The notes beneath the pieces are model-generated. The model was not told where the DNA came from. It made no database searches and worked only from the letters and a program-made list of their open reading frames with translations. DNA of 64,000 nucleotides, taken from the NCBI GenBank assembly GCA_964617645.1, contig CAZTYE010000007.1, forward strand, positions 88,203 through 152,202, in the 5' to 3' direction. This DNA comes from an uncultured Ignavibacteria bacterium. GTDB taxonomy: Bacteria; Zixibacteria; MSB-5A5; CAIYYT01. Positions within the stretch are counted from its first letter, which is position 1; every line of letters starts with the position of its first letter. Both the position numbers and the translations under genes were made by a program. Below, piece by piece: positions 1 through 64,000 of this stretch.

Positions 1-127
1 ATTTAGGCGGCGTGGGATTTTCCTGAGCCTGAGCCGCCATGGCAAACAAGAGCCCGGCACTGAACGCGAAAAGCGCCGGGAAGATCAACGGGAATTCACT
101 CCAGAAAGTATGGCCGATAGCAATCAT
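1..127 (-). CDS. partial CDS (N-terminus only), exported/membrane protein of unknown function; continues beyond window start
   Basis: Reverse complement starts ATG at 125-127 and reads MIAIGHTFWSEFPLIFPALFAFSAGLLFAMAAQAQENPTPPK, open to the window edge. Hydrophobic, signal- or TM-like N-terminus. Confidence 0.3.
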   Translation of the reverse strand, partial: MIAIGHTFWSEFPLIFPALFAFSAGLLFAMAAQAQENPTPPK

Positions 128-767
128 GAATCACTTTTCTCCTTCATAGCTACTGTTACGCAAGCAGCGACATTCTATTAACGGCGAAGACGCAAAAATA
201 AGCCGGTCCGGAGATCCGGACAATGTGAATCGGCATAATCATCGCTGGCTCGGATGTGGTCGAAAAGGTAGATTCGGCAGTATGAACTTATCCCGCCTTT
301 CAATTCGGAAGCCGGCTGCCCGCCGCACTACACTGGTGGCGATCGCCGGACTACTCTGGACACTCGTTGGTATCGGCCTGGTGAGCGTTGCCGGCTACTG
401 GCTGTATCATGAGCCACTGGCGCGGGGTGTATTATTGGCTGTCATCGGGATTGCGGCCGGGTTGCTGCTATTTCGCCCACTGTTTACCAAATTGGTGGCG
501 GTGAATCTCGACCGCATCCATGCGATTGCACCGGCACAGGACGAGGTCTGCGTCTTTGCCTTTCAGAATGTTCGCAGCTACTTGATGATCTTTGTGATGA
601 TGGCTATGGGTTATGCGCTTCGCCATTCGCCGCTGCCGAAGGCCTTTCTCGGCGCCGGTTATCTCGCCATCGGTGTCGCGCTGATCGGGGCATCGCTGCA
701 TTACTACCGCCGCCTGCGGCGATAAGACTCATCCGACGAGCAGTCAGGGAAGATCGCGCCTTTGCGC

Positions 768-796
768 TTGTCAAGCAGGCAAAGTTGATCTATTCT
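768..796 (+). promoter_or_regulatory. putative sigma-70 promoter (TTGTCA-N17-TATTCT) just upstream of the ppsR ATG; would give a near-leaderless mRNA
   Basis: Hexamers read directly from the sequence with 17-nt spacing. The -10 ends 6 nt before ATG 803. Confidence 0.25.
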
Positions 797-802
797 AAAT
801 TC

Positions 803-1678
803 ATGGCTGTCCCAATAAGCGAATCAAAACCAATTATCATTGTCTCCGACGGAACCGGCCGGACCGCGCGCCGATTGCTTGACGCCGTGCTCGCCCAGTA
901 TGCCGAGCAGAAGGTGACATTCACGATCAGGCGGACGTTCCAGGCAGTTACCACCAAAGCGCAGGCGGAAAAGATCGTCGAAGAAATCAGCGACGAGTAC
1001 CTGGTGATCTACTCGATCATCTCGCTTGAACTCGGGACTTATTTTCATGAGATCCTCGAGGAACGGGGAATATTGCACCTTAACGTGCTTCGGCCAATGA
1101 TCAAAACGCTATCGAAGTTCCTGGGAGTACATCCGGAATTCAAACCGGGATTGCTGCAAATCGTCGATGACAATTACTACCGTAAGCTGGATGCCATCGG
1201 CTACACGGTTGAACACGACGACGGCCGCGGTCATCGCATCGAAGAGGCCGATTTAGTGCTTGTCGGGCTATCACGCACCTGCAAAACGCCGATTTCGATG
1301 TATCTGGCGTGCAACTTCGGACTCAAAATCGCAAATATTCCGGTCATCGCCGACTCGACGTTTCGCCATCAGATGCTCAACCGTCTGCGGGCGGTTCCGG
1401 CCGGCCGCATTATTGGTCTCATGATTCAGGCCAATGAACTGGTGCGGATTCGCGAGGAGCGAGCCGGGCTTCTGGTCGGCGATCCGGCGCGAAAGCATGA
1501 CCTGATCGCTTACCACGATGTAACGCAGATTCGTAACGAGTTGCGCTTCTGTCGGCAGTTGTATGCCGAGAATAATTGGGAGTCGATCGATGTGACGCGC
1601 CGGGCGATTGAGGAAGTCGGCGCGGAGATTCTCCAAACGTTGAAGATTCCGGTCGATAATCTGCGAGAAACGATGTAG
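803..1678 (+). CDS. ppsR: PEP synthetase / pyruvate phosphate dikinase regulatory protein (bifunctional kinase-pyrophosphorylase, DUF299)
   Basis: IIIVSDGTGRTA N-terminal motif, a second P-loop-like GLSRTCKTPISMYLA, and ~290 aa length match the PpsR/YdiA family. Confidence 0.85.
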   Translation: MAVPISESKPIIIVSDGTGRTARRLLDAVLAQYAEQKVTFTIRRTFQAVTTKAQAEKIVEEISDEYLVIYSIISLELGTYFHEILEERGILHLNVLRPMIKTLSKFLGVHPEFKPGLLQIVDDNYYRKLDAIGYTVEHDDGRGHRIEEADLVLVGLSRTCKTPISMYLACNFGLKIANIPVIADSTFRHQMLNRLRAVPAGRIIGLMIQANELVRIREERAGLLVGDPARKHDLIAYHDVTQIRNELRFCRQLYAENNWESIDVTRRAIEEVGAEILQTLKIPVDNLRETM

Positions 1679-1804
1679 CATCAAGCGGCTGAACCGCTGC
1701 CGCTCTCGGTCGACTATAAGTGCGCAGGGAACCGGCAGCTTGTTTTGCAGGAGCGTAATCGCGATTAGCTGACGTATATGCATCGGTGAGAGCATCGGAC
1801 AGAT

Positions 1805-3187
1805 ATGCAAACGAAATTCAACGCAAGTTCTGATCGCCAAGAGAAGTTCAGCCTTCAATCTTCGCTGATCTACTTCGTGTGGAACAGCGGAGCAGCTCCG
1901 TTGGGCGGTGAAGCGCACTTGGAAGTCGGCACAAGCTTTGTCGGGGACGGCGCCCCGATTGAGATCACAGCCAAAACCGCCGCTGGGAAAAGTGTCGGCA
2001 AAATTACCGACAAGATCCGTAACAACAAGTTCGTAGGCTCGATGCCGATTCCTGACAACTTGCGACTCGGTGACCTGGTCTATTTCAAAGTGAAGCTGTC
2101 GAGCCATGGTCTCGAAGGCGAGTCGAACCGGATTCCGGTCGTTCTGCCGATCATCGTCAGCGATCTCAGCTGGAGCGCGACCGAGGCGCGTCGCGGTGAT
2201 ACGCTGACTTTGAAAGCGAAAGTAAAGAACGTAATCAACGGCACTCCCGCTAAAGTTACAATATATGAATCCGATCAAGACGGCGCTCACGACAAGATTT
2301 GCGAGCTGGAAACCACCGTTCAGGATGAGAAGATTGAGCTACAATGGGAATATCAATATCACGAGGACACTGATGAAATCCCCAGCGAGCAGGAGTTGCA
2401 GCAGTACGGGCGCAGCTATAACCCGCCGGAGTACTTCTTCACGGTCAAACTCGAAAACGACGAATACGGCCGTGACCAATCGTCGGGGCTGCTGCTGTTT
2501 AAAGATTGGATAGAGATCGAACTCCGCGACGATGAAGGCCGCGTTGTGCCGAATCAGCACTATAAGATAACGCTGCCCGATGGGACAGAGCGGGAGGGCG
2601 ATCTCGATGATCAGGGCAAGGTACGCATCGAAGATGTGCCTCCCGGCCAGTTTACGATCACCTATCCCGGCGCGATTACGGCCGTCGATCAGGAGGAGTT
2701 AACCGAGAACGATACCGAAGCTGAACTCAGCGACTTCGAATTGGAAGTCGCGGATAAGGCCAAGATGATCATGGTTGATCCGAATCAATTGCCGGAAGGC
2801 ACTGACCAGTTCACGACGACATTGAAGCCGAGACTATCAGCAAGTTCCGACGATCGCGCAGCATTGAGGCAGAGTTTGGGAGAAGGCCCTCCCAATCATG
2901 ACGCGCACCACATCGTTCCTTGCGGTGACAGCGCCGCCGAAGAGGCCCAGAACATTCTCAAGGAATACGGTGTCGGAATCAATGAAAAAGTCAATGGTGT
3001 CTACCTCCCGAACTTAGCTCAAGGCGCTGACTCTGAGCGCGGAATGGAGCCCTTCGCGGCAACCAGTCATCAGGAGACTCAGAGCCCCGAATACGTTGAA
3101 GCCGTCACTGCCCGGCTTCGCGAGGCCAAAAGTGAGCAAGATGTGCGCGCCATTCTTGAGCAGATAAAGTCTGAGTTGATCGGGTGA
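1805..3187 (+). CDS. protein with C-terminal AHH-type HNH/EndoVII nuclease toxin domain; N-terminal repeats of unknown function
   Basis: C-terminus DAHHIVPCGDSAAEEAQNILKEYGVGINEKVNGVYLPN matches the two signature blocks of the AHH nuclease family (AHH-I-V-P and NGV-Y/W-LP). No signal peptide, PAAR or Rhs region. Confidence 0.6.
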   Translation: MQTKFNASSDRQEKFSLQSSLIYFVWNSGAAPLGGEAHLEVGTSFVGDGAPIEITAKTAAGKSVGKITDKIRNNKFVGSMPIPDNLRLGDLVYFKVKLSSHGLEGESNRIPVVLPIIVSDLSWSATEARRGDTLTLKAKVKNVINGTPAKVTIYESDQDGAHDKICELETTVQDEKIELQWEYQYHEDTDEIPSEQELQQYGRSYNPPEYFFTVKLENDEYGRDQSSGLLLFKDWIEIELRDDEGRVVPNQHYKITLPDGTEREGDLDDQGKVRIEDVPPGQFTITYPGAITAVDQEELTENDTEAELSDFELEVADKAKMIMVDPNQLPEGTDQFTTTLKPRLSASSDDRAALRQSLGEGPPNHDAHHIVPCGDSAAEEAQNILKEYGVGINEKVNGVYLPNLAQGADSERGMEPFAATSHQETQSPEYVEAVTARLREAKSEQDVRAILEQIKSELIG

Positions 3188-3246
3188 TTTTGTAATCTTA
3201 TCACCGCCACAGGATATTATGTGAGCATTGAGAGACGATATCAGGT

Positions 3247-5643
3247 ATGACAAACGATACAACAGATTCAGTTCATAGTGTCTCGTCAGGTCAGGCTTCG
3301 ACAACACGACTTAGCAACCGGATTGCCGTCATTCTGAGCCGCTTCAACTACGTTACATACGATGCCTTGGGAAGCAATCTGCCGCCCCAGGGTTTCTTCG
3401 GCTTCATTGGCCGGATACTCAACGGCTCCGGCGGTCAGTTCCGCTACGTTGAGACTCAGGACGACTTGCTCACACTCTTCAAAGAAGACCATCTTACTGA
3501 CATACCGTGGCGGATGCGGCCGCTCGTATCCGAGGCGACTGACCGATGGATCTACATTTACTGCCAGCCACGGGAAGTGATTTGGCAGATTCACTACCGG
3601 GGCATCCTCGATTGGGACTGCGATGAATTTCTGCGGGATGGAGATGGCGACTTCCAGCCACAACGGAGCGAGAGTTCGGGCGGCAGGCTCTATGAGATTT
3701 CTCGGCGCGACCTTCCCGATTGTTTTGGCATTGCTCTGCCGAGCCAGGTGGACATGAAGACCGCCGACATGATTTTCACAGGCGGTTACCGGGCAAATTC
3801 CGATTTCCTGCGCTTTGCTAAGCTGCGACTTATCAACCGACTCAGCACGCAAGGGCCCGCGGAGGCGCGCTTGATCGTATTCGATCCCGGAAATCTGGTT
3901 GATATGACGATTGATGCTTTGTCCGCCTACGAGCGTCTGATGACACTTGTCGATATCCGCCTGCCTTCCGGGCGTCTTTCGGCGGAGCAACGACGCATTC
4001 GACTCAAGGGGATACTGGCGTGCCTCTGCAAGCAGTTGGCGGAAGCAGACAGCGCGTTGGAAGACGACTTCAACATGGGGCAATTGGACGCGGAGTTTAC
4101 GCGCTACGCTGATTACGGAGCGCGACGCTGCCGCCTCATCGACAATCTCTATAATTTCCTGTCGCGACCGGTGATGCTTGATCTTCAGAAGCAGTTTATG
4201 GTATTCAGCGAAGGCGACCAGCGCCCGGACGGCAAAGTGTGGCTGCAGATCATCGCCGCGATGACTTCAATCGCCGGCGATCACGAGTTGCTCTCCGACT
4301 ATCTTGTCGATCAGGCGCGCGCCGAAACGAGCGAGAATGCTTGGGCGGCGTTCTTCAAGGCCTCCCTGGGCCGCGGCGGTCCGCAAGAAACGGCGATGGC
4401 GAACGCGTGGAAGACGGGTTTTAGCCAGGTTGACGCCGCCGAGATGATTTCGTCGACGTTTACAGTTGCCGCGTACGAACTGCTTTTCGCTTACGTCGGG
4501 CGGCCCGCAGATTTCTCCGGTTATGTTGACGAACTGCAGGCGCTCAGAGACTGTGTCGGCCGCAATGTCCGGGCATTGGGCGCGGCCAATGTGACTGAAG
4601 GCGCAATGGCAAAGATTGCCAGCGTCTATCGGGTTGCCAACGGGCTTGGCGAACTCAAAGCGATTCTCGAAGGACGAGTAGATGCCGGACGAATCGCGAG
4701 TGTCTCCGACAGCCTGGCCAACGCGGCGACATTGGCGGGCGCTAAGGGTCTGGCGATGAAAGCGCTCGTCGTCAAGAACATCTTTGATATTTATGCCAGT
4801 GGATCGGGAGCGGTGGATCGCATCCAGATGGAGGACTACAACGCCGCCGTCGGGCACGCGATGGTCGTTGGTGCCGGACTCGCAGAACTGGGCCTGATCG
4901 GTTATGGAGTCGCTACAGGGGCGAGCGTTGGTGGACCTGTTGGCGCGATCATCGGTCTTGTATCGGCTGCCGGAGCGGTGATCGTAATTTTGGCGACGGA
5001 CAGCGACACGGAGTACTTTGCGCGTCGCTGTATGTGGGGGCAAACTCCGGGGGAGGGAACTGCAAGCCCCGGCTGGATCGTGGGAACCTGCGATGATTGG
5101 CGGGCCGACGATCAAGGTTTGAAAAAGCAACTTCACTCTCTGATCAATTGCCTGCATCGATTCACGGTGGCGCATAGTTTTGATCCAACGCCGAGAGTCG
5201 TGGAAATCAACATTCGAACGAAATTCCTGCCCGATGCCGCCAAATTCGTATTTCGCGGCGAGTTCAAGACGGCCGGTGGACGTACGTCGAGGACGCTGTT
5301 TACTCTGCGTTTTCCGTCTCATCGCCGCGATCGCTATCAGGATTTCACAGTCCCGACTTCCGGAGGACGGTCAATCATCTCCGCCAATTACCGCGTGCAA
5401 CAAGACGGCGAGGAATTCCTGATCACGGTCAATCTGAAGATGGCAGAAGGCTATACAACAGGCGAGGGATGGTTGACTTGCCAGCCATTTGGCCATCAAG
5501 AATTTACTGTTCCGCACGATGGACAAGCCTTCCATCTGCAGCAGCTCATCGAACACTCGAATATCCTCATCAATCGCGATCGCGACTATGCTTTTGACAC
5601 CGATGAGTGGGATTCGATGCCCGGCTGGACGACACGGGGATGA
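3247..5643 (+). CDS. large hypothetical protein (798 aa) with central glycine-zipper transmembrane segment
   Basis: Long ORF with protein-like composition. Residues ~530-580 are GHAMVVGAGLAELGLIGYGVATGASVGGPVGAIIGLVSAAGAVIVILA (GxxxG/A repeats). No recognisable catalytic motifs. Lies 60 nt downstream of the AHH gene. Confidence 0.5.
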   Translation: MTNDTTDSVHSVSSGQASTTRLSNRIAVILSRFNYVTYDALGSNLPPQGFFGFIGRILNGSGGQFRYVETQDDLLTLFKEDHLTDIPWRMRPLVSEATDRWIYIYCQPREVIWQIHYRGILDWDCDEFLRDGDGDFQPQRSESSGGRLYEISRRDLPDCFGIALPSQVDMKTADMIFTGGYRANSDFLRFAKLRLINRLSTQGPAEARLIVFDPGNLVDMTIDALSAYERLMTLVDIRLPSGRLSAEQRRIRLKGILACLCKQLAEADSALEDDFNMGQLDAEFTRYADYGARRCRLIDNLYNFLSRPVMLDLQKQFMVFSEGDQRPDGKVWLQIIAAMTSIAGDHELLSDYLVDQARAETSENAWAAFFKASLGRGGPQETAMANAWKTGFSQVDAAEMISSTFTVAAYELLFAYVGRPADFSGYVDELQALRDCVGRNVRALGAANVTEGAMAKIASVYRVANGLGELKAILEGRVDAGRIASVSDSLANAATLAGAKGLAMKALVVKNIFDIYASGSGAVDRIQMEDYNAAVGHAMVVGAGLAELGLIGYGVATGASVGGPVGAIIGLVSAAGAVIVILATDSDTEYFARRCMWGQTPGEGTASPGWIVGTCDDWRADDQGLKKQLHSLINCLHRFTVAHSFDPTPRVVEINIRTKFLPDAAKFVFRGEFKTAGGRTSRTLFTLRFPSHRRDRYQDFTVPTSGGRSIISANYRVQQDGEEFLITVNLKMAEGYTTGEGWLTCQPFGHQEFTVPHDGQAFHLQQLIEHSNILINRDRDYAFDTDEWDSMPGWTTRG

Positions 5644-5767
5644 CGAGTATCGATTCAATGCGGAAGCCCCTCGTTGCATCCTGCCAACAGTGAAAATCGG
5701 ACTGACACTGCGTGGCTCGCAGAACTCCCACACGCGTTTCGTTTTGGGGTATAGGGAATCATCTACA

Positions 5768-5840
5768 TCGGGGCGAGCAGACTTGAACTGCCGACCTCTC
5801 GCACCCCAAGCGAGCACGCTACCAACTGCGCCACGCCCCG
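5768..5840 (-). tRNA. tRNA-Pro (anticodon GGG)
   Basis: Reverse complement CGGGGCGTGGCGCAGTTGGTAGCGTGCTCGCTTGGGGTGCGAGAGGTCGGCAGTTCAAGTCTGCTCGCCCCGA folds as a cloverleaf: 7-bp acceptor CGGGGCG/CGCCCCG, D-arm GCGC..GCGT, anticodon stem CTCGC/GCGAG with loop TTGGGGT, T-loop TTCAAGT, discriminator A. Confidence 0.75.
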
Positions 5841-5903
5841 ATACGGTCGAGCGACCGCAGTCATTATAGCGTCACCGCCGATTCGGAACAACCGAAATAT
5901 CGC

Positions 5904-7466
5904 TTGTCGCCCCTGAAGACCTACCTATATTCCTCCGAAAATTCGGATGTCGGATGCAGGTTGATTAAAGTGATTTACTGGTTTCTAATCTGGCTCTTCG
6001 TAGTTTTGACCCTCCCAAGCGCTGACTTGTCAGCTCAGGTAGCGAGCGCACAGGCGCGCACGCTGCGCCCCGGTGATCTCTATGAGGAGGGCGACCGCGT
6101 CGAGTTTAAGATCGAGCGGCGTGGTGAGGTCATTGGCCGCCAAAGGGCAACATGCGTCGGCAGTCGGTTGGTTGAGGGCGACTCACTTCTCTATTTTGAG
6201 ATGGAGACCAAGTCGGTATTCGAGCGCTCGGGCAAGATGCTCGATATGAATGTAAAATGCGAAATCGGCTATCAGCCGAACGGCGCTGCGCGACGGTACG
6301 ATTACGAGCTATCGTTGCTCAACGCCAGCGTCACGCATCACGGTGTGCTCACCGGAACAGAATATGTTGGCGAAACGACTCGACTGGGGATTCGCCAGCC
6401 GTTCAACATACCCCTTCAACGCTGGCCGGTCATTTTCGACAACAATTTCGCGCTGCAATGGGAGATTGCGCTTTATCCGATTCGCCGCAATCCGGGCGAC
6501 ACACTGCACGCCGAGACTCTGATTCCGCAGTTGGATCGGCTGGTAGCGGTCACAATTGTCGTTCAGCCGAACGAAACCATTGTTTACGGCGGACAGACGG
6601 TTACGACTCGCGTACTCAAACTCGATCAACTCAATCAAACGATCTACTTGGACGAGCGGGGTGTGCTTCTGAAGGCTGTTGACAAACAAAGCGGAATTTC
6701 CGTGACCCGTCTCGCCGCCGGCGAAACCGCGGAGTTGCCTACTCAGCCATTTCTCGACACGTTCATGAGCCGCATCCCCGGCTATGGAATGCTCGCGGCT
6801 TTGGCGGCCGTCTGGGCGGCAGGATTCGGTTGGCGCCGTGTCAATTCTTCATGGCCGTGGGTGATTCTCGTAGTCGGAGCGAGCCTATACGTCCTGTCGC
6901 TGCAGATCCTGCCATGGGTTCAGGAACGATATTTCTCGTTCGTGCTTGACCCGCGGTCGCCTTCGACGAGCATCTATATTCCGCTGCTTGGCTCGGCGTT
7001 GATATTCGCTCTGGTTGAGCTATTAGCGATCGTGTCGCCTCTGGTCGTTCTCAATGGAGCGAAAAGGCTGACGGCTACGCGAGCCGCAATTGCGATTGGC
7101 GCATTCTCCGGGATCGGTTTCGGACTGATTCAGGCTTGCAACCTGACCGGGTTTGGTCCCGACGGATCGCTCCTCATCAGGGCCGACCTGCTGCAGAAGT
7201 TCGCATTAATTGGTTTGAACGCCGTTTGCGGCGCGTGGCTCGCCCAGTTGATCGTGAGGCGACAACCGGCAGTATTCTACCTTTTTCCCATCGGATTCAA
7301 GATGTTATTCAATTGGACGGCGGCGTTCCTGCAGAAGGGCGCGCTAACGGTTGCCCAACATGCCGTGCTGGGGTTAGTGGTCACTCTCCTGGCATTAGTC
7401 GCATACTTCTTGATTTACCGCCGCGAACCGTTGCCGGCACAGCTAAAACCCGCCCGGAAATCTTGA
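5904..7466 (+). CDS. hypothetical polytopic membrane protein (N-terminal ~280-aa extracytoplasmic domain + ~8 TM helices)
   Basis: N-terminal TM/signal (IYWFLIWLFVVLTL), then a soluble domain, then a hydrophobic helix-rich C-terminal half. Confidence 0.5.
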   Translation: MSPLKTYLYSSENSDVGCRLIKVIYWFLIWLFVVLTLPSADLSAQVASAQARTLRPGDLYEEGDRVEFKIERRGEVIGRQRATCVGSRLVEGDSLLYFEMETKSVFERSGKMLDMNVKCEIGYQPNGAARRYDYELSLLNASVTHHGVLTGTEYVGETTRLGIRQPFNIPLQRWPVIFDNNFALQWEIALYPIRRNPGDTLHAETLIPQLDRLVAVTIVVQPNETIVYGGQTVTTRVLKLDQLNQTIYLDERGVLLKAVDKQSGISVTRLAAGETAELPTQPFLDTFMSRIPGYGMLAALAAVWAAGFGWRRVNSSWPWVILVVGASLYVLSLQILPWVQERYFSFVLDPRSPSTSIYIPLLGSALIFALVELLAIVSPLVVLNGAKRLTATRAAIAIGAFSGIGFGLIQACNLTGFGPDGSLLIRADLLQKFALIGLNAVCGAWLAQLIVRRQPAVFYLFPIGFKMLFNWTAAFLQKGALTVAQHAVLGLVVTLLALVAYFLIYRREPLPAQLKPARKS

Positions 7467-7544
7467 CGAATTTTGCTTTTTCTGATCTGCCGCAGCGGTT
7501 ATATTCGGCGTGACACGATGTTGTCAGCAGGAGGTTAATGTAAT

Positions 7545-7730
7545 ATGGCGATGAAGATCACTGATGAGTGCACGGCCTGCGGACTCTGTCTGCCGGAGTG
7601 CCCGAACGACGCCATTGCCGAAGGGGACATTTACGTCATTGACGCCGTCAAGTGTGATGAATGCGCAAACGTGGAAGGCGGAAGCCGCTGCGTGGCCATT
7701 TGCCCGGTTGACTGCATTATCAAAGCGTAA
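7545..7730 (+). CDS. 2x[4Fe-4S] ferredoxin
   Basis: CTACGLCLPECP and CDECANVEGGSRCVAICP cysteine clusters, 61 aa. Followed by a terminator. Confidence 0.85.
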   Translation: MAMKITDECTACGLCLPECPNDAIAEGDIYVIDAVKCDECANVEGGSRCVAICPVDCIIKA

Positions 7731-7754
7731 AGTGGCCGATTTGAAATAACCCTC

Positions 7755-7788
7755 GTGCCGTCTCTCGACAGACGGCACGTTTTTTTTC
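7755..7788 (+). terminator. rho-independent terminator after ferredoxin gene
   Basis: GTGCCGTCTctcgacAGACGGCAC hairpin followed by TTTTTTTT. Confidence 0.6.
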
Positions 7789-7791
7789 GAT

Positions 7792-7995
7792 ATGTTTACC
7801 GGCAAGCAAGCGTTTATCATCATCCTGATTTTACTCACGGTTCTCCTGCTGTTTCAGAATTGGCGGATCGTCGATCTCCATTTCACCTTGATTCGTTTCC
7901 CGATACCGCTACCGGTGTTGATTCTGGGTTGCGTCGGAATCGGCATCATCTTCGGCTTCTGGCTTGATCGCCCCAAAAAAAGTGGCAAGAAGTAG
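7792..7995 (+). CDS. small inner-membrane protein, LapA/DUF1049-like
   Basis: 67 aa, two TM helices separated by QNWRIVDLHF, basic C-terminus. Resembles the LapA (YciS) family. Confidence 0.45.
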   Translation: MFTGKQAFIIILILLTVLLLFQNWRIVDLHFTLIRFPIPLPVLILGCVGIGIIFGFWLDRPKKSGKK

Positions 7996-8416
7996 CTTTC
8001 GTTACCTGGAGGATGTCGCAACCGCCGACGCGGCGTTCGTGGCCTTTGGCGAAAATCTATCCGAGCTGTTTTGCCATGCCGCGCAGGCGCTGTTCAATGT
8101 GATGGCGCCACTGGAGTTGATCCGCCCCGACAAACAGCGCACACTATCCGTGACTGCCGATTCATTGGATGAACTGCTGTTTACCTTTCTATCCGACTTG
8201 GTTTACATGAAGGACGTTTACTCGGAGTTGTATTCGCAGTTCGACATCGAGATTGCCAAGAGCGAGACCTGGGCGCTGACCGCCAATATCGCCGGTCGGT
8301 CGCTCACCGAGCTGCGGTCCAATACGCACACGGACGTGAAGGCCGTGACGTATTATCGTCTGGCGATTACGCAAACTGAAAACGGTTTCGAAGCGATGGT
8401 TGTTTTGGACTTATGA
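7982..8416 (+). CDS. archease (RtcB activator)
   Basis: ~145 aa with FRYLEDVATADAAFVAFGENLSELF N-terminal motif (the E-x-x-ADxxF archease signature). Immediately upstream of and overlapping the rtcB start. Probable GTG start at 7982; the ORF is open from TTG 7964. Confidence 0.7.
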   Translation: MARSSFRYLEDVATADAAFVAFGENLSELFCHAAQALFNVMAPLELIRPDKQRTLSVTADSLDELLFTFLSDLVYMKDVYSELYSQFDIEIAKSETWALTANIAGRSLTELRSNTHTDVKAVTYYRLAITQTENGFEAMVVLDL

Positions 8417-9864
8417 GATACGCACTGCAGAAGATTCGTGACGGTGTCTGGGAAATCCCGACCTTCGCCAAGCAGGGAATGCGAGTTCCGGCGCGATTGT
8501 ACACCAGCGAAAAGCTTCTGGCGTCCCTCGATGACGGCGTTTTCGAGCAGGTGACCAATGTTGCGACACTGCCCGGAATCGTCGGCCCGGCACTCTGCAT
8601 GCCGGATGGCCATTGGGGCTACGGTTTTCCCATCGGTGGCGTGGCGGCGTTTTCGGTTGATGAGGGTGTGATCTCACCCGGCGGAATCGGTTTCGATATC
8701 AACTGCGGCATGCGTTTGATCCGCACGAATCTGACTCGCGAAGAAGCGGAACCCAAACTCCCGCAGCTCCTCGACCGGCTCTTTCAGTTGGTTCCCGCCG
8801 GAGTTGGAGTCAATGGATCCATCAGCCTGAATAAGAAAGAGTTCGCCAATGTTTTGGTCGACGGCGTCGAGTGGTGTCGCAAGCACGGCTACGCCAACGA
8901 ATCCGATCAAATGTCGATCGAACAGCGCGGCAGAATTCCCGGCGGCGATCCTGATCAGGTTTCGGCCAAAGCGTTCGAGCGCGGCCGCAACCAGCTTGGC
9001 ACCTTGGGTTCTGGAAATCACTACCTCGAAGTTGAAGTCGTCAGACCCGAGAATGTCTACGAACCGGAAATCGCTGCGCGATTCGGCCTCGATCGACCCA
9101 ATCAGATTGTGGTTTTGATTCACTGCGGCTCGCGCGGGTGCGGTCATCAGGTGGCAACCGATCATCTCCAATCGTTTACGAAGGCGATGCCCAAGTACGG
9201 CATCAAGACCAATGATCGGGAACTCGCTTGCGCGCCGTTTAGCTCGCCGGAAGGGCAATCCTATTTCAAAGCGATGACCTGCGCCGCCAATAGCGCCTTT
9301 GCCAACCGCCAGCTCATCGTTCATCATGTCCGGCAGGCGTTCGTCGAAGTATTCGGCAAAGCCGAGCATTTGCTCGGACTTGAGACGATCTATGATGTTG
9401 CCCATAATATTGCTAAGATCGAGCGCTACAAAATCGACGGTCGCGAACAAAAGGTGATCGTGCACCGCAAGGGTGCGACGCGCGCTTTCGGGCCAAATTC
9501 TCCCGATGTGCCGGAGAAATATCGCGAAGTTGGCCAGCCGGTATTGGTCGGTGGCTCGATGCAGACCGGGTCATATCTTCTCGTCGGAACGCAGAAGGCG
9601 ATGAACGAGACTTACGGTTCGACTCTTCACGGTTCCGGCCGCACGATGTCGCGCATGCAAGCCAAGAAAATGGTGCGCGGCTCCGATCTGCTCGTGGAAA
9701 TGAAAAACGCGGGAATCATGGTACGCGCGGCTTCGCTTTCCGGTCTGGCCGAAGAAGTCGGCTTCGCCTACAAAGAAATCGACGACGTGATTGCGGCCGT
9801 CGACGCAATCGGAATCTCCCGCAAAGTCGCCAAACTGGTGCCGATCGGTAATATCAAGGGCTAA
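8413..9864 (+). CDS. rtcB: RNA-splicing ligase RtcB (3'-phosphate/5'-hydroxyl RNA ligase)
   Basis: DINCGMRL, GSGNHYLEVE, HCGSRG and a C-terminal HGSGR motif; 483 aa. Confidence 0.9.
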   Translation: MRYALQKIRDGVWEIPTFAKQGMRVPARLYTSEKLLASLDDGVFEQVTNVATLPGIVGPALCMPDGHWGYGFPIGGVAAFSVDEGVISPGGIGFDINCGMRLIRTNLTREEAEPKLPQLLDRLFQLVPAGVGVNGSISLNKKEFANVLVDGVEWCRKHGYANESDQMSIEQRGRIPGGDPDQVSAKAFERGRNQLGTLGSGNHYLEVEVVRPENVYEPEIAARFGLDRPNQIVVLIHCGSRGCGHQVATDHLQSFTKAMPKYGIKTNDRELACAPFSSPEGQSYFKAMTCAANSAFANRQLIVHHVRQAFVEVFGKAEHLLGLETIYDVAHNIAKIERYKIDGREQKVIVHRKGATRAFGPNSPDVPEKYREVGQPVLVGGSMQTGSYLLVGTQKAMNETYGSTLHGSGRTMSRMQAKKMVRGSDLLVEMKNAGIMVRAASLSGLAEEVGFAYKEIDDVIAAVDAIGISRKVAKLVPIGNIKG

Positions 9865-9925
9865 CCGCGACGCACACTCGTGGCTTGCGTTTCGTGTAAA
9901 CATTGTTTAGATCAACCGCCGCAAT

Positions 9926-11629
9926 GTGCGGGTGAGAGCGAAGCTCGATGACCCGCCGGGTGTCAATGGCGTGGCTGAATTCATAGACCTTCTCGCAAAC
10001 AACAAACTGTTATTGCTTTTCATTGTAATCGGGCTCGGTTACCTGGTGGGGAGCATCAAGGTGTTCGGGTTCAATCTCGGCATCGCCGCGGTGCTGTTTG
10101 TCGGCATCGCGTTTGGGGCGCTCGACAAGCGTCTTGCGCTTCCCGAAGAAATCTACATCATCGGCCTCGTCGTCTTCGTTTATGCGCTCGGATTGCAGGC
10201 CGGCCCGGGGTTTTTTGCATCGTTCCAGAAGCGCGGTGTCAAATTCAGCCTGATCGCCGTCTCGGTGTTGACCGCGGGCGCACTGGTTGCGGCTCTGATC
10301 GGAAACTTGCTGGGAATGTCGGCCCCAAGCATTGCCGGCTTGTTTTGCGGCGCGCTGACGAACACGCCGGCGTTGGCGGCGGCGGTCGAGGCGGTCAAAA
10401 ATCTCGCCGGAAGTTATCCCGCTGGGCTAACCGAGATCTACATGCAGAGCCCGGTCGTGACCTATGGATTGGCTTATCCGTTCGGTGTGTTCGGCGTGAT
10501 TCTCTGGCTTTATGTGTTTTCGCGCTTCTACAAAGTAGACTTCGCGAAGGAAGCGGCGGATCGGTCATCAAGCGATGTGCCGGAAGAGATCGTCTTCCAA
10601 ACGTTCAGGATTACGAACCCCGCGGTCGCCGGCACAACTGCCGAACACGCGCTGGAGCTACTGGGCAACGCCGGCTTCACCTTGAGCCGAGTAAAACACG
10701 GCGACGCCATTCGCATTGTTCAGCCTGATACGGTCTTGCAGCAGAACGACCTGGTAGTTGCCGTTGGTACTCCGACCGCGTTGTCGCGGGCGACCGTGCT
10801 TTTCGGCGAGCGTTCGACGGAAGCGATCGCGCAACAGCGTGACGACACCAGCTACGCCCAACTCTTCATCTCCAACAAGCAGGTCGTCGGACGAACGATT
10901 CGCGAACTGCAGACCAGCAAGCAGTTCGAGGGCGCGATTACGCGCCTGCGCCGAGCCGGTGTCGAGTTCGTTCCCAAGCCGGACACGATACTCGAGATGG
11001 GCGATCAAATCATGGTGGTCATTCCCCGACGGCAGGAGGAGGGCGTATCTAAGTTCTTTGGCAACTCCATTCAGGCCTTGTCGGAGACTGATTTTCTCTC
11101 GTTGTCTCTCGGAATCGTGCTCGGAGTTTTCCTCGGGATGATTCCGCTGCCGCTGCCCGGCGGTGGGGAATTCAAGCTTGGTTTCGCCGGCGGGCCGCTG
11201 GTCGCCGGATTGATACTCGGTCGCCTCGAGCGCACCGGACCGATTCAATGGGGCTTGCCCCATGCGGCGAATCTCGTATTGCGCCAAATCGGATTGGTGT
11301 TCTTTCTCGCCGCCATCGGCACCAAAGCCGGGTATGGCTTCGGTGAGACGTTTCAGAGCGGATCATGGGGGCTGTTCCTCGCTGGCGGCGCCGTGACAAC
11401 GTTTGTCACGGTCAGCGTCATTATGATTGGATATCGCTATCTTAAACTGCCGATGCTGGGAGTGATGGGCATGATGTCCGGAATCCAGACGCAGCCGGCG
11501 TGTTTGGCCTACGCCAATCAACAGGCGGAATCCGACTTGCCCAACGTCTGGTATGCGACAGTTCAACCGGCTTCGATGATCGCGAAGATCATGCTCGCCC
11601 AAATCATCGTCACAACACTCATTCTTTAG
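9926..11629 (+). CDS. YidE/YbjL (AspT/AAE) family transporter with two internal TrkA-C/RCK_C domains
   Basis: N- and C-terminal polytopic membrane halves flank two RCK_C-like soluble repeats (…DLVVAVGTP… and …DQIMVVIP…). Start codon uncertain (GTG 9926 or later). Confidence 0.75.
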   Translation: MRVRAKLDDPPGVNGVAEFIDLLANNKLLLLFIVIGLGYLVGSIKVFGFNLGIAAVLFVGIAFGALDKRLALPEEIYIIGLVVFVYALGLQAGPGFFASFQKRGVKFSLIAVSVLTAGALVAALIGNLLGMSAPSIAGLFCGALTNTPALAAAVEAVKNLAGSYPAGLTEIYMQSPVVTYGLAYPFGVFGVILWLYVFSRFYKVDFAKEAADRSSSDVPEEIVFQTFRITNPAVAGTTAEHALELLGNAGFTLSRVKHGDAIRIVQPDTVLQQNDLVVAVGTPTALSRATVLFGERSTEAIAQQRDDTSYAQLFISNKQVVGRTIRELQTSKQFEGAITRLRRAGVEFVPKPDTILEMGDQIMVVIPRRQEEGVSKFFGNSIQALSETDFLSLSLGIVLGVFLGMIPLPLPGGGEFKLGFAGGPLVAGLILGRLERTGPIQWGLPHAANLVLRQIGLVFFLAAIGTKAGYGFGETFQSGSWGLFLAGGAVTTFVTVSVIMIGYRYLKLPMLGVMGMMSGIQTQPACLAYANQQAESDLPNVWYATVQPASMIAKIMLAQIIVTTLIL

Positions 11630-11647
11630 CGATCGAGATCTACGTCA

Positions 11648-12409
11648 TTGGAATACCTTTCCGTCTCCGAGGGAATTCTTCTCTTTATCGCCGCTTTAGT
11701 TGCCGGCTGGATCGACTCGATTGCGGGGGGCGGCGGGCTGATTACTTTGCCGTCATTGCTCGCCGTCGGATTGCCGCCGCACTTGGCCCTCGGAACGAAC
11801 AAGCTTCAGTCCAGCTTCGGCAGCCTGACCGCGACGCTGAGTCACTGGCGTAATGGCGTGATTCAATTGCGCGAGGCAAAGTGGGGAATCTTCTTCGCCG
11901 CCGCAGGCGCAGCTTCCGGTGCCTGGGTTGTGCAGCGCGTGTCGTCGGATTTCCTCGACAAAGTGATACCGTTCTTGCTTCTGGCGCTGGTGATCTACTT
12001 CATATTCTCGCCGCGACTCGGAACGGCAGATCGCACGCCGAAAATCACGCCGTTCGCCTACGCGGTCACCGCCGGATTTGCGATCGCCTTTTATGACGGA
12101 TTCTTCGGTCCGGGGACCGGCTCGTTCTTTGTTATGACATTCATGGTGCTGCTCGGCTACAACATGGTCAAAGCTACCGGCTACACCAAGCTCCTGAACT
12201 TCGTCTCCAACATCCTCTCGCTTCTCGCGTTTGCTATCGGTGGTCAAGTCGTCTGGATCGTCGGTCTGACGATGGCAGGTGGACAGGTGATCGGCGCGTA
12301 TTTGGGTTCACACCTGGTAATCTCAAGAGGTGCAAAGTTGATTCGGCCGATTTTCATCGTTGTAGTTTTGATGACGACGGCAAAACTGTTCTATGATAAC
12401 TTCAAATAA
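11648..12409 (+). CDS. TauE/SafE family sulfite/anion exporter (DUF81)
   Basis: 253 aa, 8 TM helices, GWIDSIAGGGGLITLPSLL motif typical of the family. TTG start. Confidence 0.8.
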   Translation: MEYLSVSEGILLFIAALVAGWIDSIAGGGGLITLPSLLAVGLPPHLALGTNKLQSSFGSLTATLSHWRNGVIQLREAKWGIFFAAAGAASGAWVVQRVSSDFLDKVIPFLLLALVIYFIFSPRLGTADRTPKITPFAYAVTAGFAIAFYDGFFGPGTGSFFVMTFMVLLGYNMVKATGYTKLLNFVSNILSLLAFAIGGQVVWIVGLTMAGGQVIGAYLGSHLVISRGAKLIRPIFIVVVLMTTAKLFYDNFK

Positions 12410-12518
12410 CTCCCGTAATGCCCTTATAGACAACGTGTTACAATTGCGCATGAACAAATTTCGCTCGCTTGCGTTCTAAATGTGAACCGAATTAGGCCAA
12501 GTTAACGGACGTTCGCTT

Positions 12519-14666
12519 TTGTTCAACAGATTCAATCAACACAAGTGCCTCAGATTCGCCACCAGAGCGCGGTTGCATGCTGGCGTAATTGCGCTTGCGC
12601 TCTCATTGCTGCCAGAAATGGCAGCGACAGAGTCGGTTCGTCGGGATCATATCGCGGTTGAACTCGTCTCGGATCGAACGAGCATCGCCCCGGGAGATAC
12701 ATTCATCGTCGCACTGCGAATGATCCCCGATCACGAGTGGCATGTGTATTGGAAGAACCCCGGAGACGCCGGATTGGCGCCGCGGGTTCGCTGGAAGTTG
12801 CCGGAGGGCTTCACGGTGGGAGAACTCGAATTTCCAATCCCGAAGAAGATTCCTGCCGGCCCGTTGGTGAGTTTCGGCTATGAAGGTGAGGTGCTGTATC
12901 CATCCAGGGTCATCGCACCACCAAACTTAGTCGGGGGTAGTACAATTTCGCTGCTCGCAGATGTCGACTGGCTTGTCTGCAAAGTGGAGTGCATTCCCGG
13001 CGACGCGATGCTGCACCTTGACTTGGCCGTATCCAACGACCGCGCTGTTGACAGCGAATGGGAAAGCCGGCTGGCTGGCTGGCACAACTCACAACCAGCC
13101 GCAAGCTCCGATTGGGACATAACGGCGAACGCTTCAGGATCATTCGTCACTCTGACAGGCAGAAGAGCCAACCCTCAGGTGCGGCTCCCATCAACACTGA
13201 CATTCTTCCCGGAGCAAAAGGGCGTTTTGGAGAACGCCGCGACGCAATCGTTCGAGCTCGCCGACGATGGGTTTAGGCTTTCAGTTACGCGCAACCGACT
13301 CTTTTTGGATTCGCTCACGCATCTCTCCGGCTTGTTGGTGGCCGATTCGGCTTGGCTTGATGGCGAACGCCGAGCGCTCGCGGTCTCGACGCCCGTGCAG
13401 CCGCTCGCAGCAAGCCGAGCAGTCGAGCCAGAGTTGTCTTGGTGGCAGGCGGTGCTGTTTGCATTTGTTGGCGGGATCATTTTGAACCTCATGCCGTGTG
13501 TGCTGCCAGTTTTGTCGATCAAGATCATGGGCGTTGTCGGGAAGACAACTTCAACGAGGCGCGAGACTTTCCGGCACAACCTGTTCTATCTGTGCGGCGT
13601 ACTCATTTCCTTTTGGTCGCTGGCGTCCGTGCTTCTCTTTCTGAAAGCGAGTGGGCGACAACTCGGCTGGGGATTTCAGTTGCAGTCACCGGAATTCATC
13701 GTTGTTCTCGCGACATTCATGTTTCTCCTCGGGCTGAATTTAATGGGCGTATTCGAAGTTGGCGCGTCTCTCACTGGAATCGGCGGTCGCAGCCGCTCCG
13801 GGGATATCGGCTCGTTTATTTCCGGCGTGACGGCAACGGTCGTAGCGACGCCGTGCACGGCGCCGTTCATGGGCGCGGCGCTGGGTTTTTCGCTTACGCA
13901 ACCGGCGCTGACTTCGCTTTCGATCTTCACCGCTTTGGGACTGGGAATGGCGGCTCCATACATTCTGGTCACAAGCTCGCCACGGTTCTTAAGATTCATG
14001 CCCAAGCCCGGCCGTTGGATGGAATCGCTTAAGCAGTTCATGGGGTTCTTGATTTTCGGCACTGTCGTCTGGCTCGTCTGGGTGCTCGGCGCTCAAGCCG
14101 GGACCAATGCCGTCGGATTGCTGCTTTTGGGGCTGCTCGTTGTTGCCGCTGGCGCTTGGGTGTTGGGTCGGTGGGGAAGTCTGATGGCGGACACGCGGCA
14201 GCGCATGATCGCGCGCGTCATGGCGACGCTATTGATCGTCGGCGCCGTCGGCGCTGTCATCGTCAATCTGCCAATGGCATCAACGACGATCCACATTATC
14301 GACAATGTTTCGGGAGTCAAATGGGAACCATTCTCGCCGCAGCGGGTAGCAGAACTAAGGCAAGTGGGCCGGCCGGTGCTGATCGACTTCACCGCGGCGT
14401 GGTGCCTAAGTTGTCAGGTCAACGAGCGTGTCGCATTCGGTTCTGCGGATGTGCAATCGCGACTGCGCGAGTTGGGGGTCGCGACGCTCAAAGCCGATTG
14501 GACCTCCCGCGACGATGTAATCACCAGGGCGCTGGCCGAATTCGGTCGAAACAGCGTGCCGCTATACGTCCTTTATCGCGGCGACGCCCATTCGCCACCG
14601 CGGCTCTTGCCCGAAATACTGACGCCGGCGATCGTCTTGTCGGCGCTGAACGAAATTGAAAGTTAA
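12519..14666 (+). CDS. dsbD: thiol:disulfide interchange protein DsbD (protein-disulfide reductase)
   Basis: N-terminal periplasmic alpha domain, central membrane domain with CVLP and TPCTAPF motifs, C-terminal thioredoxin domain with WCLSC active site. Confidence 0.85.
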   Translation: MFNRFNQHKCLRFATRARLHAGVIALALSLLPEMAATESVRRDHIAVELVSDRTSIAPGDTFIVALRMIPDHEWHVYWKNPGDAGLAPRVRWKLPEGFTVGELEFPIPKKIPAGPLVSFGYEGEVLYPSRVIAPPNLVGGSTISLLADVDWLVCKVECIPGDAMLHLDLAVSNDRAVDSEWESRLAGWHNSQPAASSDWDITANASGSFVTLTGRRANPQVRLPSTLTFFPEQKGVLENAATQSFELADDGFRLSVTRNRLFLDSLTHLSGLLVADSAWLDGERRALAVSTPVQPLAASRAVEPELSWWQAVLFAFVGGIILNLMPCVLPVLSIKIMGVVGKTTSTRRETFRHNLFYLCGVLISFWSLASVLLFLKASGRQLGWGFQLQSPEFIVVLATFMFLLGLNLMGVFEVGASLTGIGGRSRSGDIGSFISGVTATVVATPCTAPFMGAALGFSLTQPALTSLSIFTALGLGMAAPYILVTSSPRFLRFMPKPGRWMESLKQFMGFLIFGTVVWLVWVLGAQAGTNAVGLLLLGLLVVAAGAWVLGRWGSLMADTRQRMIARVMATLLIVGAVGAVIVNLPMASTTIHIIDNVSGVKWEPFSPQRVAELRQVGRPVLIDFTAAWCLSCQVNERVAFGSADVQSRLRELGVATLKADWTSRDDVITRALAEFGRNSVPLYVLYRGDAHSPPRLLPEILTPAIVLSALNEIES

Positions 14667-14735
14667 TAGTGTCGTCGCCGATGACCCTGCAACGGCGACG
14701 TGATCACGATGAAGCCAGGGTGGAAAGGTTCAGAC

Positions 14736-15374
14736 ATGAACAAGCTGAAAGCAATAATCGCACTGGGCGTGTTAGCCGTCTTTGTCGTCGCGCTGATCGC
14801 CACAGCGCAGAGCAAACCAGAAGCAGCAATCGGTAGTGTGACCATCGATCAGCCGGCGCCGGACTTCGCTTTGAAAGACGTTGACGGCAAGGAGCACAAG
14901 CTCTCGCAATACAAGGGCAAGCATGTCGTTCTCGAATGGGTCAACTACGACTGTCCGTTCGTGAAGAAGCACTACGGTAGCGGCAATATGCAGTCGTTGC
15001 AGGGAATGTTTACCAAGAAGGATGTTGTCTGGTTATCGATCTGTTCTTCCGCTCCGGGAAAGCAAGGGCATTTCCCGACGGCCGATCTGAAGAAGCGGAT
15101 TGTGACTGAGAAAGCAACTCCGACTGCCTACCTGATTGATGAAAACGGCGCGGTAGGCAAGATGTACGGCGCGAAGACCACGCCGCATATGTTCATTGTC
15201 GATCCGGCCGGGATGCTTCGCTATGCCGGCGCGATCGACGATACGCCCTCGACGCGCGCTGCCGATATCGAAAAATCGACGAACTATGTGCGCTCAGCGC
15301 TCGACAATCTTCTGACCGGCAAATCGGTTGCCGTCAAGTCGTCTGCGCCTTACGGTTGTTCGGTCAAGTACTAA
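14736..15374 (+). CDS. secreted thioredoxin-fold / redoxin family protein
   Basis: Signal peptide MNKLKAIIALGVLAVFVVALIATAQS, thioredoxin-like fold signature LEWVNYDCPFVKKHY. Adjacent to dsbD. Confidence 0.6.
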   Translation: MNKLKAIIALGVLAVFVVALIATAQSKPEAAIGSVTIDQPAPDFALKDVDGKEHKLSQYKGKHVVLEWVNYDCPFVKKHYGSGNMQSLQGMFTKKDVVWLSICSSAPGKQGHFPTADLKKRIVTEKATPTAYLIDENGAVGKMYGAKTTPHMFIVDPAGMLRYAGAIDDTPSTRAADIEKSTNYVRSALDNLLTGKSVAVKSSAPYGCSVKY

Positions 15375-15491
15375 GGAAAATCGCCATTGCGGTGACCTCA
15401 GCCGCGACGTTAAGTTATCTTGATGCGCAGCAGATCTCCTGCTTCGTTGCGTCAAACGGCTACGTTGTTTAGTTTCATGGAGGGAAGAAAA

Positions 15492-15992
15492 ATGCGAAAG
15501 CTAAGCGGAATTTATCTCGCGGCACTTCTCTTGTTGTCCGTTGCGGCCAACGCCGGTCCACGTGCCTTCGGTGCGCACGGATTCGGGCCGCGCGTTGGAG
15601 TTTCTATCGATCCCGATCAGATTCATTTTGGCGGTCATCTTGATCTTGGCGATCTCGCGCCAAACTTGATGCTGCTTCCCAATGCCGATATCGGCATCGG
15701 TGACGACCTGACGATCGTGACGGCGCTGTTCGAGCTCGACTATCGCTTTCGTTCTGATTGGGGTAGCTGGAACCCGTATCTTGGCGGCGCGATTGGGCCG
15801 TCGTTCTGGTCATTTGACGGTGGTCGGGGCCGTGGCGACAATAGCGACAGCGGGCTGGCGGCCTCAGTACAAGGCGGCATCGCTCGACGACTCGGCTCGC
15901 AATCCGGATTCATGTTTCTGGAGTTTCGGCTGGGCATGGGCGATATGCCCGATTTTAAATTCACGGCGGGATGGTGTTTCGGCAGCAAGTAG
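15492..15992 (+). CDS. hypothetical small outer-membrane beta-barrel-like protein
   Basis: Signal peptide MRKLSGIYLAALLLLSVAANA, alternating hydrophobic/Gly-rich strands, C-terminal aromatic (…FTAGWCFGSK). Confidence 0.4.
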   Translation: MRKLSGIYLAALLLLSVAANAGPRAFGAHGFGPRVGVSIDPDQIHFGGHLDLGDLAPNLMLLPNADIGIGDDLTIVTALFELDYRFRSDWGSWNPYLGGAIGPSFWSFDGGRGRGDNSDSGLAASVQGGIARRLGSQSGFMFLEFRLGMGDMPDFKFTAGWCFGSK

Positions 15993-16007
15993 GAACTGAT
16001 CGAGTCG

Positions 16008-16352
16008 CTAAGAATTTCCGCTGTCATGTCGGTAGGCAATCACGCGCACATTCTCGAGAGTCATAAGGCCCTCCGTGATGATCTTGTCCAGTTCGGTGAC
16101 GAAGGCTTGGATCTTCTGAGGCTGATCAACGATTTCGATTATCATCGGCAAGTCCTCTGACAATCGAAGCACCTTGGCGGTGTGAATCCGGCTGTTCGCG
16201 CCGAAACCGAGAGTACCGCGCACCACGGTGGCGCCGGCTAATCCCGCCGTGCGCGCCATCTCCACGATCGCTTCATAAAGCGGTTTTCCCGAGTGGCGGT
16301 CGCTCTCGCCGACGAAAATTCTCAGCAATTGTGCGTCGCCGTCCAACTTCAT
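16008..16352 (-). CDS. DUF190 (PII-like) protein commonly paired with CrcB
   Basis: 114 aa, MKLDGDAQLLRIFVGESDRH…VVRG…GFG motif of DUF190. Directly downstream of crcB. Confidence 0.7.
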   Translation of the reverse strand: MKLDGDAQLLRIFVGESDRHSGKPLYEAIVEMARTAGLAGATVVRGTLGFGANSRIHTAKVLRLSEDLPMIIEIVDQPQKIQAFVTELDKIITEGLMTLENVRVIAYRHDSGNS

Positions 16353-16360
16353 GATTCACC

Positions 16361-16738
16361 TCAAATCGTTTTTCCCAGCGCCATTCCGGCCAGAAGCGCG
16401 CCATATCCTAAGAGCGTCTGGCCGGCGAAATTGATGAATGCCGTCGTATACTGCGCGTCGCGCATCAATTCTCCGGTCTCGAAGACCAGCGTCGAAAATG
16501 TTGTGAACGAACCGACGAATCCGACCAGAAGGATGAGTCGCCACTCCGCTGAGATTATCAACCGCTGTTCCGCGAGCGGCCAGATTAGTCCAAACACAAA
16601 GCAACCGAGGACGTTTACCACAAAGGTTCCGGCCGGAAAGCTGATTCCGGAGATCCGCTGCACCATGCCGGCCAATGCGAACCGCAATACCGCACCGCCG
16701 GCGCCGAGCAACGCGATCCAGAACACCTTCTGCAGCAT
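16361..16738 (-). CDS. crcB: fluoride ion channel CrcB/Fluc
   Basis: 125 aa, 4 TM, GGAVLRF…GTFVVNVLGCFVFG motifs. Confidence 0.85.
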   Translation of the reverse strand: MLQKVFWIALLGAGGAVLRFALAGMVQRISGISFPAGTFVVNVLGCFVFGLIWPLAEQRLIISAEWRLILLVGFVGSFTTFSTLVFETGELMRDAQYTTAFINFAGQTLLGYGALLAGMALGKTI

Positions 16739-17518
16739 CTACGACCTCTTGCCCATGAACTCGCGGCGGCTGAAGAGCCACAGCGATAGAGCCATCAGCA
16801 TCACAGCCCATACTGCATAGTAAGCCATTACGCGCCCAACCGGTGCTAAGCTGCTGATGTCGGCGTTGAGAAACTGCTCGAGTCCAATTGCCTGGTCGCG
16901 ATCAATCGAAACAAACTTCAGCGCCCTGCCGATGGAGGTCAGCGTCGATTCTTGAAATTGCGCCAAGACCGCGCCTAACGCGCCAAGAAGATAATACACT
17001 ATCGCCAAGCATGCGGCCAAGAGCGGAGCGCTGACATTGGAAAAGAACAGGCCGACGGAGTAGGTCGCCAGCCAACTCATGAAAAGCTGCGGCACATATA
17101 ACCAAGTCACGGCCGGGATCGGGAAACGCAGAAAAATCACGTAGATCACCGCATAGAGCAGAAATGCGATGGCGAAAAAAGCCAACAGCGCATAGATCGA
17201 TCCCAGAATCTTTCCCACAATTATCTCAATTCGCGAGATCGGCCGGGCGGCAAAGGTCAAGAGCGTGCCGTCCTTGTAGTCTTGTCGCCACGTCGTGACG
17301 CCCAAAATCAAAGCGGCCAGATGCCCCATGGCGACAACGAACTGGAAATAGCCGACAGCCGTATCCGGCGCGGGAATATCAACATCCATCGCCTTGGCGA
17401 AGATGATTGTCGGCAGGACGGTGATCGCTCCGAGAAAAACACAGACGATCGCGAATACTAACATGATCTTGGACGACCGCAGTTTCCGCAAGCGATGAAG
17501 CGCGAGTTGATGAATCAC
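16739..17518 (-). CDS. ABC-2 type transporter permease
   Basis: 259 aa, 6 TM. Stop/start coupled to the upstream ATPase gene and the downstream crcB. Confidence 0.6.
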   Translation of the reverse strand: MIHQLALHRLRKLRSSKIMLVFAIVCVFLGAITVLPTIIFAKAMDVDIPAPDTAVGYFQFVVAMGHLAALILGVTTWRQDYKDGTLLTFAARPISRIEIIVGKILGSIYALLAFFAIAFLLYAVIYVIFLRFPIPAVTWLYVPQLFMSWLATYSVGLFFSNVSAPLLAACLAIVYYLLGALGAVLAQFQESTLTSIGRALKFVSIDRDQAIGLEQFLNADISSLAPVGRVMAYYAVWAVMLMALSLWLFSRREFMGKRS

Positions 17519-18453
17519 GCGCCGCTCTCCTGTCCCGAGACCAGGTCAACGAACTTGTCCAACAACGATGCCGCCAATGGTTTGAGTTCAATGACTTCCG
17601 CTCCGGACATGACGAGCTTCATTAGTGTCCGGTCCTTGGCGGCGCGATCGCCGCAATTGATCGTGACGAAAGCATCCGTCTTGACAATACCAACGCCGCC
17701 AAGCTCCGCAAGCACCGCGTCCGAGACGCCCCGCGCCGTAATCGCGAATGCGCGGCTACCCTCGCGCAACAACCGATCAAGAGTATCGACGGCTAAAAGC
17801 TCACCGCGGTTGATGATCGCCACTCGATCCGCGATATCTTCAATGTCCGAGAGAATGTGAGTCGACAGAAAAACAGTCTTTCCCTCGGAGCGCAGCTTGA
17901 CCAGCAGGCGCTTGACCTTGTCCTTGGCAATCGGGTCCATGCCCGAAGTCGGCTCATCGAGCACAAGCACCTGCGGATCGGCGATCAGCGCTTGCGCCAG
18001 CCCGATCTTCTGCGTCATCCCCTTGGAATAGTTGCGAATCCGCACAGTACCGGCGTCGGGAAGATCGAGCCAGTCCAGCAGTTCGCGGGCACGCCCCGAA
18101 ACTCTGGACTTGTCGGCGTGTCCCAAGCGTGCGAATAGGTTGAGAAAGCGATTGCCCGTGAGAAAGCCGTCGAAATTGAAAATCTCTGGCAAAAATCCGA
18201 TAGCCCGACGTGACTCAGGATCGCGCGAATTCCGGCCAAGAATCTCGGTTTGGCCCGCCGTCGGGAAGATGAAGTCCATGAGGATGTGCATGGCGGTGGT
18301 TTTTCCGGCTCCGTTAGGACCGAGAAAACCAAAGATCTCGCCGGCGGGAACATCGAACGAGATGTTCTTGAGCGCATCCTTGCGATTTCCGCGCTCGCGG
18401 TAAGTCTTGCTCAGGTTGACGAAACGCAGTGCATTTCCGTGGCTCTGCATCAA
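17515..18453 (-). CDS. ABC transporter ATP-binding protein
   Basis: Walker A GPNGAGKTT, signature YSKGMTQK, Walker B LVLDEPTSGMD. Confidence 0.85.
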   Translation of the reverse strand: MMQSHGNALRFVNLSKTYRERGNRKDALKNISFDVPAGEIFGFLGPNGAGKTTAMHILMDFIFPTAGQTEILGRNSRDPESRRAIGFLPEIFNFDGFLTGNRFLNLFARLGHADKSRVSGRARELLDWLDLPDAGTVRIRNYSKGMTQKIGLAQALIADPQVLVLDEPTSGMDPIAKDKVKRLLVKLRSEGKTVFLSTHILSDIEDIADRVAIINRGELLAVDTLDRLLREGSRAFAITARGVSDAVLAELGGVGIVKTDAFVTINCGDRAAKDRTLMKLVMSGAEVIELKPLAASLLDKFVDLVSGQESGA

Positions 18454-19022
18454 AACACCTTGACCGAAGCGCCATGGCGCTCGAACGCCCGCAGCTTCGT
18501 TACCTGATCCAGTCGGCTCTTGAACAGTCCCTCCGAGTAGCCCTGGTCGACGGTCAGAATCAATCCCTCCGGATTGAGCACGACCACTACCGGGAGCGAA
18601 CGAATCTGATAACGCTCGATGAATTCCCCGGTCGGGGCATAACCGAAGGGAAGCGCGAGATTGTCGAAGTTCACGGCGTCGCGGATCGCCGGCAACGAAT
18701 CGGAGACATTGACTAAATAGAACTGAGCGATGGAGTCGTACTCGCCGCCGACTATCAACTGCGCCGCCTCGCCGAGCGCCAGCTTGCTGCGCTCCGATTC
18801 TACCGACCAGAGAACCAGAAATTGGTAGTACTGCGATGTGCCCGGCAATGATACCGAATCACCGCTATTCAGGGTGAACTGTATATCCGTGAACGTGGGG
18901 TTCGATTTGAGCGGCTCAGTATCGGCGGTGACGAGCGCAAAATTCCAAAAGCCGAGACCGATCGCCGCGATGAGAGCGACCAGCGGGTACGCTTTGATTG
19001 GAATGCGCCGCCAGATCGTCAT
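18450..19022 (-). CDS. hypothetical periplasmic/membrane-anchored protein (operon member)
   Basis: N-terminal TM (AYPLVALIAAIGLGFWNFALV). 4-nt overlap with the ABC ATPase start. Confidence 0.4.
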   Translation of the reverse strand: MTIWRRIPIKAYPLVALIAAIGLGFWNFALVTADTEPLKSNPTFTDIQFTLNSGDSVSLPGTSQYYQFLVLWSVESERSKLALGEAAQLIVGGEYDSIAQFYLVNVSDSLPAIRDAVNFDNLALPFGYAPTGEFIERYQIRSLPVVVVLNPEGLILTVDQGYSEGLFKSRLDQVTKLRAFERHGASVKVF

Positions 19023-19034
19023 AAATCGTCCAAA

Positions 19035-19262
19035 CTATCTTTGGCGACCGAGAATAATGCCGATACCGTAGGCGATGAAGCCAAAACAAAAGCCGATTCC
19101 CGATACGCCAAGCGCTGCAGCCAGCTTGAGTTTCTCGGCCATGTTGTACACGCCGTCGGAGTGCAAGATCGCCGTAATAAAATCGTTTTCCGTCTGGACT
19201 TCGCGAAGGTTGATCTGGCTCTTCATCCAGAAGGCGATAGCCACCGCGACGACAAAGATCAA
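19035..19262 (-). CDS. small hypothetical membrane protein
   Basis: 75 aa, two hydrophobic segments. Lies between the Omp85-like gene and the ABC genes. Confidence 0.3.
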   Translation of the reverse strand: MIFVVAVAIAFWMKSQINLREVQTENDFITAILHSDGVYNMAEKLKLAAALGVSGIGFCFGFIAYGIGIILGRQR

Positions 19263-19376
19263 TACGCCGACGGTTTTGTAGAGCTTCGAAATAGATTTCT
19301 CCTTCCCCGATACGTTAATTCGCCCCTAACTAACAACACTTGAAAGATCGCGGCAACGAGTTTTGTCCGGGGCACT

Positions 19377-20690
19377 CTAAAAGAACTGCGATGTCGCCAG
19401 ATACACCGACCAATCGCCGTCCCGCGGACTGAAGGCGAGATCGAGCCGCCCGACACGACCCAGAAACTGCTTGATCGAGCCGCGCAACCCGCCACCGACC
19501 GACCAATAAGGATGGTGAGCGGCATCACTCGCACGCCGAAAGCGCCCCCAGATAAAGCCGCCATCAATAAACATCGCGGTCTGGACATAGAGCACTTTGC
19601 GATCCAGCACGCGTTGCCGCCACTCGATGTTGCCAAACAAGAGATGATCGCCCCGTTCGATTTCGCTGCGATAGCCGCGGATGTTGAAGTCGCCGGAGAC
19701 CGCGAACGGCTGCACCCGTTCATCCGCCGACGAGGTCTGCGCCTGCAGGCGGACCGCGAGATTGGTGAATCCGAAAATTCGATAAAGACGAAACGACGCG
19801 ACATGCCGCCACTTGTCCCAGTTACCCTGCGGGCGCTCGTTGATCACAGCTAAATCCTGTCCCATGTCCCAGCCGTCGTAGAAGAAATGCTCGTAGTAAA
19901 CACGACCGATGCTAACAGCCCCGGCGACGAAATAGCGCGGGTAATCAATCGTCGTTGGCAGACCCGCCGCCGGAGCACCAAGGAGCGACCAGTTCTCTCG
20001 CGAATAGCCGCCCGACAATGAGGCATAAAGCCGCTCATGCAGGCGTCGGCCAACACCGAGCGCCAGAGTCTTATTCAGATAGTCGAAGTCCCCCGAGCCG
20101 GCCCGGAACGTCAGCGGTTCGACTTCACGTCGACGCGACATTGCCACTGTGACGGCGATATCCTCGCCGAAGGCGCGCAGCCACGACAACGTCAAGTATC
20201 CCGAATTGCGATTCTCGTAGCGCCGGTAGAGAATCGCCGCTTGCAGATAGTAACCGAGGAGATTTCTCTCGCTGAGACCGATCGACCAGTCCAAGCGCCC
20301 GTCAGTGCTGCCGATCGAAGCGAGAGGCAGGAGCGTCCAGACCTCTTGCAGATGAAAGCGGATATCAACCGAATCGCCGGCCGCCGCGGCGTCAGCCCGG
20401 GTGCTCGCAAAAATGCCCAGACCTTCGATCTTGCGTCGGTCGCGGCTCAGCCGTTTCCAATTGAACAGCGCTCCCGGTCGGGAATCAATCTCATTGCGCA
20501 AAATGACTTGGCGCAACCTGTACTTGCCGGCAAAAATTATCGTCCGAACCGGCCTGCCCTCGAGCTTGGCAGAATCAAGAACCGTTGTGGTTTCTGATCG
20601 AACAGGAACGAACAGCGCGGACGCAAGCATCAGGGCGAGCAGTTCGTGAACGAGAGACGGCGAAGATCGCCGGTGGAATGCAGTTGTCAT
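19377..20690 (-). CDS. Omp85/BamA-TamA family outer membrane protein (single POTRA + beta-barrel)
   Basis: Start re-set to ATG 20690 (MTTAFHRR…, signal-like LLALMLASALFVPV). POTRA-like segment GKYRLRQVILRNEIDSRPG…, C-terminal beta-barrel ending …YLATSQFF (aromatic terminus). Confidence 0.55.
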   Translation of the reverse strand: MTTAFHRRSSPSLVHELLALMLASALFVPVRSETTTVLDSAKLEGRPVRTIIFAGKYRLRQVILRNEIDSRPGALFNWKRLSRDRRKIEGLGIFASTRADAAAAGDSVDIRFHLQEVWTLLPLASIGSTDGRLDWSIGLSERNLLGYYLQAAILYRRYENRNSGYLTLSWLRAFGEDIAVTVAMSRRREVEPLTFRAGSGDFDYLNKTLALGVGRRLHERLYASLSGGYSRENWSLLGAPAAGLPTTIDYPRYFVAGAVSIGRVYYEHFFYDGWDMGQDLAVINERPQGNWDKWRHVASFRLYRIFGFTNLAVRLQAQTSSADERVQPFAVSGDFNIRGYRSEIERGDHLLFGNIEWRQRVLDRKVLYVQTAMFIDGGFIWGRFRRASDAAHHPYWSVGGGLRGSIKQFLGRVGRLDLAFSPRDGDWSVYLATSQFF

Positions 20691-20749
20691 TCGCGATAAA
20701 ATCCATCTTTCCAGCGCAATATAGTTTGTCATACGACTGAGAATTACGA

Positions 20750-20777
20750 TAAAATACTGTGAGCAAGCCGCCGATAA
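20750..20777 (+). promoter_or_regulatory. putative sigma-28 (FliA) promoter TAAAATAC-N12-GCCGATAA upstream of CheY-like gene
   Basis: Perfect GCCGATAA -10 box at 20770-20777. -35-like TAAAATAC. Sits ~27 nt upstream of ATG 20804, with RBS AGGAGGG between. Confidence 0.4.
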
Positions 20778-20803
20778 TATAGAGCAGGAGGGTAGACTCA
20801 CAC

Positions 20804-21178
20804 ATGCCAAAGCAAGATTGTAAAGTACTGATCGTCGATGACTTCGGCAATACCGCAAAGGTGTTGAGCGAGATGTTCAGTCACTTACACGTGAACACGG
20901 ATGCCGCCGAGACTCCCGAAGAAGCCTTTATCAAGTTGAAGGCGCGCAAGTACGAGTTGGTGATCGCCGATTCGCGAATGCCGAAAGTCGACGGAGTCAG
21001 TCTGCTGAAGGAGATCCGCTCCAGTAATCCAACCACGAAAGTGGCCGTCATGTCCACTTTTGATTCCGGGCAGACGCATAAGATGGTCGTTGCCGACGGC
21101 ATCGACTATTATCTGCCCAAGCCGGTCAAGCTCATCCATATCCAGCAAATGCTTGATAAACTGAGCCTGAATTTGTAA
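20804..21178 (+). CDS. single-domain response regulator (CheY-like receiver)
   Basis: KVLIVDDF…, phospho-acceptor Asp context LVIADSRMPKVDG, conserved T/K residues; 124 aa. Confidence 0.8.
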   Translation: MPKQDCKVLIVDDFGNTAKVLSEMFSHLHVNTDAAETPEEAFIKLKARKYELVIADSRMPKVDGVSLLKEIRSSNPTTKVAVMSTFDSGQTHKMVVADGIDYYLPKPVKLIHIQQMLDKLSLNL

Positions 21179-21250
21179 TCGGGCGTGTCCGCTCGGGTTA
21201 TTGCCTTCATTTGATAACGATTCGCATCCTTGACGAGGAGGAGAAATATC

Positions 21251-22192
21251 ATGATCAAATCTCGCCACATACTCTGCGCCTTCTTCTTGTTGTGTATCGC
21301 TGCCGCGCTCTGCGGTTGCGGCGACGATAAAGCGGCAAACGAAACGAACCAGCCGGTAACCACTGAGCAACTCGCGCGAGTACGCACGATGAATGACTCG
21401 ACCATTATTCCGCTACTGAACTCGTTGCTCGCGGGCGGAATGGATTTCGTCGATAGCGTCGACGCCGGCGACTTCGGATTTGACTTGGGCAAGATGGCCG
21501 CACCCGAACACGACTCGACTTGGTTGACCTACCACGTTCTCAGTGGCTGGTGGGAAGGGTACCTGGAAACGGAAGGCATCGACGAAGACGACTCGGTCGC
21601 CTATCATTTGGTCGTGCGCGATTCATTGCAGTTTCGCAGCAACGGCGGCCAGCCACAGTTCGTGCCCGACGCCAATACGGATTACCTGCGTAACATCGGG
21701 CGCTTGCGGGCCAACGGCGTAGCTCCCGACGGTGACGAGCTCACGATCGATTGGCGCAGCGATATGATCTACGACGACCTGCTCGACGATACGATCACGA
21801 TCGACGGTCCGATCACTCTCGCGATTGACGTGAAATTCGACACGCTCGGCCAAACGATCGAAGGGCAGTGGCTTTTCGCTCTTGACGTCGAGTCATTCCA
21901 GGTTCCCAAACCGATTAATGAAGACGATCTGGTTTGTCCGCTGGCCGGTGTCGTGACCTATTCGGTTCGGGAGAATCTCTCTTCACAGTTCGTGACCGGC
22001 GAAGCCACATTTGTCACGTGGTCGGTGGAGATTGTTGTTCTTGACGAGTCCCACTTCGATGTGACCATCACTGCCGGAGCGATCGAGTTTGAAACCTATA
22101 CCGTGGAAATCCCGTGTGACGGCATTTCCGAGGGAATCGTCGTCGCCGACAAGCGGCTGCGCGAAGCGATGGTGAGTGCTCTCAAACGCTGA
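21251..22192 (+). CDS. hypothetical lipoprotein
   Basis: RBS AGGAGGAG then ATG. Signal peptide with lipobox LCGCGDDK. Acidic protein. Confidence 0.5.
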   Translation: MIKSRHILCAFFLLCIAAALCGCGDDKAANETNQPVTTEQLARVRTMNDSTIIPLLNSLLAGGMDFVDSVDAGDFGFDLGKMAAPEHDSTWLTYHVLSGWWEGYLETEGIDEDDSVAYHLVVRDSLQFRSNGGQPQFVPDANTDYLRNIGRLRANGVAPDGDELTIDWRSDMIYDDLLDDTITIDGPITLAIDVKFDTLGQTIEGQWLFALDVESFQVPKPINEDDLVCPLAGVVTYSVRENLSSQFVTGEATFVTWSVEIVVLDESHFDVTITAGAIEFETYTVEIPCDGISEGIVVADKRLREAMVSALKR

Positions 22193-22218
22193 CTGCAATC
22201 GGTAGCAAGAAGAGTACG

Positions 22219-22253
22219 GCCAACGCCGGCGCGCGCACCGGCGTTGGCTTTTC
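22219..22253 (+). terminator. rho-independent terminator
   Basis: GCCAACGCCGG…CCGGCGTTGGC hairpin followed by TTTTC. Confidence 0.6.
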
Positions 22254-22279
22254 AATTGATCCACGGAAGTACTTTGGCC

Positions 22280-22308
22280 TTGCTTTTTTCTGCACGGTAG
22301 TGTATAAT
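22280..22308 (+). promoter_or_regulatory. sigma-70 promoter TTGCTT-N17-TATAAT (with TG just upstream of the -10)
   Basis: Read directly from the sequence. Sits ~105 nt upstream of ATG 22414. Confidence 0.5.
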
Positions 22309-22413
22309 GAAAAAGTTCATTAGCCCCATGAGGAGTGCTTCTTTAGGACTGTTGCTCACGACCGAAACGTCATTTGGATAGCGAATTTCGCTTTTCGACA
22401 GCGAGGTCTTAGC

Positions 22414-23292
22414 ATGCAGTCATCTTCCCGGATTTGTACAATTGCAGTCCTACTTCTGTCCTGCACTGTTGGCGCGATTGCAGCTCCGCCGATCGGCGTC
22501 AGGGTCTGGGCGCCGCGAGGTGTTGAGCCCGGCAGCCAGATCAACGTGAAAGTCATGGTCGAATCGGGAAGGGCCGTTGGTGGTTTAGACTTCACGTTGA
22601 AGTACAACGACAGCCTGTTCAGCTTTATCTCGGTTGACCAGGATACGGGTCTCAACCGTTGGGAGCTGTTCAACATCACCCATGATCTGCCCAATGCCAA
22701 GGTAGGCATCTTCACCATCGCCGATATCGACAACGGCCCGGCGCATCCCGCGCCGGATGACTTTATCCCCAAGGGAGCGATTGCCAACTACAAGTTCTTT
22801 GTCGCTCCTAACTGGTTAGACTCCAGTATCCAGCGCTTTGAGTTTGTCTGGGCATTGTGCGGCGACAACGCCGCTTCGAATACGCGGGGAGACACGCTCA
22901 TCTTGCTCAATAGTGTTCGCGATTACGATGGAAGCGTTCTCTGGGTTGAACCGGACAGTATCAACTATCCGGAGAGCGCCCGACTGCCGAACATCGGTAC
23001 TCCGGATAGCTGTTTGATTGCCGCCAATAAACTTCTGTTTGACATTGATTTCCGGAATGGTGGCGCGGCCAACTACTTCGTCTGCGGTGACGCTGACGCC
23101 AACGGAGCAGTCTCTATTGCGGACGCGGTAGCGATAATCGGATTCATCTTTTCTGGCGGGGCGGCGCCGAATCCCGATGCCGCCGGCGATGTTGACTGCA
23201 ATAGTCAAGTTTCGATTGCGGACGCAGTCTACTTGATTAATTACATTTTTGCGGGTGGTCCAGCGCCGTGCGCGTGCCAGCCTGGACGCTAA
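22414..23292 (+). CDS. secreted protein with C-terminal dockerin-like double repeat
   Basis: Signal peptide MQSSSRICTIAVLLLSCTVGAIAAP. C-terminus GDADANGAVSIADAVAIIGFIFSGG…GDVDCNSQVSIADAVYLINYIFAGGPAPCAC (two Ca-binding DxDxxG-type repeats). Confidence 0.6.
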   Translation: MQSSSRICTIAVLLLSCTVGAIAAPPIGVRVWAPRGVEPGSQINVKVMVESGRAVGGLDFTLKYNDSLFSFISVDQDTGLNRWELFNITHDLPNAKVGIFTIADIDNGPAHPAPDDFIPKGAIANYKFFVAPNWLDSSIQRFEFVWALCGDNAASNTRGDTLILLNSVRDYDGSVLWVEPDSINYPESARLPNIGTPDSCLIAANKLLFDIDFRNGGAANYFVCGDADANGAVSIADAVAIIGFIFSGGAAPNPDAAGDVDCNSQVSIADAVYLINYIFAGGPAPCACQPGR

Positions 23293-23427
23293 TCCTTCAG
23301 GATCAGGCGATGTGCTCCAGTTCCGGCGCAACGGGACTTTATCGACGACTGGAGCCCGAGCGTTTCGGCTGCAAGAGGTTCATTTTCTGGTAATTGCGGG
23401 ACAAAAGAAGCCGATAATTCCAACATC

Positions 23428-24216
23428 ATGTCGACCGAAAGCCTGTTGTCAGTCTACGCGCTCGCTTTGGGCGCATTCATCGGCTCATTTCTGAACGTCT
23501 TGATTTATCGCCTGCCCCGTCAAGAAAACTTTGTTGCCGGTCGATCCCATTGCCCTCATTGTGGCCTTGTCATTCGCTGGTACGACAACATTCCGCTAAT
23601 CAGTTTTCTGTTGCTCCGCGCGAAATGTCGCAATTGCAAGGCGAACATATCTTGGCGCTATCCGATCGTCGAGCTTCTCACGGCCCTCTTCTTCCTCATG
23701 GCTTTTCGCCTTTATGGGCTCGATTTCCAAGCGCTGATTGCTGCGGTTTTGTTTGCCATGCTTCTCGTGGTGACCTTTATCGATTTCGAGTACCTCATCA
23801 TTCCTGATCGCATCACCTATCCGGGCATGGCCCTCGGCGTCGTCCTTTCGTTTGTGAGTCCGCTCATCACACCGCTGGAATCGATTATCGGCTTGCTGGC
23901 GGGAGGCGCGACTCTCTATCTGCTGGCCGTGGTTGGCGATAAGATGCTCAAGAAAGAATCGCTGGGCGGCGGCGACATCAAATTGGCGGCGATGTTAGGC
24001 GCCTTTCTCGGGTGGAAAAACATTTTCATAATTTTCTTCGGCGCCGCGCTATTGGGTCTGATTTACGCTCTGATTCGCATGGCGTTGGCGCGGCATTCCG
24101 CGGTCGGTCGGATGATTCCGTTCGGGCCGTTCTTGGCGGCGGCCGCGATGTTGGCCTTCTTCTTCGGCCATCGCCTGCTCGACTTTTACTTCACCCGCGT
24201 GCTTGCCCTCAACTAA
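23428..24216 (+). CDS. pilD: type IV prepilin peptidase (A24 family)
   Basis: N-terminal TM then a CPHCG…CRNC zinc-finger-like motif; GGGDIKL active-site region; 262 aa. Confidence 0.85.
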   Translation: MSTESLLSVYALALGAFIGSFLNVLIYRLPRQENFVAGRSHCPHCGLVIRWYDNIPLISFLLLRAKCRNCKANISWRYPIVELLTALFFLMAFRLYGLDFQALIAAVLFAMLLVVTFIDFEYLIIPDRITYPGMALGVVLSFVSPLITPLESIIGLLAGGATLYLLAVVGDKMLKKESLGGGDIKLAAMLGAFLGWKNIFIIFFGAALLGLIYALIRMALARHSAVGRMIPFGPFLAAAAMLAFFFGHRLLDFYFTRVLALN

Positions 24217-24284
24217 CGAAAATCGTTCCACCCGGTTGCACAATCACCGTGCGGTGAGTTCTCGCTCGCGCCGATAAAGACGAT

Positions 24285-26195
24285 ATGAGCGCAAACTCCA
24301 ATCCGGGCGAAAGCCTTCTGCAACGACTGGGCATTACCTACGAGATTCGCATTCGGATCACGCTCGGTCTGCTCTTCATTCTCATCGTAATCGCCAACCT
24401 GAATTCGCTCCGATTCTTCAATCAAACGATCTCGTTGGAAGAGGAAAATCAACGACAGCAAATCGCGCAAAATCTTAATCTCATCGCAGCCACGTTGCGC
24501 AGTGGGCCGATCGAGCGCCTGCAGAGTTCGGCTGTTCGCGATCTGGCAGCGGCGGCGGGCTTTGACCGACTGCTGATCGTCGAGACCGATTTGCTGCGCG
24601 ACACCGTCTCCGGCCACAGCGACTTTCTCACTGACGAGAAATTGCGCGAGATCAGGCGGCTCTACACTCTGCCGAAGACCATTGCCGGCGGCATCCGCAA
24701 TGCGTTGCCTTCGACGATCAGCGAGACCTTCTCCGCTCCCGACGGTCAGACCTATCGTAATGCCTACTTTCACTTTCTCGGCTTCGACGGCAGGCCGTTG
24801 ACTTTGGTGGCATGGTTTGATGCTGCAGTCATCGCTGAACTGGAAAGATTCGCTCTCTTCAACACGCTGTTTCAGATCGTGAGTTTGCTTGCAGCGTCGG
24901 CCATCGCGCTACTGCTGTTAAAAATAACGTTTCGACCTTACGAACAAATCAAGAGTGAAGCAATTGCCGCCGACGTGGCGCAGACAGACAAACCCGAAGC
25001 TGTCGACTTTGCCGTCACTGCTTTTCATAACGTCATCGCCGAACTTCGCGCCAAAGAAGCCAAACTTCAGGACCTGTATGCCGAGCAGAAGCAACGCGCT
25101 GCCAGCTTGGAGCGCTACAACGAGTACGTACTCCGGGCCATGCCGACCGGGGTAATCAGTTGTGATGTGGAAGGGAAGTTGACGCGCCTGAACGAAGCCG
25201 GAGAATCGATTCTGGGATTGAATTCAGCGACGGTAATCGGCCAGCACTATCAGAATGTCCTCCGGCCATTTGCGCAACTGGCGGACCTCTTCACAATAAT
25301 TCTTCTGCGATCGGAATCAACGGCGGCGGCGGAGATCGAACTCAAGAGCACGACCGGTAAACGCCTGGCGTTGAGCGTCACCGGGTCGCCGCTTCGCGAC
25401 GCCTCCCAGCAGGTACAGGGCGCGATGATCCTGCTTACCGATCTGTCGGAGTTGCGTAGTCTGGAAGCCCAGATGCGGCTCAACGAACACATGGCGGCGT
25501 TGGGAGAAATGTCCGCCGGGCTGGCGCACCAATTGCGGAACTCGATGGGGGCGATTGTCGGTTTCGCACAACTCCTGAACAAGATTGGAGCTGCCGGCAC
25601 CGCTGCCGGGATCGCCGACAATATTCTTGCCGAAGCGCGACTGACCGGTGAAATGCTCGATCGTTTTCTCAGGCTTTCGCGGCCAAGCGAGCTGGCGCTT
25701 TCCGAAGTTAACTGGCGCGACCTAATCGACGGTGTGGCTCGTCAATTCGAAGGCATACTCCAAAGTAGAAGGCTGAAACTCCGATTGAGCATTGCCGATC
25801 TCCTGCCGGCGCTGACCGGGGACGTCGTCCTACTGAGCAACACACTGGCGAACTTGCTTCACAACGCAATACAAGCCTCGACGAACGACTCCGAGATCGT
25901 CATCGCTATTGACCACGACAACGTCGCCGGGTGCATCGAAATACGTGTTGTCGACTACGGTCGGGGAATCCCCGATGCGGACATTGACAAGCTGTTTACT
26001 CCGTTTTTCACCTCCGGTAAAGCCGGCGGCACCGGACTTGGGTTGGCGCTGGCGCAAAAGTGGGTTAATGCTCATGGCGGCCGTATCCTGGTTTCCTCGA
26101 AACTCGGCCAAGGCACGACTTTCCGTATCCAGTTGCCGACACCGCGCCAAGGCGCCAACACGGCAGAGAAGATATTGCTTGCCAACAACGGCTAA
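24285..26195 (+). CDS. PAS-domain sensor histidine kinase
   Basis: Two TM segments flank a periplasmic region. PAS region (…VISCDVEGKLTRLNEAGESILGL…). HisKA H-box HQLRNSMGAI. HATPase_c motifs (N-box LLHNAIQAS, VVDYGRGIP, GGTGLGLAL). Confidence 0.8.
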   Translation: MSANSNPGESLLQRLGITYEIRIRITLGLLFILIVIANLNSLRFFNQTISLEEENQRQQIAQNLNLIAATLRSGPIERLQSSAVRDLAAAAGFDRLLIVETDLLRDTVSGHSDFLTDEKLREIRRLYTLPKTIAGGIRNALPSTISETFSAPDGQTYRNAYFHFLGFDGRPLTLVAWFDAAVIAELERFALFNTLFQIVSLLAASAIALLLLKITFRPYEQIKSEAIAADVAQTDKPEAVDFAVTAFHNVIAELRAKEAKLQDLYAEQKQRAASLERYNEYVLRAMPTGVISCDVEGKLTRLNEAGESILGLNSATVIGQHYQNVLRPFAQLADLFTIILLRSESTAAAEIELKSTTGKRLALSVTGSPLRDASQQVQGAMILLTDLSELRSLEAQMRLNEHMAALGEMSAGLAHQLRNSMGAIVGFAQLLNKIGAAGTAAGIADNILAEARLTGEMLDRFLRLSRPSELALSEVNWRDLIDGVARQFEGILQSRRLKLRLSIADLLPALTGDVVLLSNTLANLLHNAIQASTNDSEIVIAIDHDNVAGCIEIRVVDYGRGIPDADIDKLFTPFFTSGKAGGTGLGLALAQKWVNAHGGRILVSSKLGQGTTFRIQLPTPRQGANTAEKILLANNG

Positions 26196-26281
26196 TGAAG
26201 CTATATTCTGCTCTGACAAGTAGTTAACCGCCGTCTACTGCTGCCGTTTAGCTGGCTTTGCCGAGTCAAGGAGTTCCGAGC

Positions 26282-28489
26282 ATGTCATCCCGAAGCTTGA
26301 TCGCTGTAGCAACTGCAATCTTGATGGTCATTCTCTTCAGCGTCGCCGGCGTTGCAGAGCAATTGTCGCAGGTGAAAGTTTCCATCAGCTCCCGCGACGA
26401 ACTTTCCCGCCTTGGGCAGCTTCATCTCGATGAAGTTGAGGCCGAAGATGGTAGCGTGATTGTCGTTGTCACGCACAACCAACTGCAGCTATTGGCTCAA
26501 AGTGGTCTATCCTACAGTATTGAGATCCCCGATTTGAAGGCGTTTTTCAAGAGCAGATTCGAGCCGGGCCGGGCCATGGGCGGCTATCGGACGCTGGCGG
26601 AAATCGAATTGGTAATGGACTCGATCGCCAACGCCAATCCAACGATCGTGAAGCCGAAGTGGTCGATCGGCAACACCATTGAGGGTCGACCGATCTACGT
26701 GATGAAGATCTCCGATAACCCCAACGTCGACGAAAGCGAACCCGAGGTATACTACTACGCGGCAATCCATGCTCGCGAGGTAATCACGCCGGAAGTGCTG
26801 ATCTACTTAATGCGGCACCTGACGAATTCCTACGGTGTGAACCCGGCGGTGACAGAGCTGGTAAACAGCCGCGAGATTTTTGTGTCGTGCGTCACCAATC
26901 CGGACGGTTACTACTACAACGAGTTTACCGATCCGGACGGCGGCGGCATGTGGCGGAAGAATCGCCGCGCGAATCCCGGCGGAACTTTCGGCGTCGATCT
27001 CAATCGCAATTTCGGATATCAATGGGGCTACGATAATTCCGGATCTTCGCCTGATCCCGAGGACCTGACATATCGGGGAAGCGGCCCGTTTTCGGAGCCG
27101 GAAACGCAAGCGCTGCGTGATTTCTGTATCGCCCGCAATTTCAAGGTCATTCTGACCTACCATTCCTATTCCGACTTGTTGCTCTGGCCCTGGGGCTATT
27201 TTACCGGCTACACTCCCGATCAGGATATATTCGAGCAAATTGGCGACACAATCCGCGCTATGGCCGGCTATCAAATCGGGACGCCGTGGGAGTTGTTGTA
27301 CCCCGTAAACGGCTCGACCGACGACTGGGGCTACGGCGAGCAGACACTGAAAGACAAAGCGTATTCGATGACCATTGAGGTCGGATCGAGTAGTGACAAT
27401 TTCTGGCCGCCAACGAATCGCATTACACCGCTGGTCCAGAAGAATCTCAACCCCAACCTGTTTGTCGCACGCATCGCCGACCGCCCGGAGAAGCTGCGGG
27501 TTCCGGTTTTTCCGACAATTTATCCAGTCGGCCTCATTCAAACGACAACCGTTGATCTCTACTGGCACCATGTCGATGCCGAAAATCCTGCCGTGAGTTT
27601 CGAGCTGGAGCAATTATCGAACAAGCAACGAGTCGCGGACAATCTCGAGGCGGGAAATAGCAATTGGCTTGAGAGCGGGTTTGCGATCTCAACTACCAGA
27701 GCGAAGTCGGGGACAAAATCCTACTTTGGCGGCTTTGGCGCCAACCAGAACAACGGAGTGACAACGAAATTTCCTACTGTGGTCAATTCCGGAGATAGCC
27801 TGAAATTCTGGATCTGGTACGACACCGAAAATAACTACGACTACGGATACGTTCAGGTATCGAGCAACGGCGGTCAAAGCTGGACGAACATCGCCGGCAA
27901 TATTACGACCACTAACAATCCCTTCGGGCAGAATCTGGGCAACGGCATCACCGGCAGTAGCGGTAGTGCGTGGGTGTTCGCCAAGTTCAGCCTCGCGGCT
28001 TTTGCTGGACAGGACGTACTGATTCGGTTCAAGTACATTACCGACGGCTTCGTCAATAACCCCGGAATCTGGATCGACGATGTCGAATCGATCGACGCCT
28101 TCGGCACACAATTGATGCTCTCGACCACGCTCACCGATACAACATTTCAAGTCACCGGCTTGACGCAGGATGATTATTACTACCGCGTGCGCGCCAAAGA
28201 TGCCGAGGGTCAGTACTCCGCCTACAGCGCGCTTGAACAGGTTACCGTTTCGCTGTGCGACTGGCTGGTGGGTGACGCCGACAACTCCGGTGGGTACTCG
28301 ATTGCCGACGCGGTTTTTGTTATCAACTACATTTTCAGTGGGGGAGTTGCTCCGCAGCCGAATGTCGTCGGGTCCGGCGATACCGACTGTAGCGGCGCGG
28401 TGAGTATTGCCGACGCGGTCTACCTGATCAACCACATCTTTTCTGGTGGGCCCGGGCCGGCGCCGTCCTGCGACTGTCTCGATTTCTAA
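26282..28489 (+). CDS. secreted M14-family zinc carboxypeptidase with C-terminal dockerin-like double repeat
   Basis: Signal peptide. M14 motifs HAREVITPE (zinc His/Glu) and TYHSYSDLLLWPWGY. C-terminus GDADNSGGYSIADAVFVINYIFSGG…GDTDCSGAVSIADAVYLINHIFSGGPGP…CDC. The same ~70-aa tail as the 22414 gene. Confidence 0.8.
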   Translation: MSSRSLIAVATAILMVILFSVAGVAEQLSQVKVSISSRDELSRLGQLHLDEVEAEDGSVIVVVTHNQLQLLAQSGLSYSIEIPDLKAFFKSRFEPGRAMGGYRTLAEIELVMDSIANANPTIVKPKWSIGNTIEGRPIYVMKISDNPNVDESEPEVYYYAAIHAREVITPEVLIYLMRHLTNSYGVNPAVTELVNSREIFVSCVTNPDGYYYNEFTDPDGGGMWRKNRRANPGGTFGVDLNRNFGYQWGYDNSGSSPDPEDLTYRGSGPFSEPETQALRDFCIARNFKVILTYHSYSDLLLWPWGYFTGYTPDQDIFEQIGDTIRAMAGYQIGTPWELLYPVNGSTDDWGYGEQTLKDKAYSMTIEVGSSSDNFWPPTNRITPLVQKNLNPNLFVARIADRPEKLRVPVFPTIYPVGLIQTTTVDLYWHHVDAENPAVSFELEQLSNKQRVADNLEAGNSNWLESGFAISTTRAKSGTKSYFGGFGANQNNGVTTKFPTVVNSGDSLKFWIWYDTENNYDYGYVQVSSNGGQSWTNIAGNITTTNNPFGQNLGNGITGSSGSAWVFAKFSLAAFAGQDVLIRFKYITDGFVNNPGIWIDDVESIDAFGTQLMLSTTLTDTTFQVTGLTQDDYYYRVRAKDAEGQYSAYSALEQVTVSLCDWLVGDADNSGGYSIADAVFVINYIFSGGVAPQPNVVGSGDTDCSGAVSIADAVYLINHIFSGGPGPAPSCDCLDF

Positions 28490-28880
28490 TTTCGTGGCAA
28501 CTTGTCAGAAAAATAAATTGGCGGGAATCTTTTGGGATTCCCGCCAGTGGATAGTTTGGTAAGACACTACTGGCCAAGATAACTCAAGTAACAGCAATTG
28601 ATGTGCCAATCGTCTGGAACAAGGCAAAATGCTAAACAACAACGGTTTAACATTTCGGCCTCGTTATTTTGCGACCGCAACTGTCGGATTATTGGACACA
28701 CGAACAACGCCTTGCTCTTTCTGCATATCGTAACGTCTTACGCGATAACGTATTAGAATGCTGTAAAGAGACGATTACAGGAAATTGAGATTTTCGCTCC
28801 GGCTGCCTCAAGCTGCTCAGAACTCCCAGCGCGCAATTATTTTTTTCGCGAACTAATTGAAGAGTATAATCTCCGAAGCG

Positions 28881-30080
28881 ATGACTGATTCCGGCTCAGA
28901 AATGGTCTATACGGTCGCTCAATTGACGAGAGCGATCAAGGAAGTACTCGAAGGAGAATTTACCTCAGTTTGGGTGGAAGGCGAGATTTCGAATTACCTT
29001 CATCACACGTCAGGGCATCGTTACTTCACACTCAAAGATTCCGAGGCACAACTCAAGGCGGTGATTTGGAAGTTTTCCGCATCGGGTCTGTCGTTTCAGC
29101 CCAAGGATGGTCTCAAGGTGAGAGCATTCGGTGATATCACGCTCTATGAAAAGGGCGGATACTATCAACTGAGGGTGATTCGGCTTCTTCCACAGGGAAA
29201 GGGATCTCTTGAGGAGCAATTCCAGCGCCTGAAGGCCAAATTGGCGGCCGAAGGACTTTTCGATGAAGAACGCAAACGGGCGATTCCGCAGTATCCGCAA
29301 GCCATTGGCATCGTGACCTCGCCGACGGGAGCCGCGGTCCGGGACATTCTCAATATCTGTCGCCGTCGCGCGCCGATGGTAAGGCTGATATTGCGACCCA
29401 CAAAGGTGCAGGGCGATGGCGCGGCTGAGGACATTGCCGACGCAATTCGCGAATTCAATCAGTTTAGAGCGCTTGACACGCTGATCGTGGGTCGCGGCGG
29501 TGGATCGCTCGAAGATCTCTGGGCCTTCAATGAGGAGACCGTGGCGCGCGCGATCTTTGCGTCCGAAATTCCCGTGATTTCCGCCGTAGGACATGAGATC
29601 GATTTTTCGATAGCCGATTTCGTTGCCGATCTACGGGCTGCGACGCCTTCGGCGGCGGCGGAGCTTGCAACGTTTGATGCGACAAAACTCGTGGAAACGA
29701 TTCTGGCGGCCACGCAGCGGCTCACAGCGGGATTGCGGCGCCATGCTGACCGCCGGCGGGAGCGCTGGCAGATGCTGCAACGGTCGCGGGTCTTCGCGCA
29801 GCCACTAATGATTCTCGAGCCGTTCGCGCAACAGCGCGATGAAGCGGTTACGGCCTTGACCCACGGGATCGAGCTCCAACTACTTCGCACACGAAATCAC
29901 TATGAGCGGCTTGCCGACCGACTGCAGGCCCTTTCACCGCTTCGCGTGCTGGAGCGCGGTTACGCGGTCGTGCGGCGTCGTGACGACAGTCGGCTGGTCA
30001 AGAGCGCCGAATCGCTAAAGTCCGGAGATGAAGTTGCCATCGAGTTCGTTGACGGCCGTCGCGACGCAACAATCGAATAA
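28881..30080 (+). CDS. xseA: exodeoxyribonuclease VII large subunit
   Basis: OB-fold N-terminus VWVEGEISN…SGHRYFTLKD, catalytic core. Start placed at ATG 28881 by alignment logic to XseA N-termini; the ORF is open from TTG 28857. Confidence 0.85.
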   Translation: MTDSGSEMVYTVAQLTRAIKEVLEGEFTSVWVEGEISNYLHHTSGHRYFTLKDSEAQLKAVIWKFSASGLSFQPKDGLKVRAFGDITLYEKGGYYQLRVIRLLPQGKGSLEEQFQRLKAKLAAEGLFDEERKRAIPQYPQAIGIVTSPTGAAVRDILNICRRRAPMVRLILRPTKVQGDGAAEDIADAIREFNQFRALDTLIVGRGGGSLEDLWAFNEETVARAIFASEIPVISAVGHEIDFSIADFVADLRAATPSAAAELATFDATKLVETILAATQRLTAGLRRHADRRRERWQMLQRSRVFAQPLMILEPFAQQRDEAVTALTHGIELQLLRTRNHYERLADRLQALSPLRVLERGYAVVRRRDDSRLVKSAESLKSGDEVAIEFVDGRRDATIE

Positions 30081-30148
30081 GATTAGATCGTTGCGCGACC
30101 CGTCAAAACGCATATAATGCGGCGTCTTGAATTGGAGAGTGAGAGGCT

Positions 30149-30391
30149 GTGACCGAGCCAGTAGCGACATTTGAAGAAAACCTCAAGCGCCTCGATGAAG
30201 TCGTGGCTCGACTTGAACAGGGCGATCTTCCGCTCGACGAGGCGATCAAGTTGTTTCAGGAGGGCATGCGCCTCGGCAAACTTTGCGGCGAGCGCCTGAC
30301 GGCGGTCGAGACCGAAATCAAACAGTTAGTCGCGGATGCCGGCGGTTTCAAACTGGAGAATTTCGGGATTGTCGGGAGCAAGGATGCCTGA
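30149..30391 (+). CDS. xseB: exodeoxyribonuclease VII small subunit
   Basis: 80 aa, FEENLKRLDEVVARLEQGDLPLDEAIKLFQEG motif. GTG start. Confidence 0.8.
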   Translation: MTEPVATFEENLKRLDEVVARLEQGDLPLDEAIKLFQEGMRLGKLCGERLTAVETEIKQLVADAGGFKLENFGIVGSKDA

Positions 30392-31259
30392 GTTGTTACA
30401 GACGGACCTCGACGCCTTGCGACAGGTGCGAGAAACGGTCGATCGCCGACTTGACGAACTATTGCCGAAAGTCCAGTCGGCGCCTTCGGAGTTGCACGCC
30501 GCGATGCGGTACTCGATTATGGCCGGAGGTAAACGGTTGCGCCCGGTACTGGCCGTTACAGCGTTTACGGCCTGCAACGGCGCTGGCGACAAAATTTACG
30601 ACTGCGCCGCGGCGCTGGAGATGCTGCACACTTACTCGCTGATTCACGACGATCTACCGTGCATGGATGATGACGACTTTCGCCGTGGCCAGCCGACGTT
30701 GCACAAAAAGTACCCCGAGTATATCGCGGTTCTGGCCGGCGACGCACTGCACGCCCTGGCATTCGAGATTCTGGCCGGAAGCGGTGGTCGCGAGATCGTC
30801 ATTGAGGTCAGTCGCGCGATCGGCACACGCGGCATGATCGGCGGCCAGGTGGCGGACGTGCAAGCCGAGGGGCGTCCGGTGACGATTGCCGAAGTGGAGG
30901 CCATTCACCGCCGGAAGACAGCCGCGCTCATTACCTCTTCCGTAAAGATTGGCGCCATGCTGGCGCAAGCCCCGGCGGCGACGATTCTTCAACTCGAACG
31001 ATACGGCGAGAATCTCGGTTTGGCGTTTCAGATCATTGACGATGTCTTGGACATTGAAGGCGATTTTGCCGCTTTGGGCAAATCCGTGGGCGCCGATCAG
31101 TTGCATGAAAAGGCGACCTATCCGAAAGTTGTTGGCGTCGAGGAATCGCGGCGAATCGCCGCCCGATTCATTGAGAACGCCAAGGCGTCGATCCACGATT
31201 TACATTCATGCGAGCCGCTGTGTCGTCTGGCGGATTTCATCTTGGCGCGCGAGCAATAA
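30384..31259 (+). CDS. ispA: polyprenyl (farnesyl/geranylgeranyl) diphosphate synthase
   Basis: FARM LIHDDLPCMDDDDFRRG and SARM FQIIDDVLD. ATG 30384 overlaps the xseB stop by 8 nt. Confidence 0.85.
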   Translation: MPELLQTDLDALRQVRETVDRRLDELLPKVQSAPSELHAAMRYSIMAGGKRLRPVLAVTAFTACNGAGDKIYDCAAALEMLHTYSLIHDDLPCMDDDDFRRGQPTLHKKYPEYIAVLAGDALHALAFEILAGSGGREIVIEVSRAIGTRGMIGGQVADVQAEGRPVTIAEVEAIHRRKTAALITSSVKIGAMLAQAPAATILQLERYGENLGLAFQIIDDVLDIEGDFAALGKSVGADQLHEKATYPKVVGVEESRRIAARFIENAKASIHDLHSCEPLCRLADFILAREQ

Positions 31260-31295
31260 TCAAACCATTTGACTTGGGAATAGTATCATCGTTAT

Positions 31296-33260
31296 ATGGC
31301 CGACCTGCTGAGATCAATAAACAACCCGAAGGACCTGCAGAAGCTCCCGCTTGAATCGTTGCCGCAGTTGGCGTCCGAAGTTCGCGAGGAACTGCTCTCG
31401 GTTTTATCTCAGGTAGGCGGGCATCTCGGCGGCAATCTCGGTGTCGTCGAATTGACGATTGCGCTGCATTATGTCTATGACAGCCCCACTGACCGTTTGG
31501 TCTGGGACACAGGCCACCAGAGCTATGTGCACAAGATACTGACCGGCCGGCGCGATCAACTCAAAACTATTCGTCAGATGGGCGGGCTTTCCGGGTTTGC
31601 GAAAATCACCGAGTCCGAGCACGATGTTTATGGCGCCGGCCACGCTTCGACCTCGATCTCTGCGGCTTTCGGCATGGCCGTGAGTCGCGATTTGTCGGCG
31701 CAAAAACACCACGTCGTTGCCGTTATTGGCGACGGCTCGATGACGGGTGGCATGGCCTTTGAGGCGCTGAACAATTTGGGACATTCCGGCCGCAACATGC
31801 TCGTGGTGCTTAACGACAACTCGATGTCGATCGACAAGAACGTCGGCGCGCTCAACGAGTATCTCACCGAGATGCGCACCGACGAAACCTACAACAAGAT
31901 CAAGGATCACATCTGGGCATTGACCGGAAAGCTGAGCAAAGGTTCGAAAATCCGCGAAGTTGTCGGCCGGATCGACGACGCCGTTAAAGGCGCTCTGGTT
32001 CCCGGCGTGTTTTTCGAGAAACTCGGACTGCGTTACTTCGGCCCGATCGATGGTCACGATGCGCTTGGTCTGGTGAAAACTCTCAGCCATATCAAAGCGC
32101 TTCACGGCCCCATGGTTCTTCATATCCGCACGCAGAAGGGTAAGGGTTACGCCCCCGCAGAAGCCGACGCATGCTGCCTGCATGGTGTCAGCAAGTTCGA
32201 TAAAGTCACCGGAAAATCCGAGAAGACGGGCGGTGTCGCCTACACCAAAGTATTCGGCAAGACAATGGTCGAACTCGGTAAGCTGCATCCGGATTTGGTG
32301 GCTATTACGGCCGCGATGCCGACGGGCACCGGTTTGAGTGAATTTGCCGGCGAGTTTCCGGATCGATTCTTTGATGTCGGCATTGCAGAAATGCACGGCG
32401 CGGTGTTTGCCGCGGGCTTGTCTCGCGAAGGTAAGAAACCGGTGTTCGCCGTTTACTCGACATTTTTGCAGCGTGCATACGATCCTGTGATCCACGATCT
32501 TGCGCTTCAGCATCTGCCGGTGATCTTGGCCCTTGATCGCGCCGGATTAGCCGGCAACGACGGTCCCACGCATCATGGCACGTTCGACATTTCGTACCTG
32601 CGCCCGGTACCCGGCATGGTGATTGTCGCCCCACGCGACGGTACCGAGTTGCGCCAGGCATTGCACCTGGCGGTGGCGAATCTCGCGACGCCGACGGCGA
32701 TAAGGTGGCCGCGTGCTGACATCCCGGAAGCAGCGCTTGATATGAATCGTCCAATGTTCGAGTGGGGAACCTGGGAGGCGCTTGAAGTCGGTGATGACGT
32801 CGCCATTCTCGCGGTTGGAACGATGGTCGAGCAGTCGCTTCAGGCAAGGGCTTTGCTGATGGAGCAAGGGATTAATGCGGCGGTGATCAATTGCCGATTT
32901 GTTAAGCCGTTTGATGAAGCGCGGCTGGTCGAAATTGCCTCGCGATATTCGCGTCTGGTCACGGCGGAGGAAGGCTCTTTGATCGGCGGATTTGGATCGG
33001 GAATCAACGACTGGCTTGCCGATCGGGGGCTTAGCCAGATCAAGTTGTTGCGCTTGGGAATTCCTGATAATTTCGTCGAGCACGGCAGCCGCGAGCAGCT
33101 ATTAGAGATGCTTGGCTTGCACGCCCAAGGCATTGCCGACGCGATCAAACGCTTCGTCGGCGCTGCCGGGACGCGCAGTGGCGCAATCAGAGGTATCGAG
33201 TCGTCGGCAGTCGTCAATCGCATCGCCGACTTAGGGGTCTCGAGCAAAGGCAAGAAGTGA
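31296..33260 (+). CDS. dxs: 1-deoxy-D-xylulose-5-phosphate synthase
   Basis: TPP-binding GHxGxxLG region (GGHLGGNLGVVELTIALHYV), transketolase-like domains. ~30-aa C-terminal extension relative to typical Dxs. Confidence 0.9.
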   Translation: MADLLRSINNPKDLQKLPLESLPQLASEVREELLSVLSQVGGHLGGNLGVVELTIALHYVYDSPTDRLVWDTGHQSYVHKILTGRRDQLKTIRQMGGLSGFAKITESEHDVYGAGHASTSISAAFGMAVSRDLSAQKHHVVAVIGDGSMTGGMAFEALNNLGHSGRNMLVVLNDNSMSIDKNVGALNEYLTEMRTDETYNKIKDHIWALTGKLSKGSKIREVVGRIDDAVKGALVPGVFFEKLGLRYFGPIDGHDALGLVKTLSHIKALHGPMVLHIRTQKGKGYAPAEADACCLHGVSKFDKVTGKSEKTGGVAYTKVFGKTMVELGKLHPDLVAITAAMPTGTGLSEFAGEFPDRFFDVGIAEMHGAVFAAGLSREGKKPVFAVYSTFLQRAYDPVIHDLALQHLPVILALDRAGLAGNDGPTHHGTFDISYLRPVPGMVIVAPRDGTELRQALHLAVANLATPTAIRWPRADIPEAALDMNRPMFEWGTWEALEVGDDVAILAVGTMVEQSLQARALLMEQGINAAVINCRFVKPFDEARLVEIASRYSRLVTAEEGSLIGGFGSGINDWLADRGLSQIKLLRLGIPDNFVEHGSREQLLEMLGLHAQGIADAIKRFVGAAGTRSGAIRGIESSAVVNRIADLGVSSKGKK

Positions 33261-34126
33261 TGCGTTTCGGCATCATCGCCAATCGTAAACGCCCCAACGC
33301 CGATCAGGTTATCAAGCGGGCGCTCAACTGGCTCTCTGCAAACGATCATGAGTACCTGCTCGCGGACGATCTCAGGGAGTTCGCGCCGAAGAACGGCGTA
33401 ACAATCTCGCGCAAGCTGCTCGCCGAGCATTGCGACATGATTATATCGATGGGCGGCGACGGCACGCTTCTGGCGGCGGCCCGCGACGTAGCGCCGCGCG
33501 ATGTGCCGATTCTCGGAATCAATCTTGGATCACTCGGCTTTCTGACGCAGATTGCGGCCGACGAGGTCGAAACGAGGCTGGCGGAAGTCGTCAGCGGGCG
33601 GCACCAGATTCAAAAGCGGATGCTGCTCGAGGCCGTCGTTGTCGGCGATCAATCCGAATCCAAGTATTTTGCGCTGAATGATGTTGTAGTCGATCGCGGG
33701 AGTTTGGCGCGACTGGTGCAACTTGACTTGTATGTGAACGACGAGTTCATTTGTACATACCGTGCCGACGGTTTAATCATCTGCACGCCGACCGGCTCGA
33801 CAGCCTACAATTCGGCAGTCGGCGGCCCGATTCTGAATCCGAACATGGAAGCGATGGTGGCATCACCGATGGCGCCGCAATCGCTGGCGGCGCGGCCGCT
33901 GCTGTTCGCGGCAGACGATGTCATTCTGATTCGCATTTCTTCACCGCAGCATACTTGTCTGATGAGTGTTGATGGCCAGGTCTCGGTCAATCTGACAAAT
34001 CACTCCGCCGTTGTAATCCGAAAGGCCGCCTTCTCCACGAAATTAGTTACTTTCTCGCACAACTCCTTTTACCAGATCCTGCGAAAGAAGCTCCACTGGG
34101 CAGTTTTGCCCCGAAGCGAAAACTGA
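33260..34126 (+). CDS. nadK: NAD(+) kinase
   Basis: GGDGTLL, NDVVV and DGLIICTPTGSTAYNSAVGGPIL motifs. ATG overlaps the dxs stop. Confidence 0.85.
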   Translation: MRFGIIANRKRPNADQVIKRALNWLSANDHEYLLADDLREFAPKNGVTISRKLLAEHCDMIISMGGDGTLLAAARDVAPRDVPILGINLGSLGFLTQIAADEVETRLAEVVSGRHQIQKRMLLEAVVVGDQSESKYFALNDVVVDRGSLARLVQLDLYVNDEFICTYRADGLIICTPTGSTAYNSAVGGPILNPNMEAMVASPMAPQSLAARPLLFAADDVILIRISSPQHTCLMSVDGQVSVNLTNHSAVVIRKAAFSTKLVTFSHNSFYQILRKKLHWAVLPRSEN

Positions 34127-34170
34127 TCGCAAAGCCGGTTGCATTTGCGACTTCCCGTCCACCGAATCAG

Positions 34171-34196
34171 CTAAGTTCGCCGCCGTTTCCTGCCGA
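34171..34196 (+). promoter_or_regulatory. putative sigma-28 promoter (cTAAGTTc-N13-GCCGATAA)
   Basis: Perfect GCCGATAA at 34189-34196 with a TAAGTT -35-like element upstream. Sits ~37 nt upstream of ATG 34233. Confidence 0.35.
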
Positions 34197-34232
34197 TAAA
34201 CTCAGAGACAGGACTGAGGAGCATTGGCATTA

Positions 34233-34442
34233 ATGCGTGAAACGAGAGCTACCACCAAGTGCAAATATACGGACGTTTGTTACTTGGCCGAAGCGCTTCA
34301 GTGCTACGGTTACAAGTTGGACTGCATACTATACACCGAGACCAACGGTGTGCCGGTTACAGAAGAAGAATTTCATGCGGCCATCAATCAACTGATCGAT
34401 AAAGCGAAAGCCGAAGACTTCTACAAAGCCTTCAGTAAGTAG
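34233..34442 (+). CDS. small hypothetical protein (69 aa, 4 Cys), low GC relative to neighbours
   Basis: MRETRATTKCKYTDVCYLAEALQCYGYKLDCILYTETNGVPVTEEEFHAAINQLIDKAKAEDFYKAFSK. ORF GC ~47% against ~60% locally. Flanked by sigma-28-like and sigma-54-like elements. Confidence 0.35.
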   Translation: MRETRATTKCKYTDVCYLAEALQCYGYKLDCILYTETNGVPVTEEEFHAAINQLIDKAKAEDFYKAFSK

Positions 34443-34561
34443 ATTCGTTCTCTTGTGCGGGAATTCCTTTCCGCACCGCACGACATATCAGCGCCAGTCA
34501 CCAGTCATTCACAATTCTCAACCAGATCAAGTTCAACGACTTGCGTTCCCGATGCCGCGTT

Positions 34562-34577
34562 CGGCACGGGGCTTGCC
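34562..34577 (+). promoter_or_regulatory. putative sigma-54 promoter (cGGCACG-N4-TTGCc)
   Basis: GG (34563-4) and GC (34575-6) spaced exactly as in TGGCACG-N4-TTGCW. Sits 22 nt upstream of the flgF ATG. Confidence 0.5.
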
Positions 34578-34598
34578 TTGCTCAGTGCGGAGTAATGC

Positions 34599-35324
34599 AT
34601 GATTAAGGGAATTTTCTCAACCGCCGCCTCGATGATTCCGCGCGTGAAGCAGCAGGAAGTTATCGCCAACAATCTCGCCAATGCCGAGACCGTCGGCTAC
34701 AAGCGCGATTCGCTATTCATGCGCATGGTCAAAAACCAAATGGGACTCAGGGAACGGTTGGCGCCGTCATGGGAGACGCGAATGATCGACAAGCTGTATA
34801 CCGATTATGCGAGCGGCGCATTGGATGCCACCGGTCGCGAACTCGACCTCGCCATTCAAGGCGACGGGTTCTTCACGGTCTTGACGCCAAACGGCGAGGC
34901 GTATACGCGCAACGGCGCGTTCAACGTCGGCGCCGATGGAATGCTGGTCAACTCCGACGGCTTTCCAGTGTTAACCGACGGCGGTCCGGTCGTTCTTCAG
35001 GGCAGCTCACTGACAGTTGCACAGGATGGCCAGATCTCAGTCGGCAATCAGGTTGTCGGCAAGCTGCGCATCGTCGATTTCGTCGAGCCGGAGAGCATCA
35101 AGAAGGTCTCAGGCTCGTTGTTCACGCTCAACCCCGGCGCGGTGCCCGTGACGCCGCAGCAACTGAACGTACGCCAAGGCTATCTCGAAAAATCGAATGT
35201 CGACGTACTGCGCGAGATGGCCAACATGATCGACTCCTACCGCCGCTTCGAGACCGGCCAGAAGATGATCCAGATTCAGGATGACACGCTCGGGAAAGCT
35301 GTCAACGAGCTACCGCGAGTTTAA
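34599..35324 (+). CDS. flgF: flagellar basal-body rod protein FlgF
   Basis: N-terminal rod motif SMIPRVKQQEVIANNLANAETVGYK. C-terminal flg_bbr_C-like YLEKSNVDVLREMANMI. Confidence 0.8.
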   Translation: MIKGIFSTAASMIPRVKQQEVIANNLANAETVGYKRDSLFMRMVKNQMGLRERLAPSWETRMIDKLYTDYASGALDATGRELDLAIQGDGFFTVLTPNGEAYTRNGAFNVGADGMLVNSDGFPVLTDGGPVVLQGSSLTVAQDGQISVGNQVVGKLRIVDFVEPESIKKVSGSLFTLNPGAVPVTPQQLNVRQGYLEKSNVDVLREMANMIDSYRRFETGQKMIQIQDDTLGKAVNELPRV

Positions 35325-35337
35325 GGAGTAGATAGTC

Positions 35338-36126
35338 ATGATTAGATCACTGCGTACCGCAGCTTCGGGCATGATGGCCCAACAAATGAATGTCGATAAC
35401 ATCGCGAACAATCTCGCGAACGTTAATACCACCGGCTTCAAGAAGTCGAAGGTCGAATTTCAGGACATCATGTATCAGAGCCTGCGCAAGCCGGGTGTCA
35501 CGGCGGCAACGGGAGCAATCGTGCCGACCTCGCTCGACATCGGTTACGGCACGCGTCCCGTCGCGACTACGAGGCAATACTCGGTCGGTGAGCTGTCACA
35601 GACCGGGAATCCGCTTGATGTGGCCATCGACGGTGACGGATTTTTCCAGATTCAAAAGACCGACGGCACTACGGCGTTCACGCGCGACGGTAGCCTCAAG
35701 TTGACAGCTGACGGCAGATTGGCCACCTCGGACGGGTTTTATCTCACTCCAGAGATCACGATTCCTGAAGACGCCGTGTCGATCGCAATCGGCTTTGACG
35801 GTCAAGTGTCGGTTGTTCAGGCCGGTTCCAATGACCCGCAGGAAATTGGCCAGATCGAACTCGCGCGATTCATCAATCCGGCCGGGCTTTCGGCAATTGG
35901 GCATAACCTCTACGAAGAAACACCGTCCTCCGGTGCGCCAATCACGGGAGCCGCCGGCGAAAACGGCTTTGGCAAGATCAATCAGGGCTATCTGGAAATG
36001 TCCAATGTCGACGTCGTGACGGAAATGGTGAATATGATCGTGGCGCAGCGCGCCTATGAAATCAACTCGAAAGCGATTCAGACGGCGGATGACATGAGCA
36101 GTCTGGTCAATAACCTGAAGCGCTAA
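35338..36126 (+). CDS. flgG: flagellar distal rod protein FlgG
   Basis: MIRSLRTAASGMMAQQMNVDNIANNLANVNTTGFKKSKVEFQD; C-terminal GYLEMSNVDVVTEMVNMIVAQRAYE; 262 aa. Confidence 0.85.
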   Translation: MIRSLRTAASGMMAQQMNVDNIANNLANVNTTGFKKSKVEFQDIMYQSLRKPGVTAATGAIVPTSLDIGYGTRPVATTRQYSVGELSQTGNPLDVAIDGDGFFQIQKTDGTTAFTRDGSLKLTADGRLATSDGFYLTPEITIPEDAVSIAIGFDGQVSVVQAGSNDPQEIGQIELARFINPAGLSAIGHNLYEETPSSGAPITGAAGENGFGKINQGYLEMSNVDVVTEMVNMIVAQRAYEINSKAIQTADDMSSLVNNLKR

Positions 36127-36127
36127 T

Positions 36128-36823
36128 ATGAAATCGATTGCAGCGATAATTCTGTTGGTTACCACTCCCCTCTGGTTGATGCCGGCGACGGCGCTATCAC
36201 AAGCGACCACGCCGGCGTCAGCAATCGAAGCGGCGATAAAGGCGCGGCTAAACGATCCGCGATTCGACTACGTCGTCAGCGTCAATCAATTGCCCGTCGG
36301 CTTTCCCGAGAAGTGCGACTCACTGCGTGTCGAGCCGATCGGCGACGGCCAGACATTCGGCAACTGCTGGGTGAAGACATTCGCCTTCAGTGGCAATGTG
36401 GTCTCATTTACGGCAACAGTCAATGTCTACGTGCATTGGTACCAAGACGCGCTGGTCAGCACAGCGGCGATCGCCCGCGGCGAGAAACTCACTTCCGACA
36501 TGTTCACCGCGCAGCGCCGCGAGATCGTCTCCCAGTCCGACCCGCTGGTAACGTCGCTCGACGAGATCTCGGGGATGGAAGTCAATCGCAGCCTTCCGCC
36601 GGGGAAGGCGCTGTCGTACTCGATGCTCAAGCCGGAAGAGTTGATTCGTCGCGGCGAGCAGGTGACAATCCTGTACCAACGGGGAAGCGTGCAGATTACC
36701 GCCACCGGCGAAGCCAAGCAATCCGGAGCCCGAGGCGAACTAATCAAAGTCCGCAATCTAAATACGAACAAAGTAATCACTGCCGAGGTGCAAGATGAAG
36801 AATCGGTGCGTGTTTCTCGCTAA
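36128..36823 (+). CDS. flgA: flagellar P-ring assembly chaperone FlgA
   Basis: Signal peptide, SAF-like C-terminal domain (GEQVTILYQRGSVQITATGEA…GELIKVRNLNTNKVI). Position between flgG and flgH. Confidence 0.65.
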   Translation: MKSIAAIILLVTTPLWLMPATALSQATTPASAIEAAIKARLNDPRFDYVVSVNQLPVGFPEKCDSLRVEPIGDGQTFGNCWVKTFAFSGNVVSFTATVNVYVHWYQDALVSTAAIARGEKLTSDMFTAQRREIVSQSDPLVTSLDEISGMEVNRSLPPGKALSYSMLKPEELIRRGEQVTILYQRGSVQITATGEAKQSGARGELIKVRNLNTNKVITAEVQDEESVRVSR

Positions 36824-37451
36824 ATCCGCATATGCGGCGACACCGCGCGTAATGGTCAATCCATATGTGATCATCAAGGCTGCAGTGGCGGTTATCTTCG
36901 TAATCATTGCGGTCGTTCCGAATGCGTCGTACGCCCAGCGGGTCGGTTCTGACGGATCATTCTTTACAGACATCAAAGCGGCCCGTATCGGCGACCTCCT
37001 CACAGTTATCGTTTACGAGAACACCGAAGCGTCGAATGAGTCGCAACTGAAGACCGAAGAGAAGAGCGATGCCTCAACAAGTTCGGGCGGCGGCGTCGGG
37101 CCGCTCAATTTTATCCCGTTGTTCGCCGCGGACAATCAGAGCGACAACACCTATGACGGCAAGGGCACCAATTCGCGGCGCGGCACGATTCGCGCGCGAA
37201 TGACCGTGGAAGTCATCGCTGAACGCAACAACGGCGATTTGGTAATCCAGGGCAATCGCGTAATCGAGATCAATTCCGAGAAGGAGACGATGACGCTCAC
37301 GGGCATCGTGCGTCGCGCGGATATCGGCCCGGACAATACGATTGACTCTTACAACATCGCCAACGCCAAAATCGAATACACCGGCAAGGGACCGGCCGCT
37401 GACGGTTCCAAGCCCGGGCTTATCACCCGGATTCTGAACTGGATATTGTAA
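36795..37451 (+). CDS. flgH: flagellar L-ring protein FlgH
   Basis: GDLLTVIVYENTEASN, NTYDGKG and TLTGIVRRADIGPDNTI motifs. Start at ATG 36795 or 36852. Confidence 0.8.
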   Translation: MKNRCVFLAKSAYAATPRVMVNPYVIIKAAVAVIFVIIAVVPNASYAQRVGSDGSFFTDIKAARIGDLLTVIVYENTEASNESQLKTEEKSDASTSSGGGVGPLNFIPLFAADNQSDNTYDGKGTNSRRGTIRARMTVEVIAERNNGDLVIQGNRVIEINSEKETMTLTGIVRRADIGPDNTIDSYNIANAKIEYTGKGPAADGSKPGLITRILNWIL

Positions 37452-37469
37452 CGGTAAAGCAGGGAAGCT

Positions 37470-38588
37470 ATGCGCCTCGTGCGAATTTTGATCATCGGAT
37501 TGATCATCTTCGTGCTGGTTAACATCGTGCAATTGATGGAAGCCCGCGCGGATGTAAGAATCAAAGACATCGCTCGAATCAACCAGGCCGGCGAGATTGA
37601 TCTCGTCGGTTACGGTTTGGTGGTCGGACTTAATGGCACCGGCGACGGCAAAGGAGCGCTGTTTACCGTCCAGTCGATTACCAACATGCTGCAGCGAATG
37701 GGCATCACTGTTCCCGCGACGCAGGTAAAAATCAAGAACGTCGCGTCGGTTCTCGTGACCGCAAAAGTAACACGCGGCGCCGTGATCGGCGACAAGCTGG
37801 ATGTTACGGTGTCATCGATCGGTGACGCTTCGACCTTGGAAGGCGGGACCCTGGTGCTGACACCGTTGTCCGATCGCAGCGGGGTTTTGTACGGCTATGC
37901 TCAAGGTTCGGTCTCCATCGGCGGATTCAATGTGCAGGTTGGCGACAACAAAATTGTCAGCAACTACACCTTGGTTGGCCGCATACCAAATGGTCTGAGC
38001 CTGGAACGCGAAACACCGCGAGAGGTAGTCGATCCGAACACGATTCGTCTATCGCTTCTAAATCCAGATTACACGACTGCCGAGCGGATCAAGAATTCGA
38101 TCAATGAAGTGCACCCGCAGTCGGCAACGCTGATCGCCGACGGCGCGATTGCGATGACCTTGCCCAGCGAAATGGGTACCGACGACGGCCGCGCGCGTTT
38201 CATCGCCTCGATCGAGAACATCACGGTCGTGCCCGATACGCGTGCACGGATCGTCATCAACGAAAAGACCGGCACTATTGTGGCCGGTGGCAACGTCACC
38301 ATTGCGCCCGTGGCGCTGGCGCACGGCAACATCACGATTGAAGTCCGCTCACTTCCCGTCATCAGCCAGCCGGAACCCTTTGGCAAGGGAGAAACGGTTC
38401 AGACTCAGGATACGCAGGTTGACATCACCGAGGAGGAAGCGCGCGTCGTGCACTTCGAAGAACGTACCAGCATCTCGGAAATCGCGGCCGCGCTGAATGC
38501 GATCGGAGCCTCGCCACGCGACATCATTGCCATCTTCCAAGCATTGAAACAGGCCGGCGCCCTGCGTGCCGAGCTGGTCGTCTTATGA
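37470..38588 (+). CDS. flgI: flagellar P-ring protein FlgI
   Basis: Signal peptide, RIKDIARINQAGEIDLVGYGLVVGLNGTGD signature. Confidence 0.85.
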   Translation: MRLVRILIIGLIIFVLVNIVQLMEARADVRIKDIARINQAGEIDLVGYGLVVGLNGTGDGKGALFTVQSITNMLQRMGITVPATQVKIKNVASVLVTAKVTRGAVIGDKLDVTVSSIGDASTLEGGTLVLTPLSDRSGVLYGYAQGSVSIGGFNVQVGDNKIVSNYTLVGRIPNGLSLERETPREVVDPNTIRLSLLNPDYTTAERIKNSINEVHPQSATLIADGAIAMTLPSEMGTDDGRARFIASIENITVVPDTRARIVINEKTGTIVAGGNVTIAPVALAHGNITIEVRSLPVISQPEPFGKGETVQTQDTQVDITEEEARVVHFEERTSISEIAAALNAIGASPRDIIAIFQALKQAGALRAELVVL

Positions 38589-39478
38589 TCAAGATCAATC
38601 CGTTGCCGCAACCGCTGGAAGTCAAATCAGCCGGGCCAATATTCGACGAAAGCTCTCAACGACGCCTGAAGCTCAAGCAGGCGACACAGGCCTTTGAGTC
38701 GATCTTCATTGCCGAACTGCTCAGGAACATGCGAGCGAGTTCGCTGATCGAGAAGAAAGAGGATGGGTTTGGCAAGGACATCATGATGGCAATGGCCGAT
38801 GAAGGCGTCGCACGGCAATTGGCCAAGTCGGGCATGTTTGGTATCGGCGAGAAGCTCTATCGGAATCTCGTGAAGCGCATTGACGCCGGTAATGAACCAG
38901 CGAGCAAGCTCAAGATCACTCAACCACGCCAAATTGACGGCATCGCGCCACCAATTGCACCAAAGATCGCAAACGTATCCGGCGCCGAACAAACAATCGC
39001 CGCGAGGGAGACTGAACAGCCGACACAAGCCACGGTCGTCAAGTCACAAGTCGCCAAAGAAGCAACACCGCGAAGTTCGCATCCGAGCCTCCAAAAATTC
39101 ATCAAGCACATCGAATCCGCCGCCGCAGCGAACGATCTTCCGGTTGATCTACTGGAAAAAATCATCATACAAGAGTCCGCGGGCAACTCCCGTGCGATTT
39201 CACCGAAAGGCGCAGTCGGCCTGATGCAGTTGATGCCGGACACGGCGCGAGCGGTGGGAGTGCGCAATCGCTTTGATCCGGCGCAAAACATTCACGGCGG
39301 GGCGCGTTATCTCCGCCAGATGATCGATCGTTTCGGCGATTTGGAACAGGCGATTGCCGCCTACAACGCCGGACCGGGAAATGTCGTGAAATACGGCGGA
39401 GTGCCGCCCTTTGCTGAGACGCAGGATTACGTACGCACTGTGCTCGGCGACCGATCGGCTGCTCCGACAGTTAAGTAA
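38585..39478 (+). CDS. flgJ: FlgJ-like rod-binding protein fused to SLT-type lytic transglycosylase domain
   Basis: N-terminal rod-binding motif LKQATQAFESIFIAELLRNMRAS. C-terminal SLT motifs ESAGNSRAISPKGAVGLMQLMP…AYNAGPG. Confidence 0.7.
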   Translation: MIKINPLPQPLEVKSAGPIFDESSQRRLKLKQATQAFESIFIAELLRNMRASSLIEKKEDGFGKDIMMAMADEGVARQLAKSGMFGIGEKLYRNLVKRIDAGNEPASKLKITQPRQIDGIAPPIAPKIANVSGAEQTIAARETEQPTQATVVKSQVAKEATPRSSHPSLQKFIKHIESAAAANDLPVDLLEKIIIQESAGNSRAISPKGAVGLMQLMPDTARAVGVRNRFDPAQNIHGGARYLRQMIDRFGDLEQAIAAYNAGPGNVVKYGGVPPFAETQDYVRTVLGDRSAAPTVK

Positions 39479-39519
39479 ACAACGCCGATTTCCGACAAGA
39501 TTAGTGAAGAGGAACCGCT

Positions 39520-40023
39520 TTGGATAACAAGGTCTTACAACTAATCAAGCTGATTGGCGAGGAAGTCCACATTTTTGAGACTTTCCTTGAACACCTCAAC
39601 CGCCAGCAGGATGCGCTGGTAGCGAACGACATCACGGCACTCGAGGCGGTTACCCGCGATCAGGAGGAATTGGGTCTGCGTACTCAGCAGCTCGAACAAG
39701 AACGTCGCGCCCTGGTGACGGCGATCTGCGGAGAACTGAAGCGCGGTGACTCGGACATCACTCTCAGCGAATTGCGCAAGCTCGTGAGCGAACCGGAATC
39801 CATGCAAATTCACGCCATGCAGTCAACACTGCTATCGCTTCATGATCAGATTGCCAAGATCAAGCAGCGCAATGATTTTCTGATCCGCAAATCCATGGAG
39901 TATATCACCGACACAATAAACCATCTTGGTCTGGCTGAGACGCCTGCGAAAGCGGCCTATACGGTCGAATCGGTGCGCACGACTCCGTTCGTGAAAACCT
40001 CGTTGGTGGATCGGAGAGCGTAG
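39520..40023 (+). CDS. putative FlgN-like flagellar export chaperone
   Basis: 167-aa helical protein immediately upstream of flgK (conserved synteny). TTG start with RBS GAAGAGGA. No motif-level confirmation. Confidence 0.45.
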   Translation: MDNKVLQLIKLIGEEVHIFETFLEHLNRQQDALVANDITALEAVTRDQEELGLRTQQLEQERRALVTAICGELKRGDSDITLSELRKLVSEPESMQIHAMQSTLLSLHDQIAKIKQRNDFLIRKSMEYITDTINHLGLAETPAKAAYTVESVRTTPFVKTSLVDRRA

Positions 40024-40025
40024 CG

Positions 40026-41408
40026 ATGTCGGGACTCTTTTTCGGGTTGGAGTTGGGCAAACGCGCATTGATGGCGCAGCAGCTCGCTCTCAACACCGGT
40101 GGGCACAATATCGCCAATGCGGCAACACCGGGGTACTCGCGCCAGCGCGTATCCTTGACGCCGACGCTGCCGCTCGACACTCCGCGAGGGAGCATCGGTA
40201 CCGGAGTTATCGCGCAGAACGTGCGTCATGTCCGCGACCTGTTCCTGGGAGCCCAACTACGCACCGACACCGGCAGCATGAACCGTTGGCAATCGACGCA
40301 TAAGACGCTCTCGCAAGTTGAGCTGTTCTTCAACGAGCCGGGCGAGAAGGGGCTCGCCCAGCTCATCACCGATTTCTGGAATTCGTGGGAGAATCTGGCG
40401 ACAAATCCGAACGCAAGGTCGACAGTAATCGAAAAGTCAAAAGTGCTGATAAACGCCTTCCATGAACATGCCAATCAGTTGACGGACCTGCGCGCAAGCG
40501 TTGACACCGACATCAAGAATCGCGTGCTGCAGATCAACCAACTGGCCATGCAGATCGCGTCGATCAACCGGCAAATCGCTTCAGCCGAAGGTGGCGGCGA
40601 CATGGCCAATGACCTGCGCGACCAACGCGATCTGCTCATCGACCAGCTGGCGCAGTTCGCCAACGTGCGCACAATCGAGCGCGACAACGGCACGACGGCG
40701 GTCATGATTGGCTCGATGTCGCTGGTCGATGGCGTGGACTACTTGCAGATCGAAACGCGCACAGTCACCCGCAACGGCGGCAAAGCAACGATTTCGGTTT
40801 GGCAGGACACGAACTTCGAGATCGATTTCTCAGGCGGCGAAATCTTCGCGCTCGAGCAGTTGCGCGACAAGACGATTCCCGACATGCAGTCGCAACTCGA
40901 CACCCTGGCGCGAACAATCGCCGAACAGGTGAATCAAATCCACCGTGGTGGCGTCGGTGCGACCGGATCGACAAACATCGATTTCTTCGACGCGATGAAT
41001 GTGTCGGCGGCAACGATTGCGCTCAATACCGAAGTGGAAAACGATCCGAATTTGATCGCAGCCTCGCTATCGGGAGAGCCGGGGGACACGCGCAATGCGC
41101 AGGCCATCGCCGAATTGCGCTATGAGCGCGTGATGTCGGCCGGATCAACAACGATCAACGAGTACTATGCGAATATGGTCGGCACGCTCGGTATCCGCAC
41201 TGAGGAGGCTGAAACACTGAAAGATAATTATGGCCTGCTCGTTACGCAGCTCGACAACGCGCGCCAGGCGGTGCAGGGCGTTTCGATCGATGAAGAAGTC
41301 ACGGACATGATCCGCTTTCAGCGGGCGTATGAAGCGGCAGCGCGGGTGATCACCTTCGTTGACGGCGCGCTGCAAACGATAATCTCAGGCATGGGCGTGA
41401 CACGATAG
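40026..41408 (+). CDS. flgK: flagellar hook-associated protein 1 FlgK
   Basis: MSGLFFGLELGKRALMAQQLALNTGGHNIANAATPGYSRQ N-terminus. C-terminal rod/hook-family helix. Confidence 0.85.
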   Translation: MSGLFFGLELGKRALMAQQLALNTGGHNIANAATPGYSRQRVSLTPTLPLDTPRGSIGTGVIAQNVRHVRDLFLGAQLRTDTGSMNRWQSTHKTLSQVELFFNEPGEKGLAQLITDFWNSWENLATNPNARSTVIEKSKVLINAFHEHANQLTDLRASVDTDIKNRVLQINQLAMQIASINRQIASAEGGGDMANDLRDQRDLLIDQLAQFANVRTIERDNGTTAVMIGSMSLVDGVDYLQIETRTVTRNGGKATISVWQDTNFEIDFSGGEIFALEQLRDKTIPDMQSQLDTLARTIAEQVNQIHRGGVGATGSTNIDFFDAMNVSAATIALNTEVENDPNLIAASLSGEPGDTRNAQAIAELRYERVMSAGSTTINEYYANMVGTLGIRTEEAETLKDNYGLLVTQLDNARQAVQGVSIDEEVTDMIRFQRAYEAAARVITFVDGALQTIISGMGVTR

Positions 41409-41426
41409 ACAACCACGGAGGGTGGA

Positions 41427-41765
41427 TTGCTCATTCTAACAAGGAAGTTAGGCGAGTCCATCACGATCGGCGATAACATCAAAGTTACGGTGTTGGGCAT
41501 TTACGGCCGCCAGGTGCGACTCGGCATCGACGCGCCGCTGAAGGTTGTCGTACACCGCGAAGAAGTGTACGTCAAGATTCAGCAGGAGAATCGCAAAGCT
41601 GCGCAGGCGGCCAAGAAGGACCTGATGTCGGTCGTGACGATGCTCCGCAACAAGTTCAAGGGCGAGATCAAGGACTCCGGCGAACAAAAATCGGAGCTTG
41701 AATATCGCGACAACAAAGGCAAGAAGGACCGCAACGACGATCGCAGACCGGAATCAAAACGATAA
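41427..41765 (+). CDS. csrA: carbon storage regulator CsrA with ~50-aa charged C-terminal extension
   Basis: [25 protein letters not shown]…GIDAP core, TTG start with RBS GGAGGG. 112 aa against a typical 60-75. Confidence 0.85.
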
Positions 41766-41918
41766 GACAAGGGACTTATGCGGGACAGCAAGGACAGCAA
41801 AAGCGGCAAGGAGCCGGCCACCGATCCGAAAAAGGACCAGGGAAAAGACGGCGGTCGCATGCCGAACCCAATGGATGAAGGATTTGTCTTCTACGAAGAC
41901 TAATCGAGACGAATAACT

Positions 41919-43847
41919 ATGCGCGTAACGCACGAAATGATCGCCAAGCAGGTTGTCTTCAACCTGTCCAACAACATCGAGCGCTTCTTCAAGCTCCAGA
42001 ATATGATGTCGACCAACCGGCGGATCAACAAAGTGTCCGATGATCCGATCGGCACGATCAAAGATCTGTCGTACCGCGAACGCCTGACCGAAATCGGCCA
42101 GTACAAGGCCAATATCGCGATTGGGTCGACGTGGTTGGCGTCGAGCGATCGTGCGCTCAATGACGTCAATACGGCGGTCGCCGACGCGCATTCGATTGCG
42201 GTCGAGATGTCGAACGACACGTTCGACGCCGTTGCGCGAAACGTCGCCGCGAACGAAGTGCAATCGTTGCTCGACCAGATTCTCGCCGCGGGCAATTCGC
42301 AGTTGCAAAACAACTATCTCTTCTCCGGTTATCGCACGCGCACGCAGCCGTTCGAGGCTTCGGGAACCGGTGTGGTCTATCGCGGTGACCAGGGAGTGAT
42401 CCAATACAGCATCGACGCCAAAGCCAAGGTGCAGGTCAACACGATTGGCTCTAACCTTCTGACCAAGCCCTTTCAGGTAATCGGCGCCGATTCGGACTTG
42501 AGCATCGGCATCGTCGGCGCAACGCCGCTGGCGATTCTCAATGCCGGGACAGGTGTCGACGCAGCGCCCGGCACCTTTGTGGTCCGAGACGACAACTTAA
42601 ATATCGCGGCGACAATAGACATCTCCGCCGCGACTACAGTCGCCGATGCCATTTCTGCGATCAACACGCAGCTTGCCGCCGCCGGGATCACGAACTTGAC
42701 GGCGTCGTTGGGACTGGAAGGCAACAACCTGCGCCTGGTGGCAACGGGTCGTCCCGAAATCTCGTTAACTACGCCGCTGGCTAACTTGAATCAGGGTACC
42801 GGCATCGACGCTAATCCCGGAAAGTTCACAATTCGCAACGGTTCGGGAACGATCACCGCGACGGTCGACTTATCGGCTGCGGTAACCATCGGGGATGCGC
42901 TCAACGCAATCAATACTCAATTGGCTGCTGCGGGCGCGACGAACGTGACGGCCGCTTTGAACGGAAGCGGGACAGCGATCGAAATCACCGATACCAACGG
43001 CGTGCCGTTGGGATTGTACATCGAAGAGAATTCCGCCTTTGACACGACGGCGCGAACTCTGGGTCTGGTCGGCTCGATCGGCGCGATCCTGACGGGTTTG
43101 CCGCTCGATCCGCGTCCGGCGTTCACGGTCAGCGAGTCAGCTTCCGGCGAAACCACCGCTGCGAATCTCGGGCTAATCGGATCGTTCACTTACAACCACA
43201 TCGGCGCGGCGCTTGAGCCGCAACTGGAACCGACAACGCTGCTGGCGCAAATCCAGAACAACCTCGGCGCGCCATTGGGCACGCTGCGCATCTCGCAAGG
43301 TGAAGCAAGCGTAGTCATAAACACGAGTAGCCCCGGCATCACGACGGTTCAAGACTTAATCGATGCGATCAACAACGCGGGGCTAAACATCACTGCGGCG
43401 ATCAATCCCGGCGCTACCGGCATTCAGATCACGAACAACGATCCGACCCGGACGCTGATGATTGCGAACAATGACGATCAACGTGTAGCGACGATGCTCG
43501 GCATCGCGGGAGCGGCAGATGTCCTGGGGACAATTATGCTGCTGGTGGACGCCCTGCGAAACGATGATCGCAAAACCGTCGAAAATCTTGTCGGCACGTT
43601 GGACACGGCGCTCAATGCCGTGCTGAACGAACGCGCTTCAGTCGGAGCCAAAGTGATTCGGATGGATACAACGCTGAGCCGACTGGAGGAATACGAAGTC
43701 AATTACACGAAGTTGCTGTCGGAAGTCGAAGACGCCGACATTACGAAACTGATCACCGATCTGGCCATGCAGGAAAACGCCTATTCGGCCGCGCTGAATT
43801 CGGCGGCAAAAATCCTGCAGCCGTCGCTGCTCAATTTTATCCGGTGA
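41919..43847 (+). CDS. flgL: flagellar hook-associated protein 3 FlgL (flagellin-fold, with internal repeats)
   Basis: N-terminus MRVTHEMIAKQVVFNLSNNIERFFKLQNMMSTNRRINKVSDDP, C-terminal flagellin-like helix. 642 aa with three internal ~80-aa repeats. Confidence 0.8.
   Translation: MRVTHEMIAKQVVFNLSNNIERFFKLQNMMSTNRRINKVSDDPIGTIKDLSYRERLTEIGQYKANIAIGSTWLASSDRALNDVNTAVADAHSIAVEMSNDTFDAVARNVAANEVQSLLDQILAAGNSQLQNNYLFSGYRTRTQPFEASGTGVVYRGDQGVIQYSIDAKAKVQVNTIGSNLLTKPFQVIGADSDLSIGIVGATPLAILNAGTGVDAAPGTFVVRDDNLNIAATIDISAATTVADAISAINTQLAAAGITNLTASLGLEGNNLRLVATGRPEISLTTPLANLNQGTGIDANPGKFTIRNGSGTITATVDLSAAVTIGDALNAINTQLAAAGATNVTAALNGSGTAIEITDTNGVPLGLYIEENSAFDTTARTLGLVGSIGAILTGLPLDPRPAFTVSESASGETTAANLGLIGSFTYNHIGAALEPQLEPTTLLAQIQNNLGAPLGTLRISQGEASVVINTSSPGITTVQDLIDAINNAGLNITAAINPGATGIQITNNDPTRTLMIANNDDQRVATMLGIAGAADVLGTIMLLVDALRNDDRKTVENLVGTLDTALNAVLNERASVGAKVIRMDTTLSRLEEYEVNYTKLLSEVEDADITKLITDLAMQENAYSAALNSAAKILQPSLLNFIR
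42531..43030 (+). repeat. two tandem ~250-nt (83-aa) protein-level repeats inside flgL; a third degenerate copy at ~43313-43450
   Basis: ILNAGTGVDAAPGTFVVRDDNLNIAATIDISAATTVADAISAINTQLAAAGITNLTA aligns with NLNQGTGIDANPGKFTIRNGSGTITATVDLSAAVTIGDALNAINTQLAAAGATNVTA. Confidence 0.55.
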
Positions 43848-43853
43848 GGGACA

Positions 43854-44333
43854 ATGGAACTGCAAACGCGTCAATTTGGAATGATTCAGGTCGCCGAAGG
43901 CGAAATCCTCTCCGTCCCACGGGGGCTGCTCGGCTTCGAGGGCTTTGAGCGCTTCGTCTTGATCGACTCGCCCGACTGCCGGCCGTTCCGCTGGTTGCAG
44001 TCGGTCGACGCGCCCGACCTGTCCTTCGTAGTCGTCAATCCGACCGTGTTCTTTCCCGAATACCGGGTGACGGTACATGCCAAGGAAGTTGCCGATATCA
44101 ATGTTGCGCAGCCACAGGACGTAGAAATCTTCGTCATCGTCACCGTGCCGGAACACTGGGAAGAGATGTCGGCCAACCTGCAAGGGCCCATCTTGATAAA
44201 TCGGCGCAACAATAAGGTCAAGCAATTAGTGCTGACCGACTCGAGCTACGGCGTGCAGCATTCGATTGCCCGCCAGTTGGAACGCACTCGCGTCGAGGTC
44301 GCATCGGGAAACGCGATCGTTACAATTTCGTAA
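43854..44333 (+). CDS. fliW: flagellar assembly factor FliW (CsrA antagonist)
   Basis: MELQTRQFGMIQVAEGEILSVPRGLLGFEGFERFVLIDSPD…PFRWLQSVD signature; 159 aa. Confidence 0.85.
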   Translation: MELQTRQFGMIQVAEGEILSVPRGLLGFEGFERFVLIDSPDCRPFRWLQSVDAPDLSFVVVNPTVFFPEYRVTVHAKEVADINVAQPQDVEIFVIVTVPEHWEEMSANLQGPILINRRNNKVKQLVLTDSSYGVQHSIARQLERTRVEVASGNAIVTIS

Positions 44334-44384
44334 GCGAATTTATCCGCCTCGTGGATCGAGGCGCATTCAGGCATAGGAGCCGGC

Positions 44385-45959
44385 ATGAGCCCGTCGAACT
44401 CAGCGCGAATCAACTCAGAGACAGTTCCATCAGTCGCCGACCAGATCGCAACGCTACTGGAGACGGCAACCGCGGCGGCTAACCGCGGCGATTTCCAAGC
44501 TGCCGGACTTACATTGCGCAGTGCCTGCGCCCAAATGCCTTTAGTGCACGATCTGTGGTTACAGTGCGCCGATCTACTTCACCGTAGCAGTGACCTCGAA
44601 TCGACCGAGGCATGCCTGCGCGAGGCAATCTCCTTTCATCCGCGAAGCCGGGAGCTCAATCACAGTCTGGGCTTGATTCTCATGCAGGCAGGGCGGAGCG
44701 CAGAAGCTAAAGAGTACTTGGAGAACGCGCTCTCCTTGGCGCCCGAAAACGTTGACGTGCTCAATGACTATGCGGTATTACTCGACCATCTCGGCGAATT
44801 CGATGCTGCTCTTGACCGATACGCAACGGGATTGACGCTGGCCGATGTCAGCCGGAAACTGGTCGCTAACTACATCGATTTAGCGCGGCGATTACGAAGC
44901 CGCGTGGATTTCGACCGCGCTACTGCGGTTTACCGCTCCAAGTGGGGCGCCGACAGCGAATCGTTCGAATGGGAGACCGTTGCCGGCGCCGTGACGCCGA
45001 TTGCGACGACACCACGCCGAGCCAAAATCGCGTTTTTCGCGTCGAGCAAAACTTTCATCGATTCAACGATCCGAGAGTTGCAAAAACATCACGAAGTGCG
45101 GGTCGTGGAACGCCTCGACAATTCGCTCATGCAGTCAACGCTCCAGTGGTGTGATTTGGCTTGGATCGAGTGGTGCGATCAGTTTGTAATTGCCGCATCC
45201 AAGCTGCCGAAGACCTGCAAAATCATCTGTCGCCTGCACAGCTATGAAGTGTTCACCGACTTACCGCGACAGGTGGATTGGAGCAAAATCGATCACCTCG
45301 TCTTGGTGAACGAGTCAGTCAAAGAGCTGCTCGCCTATAACACTCAAATATCTACGCCGACCAGCGTGATTTATAATGGCGTAGATATCGACAAGTTCAC
45401 GATACCGGCGAATAAGGTTCGCAGTAAGAGCATCTGCTCAATCGGCTACATTAACTACAAGAAGAATCCGGCGCTGCTGCTTTACTGCTTTAAGGCCATT
45501 CATGAGTGGGATCCGGAATTCACGTTTCATATCGCCGGTGAGCATCAAGACGCGCGCATTCAGGTCTATTGGGCACATCTCCTGCCAAAGTTGGGAATTC
45601 CGCTGCAATTTGACGGCTGGACCCACGACGTCCCCGAATATCTGCGCGACAAGGACTATGTGATCTCGACGTCGCTGTTCGAGTCATTTCACTATTCGAT
45701 TGCCGAGGGCATGGCATCCGGAGCGCTGCCGCTGATCCATGACTGGTTCGGCGCCGACAAGCTTTATCCGCGTGAATTTTTGTTCACGACGCCCGCTGAT
45801 TGCCTTCGATTGCTGAGGGAACTCGAGACTCAGGATCGTTGCCGCCTGCAACAAAGTTGTCGCCGTCATATCGTCTCGAGATTCGATCAGAAGAAGCAAC
45901 AGAGGCTTACGGAAAACCTAATTGATCAAGTTCTCTGGGGCAAGAGTGGGGAAGCATGA
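44385..45959 (+). CDS. TPR-repeat + GT-B (family 4/GT1-like) glycosyltransferase
   Basis: N-terminal TPR repeats. C-terminal glycos_transf_1-like EGMASGALPLIHDWFGA motif. Confidence 0.7.
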   Translation: MSPSNSARINSETVPSVADQIATLLETATAAANRGDFQAAGLTLRSACAQMPLVHDLWLQCADLLHRSSDLESTEACLREAISFHPRSRELNHSLGLILMQAGRSAEAKEYLENALSLAPENVDVLNDYAVLLDHLGEFDAALDRYATGLTLADVSRKLVANYIDLARRLRSRVDFDRATAVYRSKWGADSESFEWETVAGAVTPIATTPRRAKIAFFASSKTFIDSTIRELQKHHEVRVVERLDNSLMQSTLQWCDLAWIEWCDQFVIAASKLPKTCKIICRLHSYEVFTDLPRQVDWSKIDHLVLVNESVKELLAYNTQISTPTSVIYNGVDIDKFTIPANKVRSKSICSIGYINYKKNPALLLYCFKAIHEWDPEFTFHIAGEHQDARIQVYWAHLLPKLGIPLQFDGWTHDVPEYLRDKDYVISTSLFESFHYSIAEGMASGALPLIHDWFGADKLYPREFLFTTPADCLRLLRELETQDRCRLQQSCRRHIVSRFDQKKQQRLTENLIDQVLWGKSGEA

Positions 45960-48571
45960 GCAAGCGAACTAAGGGCCGCACGGCGAAGAAGAATAGAGCG
46001 ACCGAAGCAGTCACCGACCCCGCAGAATTGACCGAGTTGTACAGAGCGGGAAACTATCGCAAGTGCTGGGATTGTGGTCGCGGTCAGCAGCTTCCTGACT
46101 CCGCCGGCGATGCCATTCTCGCAGTTGTCTGGAGCGGCTTCAGGCTCGGCTGCCTGGAACCGGCCGCCGGATTGCTCAGTCGATCGAGGGAACAGGTGCC
46201 GAGCTTTCGCCGCGCAGTTGCGTCTGCCGTCCTCGCGCATGGCGCAGGTGAATTCACCGAGTGCGTGGAGATCGCGCACGCAGTGCTTACGAATGATCAG
46301 GATCTAATCTCCGGCCTGACAGCCTCCGGACACCAATTCGAAGAAACCCGTGAATTCGTCACCGCAGTCGCGAACTCACTTCTACAGTTGCGGAAGCCGC
46401 AGGCGGCGGAAGAACTATTGCGCCGGGCCATATCGATCCGTGACAATGTCGCTGAATTCTACATTGAGCTTTACCAAATCGCGCGCCGTGAGGCCGATCA
46501 AGAGAAGCAACGGCGGATCTTAACTGATGGCATGGTGCGGGCCGCTCATAAGGACGACTTGGCAAAATTCGCCGCAAACTTGCTTGGTGAGCAACGCATC
46601 TCGGTGTGCATGATCGTCAAGAATGAGGAGAAGCTGCTCCCGCGAGCGCTGGCCAGCATTCACGAATTGGCCTACGAGATTATCGTGGTCGACACCGGCT
46701 CGACGGATCTGACGGTTGAGATCGCCGAGAGTTTCGGAGCCAAGGTCTTTCATCATGAATGGCAGAACGATTTTTCGCTCCACCGCAACCAGTCGTTAGC
46801 TTATGCAACCGGCGAGTGGGTGATGATTCTCGACGCGGACGAAGAACTTGTCGGCCAAGACGTCGGTAGACTACGGCAGGCGCTCTTAATCCCGAATCTC
46901 AACATTCTCTCGATCTCCGTGCACAACCAGCACCTGCGTACCGGTGAGACTACATCGTTTTTGCCGTCAGTCCGTTTGTGGCGCCGCAAGTTGAATCTCC
47001 ACTACGAAGGCATCGTCCACAACGAGCTGCGATTGCCGCCGACAGAACCGATCCTGCGCGTTGATGTCCGGCTAAACCACTTCGGTTACGGCCTTGACTG
47101 GGAGCAAATGAAGACGAAGATCGCGCGCAGTCGGGCGCTGCTGGAACAGCAGCTTGCGGACAACCCGAACCATGCATTCGCCAACTTCAATTTGGCACAA
47201 CTGCTGCGTGGCGAGTCGCAGAATCCATCTGCGGACACCTGCCGCAGGATAATCGAGCATGCCGGTCGGACCGTGAAATTCACCGATCCAGACAATCGGG
47301 ATCAGCGTCACCTGCACTTGATGGCGCTGGATCAGATGACGACCGCTTACTTCTATCTGAAAGATTATGAAAATGCCGAATCGTGCGCAAAACGCGCACT
47401 CGCGATCGACCCCGGTTATCTTGATCCGCTGTTCGCATTGGGGCATATCTATGCCGCACAACGCAACTTTGACGAGGCCATTCCCGCTTACCGGAATTTC
47501 ATTACCGCCGCCAACGCCTACGATCCCGGAAAAGAAACGACGAATTTTATACTACAGCACAGTCAGGATCAAGCATCCGCACACTTTGCGCTCGGGCTGA
47601 TTTACGAAGAGAAGCAAGATTGGGCCGCCGCCGAGTCGCATTTCCTGCAAGCATCCAAACTTCGCGAGCACCATCAGGACGTCGACACGCACCTGGCGTA
47701 CATCGCCTACCGGCGGGGCGAGTATGATACGGCGCAGAAGTATGCCGAACGACAGCTTAGGTCAACCGAGACTGATGTCCCGGCTCGATGGCTGTTGGCG
47801 AAGATTGCGCGCGCACGCGGCCTTTCGGCTGACGCACTTCGGCAATGTGAGATTATTCTGCAACATCATGCCGACCACAATCAAGCGCAGCAACTCAAGA
47901 TCGAGCTTCTCCGCGAACTGGGAAAGGAATCCGCCGCTGCGGCTGCGATTGATCAGGCGCTAAGAGCTGATCCGGAGAATCCGACGGTGCTCAATCAGCA
48001 AGCGGAAATGCTCATCGCGAGCGGCCGGCACGAGCAGGCGTTGGCAGTGTACAGCCGCCTTGTAAAGCACAACGCTCAAGACGCCGAGACGCACAACAAT
48101 ATCGGCAATTGCTACTACCGCCTCTGCGATTACGCCGCGGCGGCTCGCGCTTATGAACTCGCGCTTTCGATTCGGCCGCAGCTTGTGCCGGCGCTGAGAA
48201 ACCTCGGCCTGACGTATTGTAAGCTCGATGATCCGGCGGCGGCGATTGCGCATCTCAGTCGCTACCTCGACTACGCCAAGGGTGATCTTGAGATCGAGTA
48301 CCTGGTCGCGCGCTTGCTCTTCGATCTCAATCGCTACAGCGAGGCGATTCACTTTGTTGAGCGCGGCCTGCAGAAGCATCCGCGTTCAGCGGAGTTGGTC
48401 GCGTTTCTTGCCGACTGTTACAACCGTTTGGGACACTTCGATAGCGCGCGGCTCGGATACCGGCAGGCGCTGCAGCTCGATCCGAGCATGACGCAAGTGC
48501 GCGACATTCTCTCGCAACTCGAAACACAGTTGGCGCAGACGTCGAAAATCCCGGTGGTAAAGGAGCGCTAA
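45956..48571 (+). CDS. TPR-GT2-TPR glycosyltransferase (candidate flagellin O-glycosyltransferase, FgtA-like architecture)
   Basis: Central GT-A/GT2 domain (CMIVKNEEKLLPRALASIHELAYEIIVVDTGSTD…ILDADEEL) flanked by many TPR repeats. ATGA start/stop overlap with the upstream gene. Confidence 0.75.
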   Translation: MSKRTKGRTAKKNRATEAVTDPAELTELYRAGNYRKCWDCGRGQQLPDSAGDAILAVVWSGFRLGCLEPAAGLLSRSREQVPSFRRAVASAVLAHGAGEFTECVEIAHAVLTNDQDLISGLTASGHQFEETREFVTAVANSLLQLRKPQAAEELLRRAISIRDNVAEFYIELYQIARREADQEKQRRILTDGMVRAAHKDDLAKFAANLLGEQRISVCMIVKNEEKLLPRALASIHELAYEIIVVDTGSTDLTVEIAESFGAKVFHHEWQNDFSLHRNQSLAYATGEWVMILDADEELVGQDVGRLRQALLIPNLNILSISVHNQHLRTGETTSFLPSVRLWRRKLNLHYEGIVHNELRLPPTEPILRVDVRLNHFGYGLDWEQMKTKIARSRALLEQQLADNPNHAFANFNLAQLLRGESQNPSADTCRRIIEHAGRTVKFTDPDNRDQRHLHLMALDQMTTAYFYLKDYENAESCAKRALAIDPGYLDPLFALGHIYAAQRNFDEAIPAYRNFITAANAYDPGKETTNFILQHSQDQASAHFALGLIYEEKQDWAAAESHFLQASKLREHHQDVDTHLAYIAYRRGEYDTAQKYAERQLRSTETDVPARWLLAKIARARGLSADALRQCEIILQHHADHNQAQQLKIELLRELGKESAAAAAIDQALRADPENPTVLNQQAEMLIASGRHEQALAVYSRLVKHNAQDAETHNNIGNCYYRLCDYAAAARAYELALSIRPQLVPALRNLGLTYCKLDDPAAAIAHLSRYLDYAKGDLEIEYLVARLLFDLNRYSEAIHFVERGLQKHPRSAELVAFLADCYNRLGHFDSARLGYRQALQLDPSMTQVRDILSQLETQLAQTSKIPVVKER

Positions 48572-49659
48572 TGATGCGAGTTGAATTGTGCGCGTTCGAT
48601 GCGACCAAGGCGAATGATCTACTGATGCGAATCCCGCACCATGTGCAGAACACGGCGGCATGGTTCGATTTCGTCCACGAGTTCAGTGGCGAAGAAGAAG
48701 TCTCGATCGGCTTTGCAATTGGCGGAGAATTCCGAGGCTTTGTGCGCGCGCTACGATTCAAGAATCTCATTCAGTCATTGCCGTATCCGGCAAGCTATTC
48801 GGGACCGGTGTTTGATCCGGAGGTCGGAGAAGGAGAGCGAATCGCTTGCCTCAATCTGCTCATCGAACACCTCGCCACACGCTGCGACGTTTTTTCAATC
48901 ACCGGTTCGCCGCTCATGCGCCAGGATTTCACCGGTATAACAGAATCGGTGCATGTGTTGCGTAACCGCATCGACGTAATCGACCTCAGCGCGCCGCCGC
49001 TCGCCGGCACAACATCCAAATTTCGCAACAATCTCAAGCGGAACTTGCGCAAAGCGGAAGCCGCCGGTGTCCGCGGCAAGCTACAGCACGATACCGAGCT
49101 GCTCGGCCGCTGGTATCAGGTTTACGAACGGCGTATGCGGCAGTTGAACGCGCCGACCCTGCCGCTGCGCTATTTCGAATTGATGTTCCGTCACCTGCAG
49201 CCGCACGGCCAAGTTGCCCTGCTCAGCTCGCTCAGCGGAAAAGAATATTTTGGGGGGACGATTGTCGTCTACAATCGACATTGCGCCGACTATTACCTCA
49301 GCGTCTATGACCGCGAATACGACGATCTACAGGCATCAACTGCCGGCCTCCACTTCTTAATTCACTGGCTGAAATCGCAGAGCGTCACGCTGTTCAACCT
49401 GCAGGCGTCGCCATCAACTCAAGGCGAGTTGGCGCACTTCAAACAATCGTGGGGCGCGCAGAGTCGTGAGCATGTCTACACTTCAGCAGTCCTAAATTCC
49501 GCGACAAACTTGTTGCAGACAATGCCGAAAGAAATTCGACAAAGTTATCCGTTTCACTTTGTCGTGCCATTCTCTGCTCTGGTGAACTGCCCGTCAGCGG
49601 GGCCGGTGGAGTTCGCAACGGACGATTCGCAGTGCGGCAAGGAGGTTGCAACGCCATGA
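48571..49659 (+). CDS. FemAB-like / GNAT-fold acyltransferase family protein
   Basis: 362 aa. Architecture and motifs resemble the FemAB-type (Acetyltransf_6-like) family often found in glycan loci. Weak assignment. Confidence 0.45.
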   Translation: MMRVELCAFDATKANDLLMRIPHHVQNTAAWFDFVHEFSGEEEVSIGFAIGGEFRGFVRALRFKNLIQSLPYPASYSGPVFDPEVGEGERIACLNLLIEHLATRCDVFSITGSPLMRQDFTGITESVHVLRNRIDVIDLSAPPLAGTTSKFRNNLKRNLRKAEAAGVRGKLQHDTELLGRWYQVYERRMRQLNAPTLPLRYFELMFRHLQPHGQVALLSSLSGKEYFGGTIVVYNRHCADYYLSVYDREYDDLQASTAGLHFLIHWLKSQSVTLFNLQASPSTQGELAHFKQSWGAQSREHVYTSAVLNSATNLLQTMPKEIRQSYPFHFVVPFSALVNCPSAGPVEFATDDSQCGKEVATP

Positions 49660-50678
49660 TTTCAGGAAAGACGATTTTCATTACCGGCGGCGCCGGGTTC
49701 ATTGGCTCGGCGCTGGCAGAACGGCTGGTCGAGGATAATCGCATAATCATTTATGATAATTTCCGGCGCAATTCGCTTGTCGACAAGTCTTGGCTGTCGT
49801 CGCACCGCAACATCGAACTGGTCGCTGGCGACATTCGCGATCGCGGCGCGCTCACGCATGCCATCGCCGGCGCAAACATCGTGATTCACGCGGCGGCGAT
49901 TGCCGGTGTCGACTCGGTGCTTCGCGACCCGGTGGGGACAATGGAAGTCAATGTCATCGGCACCTACAATGTGTTCATGACGTGCCTCGAATCCTGCGGG
50001 CGGCTGGAGCGTGTAATCGACTTTTCAACCAGCGAAGTATTTGGCGCTTACGCCTACAAAGTCACCGAAGAGAACCTCAAGCCGGCGCTCACCGTTGGTG
50101 AGGCACGCTGGTCTTATGCCGTCAGCAAACTGACCGGCGAGTTCTTCGCCAACAGTTTTTTCAGCAAACACGGGCTGCCGATTGTCTGCGTGCGGCCGTT
50201 CAATATTTATGGACCGGGCCAAGTCGGCGAAGGCGCCATTCACCATTTCGTCGTGAATGCCATTCAAAATCGCGACCTGACAATTCATGCCGACGGCAGC
50301 CAAATTCGCGCCTGGTGTTACATCGACGATATCCTCGACGCGCTGGTGGAAATTCTCTCCAACGATCGCGCCATCGGTCACGCATTCAACATCGGCAATC
50401 CGAAAAGCACGGTCACGATTTATCATCTCGCCCGCGAAGTCATCCGCGTGGCACAGTCGCGATCGGGATTGGTGTTCAAGGAGATGACCTCGCCGGACGT
50501 CGAAGTGCGCATTCCGGACATCCACAAGGCCCGCGAAATACTGGGATTTGAGCCGTTAGTCGAGTTAGAGGATGGTCTCAAGCGGACAATCGACTGGTAT
50601 CGACAGAAGCTCAACGGCGGTCTTGAACCGCGTCGCCGCGCACTGAAAATCAAAGAGGGAATTGGCCATGCCGTCTAA
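49656..50678 (+). CDS. NAD-dependent sugar epimerase/dehydratase (extended SDR)
   Basis: Rossmann motif FITGGAGFIGSALAERL and catalytic YxxxK (YAVSK). Confidence 0.85.
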   Translation: MISGKTIFITGGAGFIGSALAERLVEDNRIIIYDNFRRNSLVDKSWLSSHRNIELVAGDIRDRGALTHAIAGANIVIHAAAIAGVDSVLRDPVGTMEVNVIGTYNVFMTCLESCGRLERVIDFSTSEVFGAYAYKVTEENLKPALTVGEARWSYAVSKLTGEFFANSFFSKHGLPIVCVRPFNIYGPGQVGEGAIHHFVVNAIQNRDLTIHADGSQIRAWCYIDDILDALVEILSNDRAIGHAFNIGNPKSTVTIYHLAREVIRVAQSRSGLVFKEMTSPDVEVRIPDIHKAREILGFEPLVELEDGLKRTIDWYRQKLNGGLEPRRRALKIKEGIGHAV

Positions 50679-51705
50679 AATCACACTTGCCGCAAAACCG
50701 TGGGAACGCTTCTATGGATTTGCCAACGACAACGACAAGATTTTCCCCAACATGGTGCATCTGGATCTGATTAATATCTGCAACTTTCGATGTATCCACT
50801 GTCCTCAGCACGATATCAAGAAGTTTGTGCCCGACTACCAGCAAAACCAACTGGATTGGGATGTCTTCACCCGCGTCATCGACGAAGTCGCCGAACATGG
50901 CGCGACACTGCGCATTACCTGCGACGGTGAGCCATTCCTCTACAAGCACATCGTTAAAGCGATTCACTACATCAAGGATCGTGGCGTCAAAATCGCTACG
51001 ATCGTGACTAACGGTAGCGCGCTGAGCAAGCCAATTGCCGAGGCGATCCTGCGGCCTTCCGCGACGAAACTCGTCATCGACTTCAGCCTCGACAGCCTGT
51101 ACAAGTCGACTTACGAGAAAATCCGCCTGCAGGGGAACTTCGTTGAAGTGTACAGCAATGTGCTGTTCCTGCTGAAAAATCGATCGCTGAATCCTAATCT
51201 GCGCATCATCGTAAACATGATTGATCAAGACACTTTGGAAGCAGGCGAGCTGGAATCATTTGAGAAATTCTGGCGCCCGATCGCGGACGACGTGGTTGTG
51301 CGCACGTATCTCACGGTCAAGGGTATGGTCAACTCTTCGACTCTGCGGATGGATGATGACCAATATCGCTGGCCCTGCTCCTTGCTTTGGAATCGCATTT
51401 CGGTGTCGTCGCACGGTCGGCCGCGATTTTGCGTCGCCGATTGGCGTGAACAGTCGGCTTTTCGCGACTTCGACTTGCTCAAGATGTCAATCAAGGAAAT
51501 CTGGCAATCGGATCGCTACGATAAGTTGCGAAAGATCCATCTTGACAGGGAATTCTCGAAAATCAGGATTTGCGAACACTGCACCGATTGGTTCGGTCTG
51601 AAGTGGGATTATGACTACCGCACGTTGATTGACAAGCTCTTCGCCCCGAAGGAGCGCATCTCTGAAGCGTCCCGGATCTCAGTGGAGGCTCCGGTCAATG
51701 TCTGA
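50668..51705 (+). CDS. radical SAM enzyme with C-terminal auxiliary Cys cluster (SPASM/twitch-like)
   Basis: CNFRCIHCPQ (CxxxCxxC). C-terminal Cys-rich block CSLLWNRISVSSHGRPRFCVADW…ICEHCTDW. Confidence 0.75.
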   Translation: MPSKITLAAKPWERFYGFANDNDKIFPNMVHLDLINICNFRCIHCPQHDIKKFVPDYQQNQLDWDVFTRVIDEVAEHGATLRITCDGEPFLYKHIVKAIHYIKDRGVKIATIVTNGSALSKPIAEAILRPSATKLVIDFSLDSLYKSTYEKIRLQGNFVEVYSNVLFLLKNRSLNPNLRIIVNMIDQDTLEAGELESFEKFWRPIADDVVVRTYLTVKGMVNSSTLRMDDDQYRWPCSLLWNRISVSSHGRPRFCVADWREQSAFRDFDLLKMSIKEIWQSDRYDKLRKIHLDREFSKIRICEHCTDWFGLKWDYDYRTLIDKLFAPKERISEASRISVEAPVNV

Positions 51706-54118
51706 GGCTGTGACGATCCATGCCTTCGGTGAGCAAAACGCGGTTGCGGCATGGCTGAATCCATACTGCGACCTGCAATCCTCTACAGCCAAAGTTGTTG
51801 TCCGCCACGAAGGAGAATTCCAACTCGCCCGCTCGCAACAATTGCTCTCGAACGATAGCTGCCTGTGGATCGATCAACTCGACGCCGCGGTGGTAAGATT
51901 GACGCAAGTCGGAGTGCAGCATCGGGCGAGAACGATTCTGCGGGTTGAGTCATCGGATTTACTCGATAATGACCTATCGCAAATGCGCTGGGAGTTCTTC
52001 GACGCCGTCGTGCCGTCGGACAAGCTGGCGGAGGCCCTGCTCTTTGATGTCTGCGATCGTATCGAATCGTTCACGCGCGTTGTGCAACTGCCGATGGCAC
52101 TTGCCCTACCACATCTGGCCGTGGCCGACAAACGGCCGACCAAGACAATTGCCTACCGCGGGGCCTTGCGCCGTGACAATCGTTCGGAAATGCTGCTGCA
52201 ATTGCTCGCGGCGCTCGCGCGAGTCGATGCTCAATTCCGCTTGGTAATCGTTGGTGAATTCGAAAGCCGGAGTTGGCAAGCACATTTCGAGACGATGATT
52301 CAGGCGATGGGCTTGGCCGAACAGATCCGTTTCGAAGTGGCGCCACCGGACTGGATCGCATGGTATCGCGATAAGGATGCCATTATGCAACTGACGACAG
52401 ATTCAGTAAGCAGGCAGACGACACTTCTCGCTATGGCTTGCGGAGTCCGCCCAGTCGTTTACCGGCACTTTGGCGCCGAAAATCACTACATGCCCGACAT
52501 GATATTCTCGTCACTCGATGACGCCGCGCAGTTGATTCGGCACAGCCCGTGGGAACCGTTACGCTGGCGCAATCAGATCAGCGAACAACAAGATCCCGAG
52601 CAGAACTACGCCCGCTTCCGATCAATCGTGGAATTCGCGTCGAGCGAGGCGAGTCCCATGGTAAGCATACTGCTCCCTACTTTCAACCGGGCCAAAATGC
52701 TGGAGGGTACGTTGGCGCGGCTCGGCCGGCAGACATATCGCAACATTGAGATCGTGGCGGTTGATGACTGCTCCGAAGACGAAACACCGGAGGTACTGGC
52801 ACGGGCCGCCCGAGCCGATTCCCGTGTAGTCACGAGCAGAAACCCAGTGAATGAAGGCAATGCGCGAGCGATGGCGACTGCCGCGCGGATGGCTGCCGGC
52901 GAGTTCGTACTGGTATTCTCCGACGATGACGATTTGGCCGAAGACGCCGTCGAGAAGCTGGTCGAGTGCGTTCGCCGCAAACAACCGGATCTGATTTACT
53001 CCAATCTCGAAATCATCGACCAGAATGGCAATTCGCAAGGAGTGTGGCAATATCGCAATTATTACGACACGCGCGACCTTCTTCAGCGACTTGTCGCCAA
53101 CGACGGCAACTTGATCCCGGAAGTGTTTTTCTGCCGGCGCGAACTGTACGCGGAACTATATGAGGAAACGTACTCCCGGCGATTTCTCAACACCTATTAC
53201 CTGCCGCATCTTCGCCGACTGCGGATGCTTCATCTGCCGCTGCCGCTATATCGCTACCGCGTCCACGGCGGGAGCACGTTCAGTTCAGCCCGAGGATTGC
53301 TTGATCGCAGCAAGTCAACACAAAATTACATCAATGCGGCGTTGTTCATGTACTCGCCGCTGAACATTTTCGGCGGCAACTCGCAGAGCACGGTTGTCGA
53401 GCAATACGCTGCGGCATGCTATCAAGCGGCCGAACTGCTCATCGCGTTGGGAGACCGGCATCGTGAAGGCCGGAATTATGCCGGAGCCGAATTCACCGCG
53501 ACAGATCGATTATGGTGGGTGTACTACTTTAATGCCTTTCATTGGCTCATGCAGGCGAAGTTGCACAGCGACGATCATCGGATTCACGATGGGCTTCAGG
53601 CAAAGATCCTTGCCGAGTGCGACCCGGGTGCATTCAATCCCGAGCGGGATACGGCCTTGCCGAGTTTCTATCGAGAACTGCCGTGGTTCGCGAACAAGGG
53701 GTTCAATAATCTCGGTGATTTTGTCGCGCTCGACATGCTGACCATGGGCGCCAAGCCACCTCTGGATCAAAGCAGCTATACACTTTGGCGTGGTGGCAAG
53801 GCACATCTGCGCGCCGAGAACCGCATCGCCACTGACATCGACCAAGCAATCACCGAGTTGGAATCAAGGCCGATTACGGCAGTAAACGTCTGCGACGCAA
53901 AATATCTTGCGCCACTACTCAGTTACTTGATTGAGAACGGTCGACTGGCTGTGAACGTAATGAATCTTGCCGGGATTACGATTCCACAGCTTGAGACATA
54001 TCGCAACCTCTTCACTCCGGAAATTCCGATAGTATCGTTCGCCGACTATCTTCGCTGGATCACCAATGTAACGACGAGATGTAACTATGCGCGTTCCGTT
54101 GTCGAAGCCGCTGTTTGA
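51698..54118 (+). CDS. multi-domain glycosyltransferase (GT-B-like N-terminal region + GT2 domain + ~350-aa unknown C-terminal domain)
   Basis: GT2 motif SILLPTFNRAKMLEGTLARLGRQTYRNIEIVAVDDCSED…FSDDDD. N-terminal region resembles a glycos_transf_1 C-terminus. 807 aa. Confidence 0.65.
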   Translation: MSEAVTIHAFGEQNAVAAWLNPYCDLQSSTAKVVVRHEGEFQLARSQQLLSNDSCLWIDQLDAAVVRLTQVGVQHRARTILRVESSDLLDNDLSQMRWEFFDAVVPSDKLAEALLFDVCDRIESFTRVVQLPMALALPHLAVADKRPTKTIAYRGALRRDNRSEMLLQLLAALARVDAQFRLVIVGEFESRSWQAHFETMIQAMGLAEQIRFEVAPPDWIAWYRDKDAIMQLTTDSVSRQTTLLAMACGVRPVVYRHFGAENHYMPDMIFSSLDDAAQLIRHSPWEPLRWRNQISEQQDPEQNYARFRSIVEFASSEASPMVSILLPTFNRAKMLEGTLARLGRQTYRNIEIVAVDDCSEDETPEVLARAARADSRVVTSRNPVNEGNARAMATAARMAAGEFVLVFSDDDDLAEDAVEKLVECVRRKQPDLIYSNLEIIDQNGNSQGVWQYRNYYDTRDLLQRLVANDGNLIPEVFFCRRELYAELYEETYSRRFLNTYYLPHLRRLRMLHLPLPLYRYRVHGGSTFSSARGLLDRSKSTQNYINAALFMYSPLNIFGGNSQSTVVEQYAAACYQAAELLIALGDRHREGRNYAGAEFTATDRLWWVYYFNAFHWLMQAKLHSDDHRIHDGLQAKILAECDPGAFNPERDTALPSFYRELPWFANKGFNNLGDFVALDMLTMGAKPPLDQSSYTLWRGGKAHLRAENRIATDIDQAITELESRPITAVNVCDAKYLAPLLSYLIENGRLAVNVMNLAGITIPQLETYRNLFTPEIPIVSFADYLRWITNVTTRCNYARSVVEAAV

Positions 54119-55280
54119 CGGCGCTGAGCAGCGAGCAGTTTGCGAAGTTCTCGACTCGGGCTGGGTTATGCAGGGAAGTCGAGTTGCTGAACTGGAGCGC
54201 CGCTTTGCTGCATTTGTGGGGACACCGTGGGCAATCGCGACATCCTCATGCACAACGGCGCTGCATCTTGCAATGCGCGCTATCGGCGTCAGCCCGGGCG
54301 ATGAAGTGATCGTTCCCTCGTTGACCTGGGTAGCGACGGCCGCTGCCGTCGAGGAGTGCGGTGCGGAGACCGTCTTTGCCGATAGCCGGTTGGACACCTA
54401 CAACATGGACATCGAACACGCGCGTTCGCTCATCACCAGTCGTACGCGCGCCATTGTTGCCGTTAGCCTTTTCGGGCTTGCGGCAGATCTACCAGTCTTA
54501 ACTAAGTTGTGCGATGAGCATGGAATTATCTTGATCGAGGACGCAGCTTGTTCTTTGGGCGCGACTTGTGGCGGTCGACAAAGCGGCGGCTTTGGTCGCG
54601 TGGCTTGTTTCTCTCTGCATCCACGAAAGTCAATCACTACCGGTGAGGGAGGCGTTATCGTTGGCGCTGACGCGCGCGACGAAAGATATCTTCGACGAGC
54701 GCGCTCTCACGGCATCATTCTTCCCAGCGAAGGCGAATCGCTACCGCCCCATGAGATGGGAGATGTCGAACTCTGCGGCTACAATTATCGCTTGACGGAT
54801 CTACAGGCTTCACTCGGATTGGCGCAATTCGACAAACTAAGCGACATCCTTCGCCGCCGCCGCGAAATCGCCAGCATCTATACACGTGCCTTCTCAGATT
54901 TGGAGGGAATCAACACGCCGTTCGAGCCGGCAAGCTGCCGTCACAGTTATCAATCGTATGTCTTGCTTGTGACGGCGCCAACCGGCGACGATGCTGAATC
55001 CGAGCGCTTGCGTAACGCGATGATGATCCAACTCGAACGACGCGGAGTTTCAACTCGCCCCGGAACGCATGCTGTACATAGTCTGTCCTACTTTCGCGAC
55101 AAGTACAAACTGCATCGCAGGTCGCTCCCGAATGCTTATCGGGCCATGACGCGGACAATCGCGCTGCCGCTCTATCCTTCGATGACGCAAAGTGAAACAT
55201 GTTACGTCATAGAATCGGTGAGAGCGGTGTACGAGGAGATATTTACCTCGGTGAATAGCGGAACGTGTGGCGGCGATTGA
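54087..55280 (+). CDS. DegT/DnrJ/EryC1/StrS family PLP-dependent sugar aminotransferase
   Basis: N-terminus LSKPLFDGAEQRAVCEVLDSGW. PLP-Lys region SFHPRKSITTGEGG. Confidence 0.85.
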   Translation: MRVPLSKPLFDGAEQRAVCEVLDSGWVMQGSRVAELERRFAAFVGTPWAIATSSCTTALHLAMRAIGVSPGDEVIVPSLTWVATAAAVEECGAETVFADSRLDTYNMDIEHARSLITSRTRAIVAVSLFGLAADLPVLTKLCDEHGIILIEDAACSLGATCGGRQSGGFGRVACFSLHPRKSITTGEGGVIVGADARDERYLRRARSHGIILPSEGESLPPHEMGDVELCGYNYRLTDLQASLGLAQFDKLSDILRRRREIASIYTRAFSDLEGINTPFEPASCRHSYQSYVLLVTAPTGDDAESERLRNAMMIQLERRGVSTRPGTHAVHSLSYFRDKYKLHRRSLPNAYRAMTRTIALPLYPSMTQSETCYVIESVRAVYEEIFTSVNSGTCGGD

Positions 55281-55459
55281 AGTTGTTCAAGTTCTGAACA
55301 GCGCCTCGCGAGCATGAACCAACCTTGTCGCGAAGCACCACGGCAGAGCCGATCGCACCGGGACAGTGGGAATGAGCAATCAGAGACGTTAGAGTTCAAG
55401 TTATCGCGGTTCGCCGCCGAATTACTCTTATGTGACTGACAATTTCGCGCTTGCGCCCC

Positions 55460-55486
55460 TTTAGGGGCGTTCACTTGTGCCGATAA
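55460..55486 (+). promoter_or_regulatory. putative sigma-28 promoter for fliC (weak -35 TTTAGGGG, N11, perfect -10 GCCGATAA)
   Basis: GCCGATAA at 55479-55486. Predicted ~200-nt 5'UTR containing several GGA motifs, including AGGAGGA at the RBS. Confidence 0.4.
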
Positions 55487-55699
55487 TCTGAGCGTAAGAA
55501 AAAGTGAATCGATAGGGTTCATACGGTAACAGAAAAGAGGTCTACGCATCCAAACGGACCCCACTAACCGGGGACCACAAGCGGTTAGAAGGTCGAGTTG
55601 CTCCGGCCTTGGCAAACATCGGACGTCGCTGAATGCAGCGAGCAGTAGTAGAAATGTCGGAAACGGAATCCGACAGGGAAATTCAAGGAGGATGGTTAA

Positions 55700-57892
55700 A
55701 TGTCACTGCGCATTAACCACAACATAGCTGCACTGGATGCTCAGCGTAACTTGGCCATGACCACGCGCTCGATCAGCGGCGTCATGGAGAAGCTGTCGTC
55801 CGGCTACCGCATTAACCGCGCCGCCGATGATCCGGCCGGCCTGGTTATTTCCGAACAGTTCCGGGCTCAGATCGCCGGTCTCAATCGCGCGATCCAGAAT
55901 TCGGAAGGTTCGATCAACATGATCCAGACCGCGGAAGGTTCACTCAACGAAATCAACTCGCTGTTGGTCTCGATGCGCGAACTGGCCATCCACGCGGCCA
56001 ACGAAGGCTTCAACGACGCCAATCAGTTGGCTGCCGACCAGGCCGAAATCGAAAACGCGATCAAGACGATCGATCGTATTGCCGCGAACACGCAGTTCGG
56101 CACGAAGAAGCTGCTGGACGGCACCAAGGACAATATCGCGACAATCACGACCGCCAATTCGTCCGGTCTCACCGTGCTCAAGAGCTTCCTGTCTTCGGGA
56201 AGCCACTCGATCACCGCGACCAAGACCGCCGATTCGACTGCGACGATCAACACCACGTCGCTGGGCATTTCGCTCAATTCGACCGGCTCGCCGAGCAATC
56301 TCGAAGAGAAGATTCACAATCTCAACGTATTGCAGGCTTCAGCCGGCGCCGAGAAGACCTCGAGCGCAATGGCGATTAGCGACGCCTTCGGCAACGGCAT
56401 GACCATTGCCGCCACCGCTCAGTACGCCACCGTGTTCAGCGCCGCTTCGGTGCTGTCCGCCGCAACGGCGTCTCATGCCGGCACGTACACCGTCGTCCTG
56501 AACTATCAGGAAAACAACGAAGCCGTCTCCGGCGATCAGACCTTGCAGGTCGCGATTGCCGCGACGGACACTCGTGCCGCCATCATCAACAAGTGGAATC
56601 AGGCGATTGCCAACAATTCGTCGTTGGCCGGCAAGATCACTGTTGCCACGACGACTTCTGGCACCGGCCAGGGCATTCAATTCCGCGCCGTCAACAAGGG
56701 CGCTCAGTATTCGTTGAAGCTGACGTCGGCGACGACAACGGCGTCTTCGAATTACATGAGCATGGGCGCCAGCCGCTCCAGCCGTGGCGTGAGTTTGAAC
56801 GTGTTGAACTTTACGGTTACCACCGCGAAGAACAACAACACGACCGCAGCCGTGACCGTAGCGGCGTCGACCTATAGCTCGATGTCCACATTGGCGACCG
56901 CCATCCAGACCGGCTTAGCTTCCGCGTTTGGCACGGTTTCCACAGGCGCCGGCCAGACTTCGACGACCAACGACGTCGATGTTTCGGTTTCCGGCACCAG
57001 CCAGTTGAAGTTCTTCACCTATGATGAAGGCTCCGACTACAAGATCAAGCACAATTCCACGGGCACCGAATCCGAGCGTCTGTTCAACGCCCTCGGCCTG
57101 AGCGCCGACACGTTGTCGATCTCGGGTGCTGACGCGCTCGTGTCGTTTGACGGCTACACTTCGGCCGTGACGTCGGTCAAGTACGGCTCGACTTCAAATG
57201 TCACGCTGTACAACAAGGCCGCCGGCAGCGCCGGCCGTGGTTCGATTGCGTTGACGGTCGGAAAGGCGTCCAACGGTCTCAACGTTGGCAACCTGCTGCT
57301 TGACGTAAAGGCCGCCAAGTTTGACGTTCGTCTCGATGCCGGACCGGCTACCTCCGTGACGGCGGGAAAGGATGCGACCGTTTATAATTCGGATCGCACC
57401 CAGTCCTTGAACATTCGTTACGCACTGACCTCCAACGGTGGTTCGGAATCGATTACGAACACGGATCAGTCGCTGGTGTTCCAGATCGGCGGCAACGTCG
57501 GTCAGACCGCGGCGATCGGCCTGCGCAACATGACAACTTCCGCGTTGGGCAAGAACCTCGCTGGAAACTCATTTAGCAGTCTGGCCTCGATCAACGTCGA
57601 AACCGTCCTTGGCGCTCAGGACGCCCAGGCCGTGATTGACGCTGCGATCGACGAAGTCTCCAACGCTCGCGGTACGCTGGGTTCGTTCCAGAAGAACACT
57701 CTGGAATCCAATCTGCGCAACTTGCGAGTCGCTGCACAGAACCTCACGGCTTCCGAGTCCGGCATTCGTGACACCGATATGGCGTCCGCGATGTCCGATT
57801 TCGTGAAGAACCAGATCCTGCTTCAGGCTGGTACCGCCATGCTTGCGCAAGGCAACCAGTTGCCGCAGGTCGTGCTGTCTCTGTTCAGCTAA
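55700..57892 (+). CDS. fliC: flagellin (730 aa; conserved D0/D1 termini with very large Ser/Thr/Ala-rich central variable region)
   Basis: N-terminus MSLRINHNIAALDAQRNLAMTTRSISGVMEKLSSGYRINRAADDPAG. C-terminus …DFVKNQILLQAGTAMLAQGNQLPQVVLSLFS. Confidence 0.9.
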   Translation: MSLRINHNIAALDAQRNLAMTTRSISGVMEKLSSGYRINRAADDPAGLVISEQFRAQIAGLNRAIQNSEGSINMIQTAEGSLNEINSLLVSMRELAIHAANEGFNDANQLAADQAEIENAIKTIDRIAANTQFGTKKLLDGTKDNIATITTANSSGLTVLKSFLSSGSHSITATKTADSTATINTTSLGISLNSTGSPSNLEEKIHNLNVLQASAGAEKTSSAMAISDAFGNGMTIAATAQYATVFSAASVLSAATASHAGTYTVVLNYQENNEAVSGDQTLQVAIAATDTRAAIINKWNQAIANNSSLAGKITVATTTSGTGQGIQFRAVNKGAQYSLKLTSATTTASSNYMSMGASRSSRGVSLNVLNFTVTTAKNNNTTAAVTVAASTYSSMSTLATAIQTGLASAFGTVSTGAGQTSTTNDVDVSVSGTSQLKFFTYDEGSDYKIKHNSTGTESERLFNALGLSADTLSISGADALVSFDGYTSAVTSVKYGSTSNVTLYNKAAGSAGRGSIALTVGKASNGLNVGNLLLDVKAAKFDVRLDAGPATSVTAGKDATVYNSDRTQSLNIRYALTSNGGSESITNTDQSLVFQIGGNVGQTAAIGLRNMTTSALGKNLAGNSFSSLASINVETVLGAQDAQAVIDAAIDEVSNARGTLGSFQKNTLESNLRNLRVAAQNLTASESGIRDTDMASAMSDFVKNQILLQAGTAMLAQGNQLPQVVLSLFS

Positions 57893-57907
57893 TTCGCTGA
57901 TTATTTT

Positions 57908-57941
57908 CCCGGGTGGAAGGCCTAACCGCCTTCCACGCGGG
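57908..57941 (+). terminator. strong GC hairpin (putative terminator/attenuator) between fliC and flaG
   Basis: CCCGGGTGGAAGGC-ctaacc-GCCTTCCACGCGGG. No clean U-tract follows. Confidence 0.4.
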
Positions 57942-57958
57942 TATTCGCTGAGGTGAGA

Positions 57959-58351
57959 ATGAACACGATTTCGACGACGAGCGACGCGCGTATCAAAGAC
58001 GCGGTCGCGGAGTTAGTGCGCACCGCGTCTAATGCGGCGCGCTCTAATGGAGCCTCTCAGGCCTCGAAATCTCCTCAGACGGAAGTGGTGTTGGCGCTCA
58101 ATCCATCGGACGCGCTCGACCAAAAACGCAGCGATCAGTTAGAGAAGTTGATCGCTGAAATCAACCGAGAATATCAAGCGCGCAACATAGCTCTACAATT
58201 TCGCGTCGACAAATCTGCCGGCGCATTGGTAATCTCCGTCCTCGATGCCGCCAATGACAAGCTGATTCGACAAATTCCGCCCGACGCGATATTAGCTATT
58301 AAGCGCCACATGCGCTCACTATTGGGAGACATTTTCGACGCCGAGGCTTAG
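57959..58351 (+). CDS. flaG: flagellar protein FlaG
   Basis: ~130 aa. C-terminal LQFRVDKSAGALVISVLDAANDKLIRQIPPDAILAIKRHM matches the FlaG family. Position between fliC and fliD. Confidence 0.7.
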   Translation: MNTISTTSDARIKDAVAELVRTASNAARSNGASQASKSPQTEVVLALNPSDALDQKRSDQLEKLIAEINREYQARNIALQFRVDKSAGALVISVLDAANDKLIRQIPPDAILAIKRHMRSLLGDIFDAEA

Positions 58352-58411
58352 GATGTATGCGGTTGGGCCGCGATCGCAGCCCAACCGACTTCGGTGGTAA
58401 GGAGCAAGACT

Positions 58412-60763
58412 ATGGCTGGAATTCAAGGATCAATCCAGGGACTCAATTCCAACCTTGACACGCAGGCGATCATCGATGCGCTGTTGACCTTCGACAAAAA
58501 GAACATCACACTGCTGGAGTACGATCAAGTAGTCCGCACGAACCAGATCGCCACTTATCAGTCGATCAATACCCGCCTCTTGGCGTTTCAAACGCAGGCT
58601 GCCGCTATAGCGCGTGCGTCGACCTTCACTGCCACCAAACTCACCGTATCCGACGAAGACGTGCTGTCGGCAGTTGCGGCCGAAGATGCCGCGCTGGGCA
58701 ACTATTCGCTCAGTGTCAAGGCGCTGGCGCAGAATCATCAGATTGCCTCGCAAGGATACTCCGAGCAGGAAGCGGCCGCGTTGGGTACCGGCACGATTGC
58801 TATCACCGTCGGTGATGGCTCGACGAAAACCATCTCCATCGACTCCGCCAATGGATCGCTCGAAGGAATTCGCCGGGCGATCAACAGCGCCAAGATCGGA
58901 GTTACGGCGTCTGTCATCAACGACGGCTCAAGTTCCAATTCTTATCGTCTGATGTTGTCCTCCGACAAGACCGGAGAGAAGAACAAGATCACTGTTGCAG
59001 CGAACCTCAACGGTTCGAAATCCCTGAATTTTACCTCGGCAGCGTTTGACCAAGTCGAGAAGCTGTCGTTCTCCGGCGCGGCGACGTCGACGCCGACCCT
59101 CGGTCCGACCGCCGCGTACACGGGCAACAAAAACAAGACATACACACTCACCGTCGGCGGAACCGGTTCGCAAACCGTCGGTAGCGGCGACATCACGATC
59201 AACTGGACCGACGGTACCAATTCCGGAGCGATCCTCGTTAGCTCGGCCGACACCGAAGTCGAACTCACCGGCTCCGGCTCCGACGGGCTGCGGCTCAAAT
59301 TCGCCGCCGGACTGCTCGTCGCCGGCGATACGTTTCGCGTCCAGACCTTCGCGCCGTTGCTGCAGAAACCGCAGGATGCCGAAATCGCAATCGGATCCGA
59401 ACAGGGCGGTGGATCGCCGATTAATGTCACCAGCACGACCAATGTCTTCAAGGACATCATCGCCGGCGTAACGATTAATGCTAAGCAACTTTCAGGCTCA
59501 CAGCCCGTCATGATCTCGCTCGAGCGCGATCTGGAGAAAATCGAAGGCTCGATCGACGAGTTCATTACGAAGTTCAACGACGTCGTCGAGAGCATTGACG
59601 AGCAATTCAAGTTCGACCCCAAAAATACGGAAAAGACCGGCATTCTCTTCGGTGACAGCACACTGCTCATGATGCAGAATAGCCTGCGCTCAAGAGTCTC
59701 CTCGCGAATTCCGGGTCTTGCGTCGAGTTACAATATGCTTGCGGCTATCGGCATTCGGCTCGGCACATCAGGCAAGCTCGCGGTAGTAGATCGCAGCAAG
59801 CTGCAGACCGCGATTCGTGACAATGTGCAGGACGTTCAAAAGCTCTTCGCGGCATCGGGGGATTCGTCGAACGCCAAGATTGAATTTTTGTCGATGACCG
59901 CAAAGACCAAGGTGTCCGATGACGGCTACGCGGTCAACATTACGCAGGCAGCTAACAAAGGATATTTACGCACCGCCGCCATATCCGATCCGACTCTTAC
60001 GCCGATCACGATCGACTCGTCAAACCGTAACGTGCAATTTCGCGTGGACGGCGTCATTTCCGACAACATCACACTCACGGAAAAAACCTATTCGAGTTGG
60101 ACAGAATTGGTAGACGAACTGCAGCAGAAAGTCAATGCCGATGCCAAAATCGGCAAACTCGGCGCCGTTGTGTCGCACACCGACAACGGGGACAACGGTT
60201 ACTTGACGCTTTCTTCGGGATCGTACGGGAAGACATCAAAATTTGAAATCGTTTCCAGCACCGGAAACTCGGCCTATGCCGTGCTCGGACTCGCCACCGG
60301 CCAGGTGTTTGAGGGCAGTGACGTTGAGGGCACCATCAATGGCGAGGCCGCTACCGGCGCCGGCCAAATCCTGACCGGCAAGGAAGGCAATAAGAACACC
60401 GAAGGTCTGAAGATCAAGGTCACGCTGTCGGCCGCGGATCTGAACTCGCAAAACGAAGCCACGATTTCGGTTTTCCGCGGGATTGGCGCCCTGATGCAGG
60501 ATCACGTCGACTCGCTCGCCAAGAGTGTCGACGGCACGTTAGCGCGCCGCACGAAGGCGCTAGAGTCTCAGATCGACGACATCAAGTCGCGGGTCGAAGA
60601 TCTCAACCAGCGGATGGAGTTGAAGCGCCAGCGGCTGCTCGAGCGATTCCTCGCCATGGAGGAGACGCTGGGTCAGCTAAACTCGCAATCGTCGTATCTC
60701 TCCGCCCAGTTGAATCAGATCGCGGCAAACTTCAGTCAAATCAGCGCCAACGCGAAAGGCTAA
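58412..60763 (+). CDS. fliD: flagellar filament capping protein FliD
   Basis: N-terminal cap helix GIQGSIQGLNSNLDTQAIIDALL, C-terminal …LSAQLNQIAANFSQIS. RBS GGTAAGGAG precedes ATG 58412. Confidence 0.8.
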   Translation: MAGIQGSIQGLNSNLDTQAIIDALLTFDKKNITLLEYDQVVRTNQIATYQSINTRLLAFQTQAAAIARASTFTATKLTVSDEDVLSAVAAEDAALGNYSLSVKALAQNHQIASQGYSEQEAAALGTGTIAITVGDGSTKTISIDSANGSLEGIRRAINSAKIGVTASVINDGSSSNSYRLMLSSDKTGEKNKITVAANLNGSKSLNFTSAAFDQVEKLSFSGAATSTPTLGPTAAYTGNKNKTYTLTVGGTGSQTVGSGDITINWTDGTNSGAILVSSADTEVELTGSGSDGLRLKFAAGLLVAGDTFRVQTFAPLLQKPQDAEIAIGSEQGGGSPINVTSTTNVFKDIIAGVTINAKQLSGSQPVMISLERDLEKIEGSIDEFITKFNDVVESIDEQFKFDPKNTEKTGILFGDSTLLMMQNSLRSRVSSRIPGLASSYNMLAAIGIRLGTSGKLAVVDRSKLQTAIRDNVQDVQKLFAASGDSSNAKIEFLSMTAKTKVSDDGYAVNITQAANKGYLRTAAISDPTLTPITIDSSNRNVQFRVDGVISDNITLTEKTYSSWTELVDELQQKVNADAKIGKLGAVVSHTDNGDNGYLTLSSGSYGKTSKFEIVSSTGNSAYAVLGLATGQVFEGSDVEGTINGEAATGAGQILTGKEGNKNTEGLKIKVTLSAADLNSQNEATISVFRGIGALMQDHVDSLAKSVDGTLARRTKALESQIDDIKSRVEDLNQRMELKRQRLLERFLAMEETLGQLNSQSSYLSAQLNQIAANFSQISANAKG

Positions 60764-60769
60764 GATCAC

Positions 60770-61204
60770 ATGAATCGACAGCTCACGCACTATCAGAAGG
60801 CACAAGTCGACGGTTCAAGTCAGCGTGATTTGATAGTGATGTGCTACAAGGGCGGCATCAAGTATCTTCTCGATGGTCGGGAGAAGCTGAATAACGCCGA
60901 CGTTGCCGGTTTCTCCGAATGTATCGAGCGCACGCACCGCATTGTCTTTCATCTGTACACGACGCTCGACATGAATCAGGGCGGCGAGATTGCCCAGCGC
61001 CTCGCTGACTTGTACGTCTACATGATAAACCAGCTCTACCTTTTGAATGCGACAAAGAACGATGAATTGTTTGACGGATTGATTCGCGTCCTGACCACCC
61101 TCAAGGAAGGCTGGGAGCGGATCGATAACCATGGTATAGACGGGGCACCACTGGGGAGTCGCGCGTCGGAAACCAACGCGCAAGTTGTATCTGTAAAGAT
61201 CTGA
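60770..61204 (+). CDS. fliS: flagellin-specific export chaperone FliS
   Basis: YQKAQVDGSSQRDLIVMCYKGGIKYL…LADLYVYMINQL signature. Confidence 0.85.
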   Translation: MNRQLTHYQKAQVDGSSQRDLIVMCYKGGIKYLLDGREKLNNADVAGFSECIERTHRIVFHLYTTLDMNQGGEIAQRLADLYVYMINQLYLLNATKNDELFDGLIRVLTTLKEGWERIDNHGIDGAPLGSRASETNAQVVSVKI

Positions 61205-61211
61205 GGCGGAA

Positions 61212-61664
61212 ATGGAATACAGCGACGTAACGAAACTTGAGGCGCGTCTGGTGGCCGGCTTGAAGGAAGAATACTCCTTCTACCAATCACTCTTTATCAT
61301 TATTGACAAGCAGCGCGATTATATCAAGTACGACAAAGAGCAGAAAATCGTCGATCTCTACGGCGAGGTCGAACGCATCGTCCAGCGGATCAATGAGTCG
61401 GAAGCGGCTGTGGCCCAATTGAAAAACGAGAACAAGACACTATTCGGATTGGCCGCCTCGGCGCCGGAAGTGCGGCGATTGGTCAACTCGATTACAACGC
61501 TTATTGCGAAAACGCTGAAGCTTGTGCAGGAGAACGAAGAAATCGCCCAGGCCAAATACGACCAGATCAAGGACCATCTGGTGCAGTTGCAGAACGGTCG
61601 CAAGGTGAGCGATTATTTCACAATACCGCAAGCTTCGCCGCAATATGTCGATAAAAAACATTAG
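61212..61664 (+). CDS. hypothetical helical protein in the FliT/FlgN position
   Basis: 150 aa, coiled-coil-like. Lies between fliS and flgM. No diagnostic motif. Confidence 0.35.
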   Translation: MEYSDVTKLEARLVAGLKEEYSFYQSLFIIIDKQRDYIKYDKEQKIVDLYGEVERIVQRINESEAAVAQLKNENKTLFGLAASAPEVRRLVNSITTLIAKTLKLVQENEEIAQAKYDQIKDHLVQLQNGRKVSDYFTIPQASPQYVDKKH

Positions 61665-61679
61665 GGGGCGACAGAACCA

Positions 61680-61997
61680 ATGACCGTAAATCGTGTAGGA
61701 CCGGGTGGCTTGCCGCCGCTCGGAGACGATATGGGCAAGAGAAAATCTCAGGCTGTCAAGACGCGGCAGGATGCCGGCCAAAATCCGCCGGTAACAGCGG
61801 CTGCCGACAGCGCCGGCGCGCCGACAAAGCCCAAGCCGGCGACGGATGAGTACGTCTCGACGCGATCAAACAATGAAGCGCCGTTGCGCTCGGACAAACT
61901 CGCCCATGCGCGCCGCATGATCGAGAACGGTTCGTACAATGATCCCAAAGTAATCGCCGAGATTATTGATCGGCTGATGCATGCCTTGAAAAGCTAA
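61680..61997 (+). CDS. flgM: anti-sigma-28 factor FlgM
   Basis: ~105 aa, disordered N-terminal half. C-terminal KLAHARRMIENGSYNDPKVIAEIIDRLM matches the FlgM C-terminal helices. Confidence 0.65.
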   Translation: MTVNRVGPGGLPPLGDDMGKRKSQAVKTRQDAGQNPPVTAAADSAGAPTKPKPATDEYVSTRSNNEAPLRSDKLAHARRMIENGSYNDPKVIAEIIDRLMHALKS

Positions 61998-62003
61998 AGG
62001 GCT

Positions 62004-62900
62004 ATGGTTACCGAGCTAACGATTACTCCCGAAGAAAAATTGCGACGCCGCCTCAGCAGCATTACCAATCTGCCGACGCCGCCGGTCGTGTTTACGCAGA
62101 TAACGCGCATCATCAATAATCCTCGCACGTCGGTGAACGACGTTGCCGCCATCATGTCGGAAGACGCGGCGATGAGCGCCAAGGTGCTGCGCCTTTCAAA
62201 CTCGGCCTTTTACGGAGCGCGCAGCGAGATTACCAGCATTCGTCAAGCGGTATTAGTGCTTGGTCTCGAAGCCATCAAATCGCTCGTGTTGTCCTCGTCG
62301 GTGTTCGATATGTTCAAGTCGCAAAAACTCGATCCCGACTATCAGGATAACTACTGGCGGCATTCACTGGCCGTTGCCCTCGCCGGGCGGCTGGTCGGTC
62401 GACTCGTTAGAGCGTCGCGTGACATCGATCCGGAAGTCGCTTTTTCGGCGGGGCTGCTGCACGACATCGGAAAGTTGATCACTTATTGCTTCTTGCGTGA
62501 GGAACACAAGGCCATTTCCGAGCATCTCGCCCAGAATCGCGTTTCCGACTATCAAGCCGAAATGGCCGTTGTCGGCCACGCCCATACGCTTGTCGGACGC
62601 ATGTTGGCGGCGAATTGGCGTCTGCCGCTGACGATTCAACGTCCGATCGAATTCCATCATTTTCCGTTTCACGATGCTGAAGAAACCCGCGATTATTCGC
62701 TGGTCTGCCATGTTGCCAACTACGTAGCATATCGAACCTTCAAACAGCGCCTACCGGAACTTGAAGGCTGGGAGCTGATTCAGCCCGAAGCGACTGCCGA
62801 ATTACGACTAAGCGAAGAGATGCTTCAGGCGCTCTGCGAAAAGCTCCTTGAGGAGTACGCCCGCAGTTCGACCTTCCTTCAGCTTGCCGTAAATTCTTGA
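62004..62900 (+). CDS. HDOD domain signalling protein
   Basis: HDOD N-terminal region (…NDVAAIMSEDAAMSAKVLRLSNSAFYG…) and HD motif LLHDIGKL. Confidence 0.8.
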   Translation: MVTELTITPEEKLRRRLSSITNLPTPPVVFTQITRIINNPRTSVNDVAAIMSEDAAMSAKVLRLSNSAFYGARSEITSIRQAVLVLGLEAIKSLVLSSSVFDMFKSQKLDPDYQDNYWRHSLAVALAGRLVGRLVRASRDIDPEVAFSAGLLHDIGKLITYCFLREEHKAISEHLAQNRVSDYQAEMAVVGHAHTLVGRMLAANWRLPLTIQRPIEFHHFPFHDAEETRDYSLVCHVANYVAYRTFKQRLPELEGWELIQPEATAELRLSEEMLQALCEKLLEEYARSSTFLQLAVNS

Positions 62901-63073
62901 GAGCCGCGCATACAGCTTTTGTCGTCGGCGCTTCTCGACATCTAATCTAATCGCGCCTATCTGAAGAGATTATCGAAAGCAATCTGGTCGCTGGCGGATC
63001 ATTCGACTCGCCTAACATTTTTACTTTACTGATTGACGGGACATCCGTATCTATCGACAAGGGTATCTTGAAT

Positions 63074-64000
63074 ATGAGCGCTATTGATACGACTACACGA
63101 ACTATGAATGTTCCATTCTACCGTCTGACACTGTCGCAAGACGAGATTGATGCCGTGACATCCGTACTGCGTTCGGGTTGGTTGACGACGGGCAAGGTGA
63201 CTCACCAATTTGAGGCAGAATTTGCAGAGCATGTCGGCGCCAAGTACGCTGTCGCCGTGAATTCGTGCACGGCCGCCTTACATCTTTCACTCATCGCCGC
63301 CGGAGTTGATCCGGGAGATGAGGTCATCACGACACCCTATACCTTCGTGGCGACCACAGAAACGATTATCCAGACTGGCGCCAAAGTCGTCTTCGCGGAC
63401 ACGCGGAAGGATTCACTGAATATCGATTTGGACAGTGTCGAGCGCGCCGTTTCCAAGCGGACGAAAGCCATCGTCCCGGTGTACATCGCCGGCGAGCCAA
63501 TCGACCTCGGCGCGATCGAACGCTTGCGCCGTAAGTACGGCGTCAAGGTCATTCACGACGCGGCGCACGCTCTTGGCACTTACTGGCGGGGAACTCCGGT
63601 CGGCGCGACGAACGACTTCACTTGCTTTTCATTCTACTCGACGAAGAATCTGACAACCGGCGAAGGCGGGATGATCACGCTCAACAACAAACGTCTGGCC
63701 GATAGGCTGCGCGTCATCGGACTGCACGGCATGTCGAAAGGCGCGTGGAAACGGTATTCAGGCGCAGGATCATGGAAGTATGAGATTCTCGACCTGGGCT
63801 ATAAGTACAACTTAACTGATATTGCGAGCGCGCTGGGGCTGATGCAGCTTCGCAATTTCAGCAAAATCCAGGAGTGCAGAGCTCGCGCCGCCGAATGGTA
63901 TCGCCGGCATCTGGGTGATATCGATGAGCTGGTCTTGCCGGAAACCCCCGATGGTGGCGTGCACGCCTGGCACCTGTACATTATTAAGCTGCGCCGCGGT
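63074..64000 (+). CDS. DegT/DnrJ/EryC1/StrS family sugar aminotransferase (partial, continues past window end)
   Basis: Hand translation from ATG 63074 gives MSAIDTTTRTMNVPFYRLTLSQDEIDAVTSVLRSGWLTTGKVTHQFEAEF…NSCTAALHLSL…FSFYSTKNLTTGEGG (PLP-Lys context), open to position 64000. Confidence 0.8.
   Translation, partial: MSAIDTTTRTMNVPFYRLTLSQDEIDAVTSVLRSGWLTTGKVTHQFEAEFAEHVGAKYAVAVNSCTAALHLSLIAAGVDPGDEVITTPYTFVATTETIIQTGAKVVFADTRKDSLNIDLDSVERAVSKRTKAIVPVYIAGEPIDLGAIERLRRKYGVKVIHDAAHALGTYWRGTPVGATNDFTCFSFYSTKNLTTGEGGMITLNNKRLADRLRVIGLHGMSKGAWKRYSGAGSWKYEILDLGYKYNLTDIASALGLMQLRNFSKIQECRARAAEWYRRHLGDIDELVLPETPDGGVHAWHLYIIKLRRG

Follow-up and report, generated by a model that had tools for sequence, protein, structure and literature searches.

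Two adjacent genes, ORF1 and ORF2, probably form an 'orphan' effector module, a satellite of a Bacteroidota-like type VI secretion system (T6SS), in a Zixibacteria-like (FCB-group) genome. They are separated by a 59-nt spacer and lie between ppsR and a tRNA-Pro gene in the window, the whole 64-kb stretch of DNA analysed, in which no T6SS structural genes were found (Table 1). The first-pass annotation had described this arrangement as it stands in the sequence and had regarded the pair as a possible effector module, a reading that we retain.

In the mechanism that we propose, the N-terminal core of ORF1 would be a secreted carrier or adaptor riding on the T6SS spike, and the variable tail at its C-terminus would be a tether for the effector whose gene lies directly downstream. 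In the clade of the window, the distal part of the tail appears to have been replaced by an AHH nuclease domain of the HNH/EndoVII fold, so that ORF1 would be a toxin itself as well as a carrier. The cargo would be ORF2, a compact protein that has diverged strongly from its relatives, the VasX/BTH_I2691/Tke5/Ptx2 toxins. These toxins put Gly-rich helices into the target inner membrane, leading to depolarisation.

Table 1. Features of the ORF1-ORF2 locus in window coordinates
Feature	Position	Strand	Description
ppsR	785..1678	+	PEP synthase regulatory kinase/phosphorylase; PF03618 E 4.6e-69; NCBIfam PRK05339 237 bits (cutoff 225)
ORF1	1805..3187	+	460 aa; putative carrier core (three beta-sandwiches), acidic linker and C-terminal AHH nuclease domain
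Core domain 1	1862..2143	+	ORF1 residues 20-113; beta-sandwich; AF2 pLDDT >90
Core domains 2-3	2156..2662	+	Homologous to the PAAR protein C-terminal extension
Disordered acidic linker	2675..2884	+	ORF1 residues 291-360; 17 D/E vs 6 K/R
Strain-variable segment	2729..3284	+	556 nt: ORF1 residues 309-460, 59-nt spacer and ORF2 codons 1-12
AHH nuclease toxin domain	2882..3169	+	ORF1 residues 360-455; A367-H368-H369, N397, H422, Q426
ORF2	3247..5643	+	798 aa; distant VasX/BTH_I2691/Ptx2/Tke5-like candidate pore-forming T6SS effector
ORF2 N-terminal alpha/beta domain	3544..3882	+	ORF2 residues 100-212; AF2 secondary structure
Glycine-zipper hydrophobic hairpin	4843..4998	+	ORF2 residues 533-584, inside helical region 214-594; hydropathy, motifs
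ORF2 C-terminal helix and Ig-like beta-sandwich	5110..5538	+	ORF2 residues 622-764; AF2 pLDDT about 75-87
tRNA-Pro(GGG)	5767..5841	-	ARAGORN; Rfam RF00005 61.1 bits; right frame of the locus

The ORF1 core and its T6SS linkage

On sequence comparison, the N-terminal ~290 aa of ORF1 are an undescribed family, absent from current domain libraries. Its start (MQTKF...) lines up with those of its homologues (MELKF...), and 50-60% identity is kept over the region across FCB-group genomes, mostly labelled Zixibacteria. The AlphaFold2 model contains three beta-sandwich domains at residues 20-286 (pLDDT mostly >90), in agreement with the earlier description of ~350 aa of beta-rich sequence preceding the AHH domain. 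[quoted passage not shown] Domain 3 is transthyretin/CarboxypepD_reg-like, with a weak PF13620 match at residues 240-304. Domain 1 was compared with that portion of the PAAR extension that resembles domain 2 (hhalign probability 43%), and its weak resemblance to domain 2 suggests that it possibly arose by internal duplication. No PAAR, gp5/gp27 or Hcp domain was found in ORF1, which has the PAAR extension in common with the PAAR protein, but not the PAAR cone. The previous statement that ORF1 lacks a trafficking domain holds for the current domain libraries, but not for the N-terminal ~290 aa, a T6SS-cluster family that shares two domains with the PAAR protein.

The neighbourhood search among relatives, which had been suggested earlier, covered 10 kb around the core gene in 80 fetched loci from species-representative genomes, and placed T6SS-associated genes within that distance in 66 of them. 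T6SS structural genes were present in 49 loci, while PAAR, ~1180-aa or DcrB-like genes only were present in 17 further ones, mostly on short contigs. Among the loci with both flanks of at least 5 kb, 42 of 52 were linked. The genes always follow one another in the same order (PAAR, ~1180 aa, ~400 aa, DcrB-like, core, variable slot, ClpV-TssB-TssC-TssD-VgrG-TssE), and the core occupies its fixed position usually as one copy per cluster. The variable slot, or core-to-ClpV gap, spans 0.2-5.4 kb, and the 75 proteins inside fall into 48 clusters. Between two T6SS clusters, the core is 53% identical, VgrG and PAAR 41-50% and TssE 61%; the proteins in the slot show no relationship. The T6SS cluster of these FCB-group bacteria is T6SSiii-like. 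Satellite core copies, far from any T6SS cluster, each head different downstream genes.

Tail exchange, the AHH domain and the role of the core

The C-terminus of ORF1 matches the Pfam AHH profile PF14412 at 46.3 bits, above the curated cutoff of 22.3 (E 4.6e-12, profile positions 12-108 of 111), and both signature blocks are present (AHH, residues 367-369; NGVYLP, 397-402), confirming the AHH toxin module recognised in the first-pass annotation. AHH domains are defined in part by two helix-associated histidines (PMC3113570). The HH of the tripeptide (H368/H369) and the helix residue H422 are kept, while the second helix position, unnoticed before, is Q426; it is His in the AHH-bearing relatives (P0010 compared), and all four conserved His are present in relatives L009 and L010. 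AlphaFold2 modelled this part of ORF1 with only partial confidence. AHH tails are rare, being carried by the window gene and by 2 of 85 core genes, and thus the core family is not broadly a polymorphic toxin scaffold.

The linker preceding the AHH domain has pLDDT <50 at residues 294-366, and tail comparison identified its first part as the counterpart of the acidic tail in AHH-less relatives. A conspecific strain (L089; gene order ppsR, core347, ORF2 homologue) carries an unrelated 144 nt, encoding a plain acidic tail, in place of the strain-variable segment. In blastn alignment, this strain and the window are 98.2% identical up to position 2728 and 98.9% identical from 3285, with no match between. 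Tails have a median length of 58 aa where a Gly-zipper-superfamily gene follows and of 11 aa elsewhere (Mann-Whitney p 7.5e-5, phylogeny ignored). An ORF2-family gene follows a core gene in 12 of the 12 contexts seen (the window, L089, L001/L009, L010, L002/L011, L003, L029, L034, L052, L090, L091 and L092), with the core identity provisional for L090, where only the final 34 codons of the gene upstream lie on the contig. Overlap between the two genes was seen twice: 4 nt in L002 and 14 nt in L089.

DUF4123/Tap proteins load MIX-type VasX/BTH_I2691 effectors onto VgrG. By its position, the core is equally an analogue of these non-secreted adaptors, and ORF1 could be a cytoplasmic adaptor or chaperone for ORF2, with the AHH domain a decaying or domesticated appendage, a reading that we regard as unlikely. 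In its favour, the core lies directly upstream of the cargo gene, as tap genes do, no DUF4123 gene was seen in the core-gene loci examined, and tail length follows the cargo class. The Gln at a metal-binding His position and the absence of the AHH domain from the conspecific strain point the same way, as does the lack of an adjacent immunity gene: none was found adjoining ORF1 or ORF2 in any context examined, and, to our knowledge, such a gene accompanies every characterised AHH or VasX-type effector. However, the toxin fusions known to us are on T6SS components that are delivered (VgrG, PAAR, Hcp and MIX/FIX/RIX effectors), never on non-secreted adaptors. The AHH-bearing relatives with the full set of His also speak against a decaying domain, the module in common with PAAR argues for a spike position, and secreted adaptors have precedent (PMC10435454).

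Less probable still is that the core is a fixed structural subunit of the T6SS (a baseplate component, spike decoration or part of the membrane complex) that loads no cargo and adjoins variable genes at a recombination hotspot. Its fixed, usually single place in each cluster and its conservation across the phylum, above that of VgrG, would fit such a subunit. However, satellite paralogues travel with their own downstream genes, tail length co-varies with the class of those genes, core and ORF2-family genes overlap in two contexts, and the core can carry a fused toxin domain.

ORF2 and the origin of the locus

Sequence profiles and the structural model identify ORF2 as a distant VasX/BTH_I2691/Ptx2-like candidate pore-forming T6SS effector. 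It had been described as an unusual partner with a glycine-zipper segment, rather than a small immunity protein; the segment is real, and the partner is itself a toxin candidate. An exhaustive profile search yielded 233 relatives, with the hairpin region common to more than 200 proteins. All 56 of the 56 relatives tested match the C-terminal part of the NCBIfam T6SS effector family BTH_I2691_fam (best E 2.6e-45), and VasX_N is present in one of them; ORF2 itself scores 10 bits against the family cutoff of 150 bits, with no match to Pfam VasX_N. The AlphaFold2 model, of mean pLDDT 61, has a three-part layout as in Tke5 and Ptx2, and Ptx2 (9qpv) is its only Foldseek PDB match at E<=0.001 (E 8.3e-4, full-length alignment; TM-score 0.30). 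The MIX definition and the Tke5 layout used for comparison were taken from PMC12909789. Near the N-terminal domain is a degenerate MIX-like pattern (DIPWRMR, residues 85-91; DRWIYIY, 99-105) lacking the MIX Gly. The hairpin comprises two Gly/Ala-rich hydrophobic segments (residues 533-556 and 560-584) and is immediately followed by a conserved DSDxExF...CxWG motif (585-598). The C-terminal layout fits the beta-rich region of Tke5, packed against a single helix.

The locus is framed on the left by ppsR, a housekeeping gene that adjoins the module also in L001/L009, L010 and L089, and on the right by tRNA-Pro, a frame found also in L001. Relatives with protein identities of no more than ~58-67% have the module in this same frame, indicating that the placement is old. 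The first-pass annotation pointed to insertion at tRNA-Pro, and a horizontally acquired island bearing an orphan polymorphic toxin and an unusual partner, with no dedicated secretion machine, would suit a tRNA 3' end that points toward the pair, housekeeping neighbours and a gene content between ppsR and the tRNA that varies (two genes in the window, four in L001), but it is largely refuted and highly improbable, since no integrase, repeat of the tRNA-Pro 3' end or GC anomaly (GC 0.52-0.61 throughout) was found around the locus, the frame is old, and the ORF1 and ORF2 families both sit within T6SS clusters. These observations instead indicate an old satellite T6SS locus. The same annotation would have read a conserved context as core housekeeping; the context is indeed conserved, but what it encloses is a weapon cassette that varies, and not housekeeping genes.

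Comparison with known systems

The ORF1 C-terminus shares with the AHH toxins of polymorphic systems (PF14412; Zhang et al. 2011, PMC3113570) the AHH tripeptide, an NG-containing hairpin and a helix-associated His, as well as its location after a linker and the swapping of the C-terminus between strains. It differs in the Gln replacing the second helix His and in its N-terminal carrier, a new family; no SUKH or other immunity gene lies downstream of ORF1, nor does the exchanged segment bring one along.

In common with the VasX/BTH_I2691/Tke5/Ptx2 effectors (PMC12909789; PDB 9qpv, 9R8G), the ORF2 model has an alpha/beta N-domain, Gly-rich membrane helices enclosed by a helical region and a C-terminal Ig-like sandwich; the membrane region is related by transitive profile homology, and Ptx2 is the top structural match. 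Those of Pseudomonadota are ~1000 aa long, whereas ORF2 has 798 aa. It also differs from them in falling below the NCBIfam cutoff, in lacking VasX_N and the MIX Gly, and in occurring in FCB-group bacteria without a DUF4123 adaptor or an adjacent immunity gene.

The 'specialised' PAAR, VgrG and Hcp effectors combine a conserved cluster-encoded component with a fused toxin or a cargo-loading platform. Satellite copies of the core likewise bring their own cargo genes, although ORF1 has only the PAAR extension in common with these proteins, and no PAAR, gp5/gp27 or Hcp domain.

The RIX-domain secreted adaptors and polymorphic effectors of Vibrionaceae (Kanarek et al. 2023, PMC10435454) have no sequence relationship to the core: their short arginine-rich domain contrasts with ~290 aa of three beta-sandwiches, a fixed slot in the main cluster, rare toxin fusions (AHH only), a putative tether formed by an acidic disordered tail, and an operon without an immunity gene. 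They nevertheless resemble it in having a conserved N-terminal part for T6SS loading, followed by a C-terminus that is a toxin in some cases and in others tethers the effector whose gene comes next. In the RIX-TTR secreted adaptors, the TTR-like loading or tether module also occurs fused to PAAR (PMC10435454), which is paralleled by the homology between core domains 2-3 and the PAAR extension.

Organization of the ppsR–tRNA-Pro locus

The first-pass annotation had described a gene pair (ORF1 and ORF2) between ppsR and a tRNA-Pro, with an AHH nuclease signature in the first product and Gly-rich segments in the second, and all of these features are present. It had also called the tRNA a classic site of island insertion. 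However, the window ORFs include no integrase, the repeats of the tRNA-Pro 3′ end that it had proposed to look for were not found, and there is no compositional shift, the GC content (0.52–0.61) being the same as in the flanks, which argues against a tRNA-linked island. The neighbouring genes are housekeeping genes, encoding a ferredoxin, archease, RtcB, transporters and DsbD. In L001, a locus of another genome (assembly GCA_964576925.1; the same place as L009), the same module lies between ppsR and tRNA-Pro(GGG) and encodes proteins 58–67% identical to those of the window; this frame holds an additional cassette, composed of a 304-aa gene and a gene of the core family, to which the N-terminal part of ORF1 belongs. 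The placement of the ppsR–tRNA-Pro locus is old and stable; what varies is the set of genes in it.

The 64-kb window contains no structural gene of a type VI secretion system (T6SS) and no second core copy, so that the machine, if present at all, must be encoded elsewhere in the genome. A PADLOC scan was empty, the PHROGs matches were to unnamed families only, and a promoter and terminator scan returned nothing above chance. The 520-aa protein encoded past the tRNA belongs to no family (a faint DUF6134 match had an E-value of 0.05) and was not found beside the module in relatives; as an immunity candidate for ORF2 it would be a long shot. Archease and RtcB are the known activator–ligase pair, an ordinary arrangement.

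Positions of features in the window and, where an L number is given, in compared loci of other genomes
Feature	Position	Strand	Remarks
ppsR	785-1678		left flank of the ORF1-ORF2 pair
ORF1	1805-3187	+	460 aa, intact; 59 nt before ORF2
ORF2	3247-5643	+	798 aa, intact; no Pfam family
tRNA-Pro(GGG)	5767-5841	-	right flank of the pair; gap to ORF2 5644-5766
520-aa protein	5904-7466	+	just past the tRNA; hydrophobic N-terminal segment, ~270-aa soluble part, ~5 C-terminal membrane segments
Small 2x[4Fe-4S] ferredoxin	7545-7730		precedes archease and RtcB
Archease	7964-8416	+	overlaps the RtcB start by 4 nt
RtcB (RNA ligase)	8413-9864	+	
Split ClpV	L003:13782-16330; L007:12323-14883; L090:2737-5288; L091:10628-13175		
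PAAR proteins with extension	L006:3722-4759; L003:3667-4731; L002:3820-4824		
Core genes with internally repetitive tails	L023:6547-7695; L072:10001-11143; L045:1092-2297		
Core paralogues with Cys-rich tail and the gene(s) behind them	L001:13998-15855 (= L009); L010; L012; L008:10001-11793		317-318 aa

The core family and its place in T6SS clusters

A homology search with ORF1 returned 455 proteins, nearly all of ~290–300 aa, which cover only residues 1–290 at 50–60% identity; they stem from metagenome-assembled genomes that carry the label of Zixibacteria or of neighbouring phyla of the FCB group. The AlphaFold2 model of ORF1, built on 67 of these homologues, places three β-sandwich domains in residues 20–290 with very high confidence, and continues with a disordered acidic linker (294–366) and a C-terminal domain of partial confidence. 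When the ORF1 model was submitted to Foldseek, the AHH domain was swamped by the N-terminal sandwiches, which retrieved only generic tandem macroglobulin/Ig sandwiches (TM ~0.18) and no indication of function. No family of Pfam, NCBIfam or PADLOC covers the core, and a literature search on T6SS in Zixibacteria turned up nothing specific, so that the family appears to be undescribed.

A scan of species-representative genomes yielded at least 176 core copies, and 80 loci were analysed. T6SS structural genes lie within 10 kb of the core in 49 of the 80; a further 17, mostly at contig ends, have only the PAAR, ~1180-aa and DcrB-like genes, and 14 have none. Of the 52 loci whose flanks both reach 5 kb or more, 42 are T6SS-linked. 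The gene order is invariant: PAAR, a ~1180-aa protein, a ~400-aa protein, a DcrB-like protein, the core, a variable slot, ClpV, TssB, TssC, TssD, VgrG and TssE. The TssC belongs to PF17541 and the TssD to PF17642, which we take to be the Bacteroidota (T6SSiii) types. The initial description of ORF1 as a toxin without any recognisable trafficking domain holds only with respect to current domain libraries: its N-terminus is a conserved family encoded in T6SS clusters.

[quoted passage not shown] In PAAR and VgrG, extensions of the TTR-like kind are considered internal cargo adaptors. In the PAAR proteins listed in the table, a Gly-rich linker is followed by three β-sandwiches, the first and third of which are both TTR-like and mutually related (hhalign 91%). 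The gene behind PAAR (~1180 aa, conserved at ~31% identity only) has no Pfam family save a weak OmpA match. The disassembly ATPase ClpV consists of two ORFs overlapping by a few bases in every inspected FCB-group T6SS cluster, the first (~485 aa) with Clp_N, AAA and AAA_lid_9 and the second (~365 aa) with AAA_2 and ClpB_D2-small; this conserved split looks unusual.

From the core gene to ClpV, the slot measures 0.2–5.4 kb, and the 75 proteins in it form 48 clusters. Between two T6SS clusters the core is 53% identical, VgrG/PAAR 41–50% and TssE 61%, and the slot proteins are unrelated; satellite core copies at other places in the same genomes each lead their own, differing downstream genes. ORF2-family genes lie between the core and ClpV in L003, L029, L034, L052 and L090–L092, each as the sole occupant and ~190–260 nt before ClpV. 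In other slot families a large gene is paired with a small one, such as 831–904 aa with 198–213 aa or 488–589 aa with 332–348 aa, and these pairs look like effector and immunity genes. Among the slot families, that of the predicted pore-former ORF2 stands out in being without an immunity gene. Other genes behind core paralogues (781, 410, 304, 377+191 and 782 aa) were tested as candidates for the ORF2 family and are not members.

Beyond the core, the C-terminus of nearly all members is an acidic low-complexity tail, short in some and long in others. Its median length is 58 aa before genes of the Gly-zipper superfamily (n=9) and 11 aa before others (n=67; Mann–Whitney p 7.5e-5, with AHH forms excluded and kinship ignored), and the core stop overlaps the start of the ORF2-family gene by 4 nt in L002 and by 14 nt in L089. 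We infer that the tail is a cargo-specific tether. Some tails are internally repetitive (table), as in GGDDTQDDDxDTQQDT, and those of the core proteins P0117, P0079, P0085 and L045 end in a common ...GGGG...EEE(E)PLQG/M motif, which could be a conserved docking peptide. A second type of paralogue has a Cys-rich tail (...SSSCSGC...). Behind it stands a 304-aa protein, with parts homologous to two small L008 genes (105 and 117 aa) that are likewise placed behind the core; these genes could be a fused or split small repeat-protein array, possibly immunity-like.

The AHH tail of ORF1 and the predicted pore-former ORF2

Residues 360–455 of ORF1 match the Pfam AHH family (PF14412, of the HNH/EndoVII fold) with an E-value of 4.6e-12 over profile positions 12–108 of 111, and the profile search suggested in the first-pass annotation thereby returned a score well above the curated cutoff (46.3 versus 22.3 bits). 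As judged from the sequence, membership of the AHH domain family is secure. The near-invariant tripeptide, in which the first His is a metal ligand and the second activates water (PMC3113570), corresponds to A367-H368-H369, and NGVYLP occupies residues 397–402. The family definition also requires two conserved His residues on the treble-clef helix, which are metal ligands (PMC3113570). The first of these is kept as H422, while Q426 replaces the second, where the AHH-bearing relatives P0010, L009 and L010 (contig CAZOYE010000022.1) have His (HSDLH). Because of this replacement the catalytic competence of the domain is uncertain, and it may be retained, weakened or lost. With regard to the ββα-metal fold, the AlphaFold2 model of this region has a hairpin (392–399) and two helices (376–387 and 428–439), residues 401–421 have a pLDDT below 50, and the stretch with AHH does not come out as a strand. 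With the C-terminal 144 aa alone as query, a search among 5.8 billion proteins gave no match, not even P0010, and a PDB sequence search with the AHH region gave nothing useful.

Only the window and its two close relatives, L009 and L010, carry the AHH domain, or 2 of the 85 core genes that the genome scan covered. The 3.3-kb contig L089, from a conspecific strain (SRR16938233), matches the window at 98.2% identity as far as position 2728 and again, at 98.9%, from 3285 onwards. Between these positions the window has 556 nt, comprising ORF1 residues 309–460, the spacer and ORF2 codons 1–12, and L089 instead has an unrelated 144 nt coding for an acidic tail that resembles that of L011. The AHH tail is an addition that is both rare and mobile. 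Swapping of the C-terminus is typical of polymorphic toxins, and ORF1 shares this property with them. Unlike in those systems, no immunity gene moves along, and the strain-variable 556 nt contain no extra ORF.

ORF2 has Gly/Ala-rich hydrophobic segments at residues 533–556 and 560–584. A word-based search found eight homologues, all of ~800 aa, and an exhaustive search of 1.84 billion representatives with the ORF2-family profile found 233 relatives, ~13 of which are full-length; more than 200, mostly of 750–1100 aa, match positions ~480–650 only. All 56 of the relatives tested match the C-terminal ~180 positions (~660–840) of NF041559, the NCBIfam profile of the T6SS effectors of the BTH_I2691 family, with a best E-value of 2.6e-45; Pfam VasX_N is present in one of them. 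The relatives have the motifs DYxAAxG, DSDxExF, CxWG and LxxQLxxLxNxLHxF in common, so that the homology of the Gly-rich region is not merely compositional. The ORF2 model (mean pLDDT 61) consists of an α/β part (100–212), a helical part around the Gly-rich segments (214–594), and a helix with an Ig-like sandwich (622–764), a three-part layout that matches those of Tke5 and Ptx2 (PMC12909789). The model is also structurally similar to a solved member of this group, Ptx2 (TM-score 0.30). Residues 1–96 of ORF2, at the N-terminus, are conserved yet unstructured. PDB sequence searches with ORF2 and with the family profile gave nothing useful.

ORF2 shares membrane-region homology with BTH_I2691, VasX, Tke5 and Ptx2. 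However, its own alignment to the NCBIfam profile NF041559 (residues 491–601 with positions 726–838) scores 10.3 bits (E 0.17), far below the 150-bit cutoff, and Pfam VasX_N does not match. Its MIX-like pattern is degenerate (DIPWRMR / DRWIYIY) and lacks the Gly of the motif, which has the form hRxGhhYhh with flanks (PMC12909789). Upstream of ORF2, a DUF4123 (Tap) adaptor gene is absent and the β-sandwich core gene is found in its place. For these reasons ORF2 is not filed as a member of the BTH_I2691 family, and we suggest that it would work like the VasX/BTH_I2691-type effectors, to which it is distantly related.

Immunity genes and comparison with secreted adaptors

No immunity gene directly follows the AHH-bearing ORF1, the next gene being ORF2. 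That ORF2 is itself the AHH immunity protein was rejected, because its family stands beside AHH-less cores in 9 of 12 contexts and ORF2 is itself toxin-like. The first-pass annotation had likewise seen no small immunity protein in it, a view that is borne out. ORF2 is also present in AHH-less strains. In the 12 contexts, the gene directly behind the ORF2-family gene is ClpV or a tRNA, or else a further cassette begins there, leaving no room for an immunity gene; the gene in front is a core gene, presumably also in L090, where the contig end cuts it. By their sequences, both toxins would be of known kinds, an AHH nuclease and a pore-former; in having no neighbouring immunity gene they are unlike all characterised relatives. 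The puzzle here is that neither of the two toxin types, of which one is exchanged among conspecific strains, has an adjoining immunity gene; this absence, if it holds up, bears on kin protection in these systems.

ORF1 and ORF2 probably form a satellite T6SS carrier-plus-cargo module. To our knowledge, almost all that is known of T6SS effector loading comes from Pseudomonadota and a few Bacteroidota. It is possible, if on balance doubtful, that the core is an unrecognised, phylum-wide secreted carrier of T6SSiii-like systems, on a par with Hcp, VgrG and PAAR. On this view the module shared with PAAR would serve to mount it on the spike, its acidic tail would tether VasX-like pore-formers, a nuclease would occasionally be fused to it, and the toxins borne by it would work without cognate immunity genes. 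The consequence, if true, would be that targeting is strictly inter-phylum or that protection is generic and cluster-encoded. The core gene, a conserved and unannotated cluster gene of an uncultured phylum, marks the effector slot; with 48 unrelated clusters behind it, it could serve as a search handle for effectors in FCB-group metagenomes. With ORF2, the VasX/BTH_I2691 pore-former superfamily would gain a phylum and a loading partner that are new to it.

In Vibrio, the RIX-TTR proteins are secreted as adaptors and act as a tether for the downstream-encoded effector; the module by which they are loaded also occurs fused to PAAR (PMC10435454). In the core family, too, the N-terminal part is conserved and the genes lie in or near T6SS clusters, with variation in the C-terminus and in the downstream cargo; the core likewise shares its putative loading module with a PAAR extension, the comparison being at the level of function only. 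The 290-aa β-sandwich core has no obvious resemblance to RIX, and ORF1 is not filed as a RIX protein; although the sequences are apparently unrelated, the logic of the two systems is alike.

What the first reader, a model, noticed from the sequence alone, without database searches (positions are those of the whole stretch)
22414..28489. Two secreted proteins share a cysteine-bracketed double-dockerin-like C-terminal tail, flanking a prepilin peptidase and a PAS sensor kinase
The last ~70 aa of the 292-aa protein (22414-23292) and of the M14 carboxypeptidase (26282-28489) are near-identical in pattern: C…GDADxxGxxSIADAVxxINYIFSGG.AP.P…GDxDCxxxVSIADAVYLINxIFxGGPxP…C.C. These are tandem calcium-binding dockerin-type repeats bracketed by conserved cysteines. 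Outside cellulosome-forming Firmicutes such tails are poorly understood. They may act as a surface-anchoring or cargo-sorting tag. Their clustering with pilD and a two-component kinase hints at a co-regulated secretion/attachment module. A strong sigma-70 promoter (TTGCTT-N17-TATAAT, 22280-22308) precedes the first of them.
Basis: seen in the sequence. Interest (0 to 1): 0.55.

Follow-up and report, generated by a model that had tools for sequence, protein, structure and literature searches.

The report
Zixibacteria cohesin–dockerin surface docking system
The shared tail is a real calcium-binding dockerin domain with conserved cysteines, and the smaller protein also carries the matching cohesin receptor, so this uncultured Zixibacteria genome appears to use a cellulosome-style plug-and-socket system to display peptidases and other secreted proteins rather than cellulases.

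Summary
Both ORFs exist, and their last ~70 aa are 60% identical (E 2e-22). Each tail scores above the Pfam Dockerin_1 threshold. Each tail is one dockerin module made of two near-identical EF-hand repeats, with four conserved cysteines.

The organism is a Zixibacterium (FCB group). The same tail ends hundreds of otherwise unrelated exported proteins there, with at least 8-11 per genome. These include M14, M1, M28 and S8 peptidases, beta-propellers, beta-helices and a multihaem cytochrome.

The cohesin-like module has 1165 relatives. Most sit in giant proteins that end in a T9SS sorting domain. Others are multi-cohesin, scaffoldin-like proteins.

Best reading: a non-cellulolytic cohesin-dockerin display system on a diderm surface.

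pilD-kinase-M14 order recurs in two relatives, but inside a housekeeping block. Coh-Doc/pilD adjacency is seen only in this window.

This is a new member of a known kind. A Cloacimonadota precedent exists, and binding is untested.

The parts
22414..23292 (+). Coh-Doc gene: 292-aa exported protein made of a signal peptide, a cohesin-like module and a dockerin
   Evidence: ORF. Pfam Cohesin 27.1 bits and Dockerin_1 25.5 bits, both above the gathering score. About 29 full-length orthologues at 45-66% identity.
22414..22485 (+). Signal peptide (aa 1-24, MQSSSRICTIAVLLLSCTVGAIA|AP)
   Evidence: Read from the sequence. A hydrophobic N-terminus is conserved in the orthologue alignment A1. The cleavage site is inferred.
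22486..23073 (+). Cohesin-like module (aa ~25-220), an extended ~195-aa version with invariant C149 and C200
23083..23277 (+). Dockerin module of Coh-Doc (aa 224-288): Ca loops D226-D237 and D259-D270; cysteines C224, C262, C286, C288
26282..28489 (+). M14 carboxypeptidase - InhA-like MAM - dockerin protein (735 aa)
   Evidence: Pfam M14 E 1.6e-70 and MAM E 6e-26. The architecture is conserved in more than 100 homologues at 45-63% identity, and the named ones are mostly Zixibacteria.
28262..28477 (+). Dockerin module of the M14 protein (aa 669-740 in 743-aa numbering); cysteines C667 (just upstream), C711, C738, C740
   Evidence: PF00404 at 25.9 bits when the tail is scanned alone. 60% identity to the Coh-Doc tail.
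23428..24216 (+). Prepilin peptidase (PilD/A24), a neighbour that is not shown to be functionally linked
   Evidence: Pfam A24_N_bact E 1e-35 and Peptidase_A24 E 1e-22. Adjacent to HK-M14 in L088 and L089 but not in L005 or L006.
24285..26195 (+). PAS sensor histidine kinase, directly upstream of M14
   Evidence: Pfam PAS, HisKA and HATPase_c. HK-M14 adjacency is kept in L005, L088 and L089 and lost in L006.
22218..22249 (+). Terminator-like hairpin between the lipoprotein gene and the Coh-Doc gene
   Evidence: 12-bp stem with 9 GC pairs followed by a T-run. Consensus match only.
22280..22308 (+). Promoter-like site TTGCTT-N17-TATAAT
   Evidence: Sequence read. The -10 is perfect, but the -35 matches 3 of 6, so the scan did not report it. 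Function untested.
21230..22192 (+). Conserved lipoprotein of unknown function between the response regulator and Coh-Doc
   Evidence: Lipobox Cys present in the window, L003 and L007 copies, which are 27-38% identical. No Pfam or NCBIfam hit.
20804..21178 (+). Single-domain response regulator, a conserved upstream neighbour of Coh-Doc
   Evidence: Pfam Response_reg. Present directly upstream of Coh-Doc, or of lipoprotein plus Coh-Doc, in L001, L002, L003 and L007.
19377..20858 (-). Omp85-family outer-membrane protein (POTRA plus barrel), transcribed divergently from the response regulator. The true start is probably downstream of the listed TTG.
   Evidence: Weak POTRA, BamA and Omp85_fam hits. 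Conserved position in 4 of 4 related loci.

Best explanation
Both tails are type-I-like dockerin modules. Each has two near-identical EF-hand calcium loops with helices and is stapled by cysteines (probably two disulfides formed in the periplasm).

In this Zixibacterium they act as plugs. They attach Sec-exported proteins non-covalently, and dependent on calcium, to cohesin-like sockets.

In this phylum the sockets occur in three settings:
(a) giant surface proteins that end in a T9SS type-A sorting domain, and so are presumably attached to the outer membrane;
(b) multi-cohesin scaffoldin-like proteins that carry a second dockerin class;
(c) small Coh-Doc proteins such as the 292-aa one here, which would act as an adaptor or extender, or might self-associate.

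The M14 carboxypeptidase is one of many cargoes. The cargo set is dominated by peptidases, beta-propellers and adhesin-like repeats, so this is a general exoprotein display system and not a cellulosome.

Shown here: domain identities, conservation, phyletic spread, and co-occurrence of both module types within the phylum, including one complete genome.

Inferred: actual binding, which cohesin takes which dockerin, disulfide formation, surface location, and the route across the outer membrane.
For: - Calcium loops. Positions 1, 3 and 12 are D or N in 97-100% of 114 tails, in both repeats. The two repeats are on average 72% identical to each other.
- Cysteines. Four are present in 76 of 114 tails, and of the 38 variants 28 keep an even number (most often C2 with C3 or C4) while 10 keep three.
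- Partner pool. An exhaustive profile search finds 1165 proteins with the module. Of the best 149, 105 end in a T9SS CTD (18 of them with 2-5 modules) and 29 end in a dockerin (22 of them multi-cohesin).
- Taxonomy. Every name given for the cohesin-module proteins looked up is Zixibacteria or FCB group, and named dockerin-tail proteins are Zixibacteria or generic 'bacterium'.
- Co-occurrence in one genome. P0277 (cohesin-like module plus T9SS CTD) and the M14-dockerin orthologue P0176 are both on LS998015.1.
- Tail census. More than 537 confirmed sites in species-representative genomes, with 8-11 per genome within the best 80 alone.
- Cargo. 47 tail proteins carry extracytoplasmic domain types. 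97% have an N-terminal hydrophobic segment, against 50% of control ORFs.
Against: - No binding data exist, and no complex could be modelled with these tools.
- The cohesin model is of medium quality (pLDDT 69) and is poor for aa 146-220. Pfam covers only profile positions 9-54 of 139.
- The window contains no T9SS-CTD cohesin protein, so anchoring is inferred from other genomes of the phylum.
- Dockerin-tailed proteins have no recognised signal for crossing the outer membrane.
- The per-genome census is a lower bound taken from a truncated scan.
- The signal-peptide test is a crude heuristic with a 50% background.
Confidence: 0.6

Rival explanations
1. The tail is mainly a C-terminal secretion or sorting signal. 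A dedicated export or attachment machinery would recognise it, as with the T9SS CTD or PEP-CTERM, and no cohesin would be involved.
For: The tail is always at the extreme C-terminus. Its sequence is unusually uniform across unrelated cargo, with 66% mean column identity. It is a phylum-wide family with many copies per genome. The cargo lacks any other known signal for crossing the outer membrane.
Against: It has the dockerin fold and sequence with intact calcium loops. A large matching cohesin-like family exists in the same phylum. It shows no similarity to Por_Secre_tail or other sorting-domain models. Dockerins that all bind one cohesin type within a species are also very uniform in clostridia (established knowledge), so uniformity does not discriminate between the two readings.
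Confidence: 0.15
2. The tail is a calcium-binding stabilising or envelope/glycan-binding module, and the cohesin-like modules are structural Ig-like spacers. The co-occurrence of the two would then reflect shared ancestry rather than a working pair.
For: Many non-cellulosomal dockerins and cohesins have no demonstrated partner (PMC9012536). The cohesin-like module in giant proteins sits at a fixed place about 300 aa before the CTD, as a structural element might. The binding face could not be examined.
Against: Multi-cohesin proteins with 2-5 modules and a terminal dockerin have the classic scaffoldin architecture. A second dockerin class is found specifically on these proteins, which fits a hierarchy of specific pairs. 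Archaeal non-cellulosomal pairs have been shown to bind (cited in PMC9012536).
Confidence: 0.15
3. The two tail proteins, pilD and the PAS kinase would form one co-regulated secretion/attachment unit, for example with PilD-dependent type II secretion exporting the tail proteins under kinase control.
For: pilD-HK-M14 order is conserved in L088 and L089, and HK-M14 in L005. All four genes are on the same strand with short gaps and no strong terminator between them. PilD matures type II secretion pseudopilins (established knowledge), and type II secretion is a plausible route across the outer membrane.
Against: Coh-Doc is never next to pilD in 4 other genomes, and it lies on another contig in CAZNWJ01. 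The conserved block also includes dnaJ, prmA, rsmE, xseAB, ispA and dxs, so the order looks like general collinearity. L006 has M14-Doc with neither pilD nor the kinase. A promoter-like site lies directly before M14. No cognate response regulator or type II secretion gene lies in the block.
Confidence: 0.1

Closest known systems
Type I dockerin-cohesin pairs of clostridial cellulosomes (e.g. Acetivibrio thermocellum 1OHZ, OlpA/OlpC complexes 3UL4 and 4DH2)
   Same: The dockerin has two duplicated EF-hand repeats and the cohesin is a beta jelly-roll. These structures are the top sequence-profile and fold matches. The repeats are highly symmetric, as in dual-binding-mode dockerins.
   Different: The host is a diderm of the FCB group. 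The dockerin carries four conserved cysteines. The cohesin is about 195 aa, against about 140, and has its own Cys pair. The cargo is peptidases, beta-propellers and repeats with no glycoside hydrolases in the top families. Anchoring would be through a T9SS CTD rather than SLH domains or sortase.
Adaptor scaffoldins carrying both cohesin and dockerin (e.g. A. cellulolyticus ScaB dockerin / ScaC cohesin, 4UYP)
   Different: Coh-Doc has only one cohesin and is 292 aa long. Its dockerin is of the same class as the cargo dockerins, so self-association or chain extension is possible. It is conserved next to an Omp85-family gene and a response regulator.
Cellulosome-like system proposed in silico for Cloacimonadota 'Ca. 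Stygibacter' (Williams et al. 2021, PMC8542988)
   Same: It is also in an FCB-group diderm. It has dockerin-tailed peptidases and hydrolases plus a tandem-cohesin scaffoldin ending in a T9SS CTD.
   Different: It is a different phylum. The Cloacimonadota scaffoldin also carries CBM2/CBM3 domains. No cysteine-stapled dockerin or small Coh-Doc protein was described there. Neither system has been tested experimentally.
Non-cellulosomal cohesin/dockerin proteins of archaea (Archaeoglobus fulgidus 2XDH; ANME archaea, PMC9012536)
   Different: Those are archaeal envelopes with S-layer anchoring. Here the host has an outer membrane and T9SS-type anchors.
T9SS C-terminal sorting domain (Pfam Por_Secre_tail, NCBIfam T9SS type A)
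   Same: It is a conserved C-terminal module of about 70-80 aa on many unrelated exported proteins of FCB-group bacteria.
   Different: The fold and sequence are unrelated. The tail here matches only Dockerin_1. The T9SS CTD is instead found on the cohesin-bearing proteins.

Membership tests
Dockerin type I (Pfam PF00404) | HMM score above the curated gathering threshold | tested here: met
   25.5-29.1 bits (Coh-Doc) and 25.9 bits (M14 tail alone) against a cut-off of 22.9. 31 of 31 related tails match.
Dockerin type I (Pfam PF00404) | Two duplicated segments of about 22 residues, each an EF-hand-like loop (D-x-D/N-x-N/S/D-G-x-x-x-x-x-D) followed by a helix | tested here: met
   Loops D226-D237 and D259-D270 in Coh-Doc, D673-D684 and D708-D719 in M14. 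Positions 1, 3 and 12 are conserved in 97-100% of 114 tails.
Dockerin type I (Pfam PF00404) | Dockerin three-dimensional fold | tested here: met
Dockerin type I (Pfam PF00404) | Calcium-dependent binding to a cohesin | not testable with these tools
   Needs ITC, ELISA or native PAGE with and without EDTA.
Cohesin (Pfam PF00963) | HMM score above the gathering threshold | tested here: met
   27.1-28 bits against 24.1, but covering only profile positions 9-54 of 139. 16 of 20 orthologues match.
Cohesin (Pfam PF00963) | Nine-stranded beta jelly-roll fold | tested here: met
Cohesin (Pfam PF00963) | Binds a dockerin through the 8-3-6-5 sheet face | not testable with these tools
   No coordinates or complex modelling were available.
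Cellulosome (sensu stricto) | Scaffoldin with several cohesins | tested here: met
   Not present in the window, but present in the phylum. 40 of the best 149 cohesin-module proteins have 2-5 modules, e.g. P0241, P0242 and P0275.
Cellulosome (sensu stricto) | Dockerin-borne cellulases or hemicellulases | tested here: not met
   The cargo in 47 tail proteins is peptidases M28, M1 and S8, SBBP, FG-GAP, TSP_3, He_PIG and beta-helix. No GH family appears in the 25 commonest families. The window cargo is an M14 peptidase.
T9SS C-terminal sorting domain | Match to Por_Secre_tail or T9SS type A/B models | tested here: not met
   The tails hit only Dockerin_1 in Pfam and nothing in NCBIfam.
Prepilin peptidase A24 (PilD) | N-terminal A24_N domain plus the Peptidase_A24 membrane domain | tested here: met
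   E 1e-35 and 1e-22.

The most novel reading that the evidence does not exclude
Cohesin-dockerin pairing may serve as a piggy-back export adaptor. The dockerin-tailed proteins have no T9SS sorting domain. They would fold in the periplasm with calcium and disulfides, plug into cohesin modules on T9SS substrates there, and be carried through the T9SS translocon. They would then be displayed together with their carrier. One sorting domain would thus serve dozens of CTD-less cargo proteins. A related possibility is that the 292-aa Coh-Doc polymerises head to tail into a surface fibre.
Probability: 0.1. Interest if true: 0.8.

Novelty: new member of a known kind. Interest (0 to 1): 0.42.

Why it matters
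Zixibacteria are widespread, uncultured sediment and soil bacteria whose cell-surface biology is unknown. If the pairing works as proposed, much of their exoproteome is organised by a plug-and-socket system anchored through the type IX secretion system. That exoproteome includes peptidases, beta-propeller proteins and even a multihaem cytochrome.

This would extend the cohesin-dockerin principle from cellulose-degrading Firmicutes to protein-degrading diderms. It would also raise a concrete question: how do dockerin-tailed proteins cross the outer membrane?

The disulfide-stapled, highly symmetric dockerin and its ~195-aa cohesin could also be useful orthogonal parts for synthetic protein scaffolds. 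No paper in the searched library mentions dockerin or cohesin together with Zixibacteria.

Tried and rejected
- Exact look-up of the window's own Coh-Doc protein in the contig index found nothing. The source contig is known only as a 211,007-bp NCBI record.
- The profile search with the tail alignment in the word-indexed database returned mostly short fragments: 639 hits among only 1632 candidates. It is not a usable census.
- Structure prediction of the conserved 320-aa lipoprotein failed. No fold search was attempted on it.
- The lipoprotein shows no similarity to the cohesin or dockerin profiles.
- Disulfide pairing could not be assigned.
- Peer et al. 2009, the key review on non-cellulosomal modules, is not held. 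It is cited only through other papers and from my own knowledge.
- I first concluded that pilD-HK-M14 was not conserved, based on L005 and L006. L088 and L089 then showed the trio is conserved among closer relatives, and I revised the conclusion.
- Lipoprotein status for Coh-Doc was rejected, because the Cys in its signal peptide is not conserved in orthologues.


Full report
**What is in the window**

The four genes are as described:
- a 292-aa ORF at 22414-23292;
- a prepilin peptidase at 23428-24216;
- a PAS/HisKA/HATPase_c histidine kinase at 24285-26195;
- an M14 carboxypeptidase with an InhA-like MAM domain at 26282-28489 (Pfam).

The two outer proteins align over their last ~72 residues at 60% identity, E 2e-22. 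Scanned alone, each tail passes the Pfam Dockerin_1 gathering score: 29.1 and 25.9 bits against 22.9. At DNA level the tails are only about 60-65% identical and show many synonymous differences. The resemblance is therefore maintained by selection on the protein and is not a recent duplication. A motif scan and a local HMM search find no third tail in the 64 kb.

**Anatomy of the tail**

Each tail is one dockerin module, not a double dockerin. It consists of two 24-residue repeats. Each repeat is an EF-hand-type loop followed by a helix.
- Coh-Doc: D226-x-D-x-N-G-x-x-S-I-A-D237 and D259-x-D-C-N-S-x-x-S-I-A-D270.
- M14 protein: the equivalent D673-D684 and D708-D719.

I aligned 114 related tails. 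Loop positions 1, 3 and 12 are D or N in 97-100% of them, in both repeats. The two repeats of one tail are on average 72% identical to each other.

Four cysteines are conserved:
- C1 lies just before the first loop;
- C2 lies at position 4 of the second loop;
- C3 and C4 form a C-x-x-C or C-x-C motif at the extreme C-terminus.

All four are present in 76 of 114 tails. Of the 38 variants, 28 keep an even number: C2+C3 in 12, C2+C4 in 7, C1+C3 in 4, C1+C4 in 3, and none in 2; the other 10 keep three cysteines. This pattern suggests two disulfide staples, but I could not assign the pairing. In the M14 tail, C1 lies five residues further upstream than usual.

**The 292-aa protein also carries a cohesin**

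Pfam Cohesin scores 27.1 bits on residues 36-79, against a threshold of 24.1. Sixteen of 20 orthologous N-domains hit the same model.

A profile search of PDB sequences finds dockerins at E 2e-6. Cohesins appear only weakly there (E~0.3), but in a consistent register.

So the protein is signal peptide, then an extended cohesin-like module of ~195 aa with invariant C149 and C200, then a dockerin.

**Organism and spread of the tail**

Named homologues are Candidatus Zixiibacteriota, in the FCB group. Some assemblies carry the submitter label 'uncultured Ignavibacteria'.

The 292-aa protein has about 29 full-length orthologues at 45-66% identity. More than 200 further proteins share only the tail, which is always C-terminal. 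The M14-MAM-dockerin architecture is conserved in more than 100 homologues at 45-63% identity.

Within the best 80 alone, single assemblies contribute 11, 10 and 8 loci.

I tallied Pfam domains in 47 complete tail proteins:
- TSP_3 in 10;
- He_PIG in 8;
- SBBP in 6;
- FG-GAP_3 in 6;
- Peptidase_M28 in 4;
- Peptidase_M1 in 4;
- Peptidase_S8 in 2;
- beta-helix, Laminin_G_3 and BNR also occur;
- no glycoside hydrolase family is among the 25 commonest.

One relative, P0050, has five CxxCH haem motifs plus the tail.

I applied a crude test for an N-terminal hydrophobic segment. It is positive for 97% of tail ORFs and for 50% of other ORFs in the same loci. No typically cytoplasmic domain was seen.

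**Candidate partners**

I ran an exhaustive HMMER search of 1.84 billion representative proteins with the cohesin-like module (alignment A2). It found 1165 proteins at E<=1e-3, 620 at E<=1e-10 and 135 at E<=1e-30.

I classified the best 149 by their C-terminus:
- 105 end in a T9SS type-A sorting domain (...KKMxLLK; Pfam Por_Secre_tail). Many of these are giants of 1300-3600 aa with the module about 300 residues before the C-terminus. Eighteen of them have 2-5 modules.
- 29 end in a dockerin, and 22 of those have 2-4 cohesin modules.
- 15 end otherwise, several because the sequences are truncated.

Every name available for these proteins is Zixibacteria or FCB group, including 'T9SS type A sorting domain-containing protein'. 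One of them, P0277, lies on the same 3.5-Mb genome (LS998015.1) as an M14-dockerin orthologue.

The multi-cohesin proteins tend to carry a second dockerin class, with four cysteines in a different arrangement: CC...C in the linker...C. This is reminiscent of the type I / type II hierarchy of clostridial cellulosomes.

**Gene neighbourhood**

The window is a junction of two conserved blocks.

Upstream block. The order ABC transporter, small genes and an Omp85-family gene on the minus strand, then divergently a response regulator, an optional 305-320-aa lipoprotein and Coh-Doc, is found in 4 of 4 other genomes examined. In all four, Coh-Doc is followed by DUF899 or EamA genes, never pilD.

Downstream block. 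pilD-HK-M14-xseA-xseB-ispA-dxs-nadK recurs in L088 and L089, where dnaK-dnaJ-prmA-rsmE precede it. L005 keeps HK-M14 without pilD, and L006 keeps neither.

In assembly CAZNWJ01, Coh-Doc and pilD-HK-M14 lie on different contigs.

Only the M14 gene has a recurrent link to pilD and the kinase, and that link sits inside housekeeping collinearity. This is weak evidence for function.

A hairpin at 22218-22249 and the TTGCTT-N17-TATAAT site at 22280-22308 suggest that Coh-Doc has its own transcript. The -35 element is weak, and both features are consensus matches only.

**Most likely mechanism (confidence about 0.6)**

1. The proteins are exported by Sec.
2. The dockerin folds with calcium and disulfides in the periplasm.
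3. The proteins cross the outer membrane by an unknown route. Type II secretion is the conventional candidate.
4. The dockerins plug into cohesin-like modules on T9SS-anchored giant proteins, on multi-cohesin scaffoldins and on small Coh-Doc adaptors.
5. The result is a non-cellulolytic display system on the cell surface.

Domain identities, conservation and co-occurrence are shown by the calls cited above. Binding, specificity, disulfides and localisation are inferred.

**Rivals**

- A pure sorting signal (confidence 0.15).
- A stabilising or envelope-binding module with no working cohesin partner (0.15).

**Comparison with what is known**

Cohesin and dockerin modules outside cellulosomes are long known (Peer et al. 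2009, cited in PMC9012536 and PMC8542988). ANME archaea have dockerin proteins with up to five cohesins (PMC9012536). Williams et al. 2021 proposed, from genomes alone, dockerin-tailed enzymes plus a tandem-cohesin scaffoldin with a T9SS CTD in Cloacimonadota (PMC8542988).

No paper in the searched library links Zixibacteria with dockerin, cohesin or cellulosomes in this sense.

I therefore rate this a new member of a known kind. Its distinctive details are a cysteine-stapled, highly symmetric dockerin, an enlarged cohesin, a conserved minimal Coh-Doc protein and peptidase-rich cargo. It fails the cellulosome definition on cargo, and it is not a T9SS sorting domain.

Noticed in passing
window 19377-22192, and L001, L002, L003, L007: There is a conserved block upstream of Coh-Doc. 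An ABC transporter, two small genes and an Omp85-family (POTRA) outer-membrane protein lie on the minus strand. Divergent from them are a single-domain response regulator and, in 3 of 5 genomes, a 305-320-aa lipoprotein with no known domain. Whether the Omp85 protein or the lipoprotein handles or anchors Coh-Doc is unknown.
   Followed up: partly
P0243, P0245, P0247, P0258, P0260, P0261, P0307, P0364, P0388 (related Zixibacteria proteins): A second dockerin class is found on multi-cohesin proteins. Its pattern is CCxxRGN[VI]DG...I[DN]I[SA]DL..LV.Y[LM]F..G...C..EA[DN]V.G...I[SA]D...LV.Y[LM]F.GGP.P..C, with four cysteines in a different arrangement. This suggests a two-tier specificity hierarchy.
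   Followed up: partly
P0050 (related protein, on a 488-kb contig): This 448-aa protein has a signal peptide, five CxxCH haem motifs (Pfam Cytochrom_c3_2) and the same dockerin tail. It is a multihaem cytochrome that would be docked on the cell surface.
   Followed up: partly
window 26179-26207 and 28519-28546: A promoter-like site (TTGCCA-17-TATATT, 10 of 12 matches) lies directly upstream of the M14 gene, and a hairpin lies just after it. These hint that M14 can be transcribed on its own.
   Followed up: no
window 34599-43847 and 55700-60763: A flagellar gene cluster is inferred from N-terminal sequences resembling FlgF/G, FlgA, FlgH, FlgI, FlgJ, FlgK, FlgL, flagellin and FliD. This Zixibacterium is probably motile. 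The genes were not checked with Pfam.
   Followed up: no
window 1805-3187, 3247-5643, 5904-7466: A 460-aa protein has a C-terminal AHH nuclease domain (HNH/EndoVII superfamily), typical of polymorphic toxins. Two large ORFs of 798 and 520 aa with no Pfam match follow it.
   Followed up: no
L010, L011, L017, L021, L028, L038, L039, L046, L049, L065, L070: Tail-bearing genes often lie in pairs within 6 kb. In L065 the Coh-Doc orthologue is directly followed by another dockerin-tailed gene.
   Followed up: partly
L009-L087 record titles: Many assemblies that hold Coh-Doc and tail genes are titled 'uncultured Ignavibacteria bacterium' (TPA assemblies), while protein-level names say Zixibacteria. 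The titles may be mislabelled, or the system may extend to a second FCB lineage.
   Followed up: no

Follow-up and report, generated by a model that had tools for sequence, protein, structure and literature searches.

Detailed knowledge of flagellar gene hierarchies is limited to a few cultured phyla. The enterobacterial sigma-28 consensus is TAAAGTTT-N11-GCCGATAA, and the promoter read by the B. subtilis sigma-28 (SigD) is TAAA-N15-GCCGATAT. Here, we analyzed a small gene that lies upstream of flgF in the window, by which we mean the whole 64,000-nt stretch of DNA under study. When compared with class 3/class IV promoters of sigma-28, the predicted -10 element of this gene matches at 8/8 positions and the logo of its family shares the two-block geometry, but the -35 block in the window is TAAGTTCG and the spacer is one base longer. 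The layout in most relatives, with the box 7–8 nt before the start codon, is unusual when set against the late flagellar genes of model organisms.

The product resembles several described proteins in part. Like FlgM, it is small, apparently sigma-28-driven and encoded in a flagellar region. Four invariant cysteines and a conserved N-terminal core distinguish it from FlgM, which is disordered and cysteine-free. The WhiB-like (Wbl) proteins of Actinobacteria are four-cysteine [4Fe-4S] proteins of ∼80–120 aa that bind a sigma factor. By analogy rather than homology, our protein is similar in size, carries four cysteines on the N-terminal side followed by helices, is lineage restricted and could plausibly bind a partner. 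Its cysteines are spaced C-x5-C-x7-C-x6-C, unlike the Wbl C-xn-C-x2-C-x5-C, and it belongs to another phylum. No match to Pfam Whib (PF02467) was found for 31 family members, and the G[VI]WGG turn is absent. Small modulators of sigma-54 enhancer-binding proteins in flagellar and type III hierarchies (Caulobacter FliX-FlbD, Pseudomonas FleN-FleQ, and HrpV/HrpG-HrpS) offer another parallel, as the small gene sits beside a sigma-54-dependent structural operon and is placed to link one assembly stage to the expression of another. The small protein has no sequence relationship to them. Lastly, E. coli flxA and ynjH and the Campylobacter FspA and Fed proteins are sigma-28 regulon members outside the core flagellar structure, as our protein appears to be. 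Unlike these narrow, species-level additions, the family of the small protein spans a phylum-level group, keeps one flagellar position and is under strong purifying selection.

The promoter class and small sigma-28-regulated accessory genes are already well known, whereas this family of proteins has not been described before. Notable features are that a candidate phylum keeps it at a single flagellar position and that its sigma-28 geometry is predicted to be leaderless. The locus gives a first sequence-level picture of a flagellar hierarchy in Zixibacteria-type bacteria: a rod and ring operon with a predicted sigma-54 promoter and a phased upstream site; sigma-28-type promoters on cheY-like, FlgM-like and flagellin genes; and a four-cysteine protein whose gene stays with the rod and ring operon no less firmly than the core genes do. 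The features that we discuss are the following.

34172–34179, plus strand: predicted sigma-28 -35-like element TAAGTTCG, with a spacer one base beyond the TAAAGTTT-N11 geometry
34192–34199, plus strand: predicted sigma-28 -10 element GCCGATAA, 8/8 match, invariant in relatives, top score of the position weight matrix (PWM)
34201–34221, plus strand: 5′ leader hairpin CUCAG[AGACAGGA]CUGAG (34201–34218) from RNA folding, overlapping GAGGAG at 34216–34221
34233–34442, plus strand: gene for the four-cysteine small protein, 69 aa, with C10, C16, C24 and C31 and a C-terminal helix at about 44–67
34460–34472, no strand assigned: GGAATTCCTTTCC inverted repeat, candidate upstream activating site of the flgF promoter, 102 nt upstream of the -24 element
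34562–34577, plus strand: predicted sigma-54 (-24/-12) promoter CGGCACGGGGCTTGCC of the flgF operon, a conserved box (alignment A1)
34599–35324, plus strand: flgF (proximal rod), first gene of the operon, from Pfam matches and synteny across loci

The small ORF encodes a conserved protein

The translation of the ORF is identical to the 69-aa sequence reported in the initial annotation and to database protein P0001. An alternative start at TTG 34224 was rejected, being only 2 nt from the Shine-Dalgarno sequence, and the relatives all start at the ATG. A word-indexed search yielded four close relatives only. When a profile of these four was used in an exhaustive HMMER search, we obtained ∼31 clusters at 50% identity with proteins of 66–123 aa, and a second profile search gave 204 clusters at 90% identity, all labeled "hypothetical" and each without a Pfam domain. 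Long repeat proteins returned by the exhaustive search (P0032–P0041) were discarded as repeat artefacts, in which, for instance, "LDCLRYLHENGCPW" units match KLDCILYTETNG.

Pairwise dN/dS was 0.04–0.08 for pairs with unsaturated dS, and variable columns within the window's clade were distributed 32/23/63 over the three codon positions. This low ratio and the excess of third-position changes indicate that the ORF is a genuine protein-coding gene under strong purifying selection. The reading frame, whose conservation the initial annotation had left to comparison with related genomes, is kept together with the length of the protein in >50 species. Such selection at the protein level also means that the ORF is more than a spacer.

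The composition of the gene was first taken as a possible sign of recent acquisition, and here our results diverge from the initial annotation. The ORF is 46.7% GC, in agreement with the ∼47% first given, but the background is 55.8% GC for the window and 53–59% for neighboring genes rather than ∼60%. Likewise, the codons described as rare-looking prove ordinary: the CAI-like index of the ORF, 0.709, is close to the mean of the window, 0.713 (z = -0.11). We found the GC deficit at codon positions 1 and 2 (0.46 and 0.36), so it reflects amino acid composition. Among homologues, the GC content of the ORF tracks that of the host, from 30% in genomes of 39% GC to 59% in genomes of 61% GC, and is nearly always lower than the host's by a steady ∼5–8 points. 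Because GC follows the hosts, codon usage is average and the position is the same in 48/54 species across the phylum, we reject recent horizontal acquisition.

A genome scan with an alignment of eight family sequences, taking one genome per species, located 54 homologue loci. All 54 come from metagenome-assembled genomes (MAGs) labeled Zixibacteria/Zixiibacteriota, GN15, Calditrichota, FCB group or, in TPA assemblies, "Ignavibacteria". Searches of the small protein and 31 family members against Pfam and NCBIfam gave nothing beyond a meaningless 12.9-bit HxsB match, PDB sequence searches with 4- and 86-sequence profiles gave zero matches, and a literature search found nothing on the family. The remark that the protein belonged to no recognizable family thus stands, and as judged from these searches the family is undescribed and found only in Zixibacteria-type (FCB-group) MAGs.

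The consensus sequence of the family reads RCAYxxxCYLAExLxCxGYKxDCxLYxxSNG-x7-FxxAMDxLIDKTxAK, with C10, C16, A19, L22, C24, G26, D30, C31, Y34, F47, L54 and I55 invariant across 86 sequences. An aromatic residue follows each of the four cysteines, and ∼10 variable, basic residues precede the first. We found no signal peptide and no hydrophobic segment in the small protein, which is consistent with a cytoplasmic location. Four invariant cysteines spaced 5–7 residues apart in a cytoplasmic protein would most simply form a metal or Fe-S site. The CxxC pairs that define zinc ribbons and the two-knuckle DksA-TraR type are absent, and no known zinc or Fe-S motif matches the distances between the cysteines. 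AlphaFold2 models reached pLDDT values of 48 with 4 sequences and 55 with 86 sequences, too low to use. In the 86-sequence model, a helix at 44–67 had moderate confidence and the cysteine region was not resolved, which would fit cofactor-dependent folding. When an AlphaFold2 model was compared with the PDB by Foldseek, matches appeared only at E > 4.

A sigma-28-type promoter is conserved ahead of the small gene

The initial annotation had described a sigma-28-like promoter with a TAAGTT -35-like box, some 37 nt upstream of the ATG at 34233. Our analysis bears this out. TAAGTT is present at 34172–34177, and the exact GCCGATAA box starts 41 nt and ends 33 nt before the ATG, so that the distance first given is a fair one. 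There are 7 occurrences of GCCGATAA in the window, where 2.0 are expected. In six aligned close relatives, the box is invariant and the TAA of the -35 block is invariant at a fixed spacing, with flanking DNA that has diverged and cannot be aligned.

The promoter logo from 37 distant loci reads cT[C/A]A[A/G]TTTT-N11-(t)GCCGATAw, which fits the geometry of the enterobacterial consensus. In the window, the -35 block matches that consensus at 4/8 positions, has a 12-nt spacer and contributes +4.7 bits as a half-site when the PWM is given a spacer longer by one. Using a PWM trained on distant relatives only, with the window's clade left out, we found that the site at 34192 outscores every other one in the 64-kb window, with both strands counted. 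Its score, 20.1 bits, is above background and was reached by 1/20 Markov shuffles. Under strict criteria, a sigma-28-type box was present in 46/54 species loci. We therefore predict that the small gene carries a phylogenetically conserved promoter of the sigma-28 (FliA) type.

Leader geometry and a possible CsrA arrangement

The distance from this promoter to the start codon varies within the family. A GCCGATAw-type box ends exactly 7–8 nt before the ATG in 35/54 loci, all distant from the window, and lies 20–45 nt from it in 11 loci that include the window's clade. At sigma-28 promoters, transcription starts ∼6–8 nt past the -10 box. Taken together with the 7–8 nt spacing, this predicts leaderless mRNAs in most relatives. 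The gene in the window does not fall into this class, as it has a 33-nt leader with a GAGGAG Shine-Dalgarno sequence (34216–34221). Within its clade, leaders are 31–38 nt long with a GGAG Shine-Dalgarno.

In the window, the leader hairpin places a GGA in its loop and folds with -10.7 kcal/mol (z = -2.7). This matches the layout of a CsrA target, with one GGA in the loop and another in the Shine-Dalgarno sequence, but the hairpin is not conserved in the clade, the spacing between the GGA motifs is short and leaderless mRNAs are predicted for most relatives. The clade keeps GACAGGA and AGGAGC motifs, but of its members only the window and one relative (L004) show the hairpin. A two-site arrangement of the CsrA type is possible at 34201–34221. 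Both csrA (41427–41765, between flgK and flgL) and fliW (43854–44333, after flgL) are encoded in the cluster. The presence of these genes and the GGA layouts in the leaders of the small ORF and of flagellin suggest CsrA-FliW translational control of late genes. The flagellin leader (55487–55699, 213 nt) ends in a hairpin with a GGA in its loop, followed by a AAGGAGGA Shine-Dalgarno sequence.

The small gene is linked to the flgF operon

Before the small ORF, the gene order is ispA, dxs and NAD kinase; after it come flgF, flgG, flgA, flgH, flgI, an SLT/FlgJ-like gene, flgN, flgK, csrA, flgL and fliW. Downstream of fliW we found a glycosylation island, flagellin, flaG, fliD, fliS, a FliT/FlgN-like gene, a FlgM-like gene and an HDOD gene. 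A radical SAM/SPASM-domain protein, which may act on sugars or peptides as a modifying enzyme, is encoded at 50662–51705, within the glycosyltransferase-rich island between fliW and flagellin; we found nothing that connects it to the Cys-rich small protein.

The contexts of the 54 homologue loci are as follows.

46/54 loci: flgF at most 300 nt downstream, then flgG-flgA-flgH-flgI; median gap 173.5 nt
2/54 loci: flgF farther off
3/54 loci: the contig ends before any downstream gene
3/54 loci: a citryl-CoA-lyase-like gene on one side and pgk-tpiA-secG on the other

Synteny with flgF is therefore widespread: flgF is downstream in 48/54 species loci, or 48/51 informative ones. On the other side of the small ORF the neighbor varies, being NAD kinase in the window, BCCP in L001 and an opposite-strand gene in L004. 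Since the flgF side is fixed and the upstream side is not, the conserved unit is the small gene plus the flgF operon. Near-identical flagellar clusters, with FlgG 85–92% identical to that of the window, occur in MAGs (loci L006–L059) that are labeled inconsistently as "Ignavibacteria", "Zixibacteria", "GN15" or "bacterium".

Between the small ORF and flgF lies a predicted promoter of another kind. The pattern GGCAC-N5-TTGC occurs only twice in the window, and almost all related loci have a TGGCAC-N5-TTGCw-like box at a distance of 21–26 nt from the start of flgF. With this sigma-54 box before flgF and a sigma-28 box before the small gene, the two would be transcribed by different sigma factors. 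Further upstream, rGAA-N5-6-TTCC is present in one or two copies in 30/49 loci against 0.4 expected, with phased positions of -124/-102 or -112/-90 relative to the -24 element; the copy in the window is at -102. GGAA-N5-TTCC looks like a candidate enhancer-binding-protein site of Zixibacteria flagellar genes, one that is apparently undescribed.

The site at 34460–34472 also forms an RNA hairpin, which has no U-tract. Its sequence conservation and 22-bp phasing to the promoter argue for a DNA site rather than a terminator. No terminator was called between the small ORF and flgF in the window, and we rejected the idea that the hairpin is an intrinsic one. As most loci have no clear terminator before flgF, the conserved tandem arrangement could exist as much for the sake of the promoter, by way of read-through or interference, as for that of the protein, and read-through from the sigma-28 promoter into flgF is possible.

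Predicted role of the small protein

The initial annotation had proposed a late-class flagellar or chemotaxis accessory protein, or a small regulator. The real gene, its sigma-28-type promoter and its fixed position uphold the late-class flagellar part of this proposal. The function itself is read from context, and we found no specific support for a role in chemotaxis. Because the frame is conserved and the promoter scores above background, a late-class accessory or regulatory protein stays the best reading. Our prediction, held with moderate confidence, is that the small gene encodes a cytoplasmic, metal-binding accessory or regulatory factor of the late flagellar class. Its expression would come late, once completion of the hook-basal body frees sigma-28. 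In most relatives, it would proceed from a leaderless mRNA, with the -10 box ending 7–8 nt before the AUG; in the window's clade, the leader (33 nt in the window), with its Shine-Dalgarno and GGA motifs, could permit control by CsrA. The N-terminal ∼35 residues would fold around a metal ion or Fe-S cluster held by the four invariant cysteines, and the conserved, amphipathic C-terminal helix would offer a surface for protein contact.

What such a factor might do is a matter of speculation. The likeliest role, though by itself a doubtful one, is that of a low-abundance regulatory or assembly factor acting through protein-protein contact after late expression begins, for example by feedback on the adjacent rod and ring operon that depends on sigma-54 and an enhancer-binding protein. 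The fixed location of the gene ahead of this operon makes such feedback appealing as a hypothesis. More specifically, it could be a phylum-specific, Wbl-like small Fe-S (or zinc/thiol) sensor, produced at a late stage of flagellar assembly, that binds part of the transcription machinery (sigma-28, sigma-54 or the enhancer-binding protein of the flagellar genes), thereby coupling redox or metal status to the flagellar hierarchy, a proposal that we consider a long shot. Were it a regulator or assembly factor, the protein would be a new part of a machine that has been studied in great depth; with an Fe-S cluster bound, it could link motility to redox conditions in sediment anaerobes; and if the Wbl-like proposal were true, it would represent a new class of flagellar checkpoint regulator, made mostly from a leaderless sigma-28 transcript. 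A modest practical gain is that ∼200 "hypothetical" clusters can be annotated as flagellum-associated and sigma-28-regulated.

The alternative that survives best, which we nevertheless judge unlikely, is that the protein has a general, non-flagellar role in metal or redox handling and that conservation at this locus concerns chiefly the sigma-28 promoter, which would give late read-through into, or interference with, the flgF operon. Three species speak for it, as they keep the gene beside pgk-tpiA (L024 460–681, L026 5998–6207, and L031 6001–6222). In these loci the citryl-CoA-lyase-like neighbor is on the opposite strand, flagellar genes were not found nearby and no sigma-28 box was found upstream of the family member, but the proteins keep all conserved residues. 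The small protein may thus have a role beyond flagella. The rarity of a hairpin followed by a T-tract before the sigma-54 promoter (9/50 loci, none in the window) would also suit read-through. On the other hand, linkage to flgF persists in 48/51 informative loci over deep divergence while the other flank varies, and such persistent gene linkage normally reflects functional coupling.

A late flagellar-export substrate, secreted or periplasmic with two disulfides and possibly associated with rod or ring, is a less probable explanation still. Campylobacter secretes small sigma-28-dependent proteins through its flagellum, and this precedent, the sigma-28 control, the position beside rod and ring genes, the even number of invariant cysteines with adjacent aromatics and the short, variable, basic N-terminus would all fit. 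However, a signal peptide is absent, the ∼10 residues before the conserved domain are short for a flagellar export signal, and rod and ring assembly comes before sigma-28 activity. Leaderless mRNAs further suggest low expression, and homologues occur in three non-flagellar contexts.

We think it very improbable that the protein is an anti-sigma-28 factor, that is, an analogue of FlgM that holds FliA until the hook-basal body is done. Small size, sigma-28 control like that of flgM in model organisms and a site in the flg cluster would agree with this, as would the lack of a FlgM gene in the customary position ahead of flgN, between the end of the SLT gene at 39478 and the flgN start at 39520. 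Against this, a separate FlgM-like gene is present at 61680–61997, following fliS (60770–61204) and the FliT/FlgN-like gene (61212–61664). A separate GTCGATAA box, at 61647, lies 25 nt upstream of this FlgM-like gene and ranks third in the PWM scan. The 105-aa product of the gene gave a full-length but weak match to TIGR03824 FlgM (E = 0.032) and no Pfam match; it shares R-x-(E/D)K(I/L)A...IENGSY with B. subtilis FlgM, with a pairwise E of 6e-5. This ORF is probably FlgM, which argues against an anti-sigma-28 role for the small protein. Moreover, the small protein gave no match to PF04316 or TIGR03824 and no alignment with B. subtilis FlgM, and an invariant Cys4 core sets it apart from FlgM, which is disordered and competent for export.

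Finally, the shortness, low GC and lack of a family match might suggest that the sequence ahead of flgF is no gene but an ORF due to chance, or else an RNA or cis-regulatory element. This reading is refuted by the comparative data on selection, frame and length, and with zero Rfam matches in 33000–36000 and with a promoter and upstream site for flgF located downstream of the ORF, it has practically no chance of being correct.

Other sigma-28-type boxes in the window

Further boxes of this type occur elsewhere in the window, and those before the cheY-like, flagellin and FlgM-like genes have plausible targets of sigma-28 behind them. In the region 20770–21178, a promoter-like TAAA-N16-GCCGATAA site, with the box at 20770 and an AGGAGGG Shine-Dalgarno sequence after it, precedes the gene for a CheY-like receiver, a single-domain response regulator of 124 aa. 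This gene, ∼13 kb from the flagellar cluster, is likely a further member of the sigma-28 regulon. Another exact GCCGATAA, at 55479, is 213 nt upstream of flagellin.

Two other exact GCCGATAA boxes, in the regions 24270–24287 and 23410–23430, end 7 nt before ATG 24285 of a PAS histidine kinase and 10 nt before ATG 23428 of a prepilin peptidase, respectively. Both have a near-leaderless geometry like that of the small-protein family; a convincing -35 block was not seen at either, and these boxes may be due to chance. Lastly, GCCGATTT at 39484–39491, 28 nt before the flgN start and with no clear -35 block, is a possible internal late promoter for flgN-flgK-csrA-flgL-fliW.
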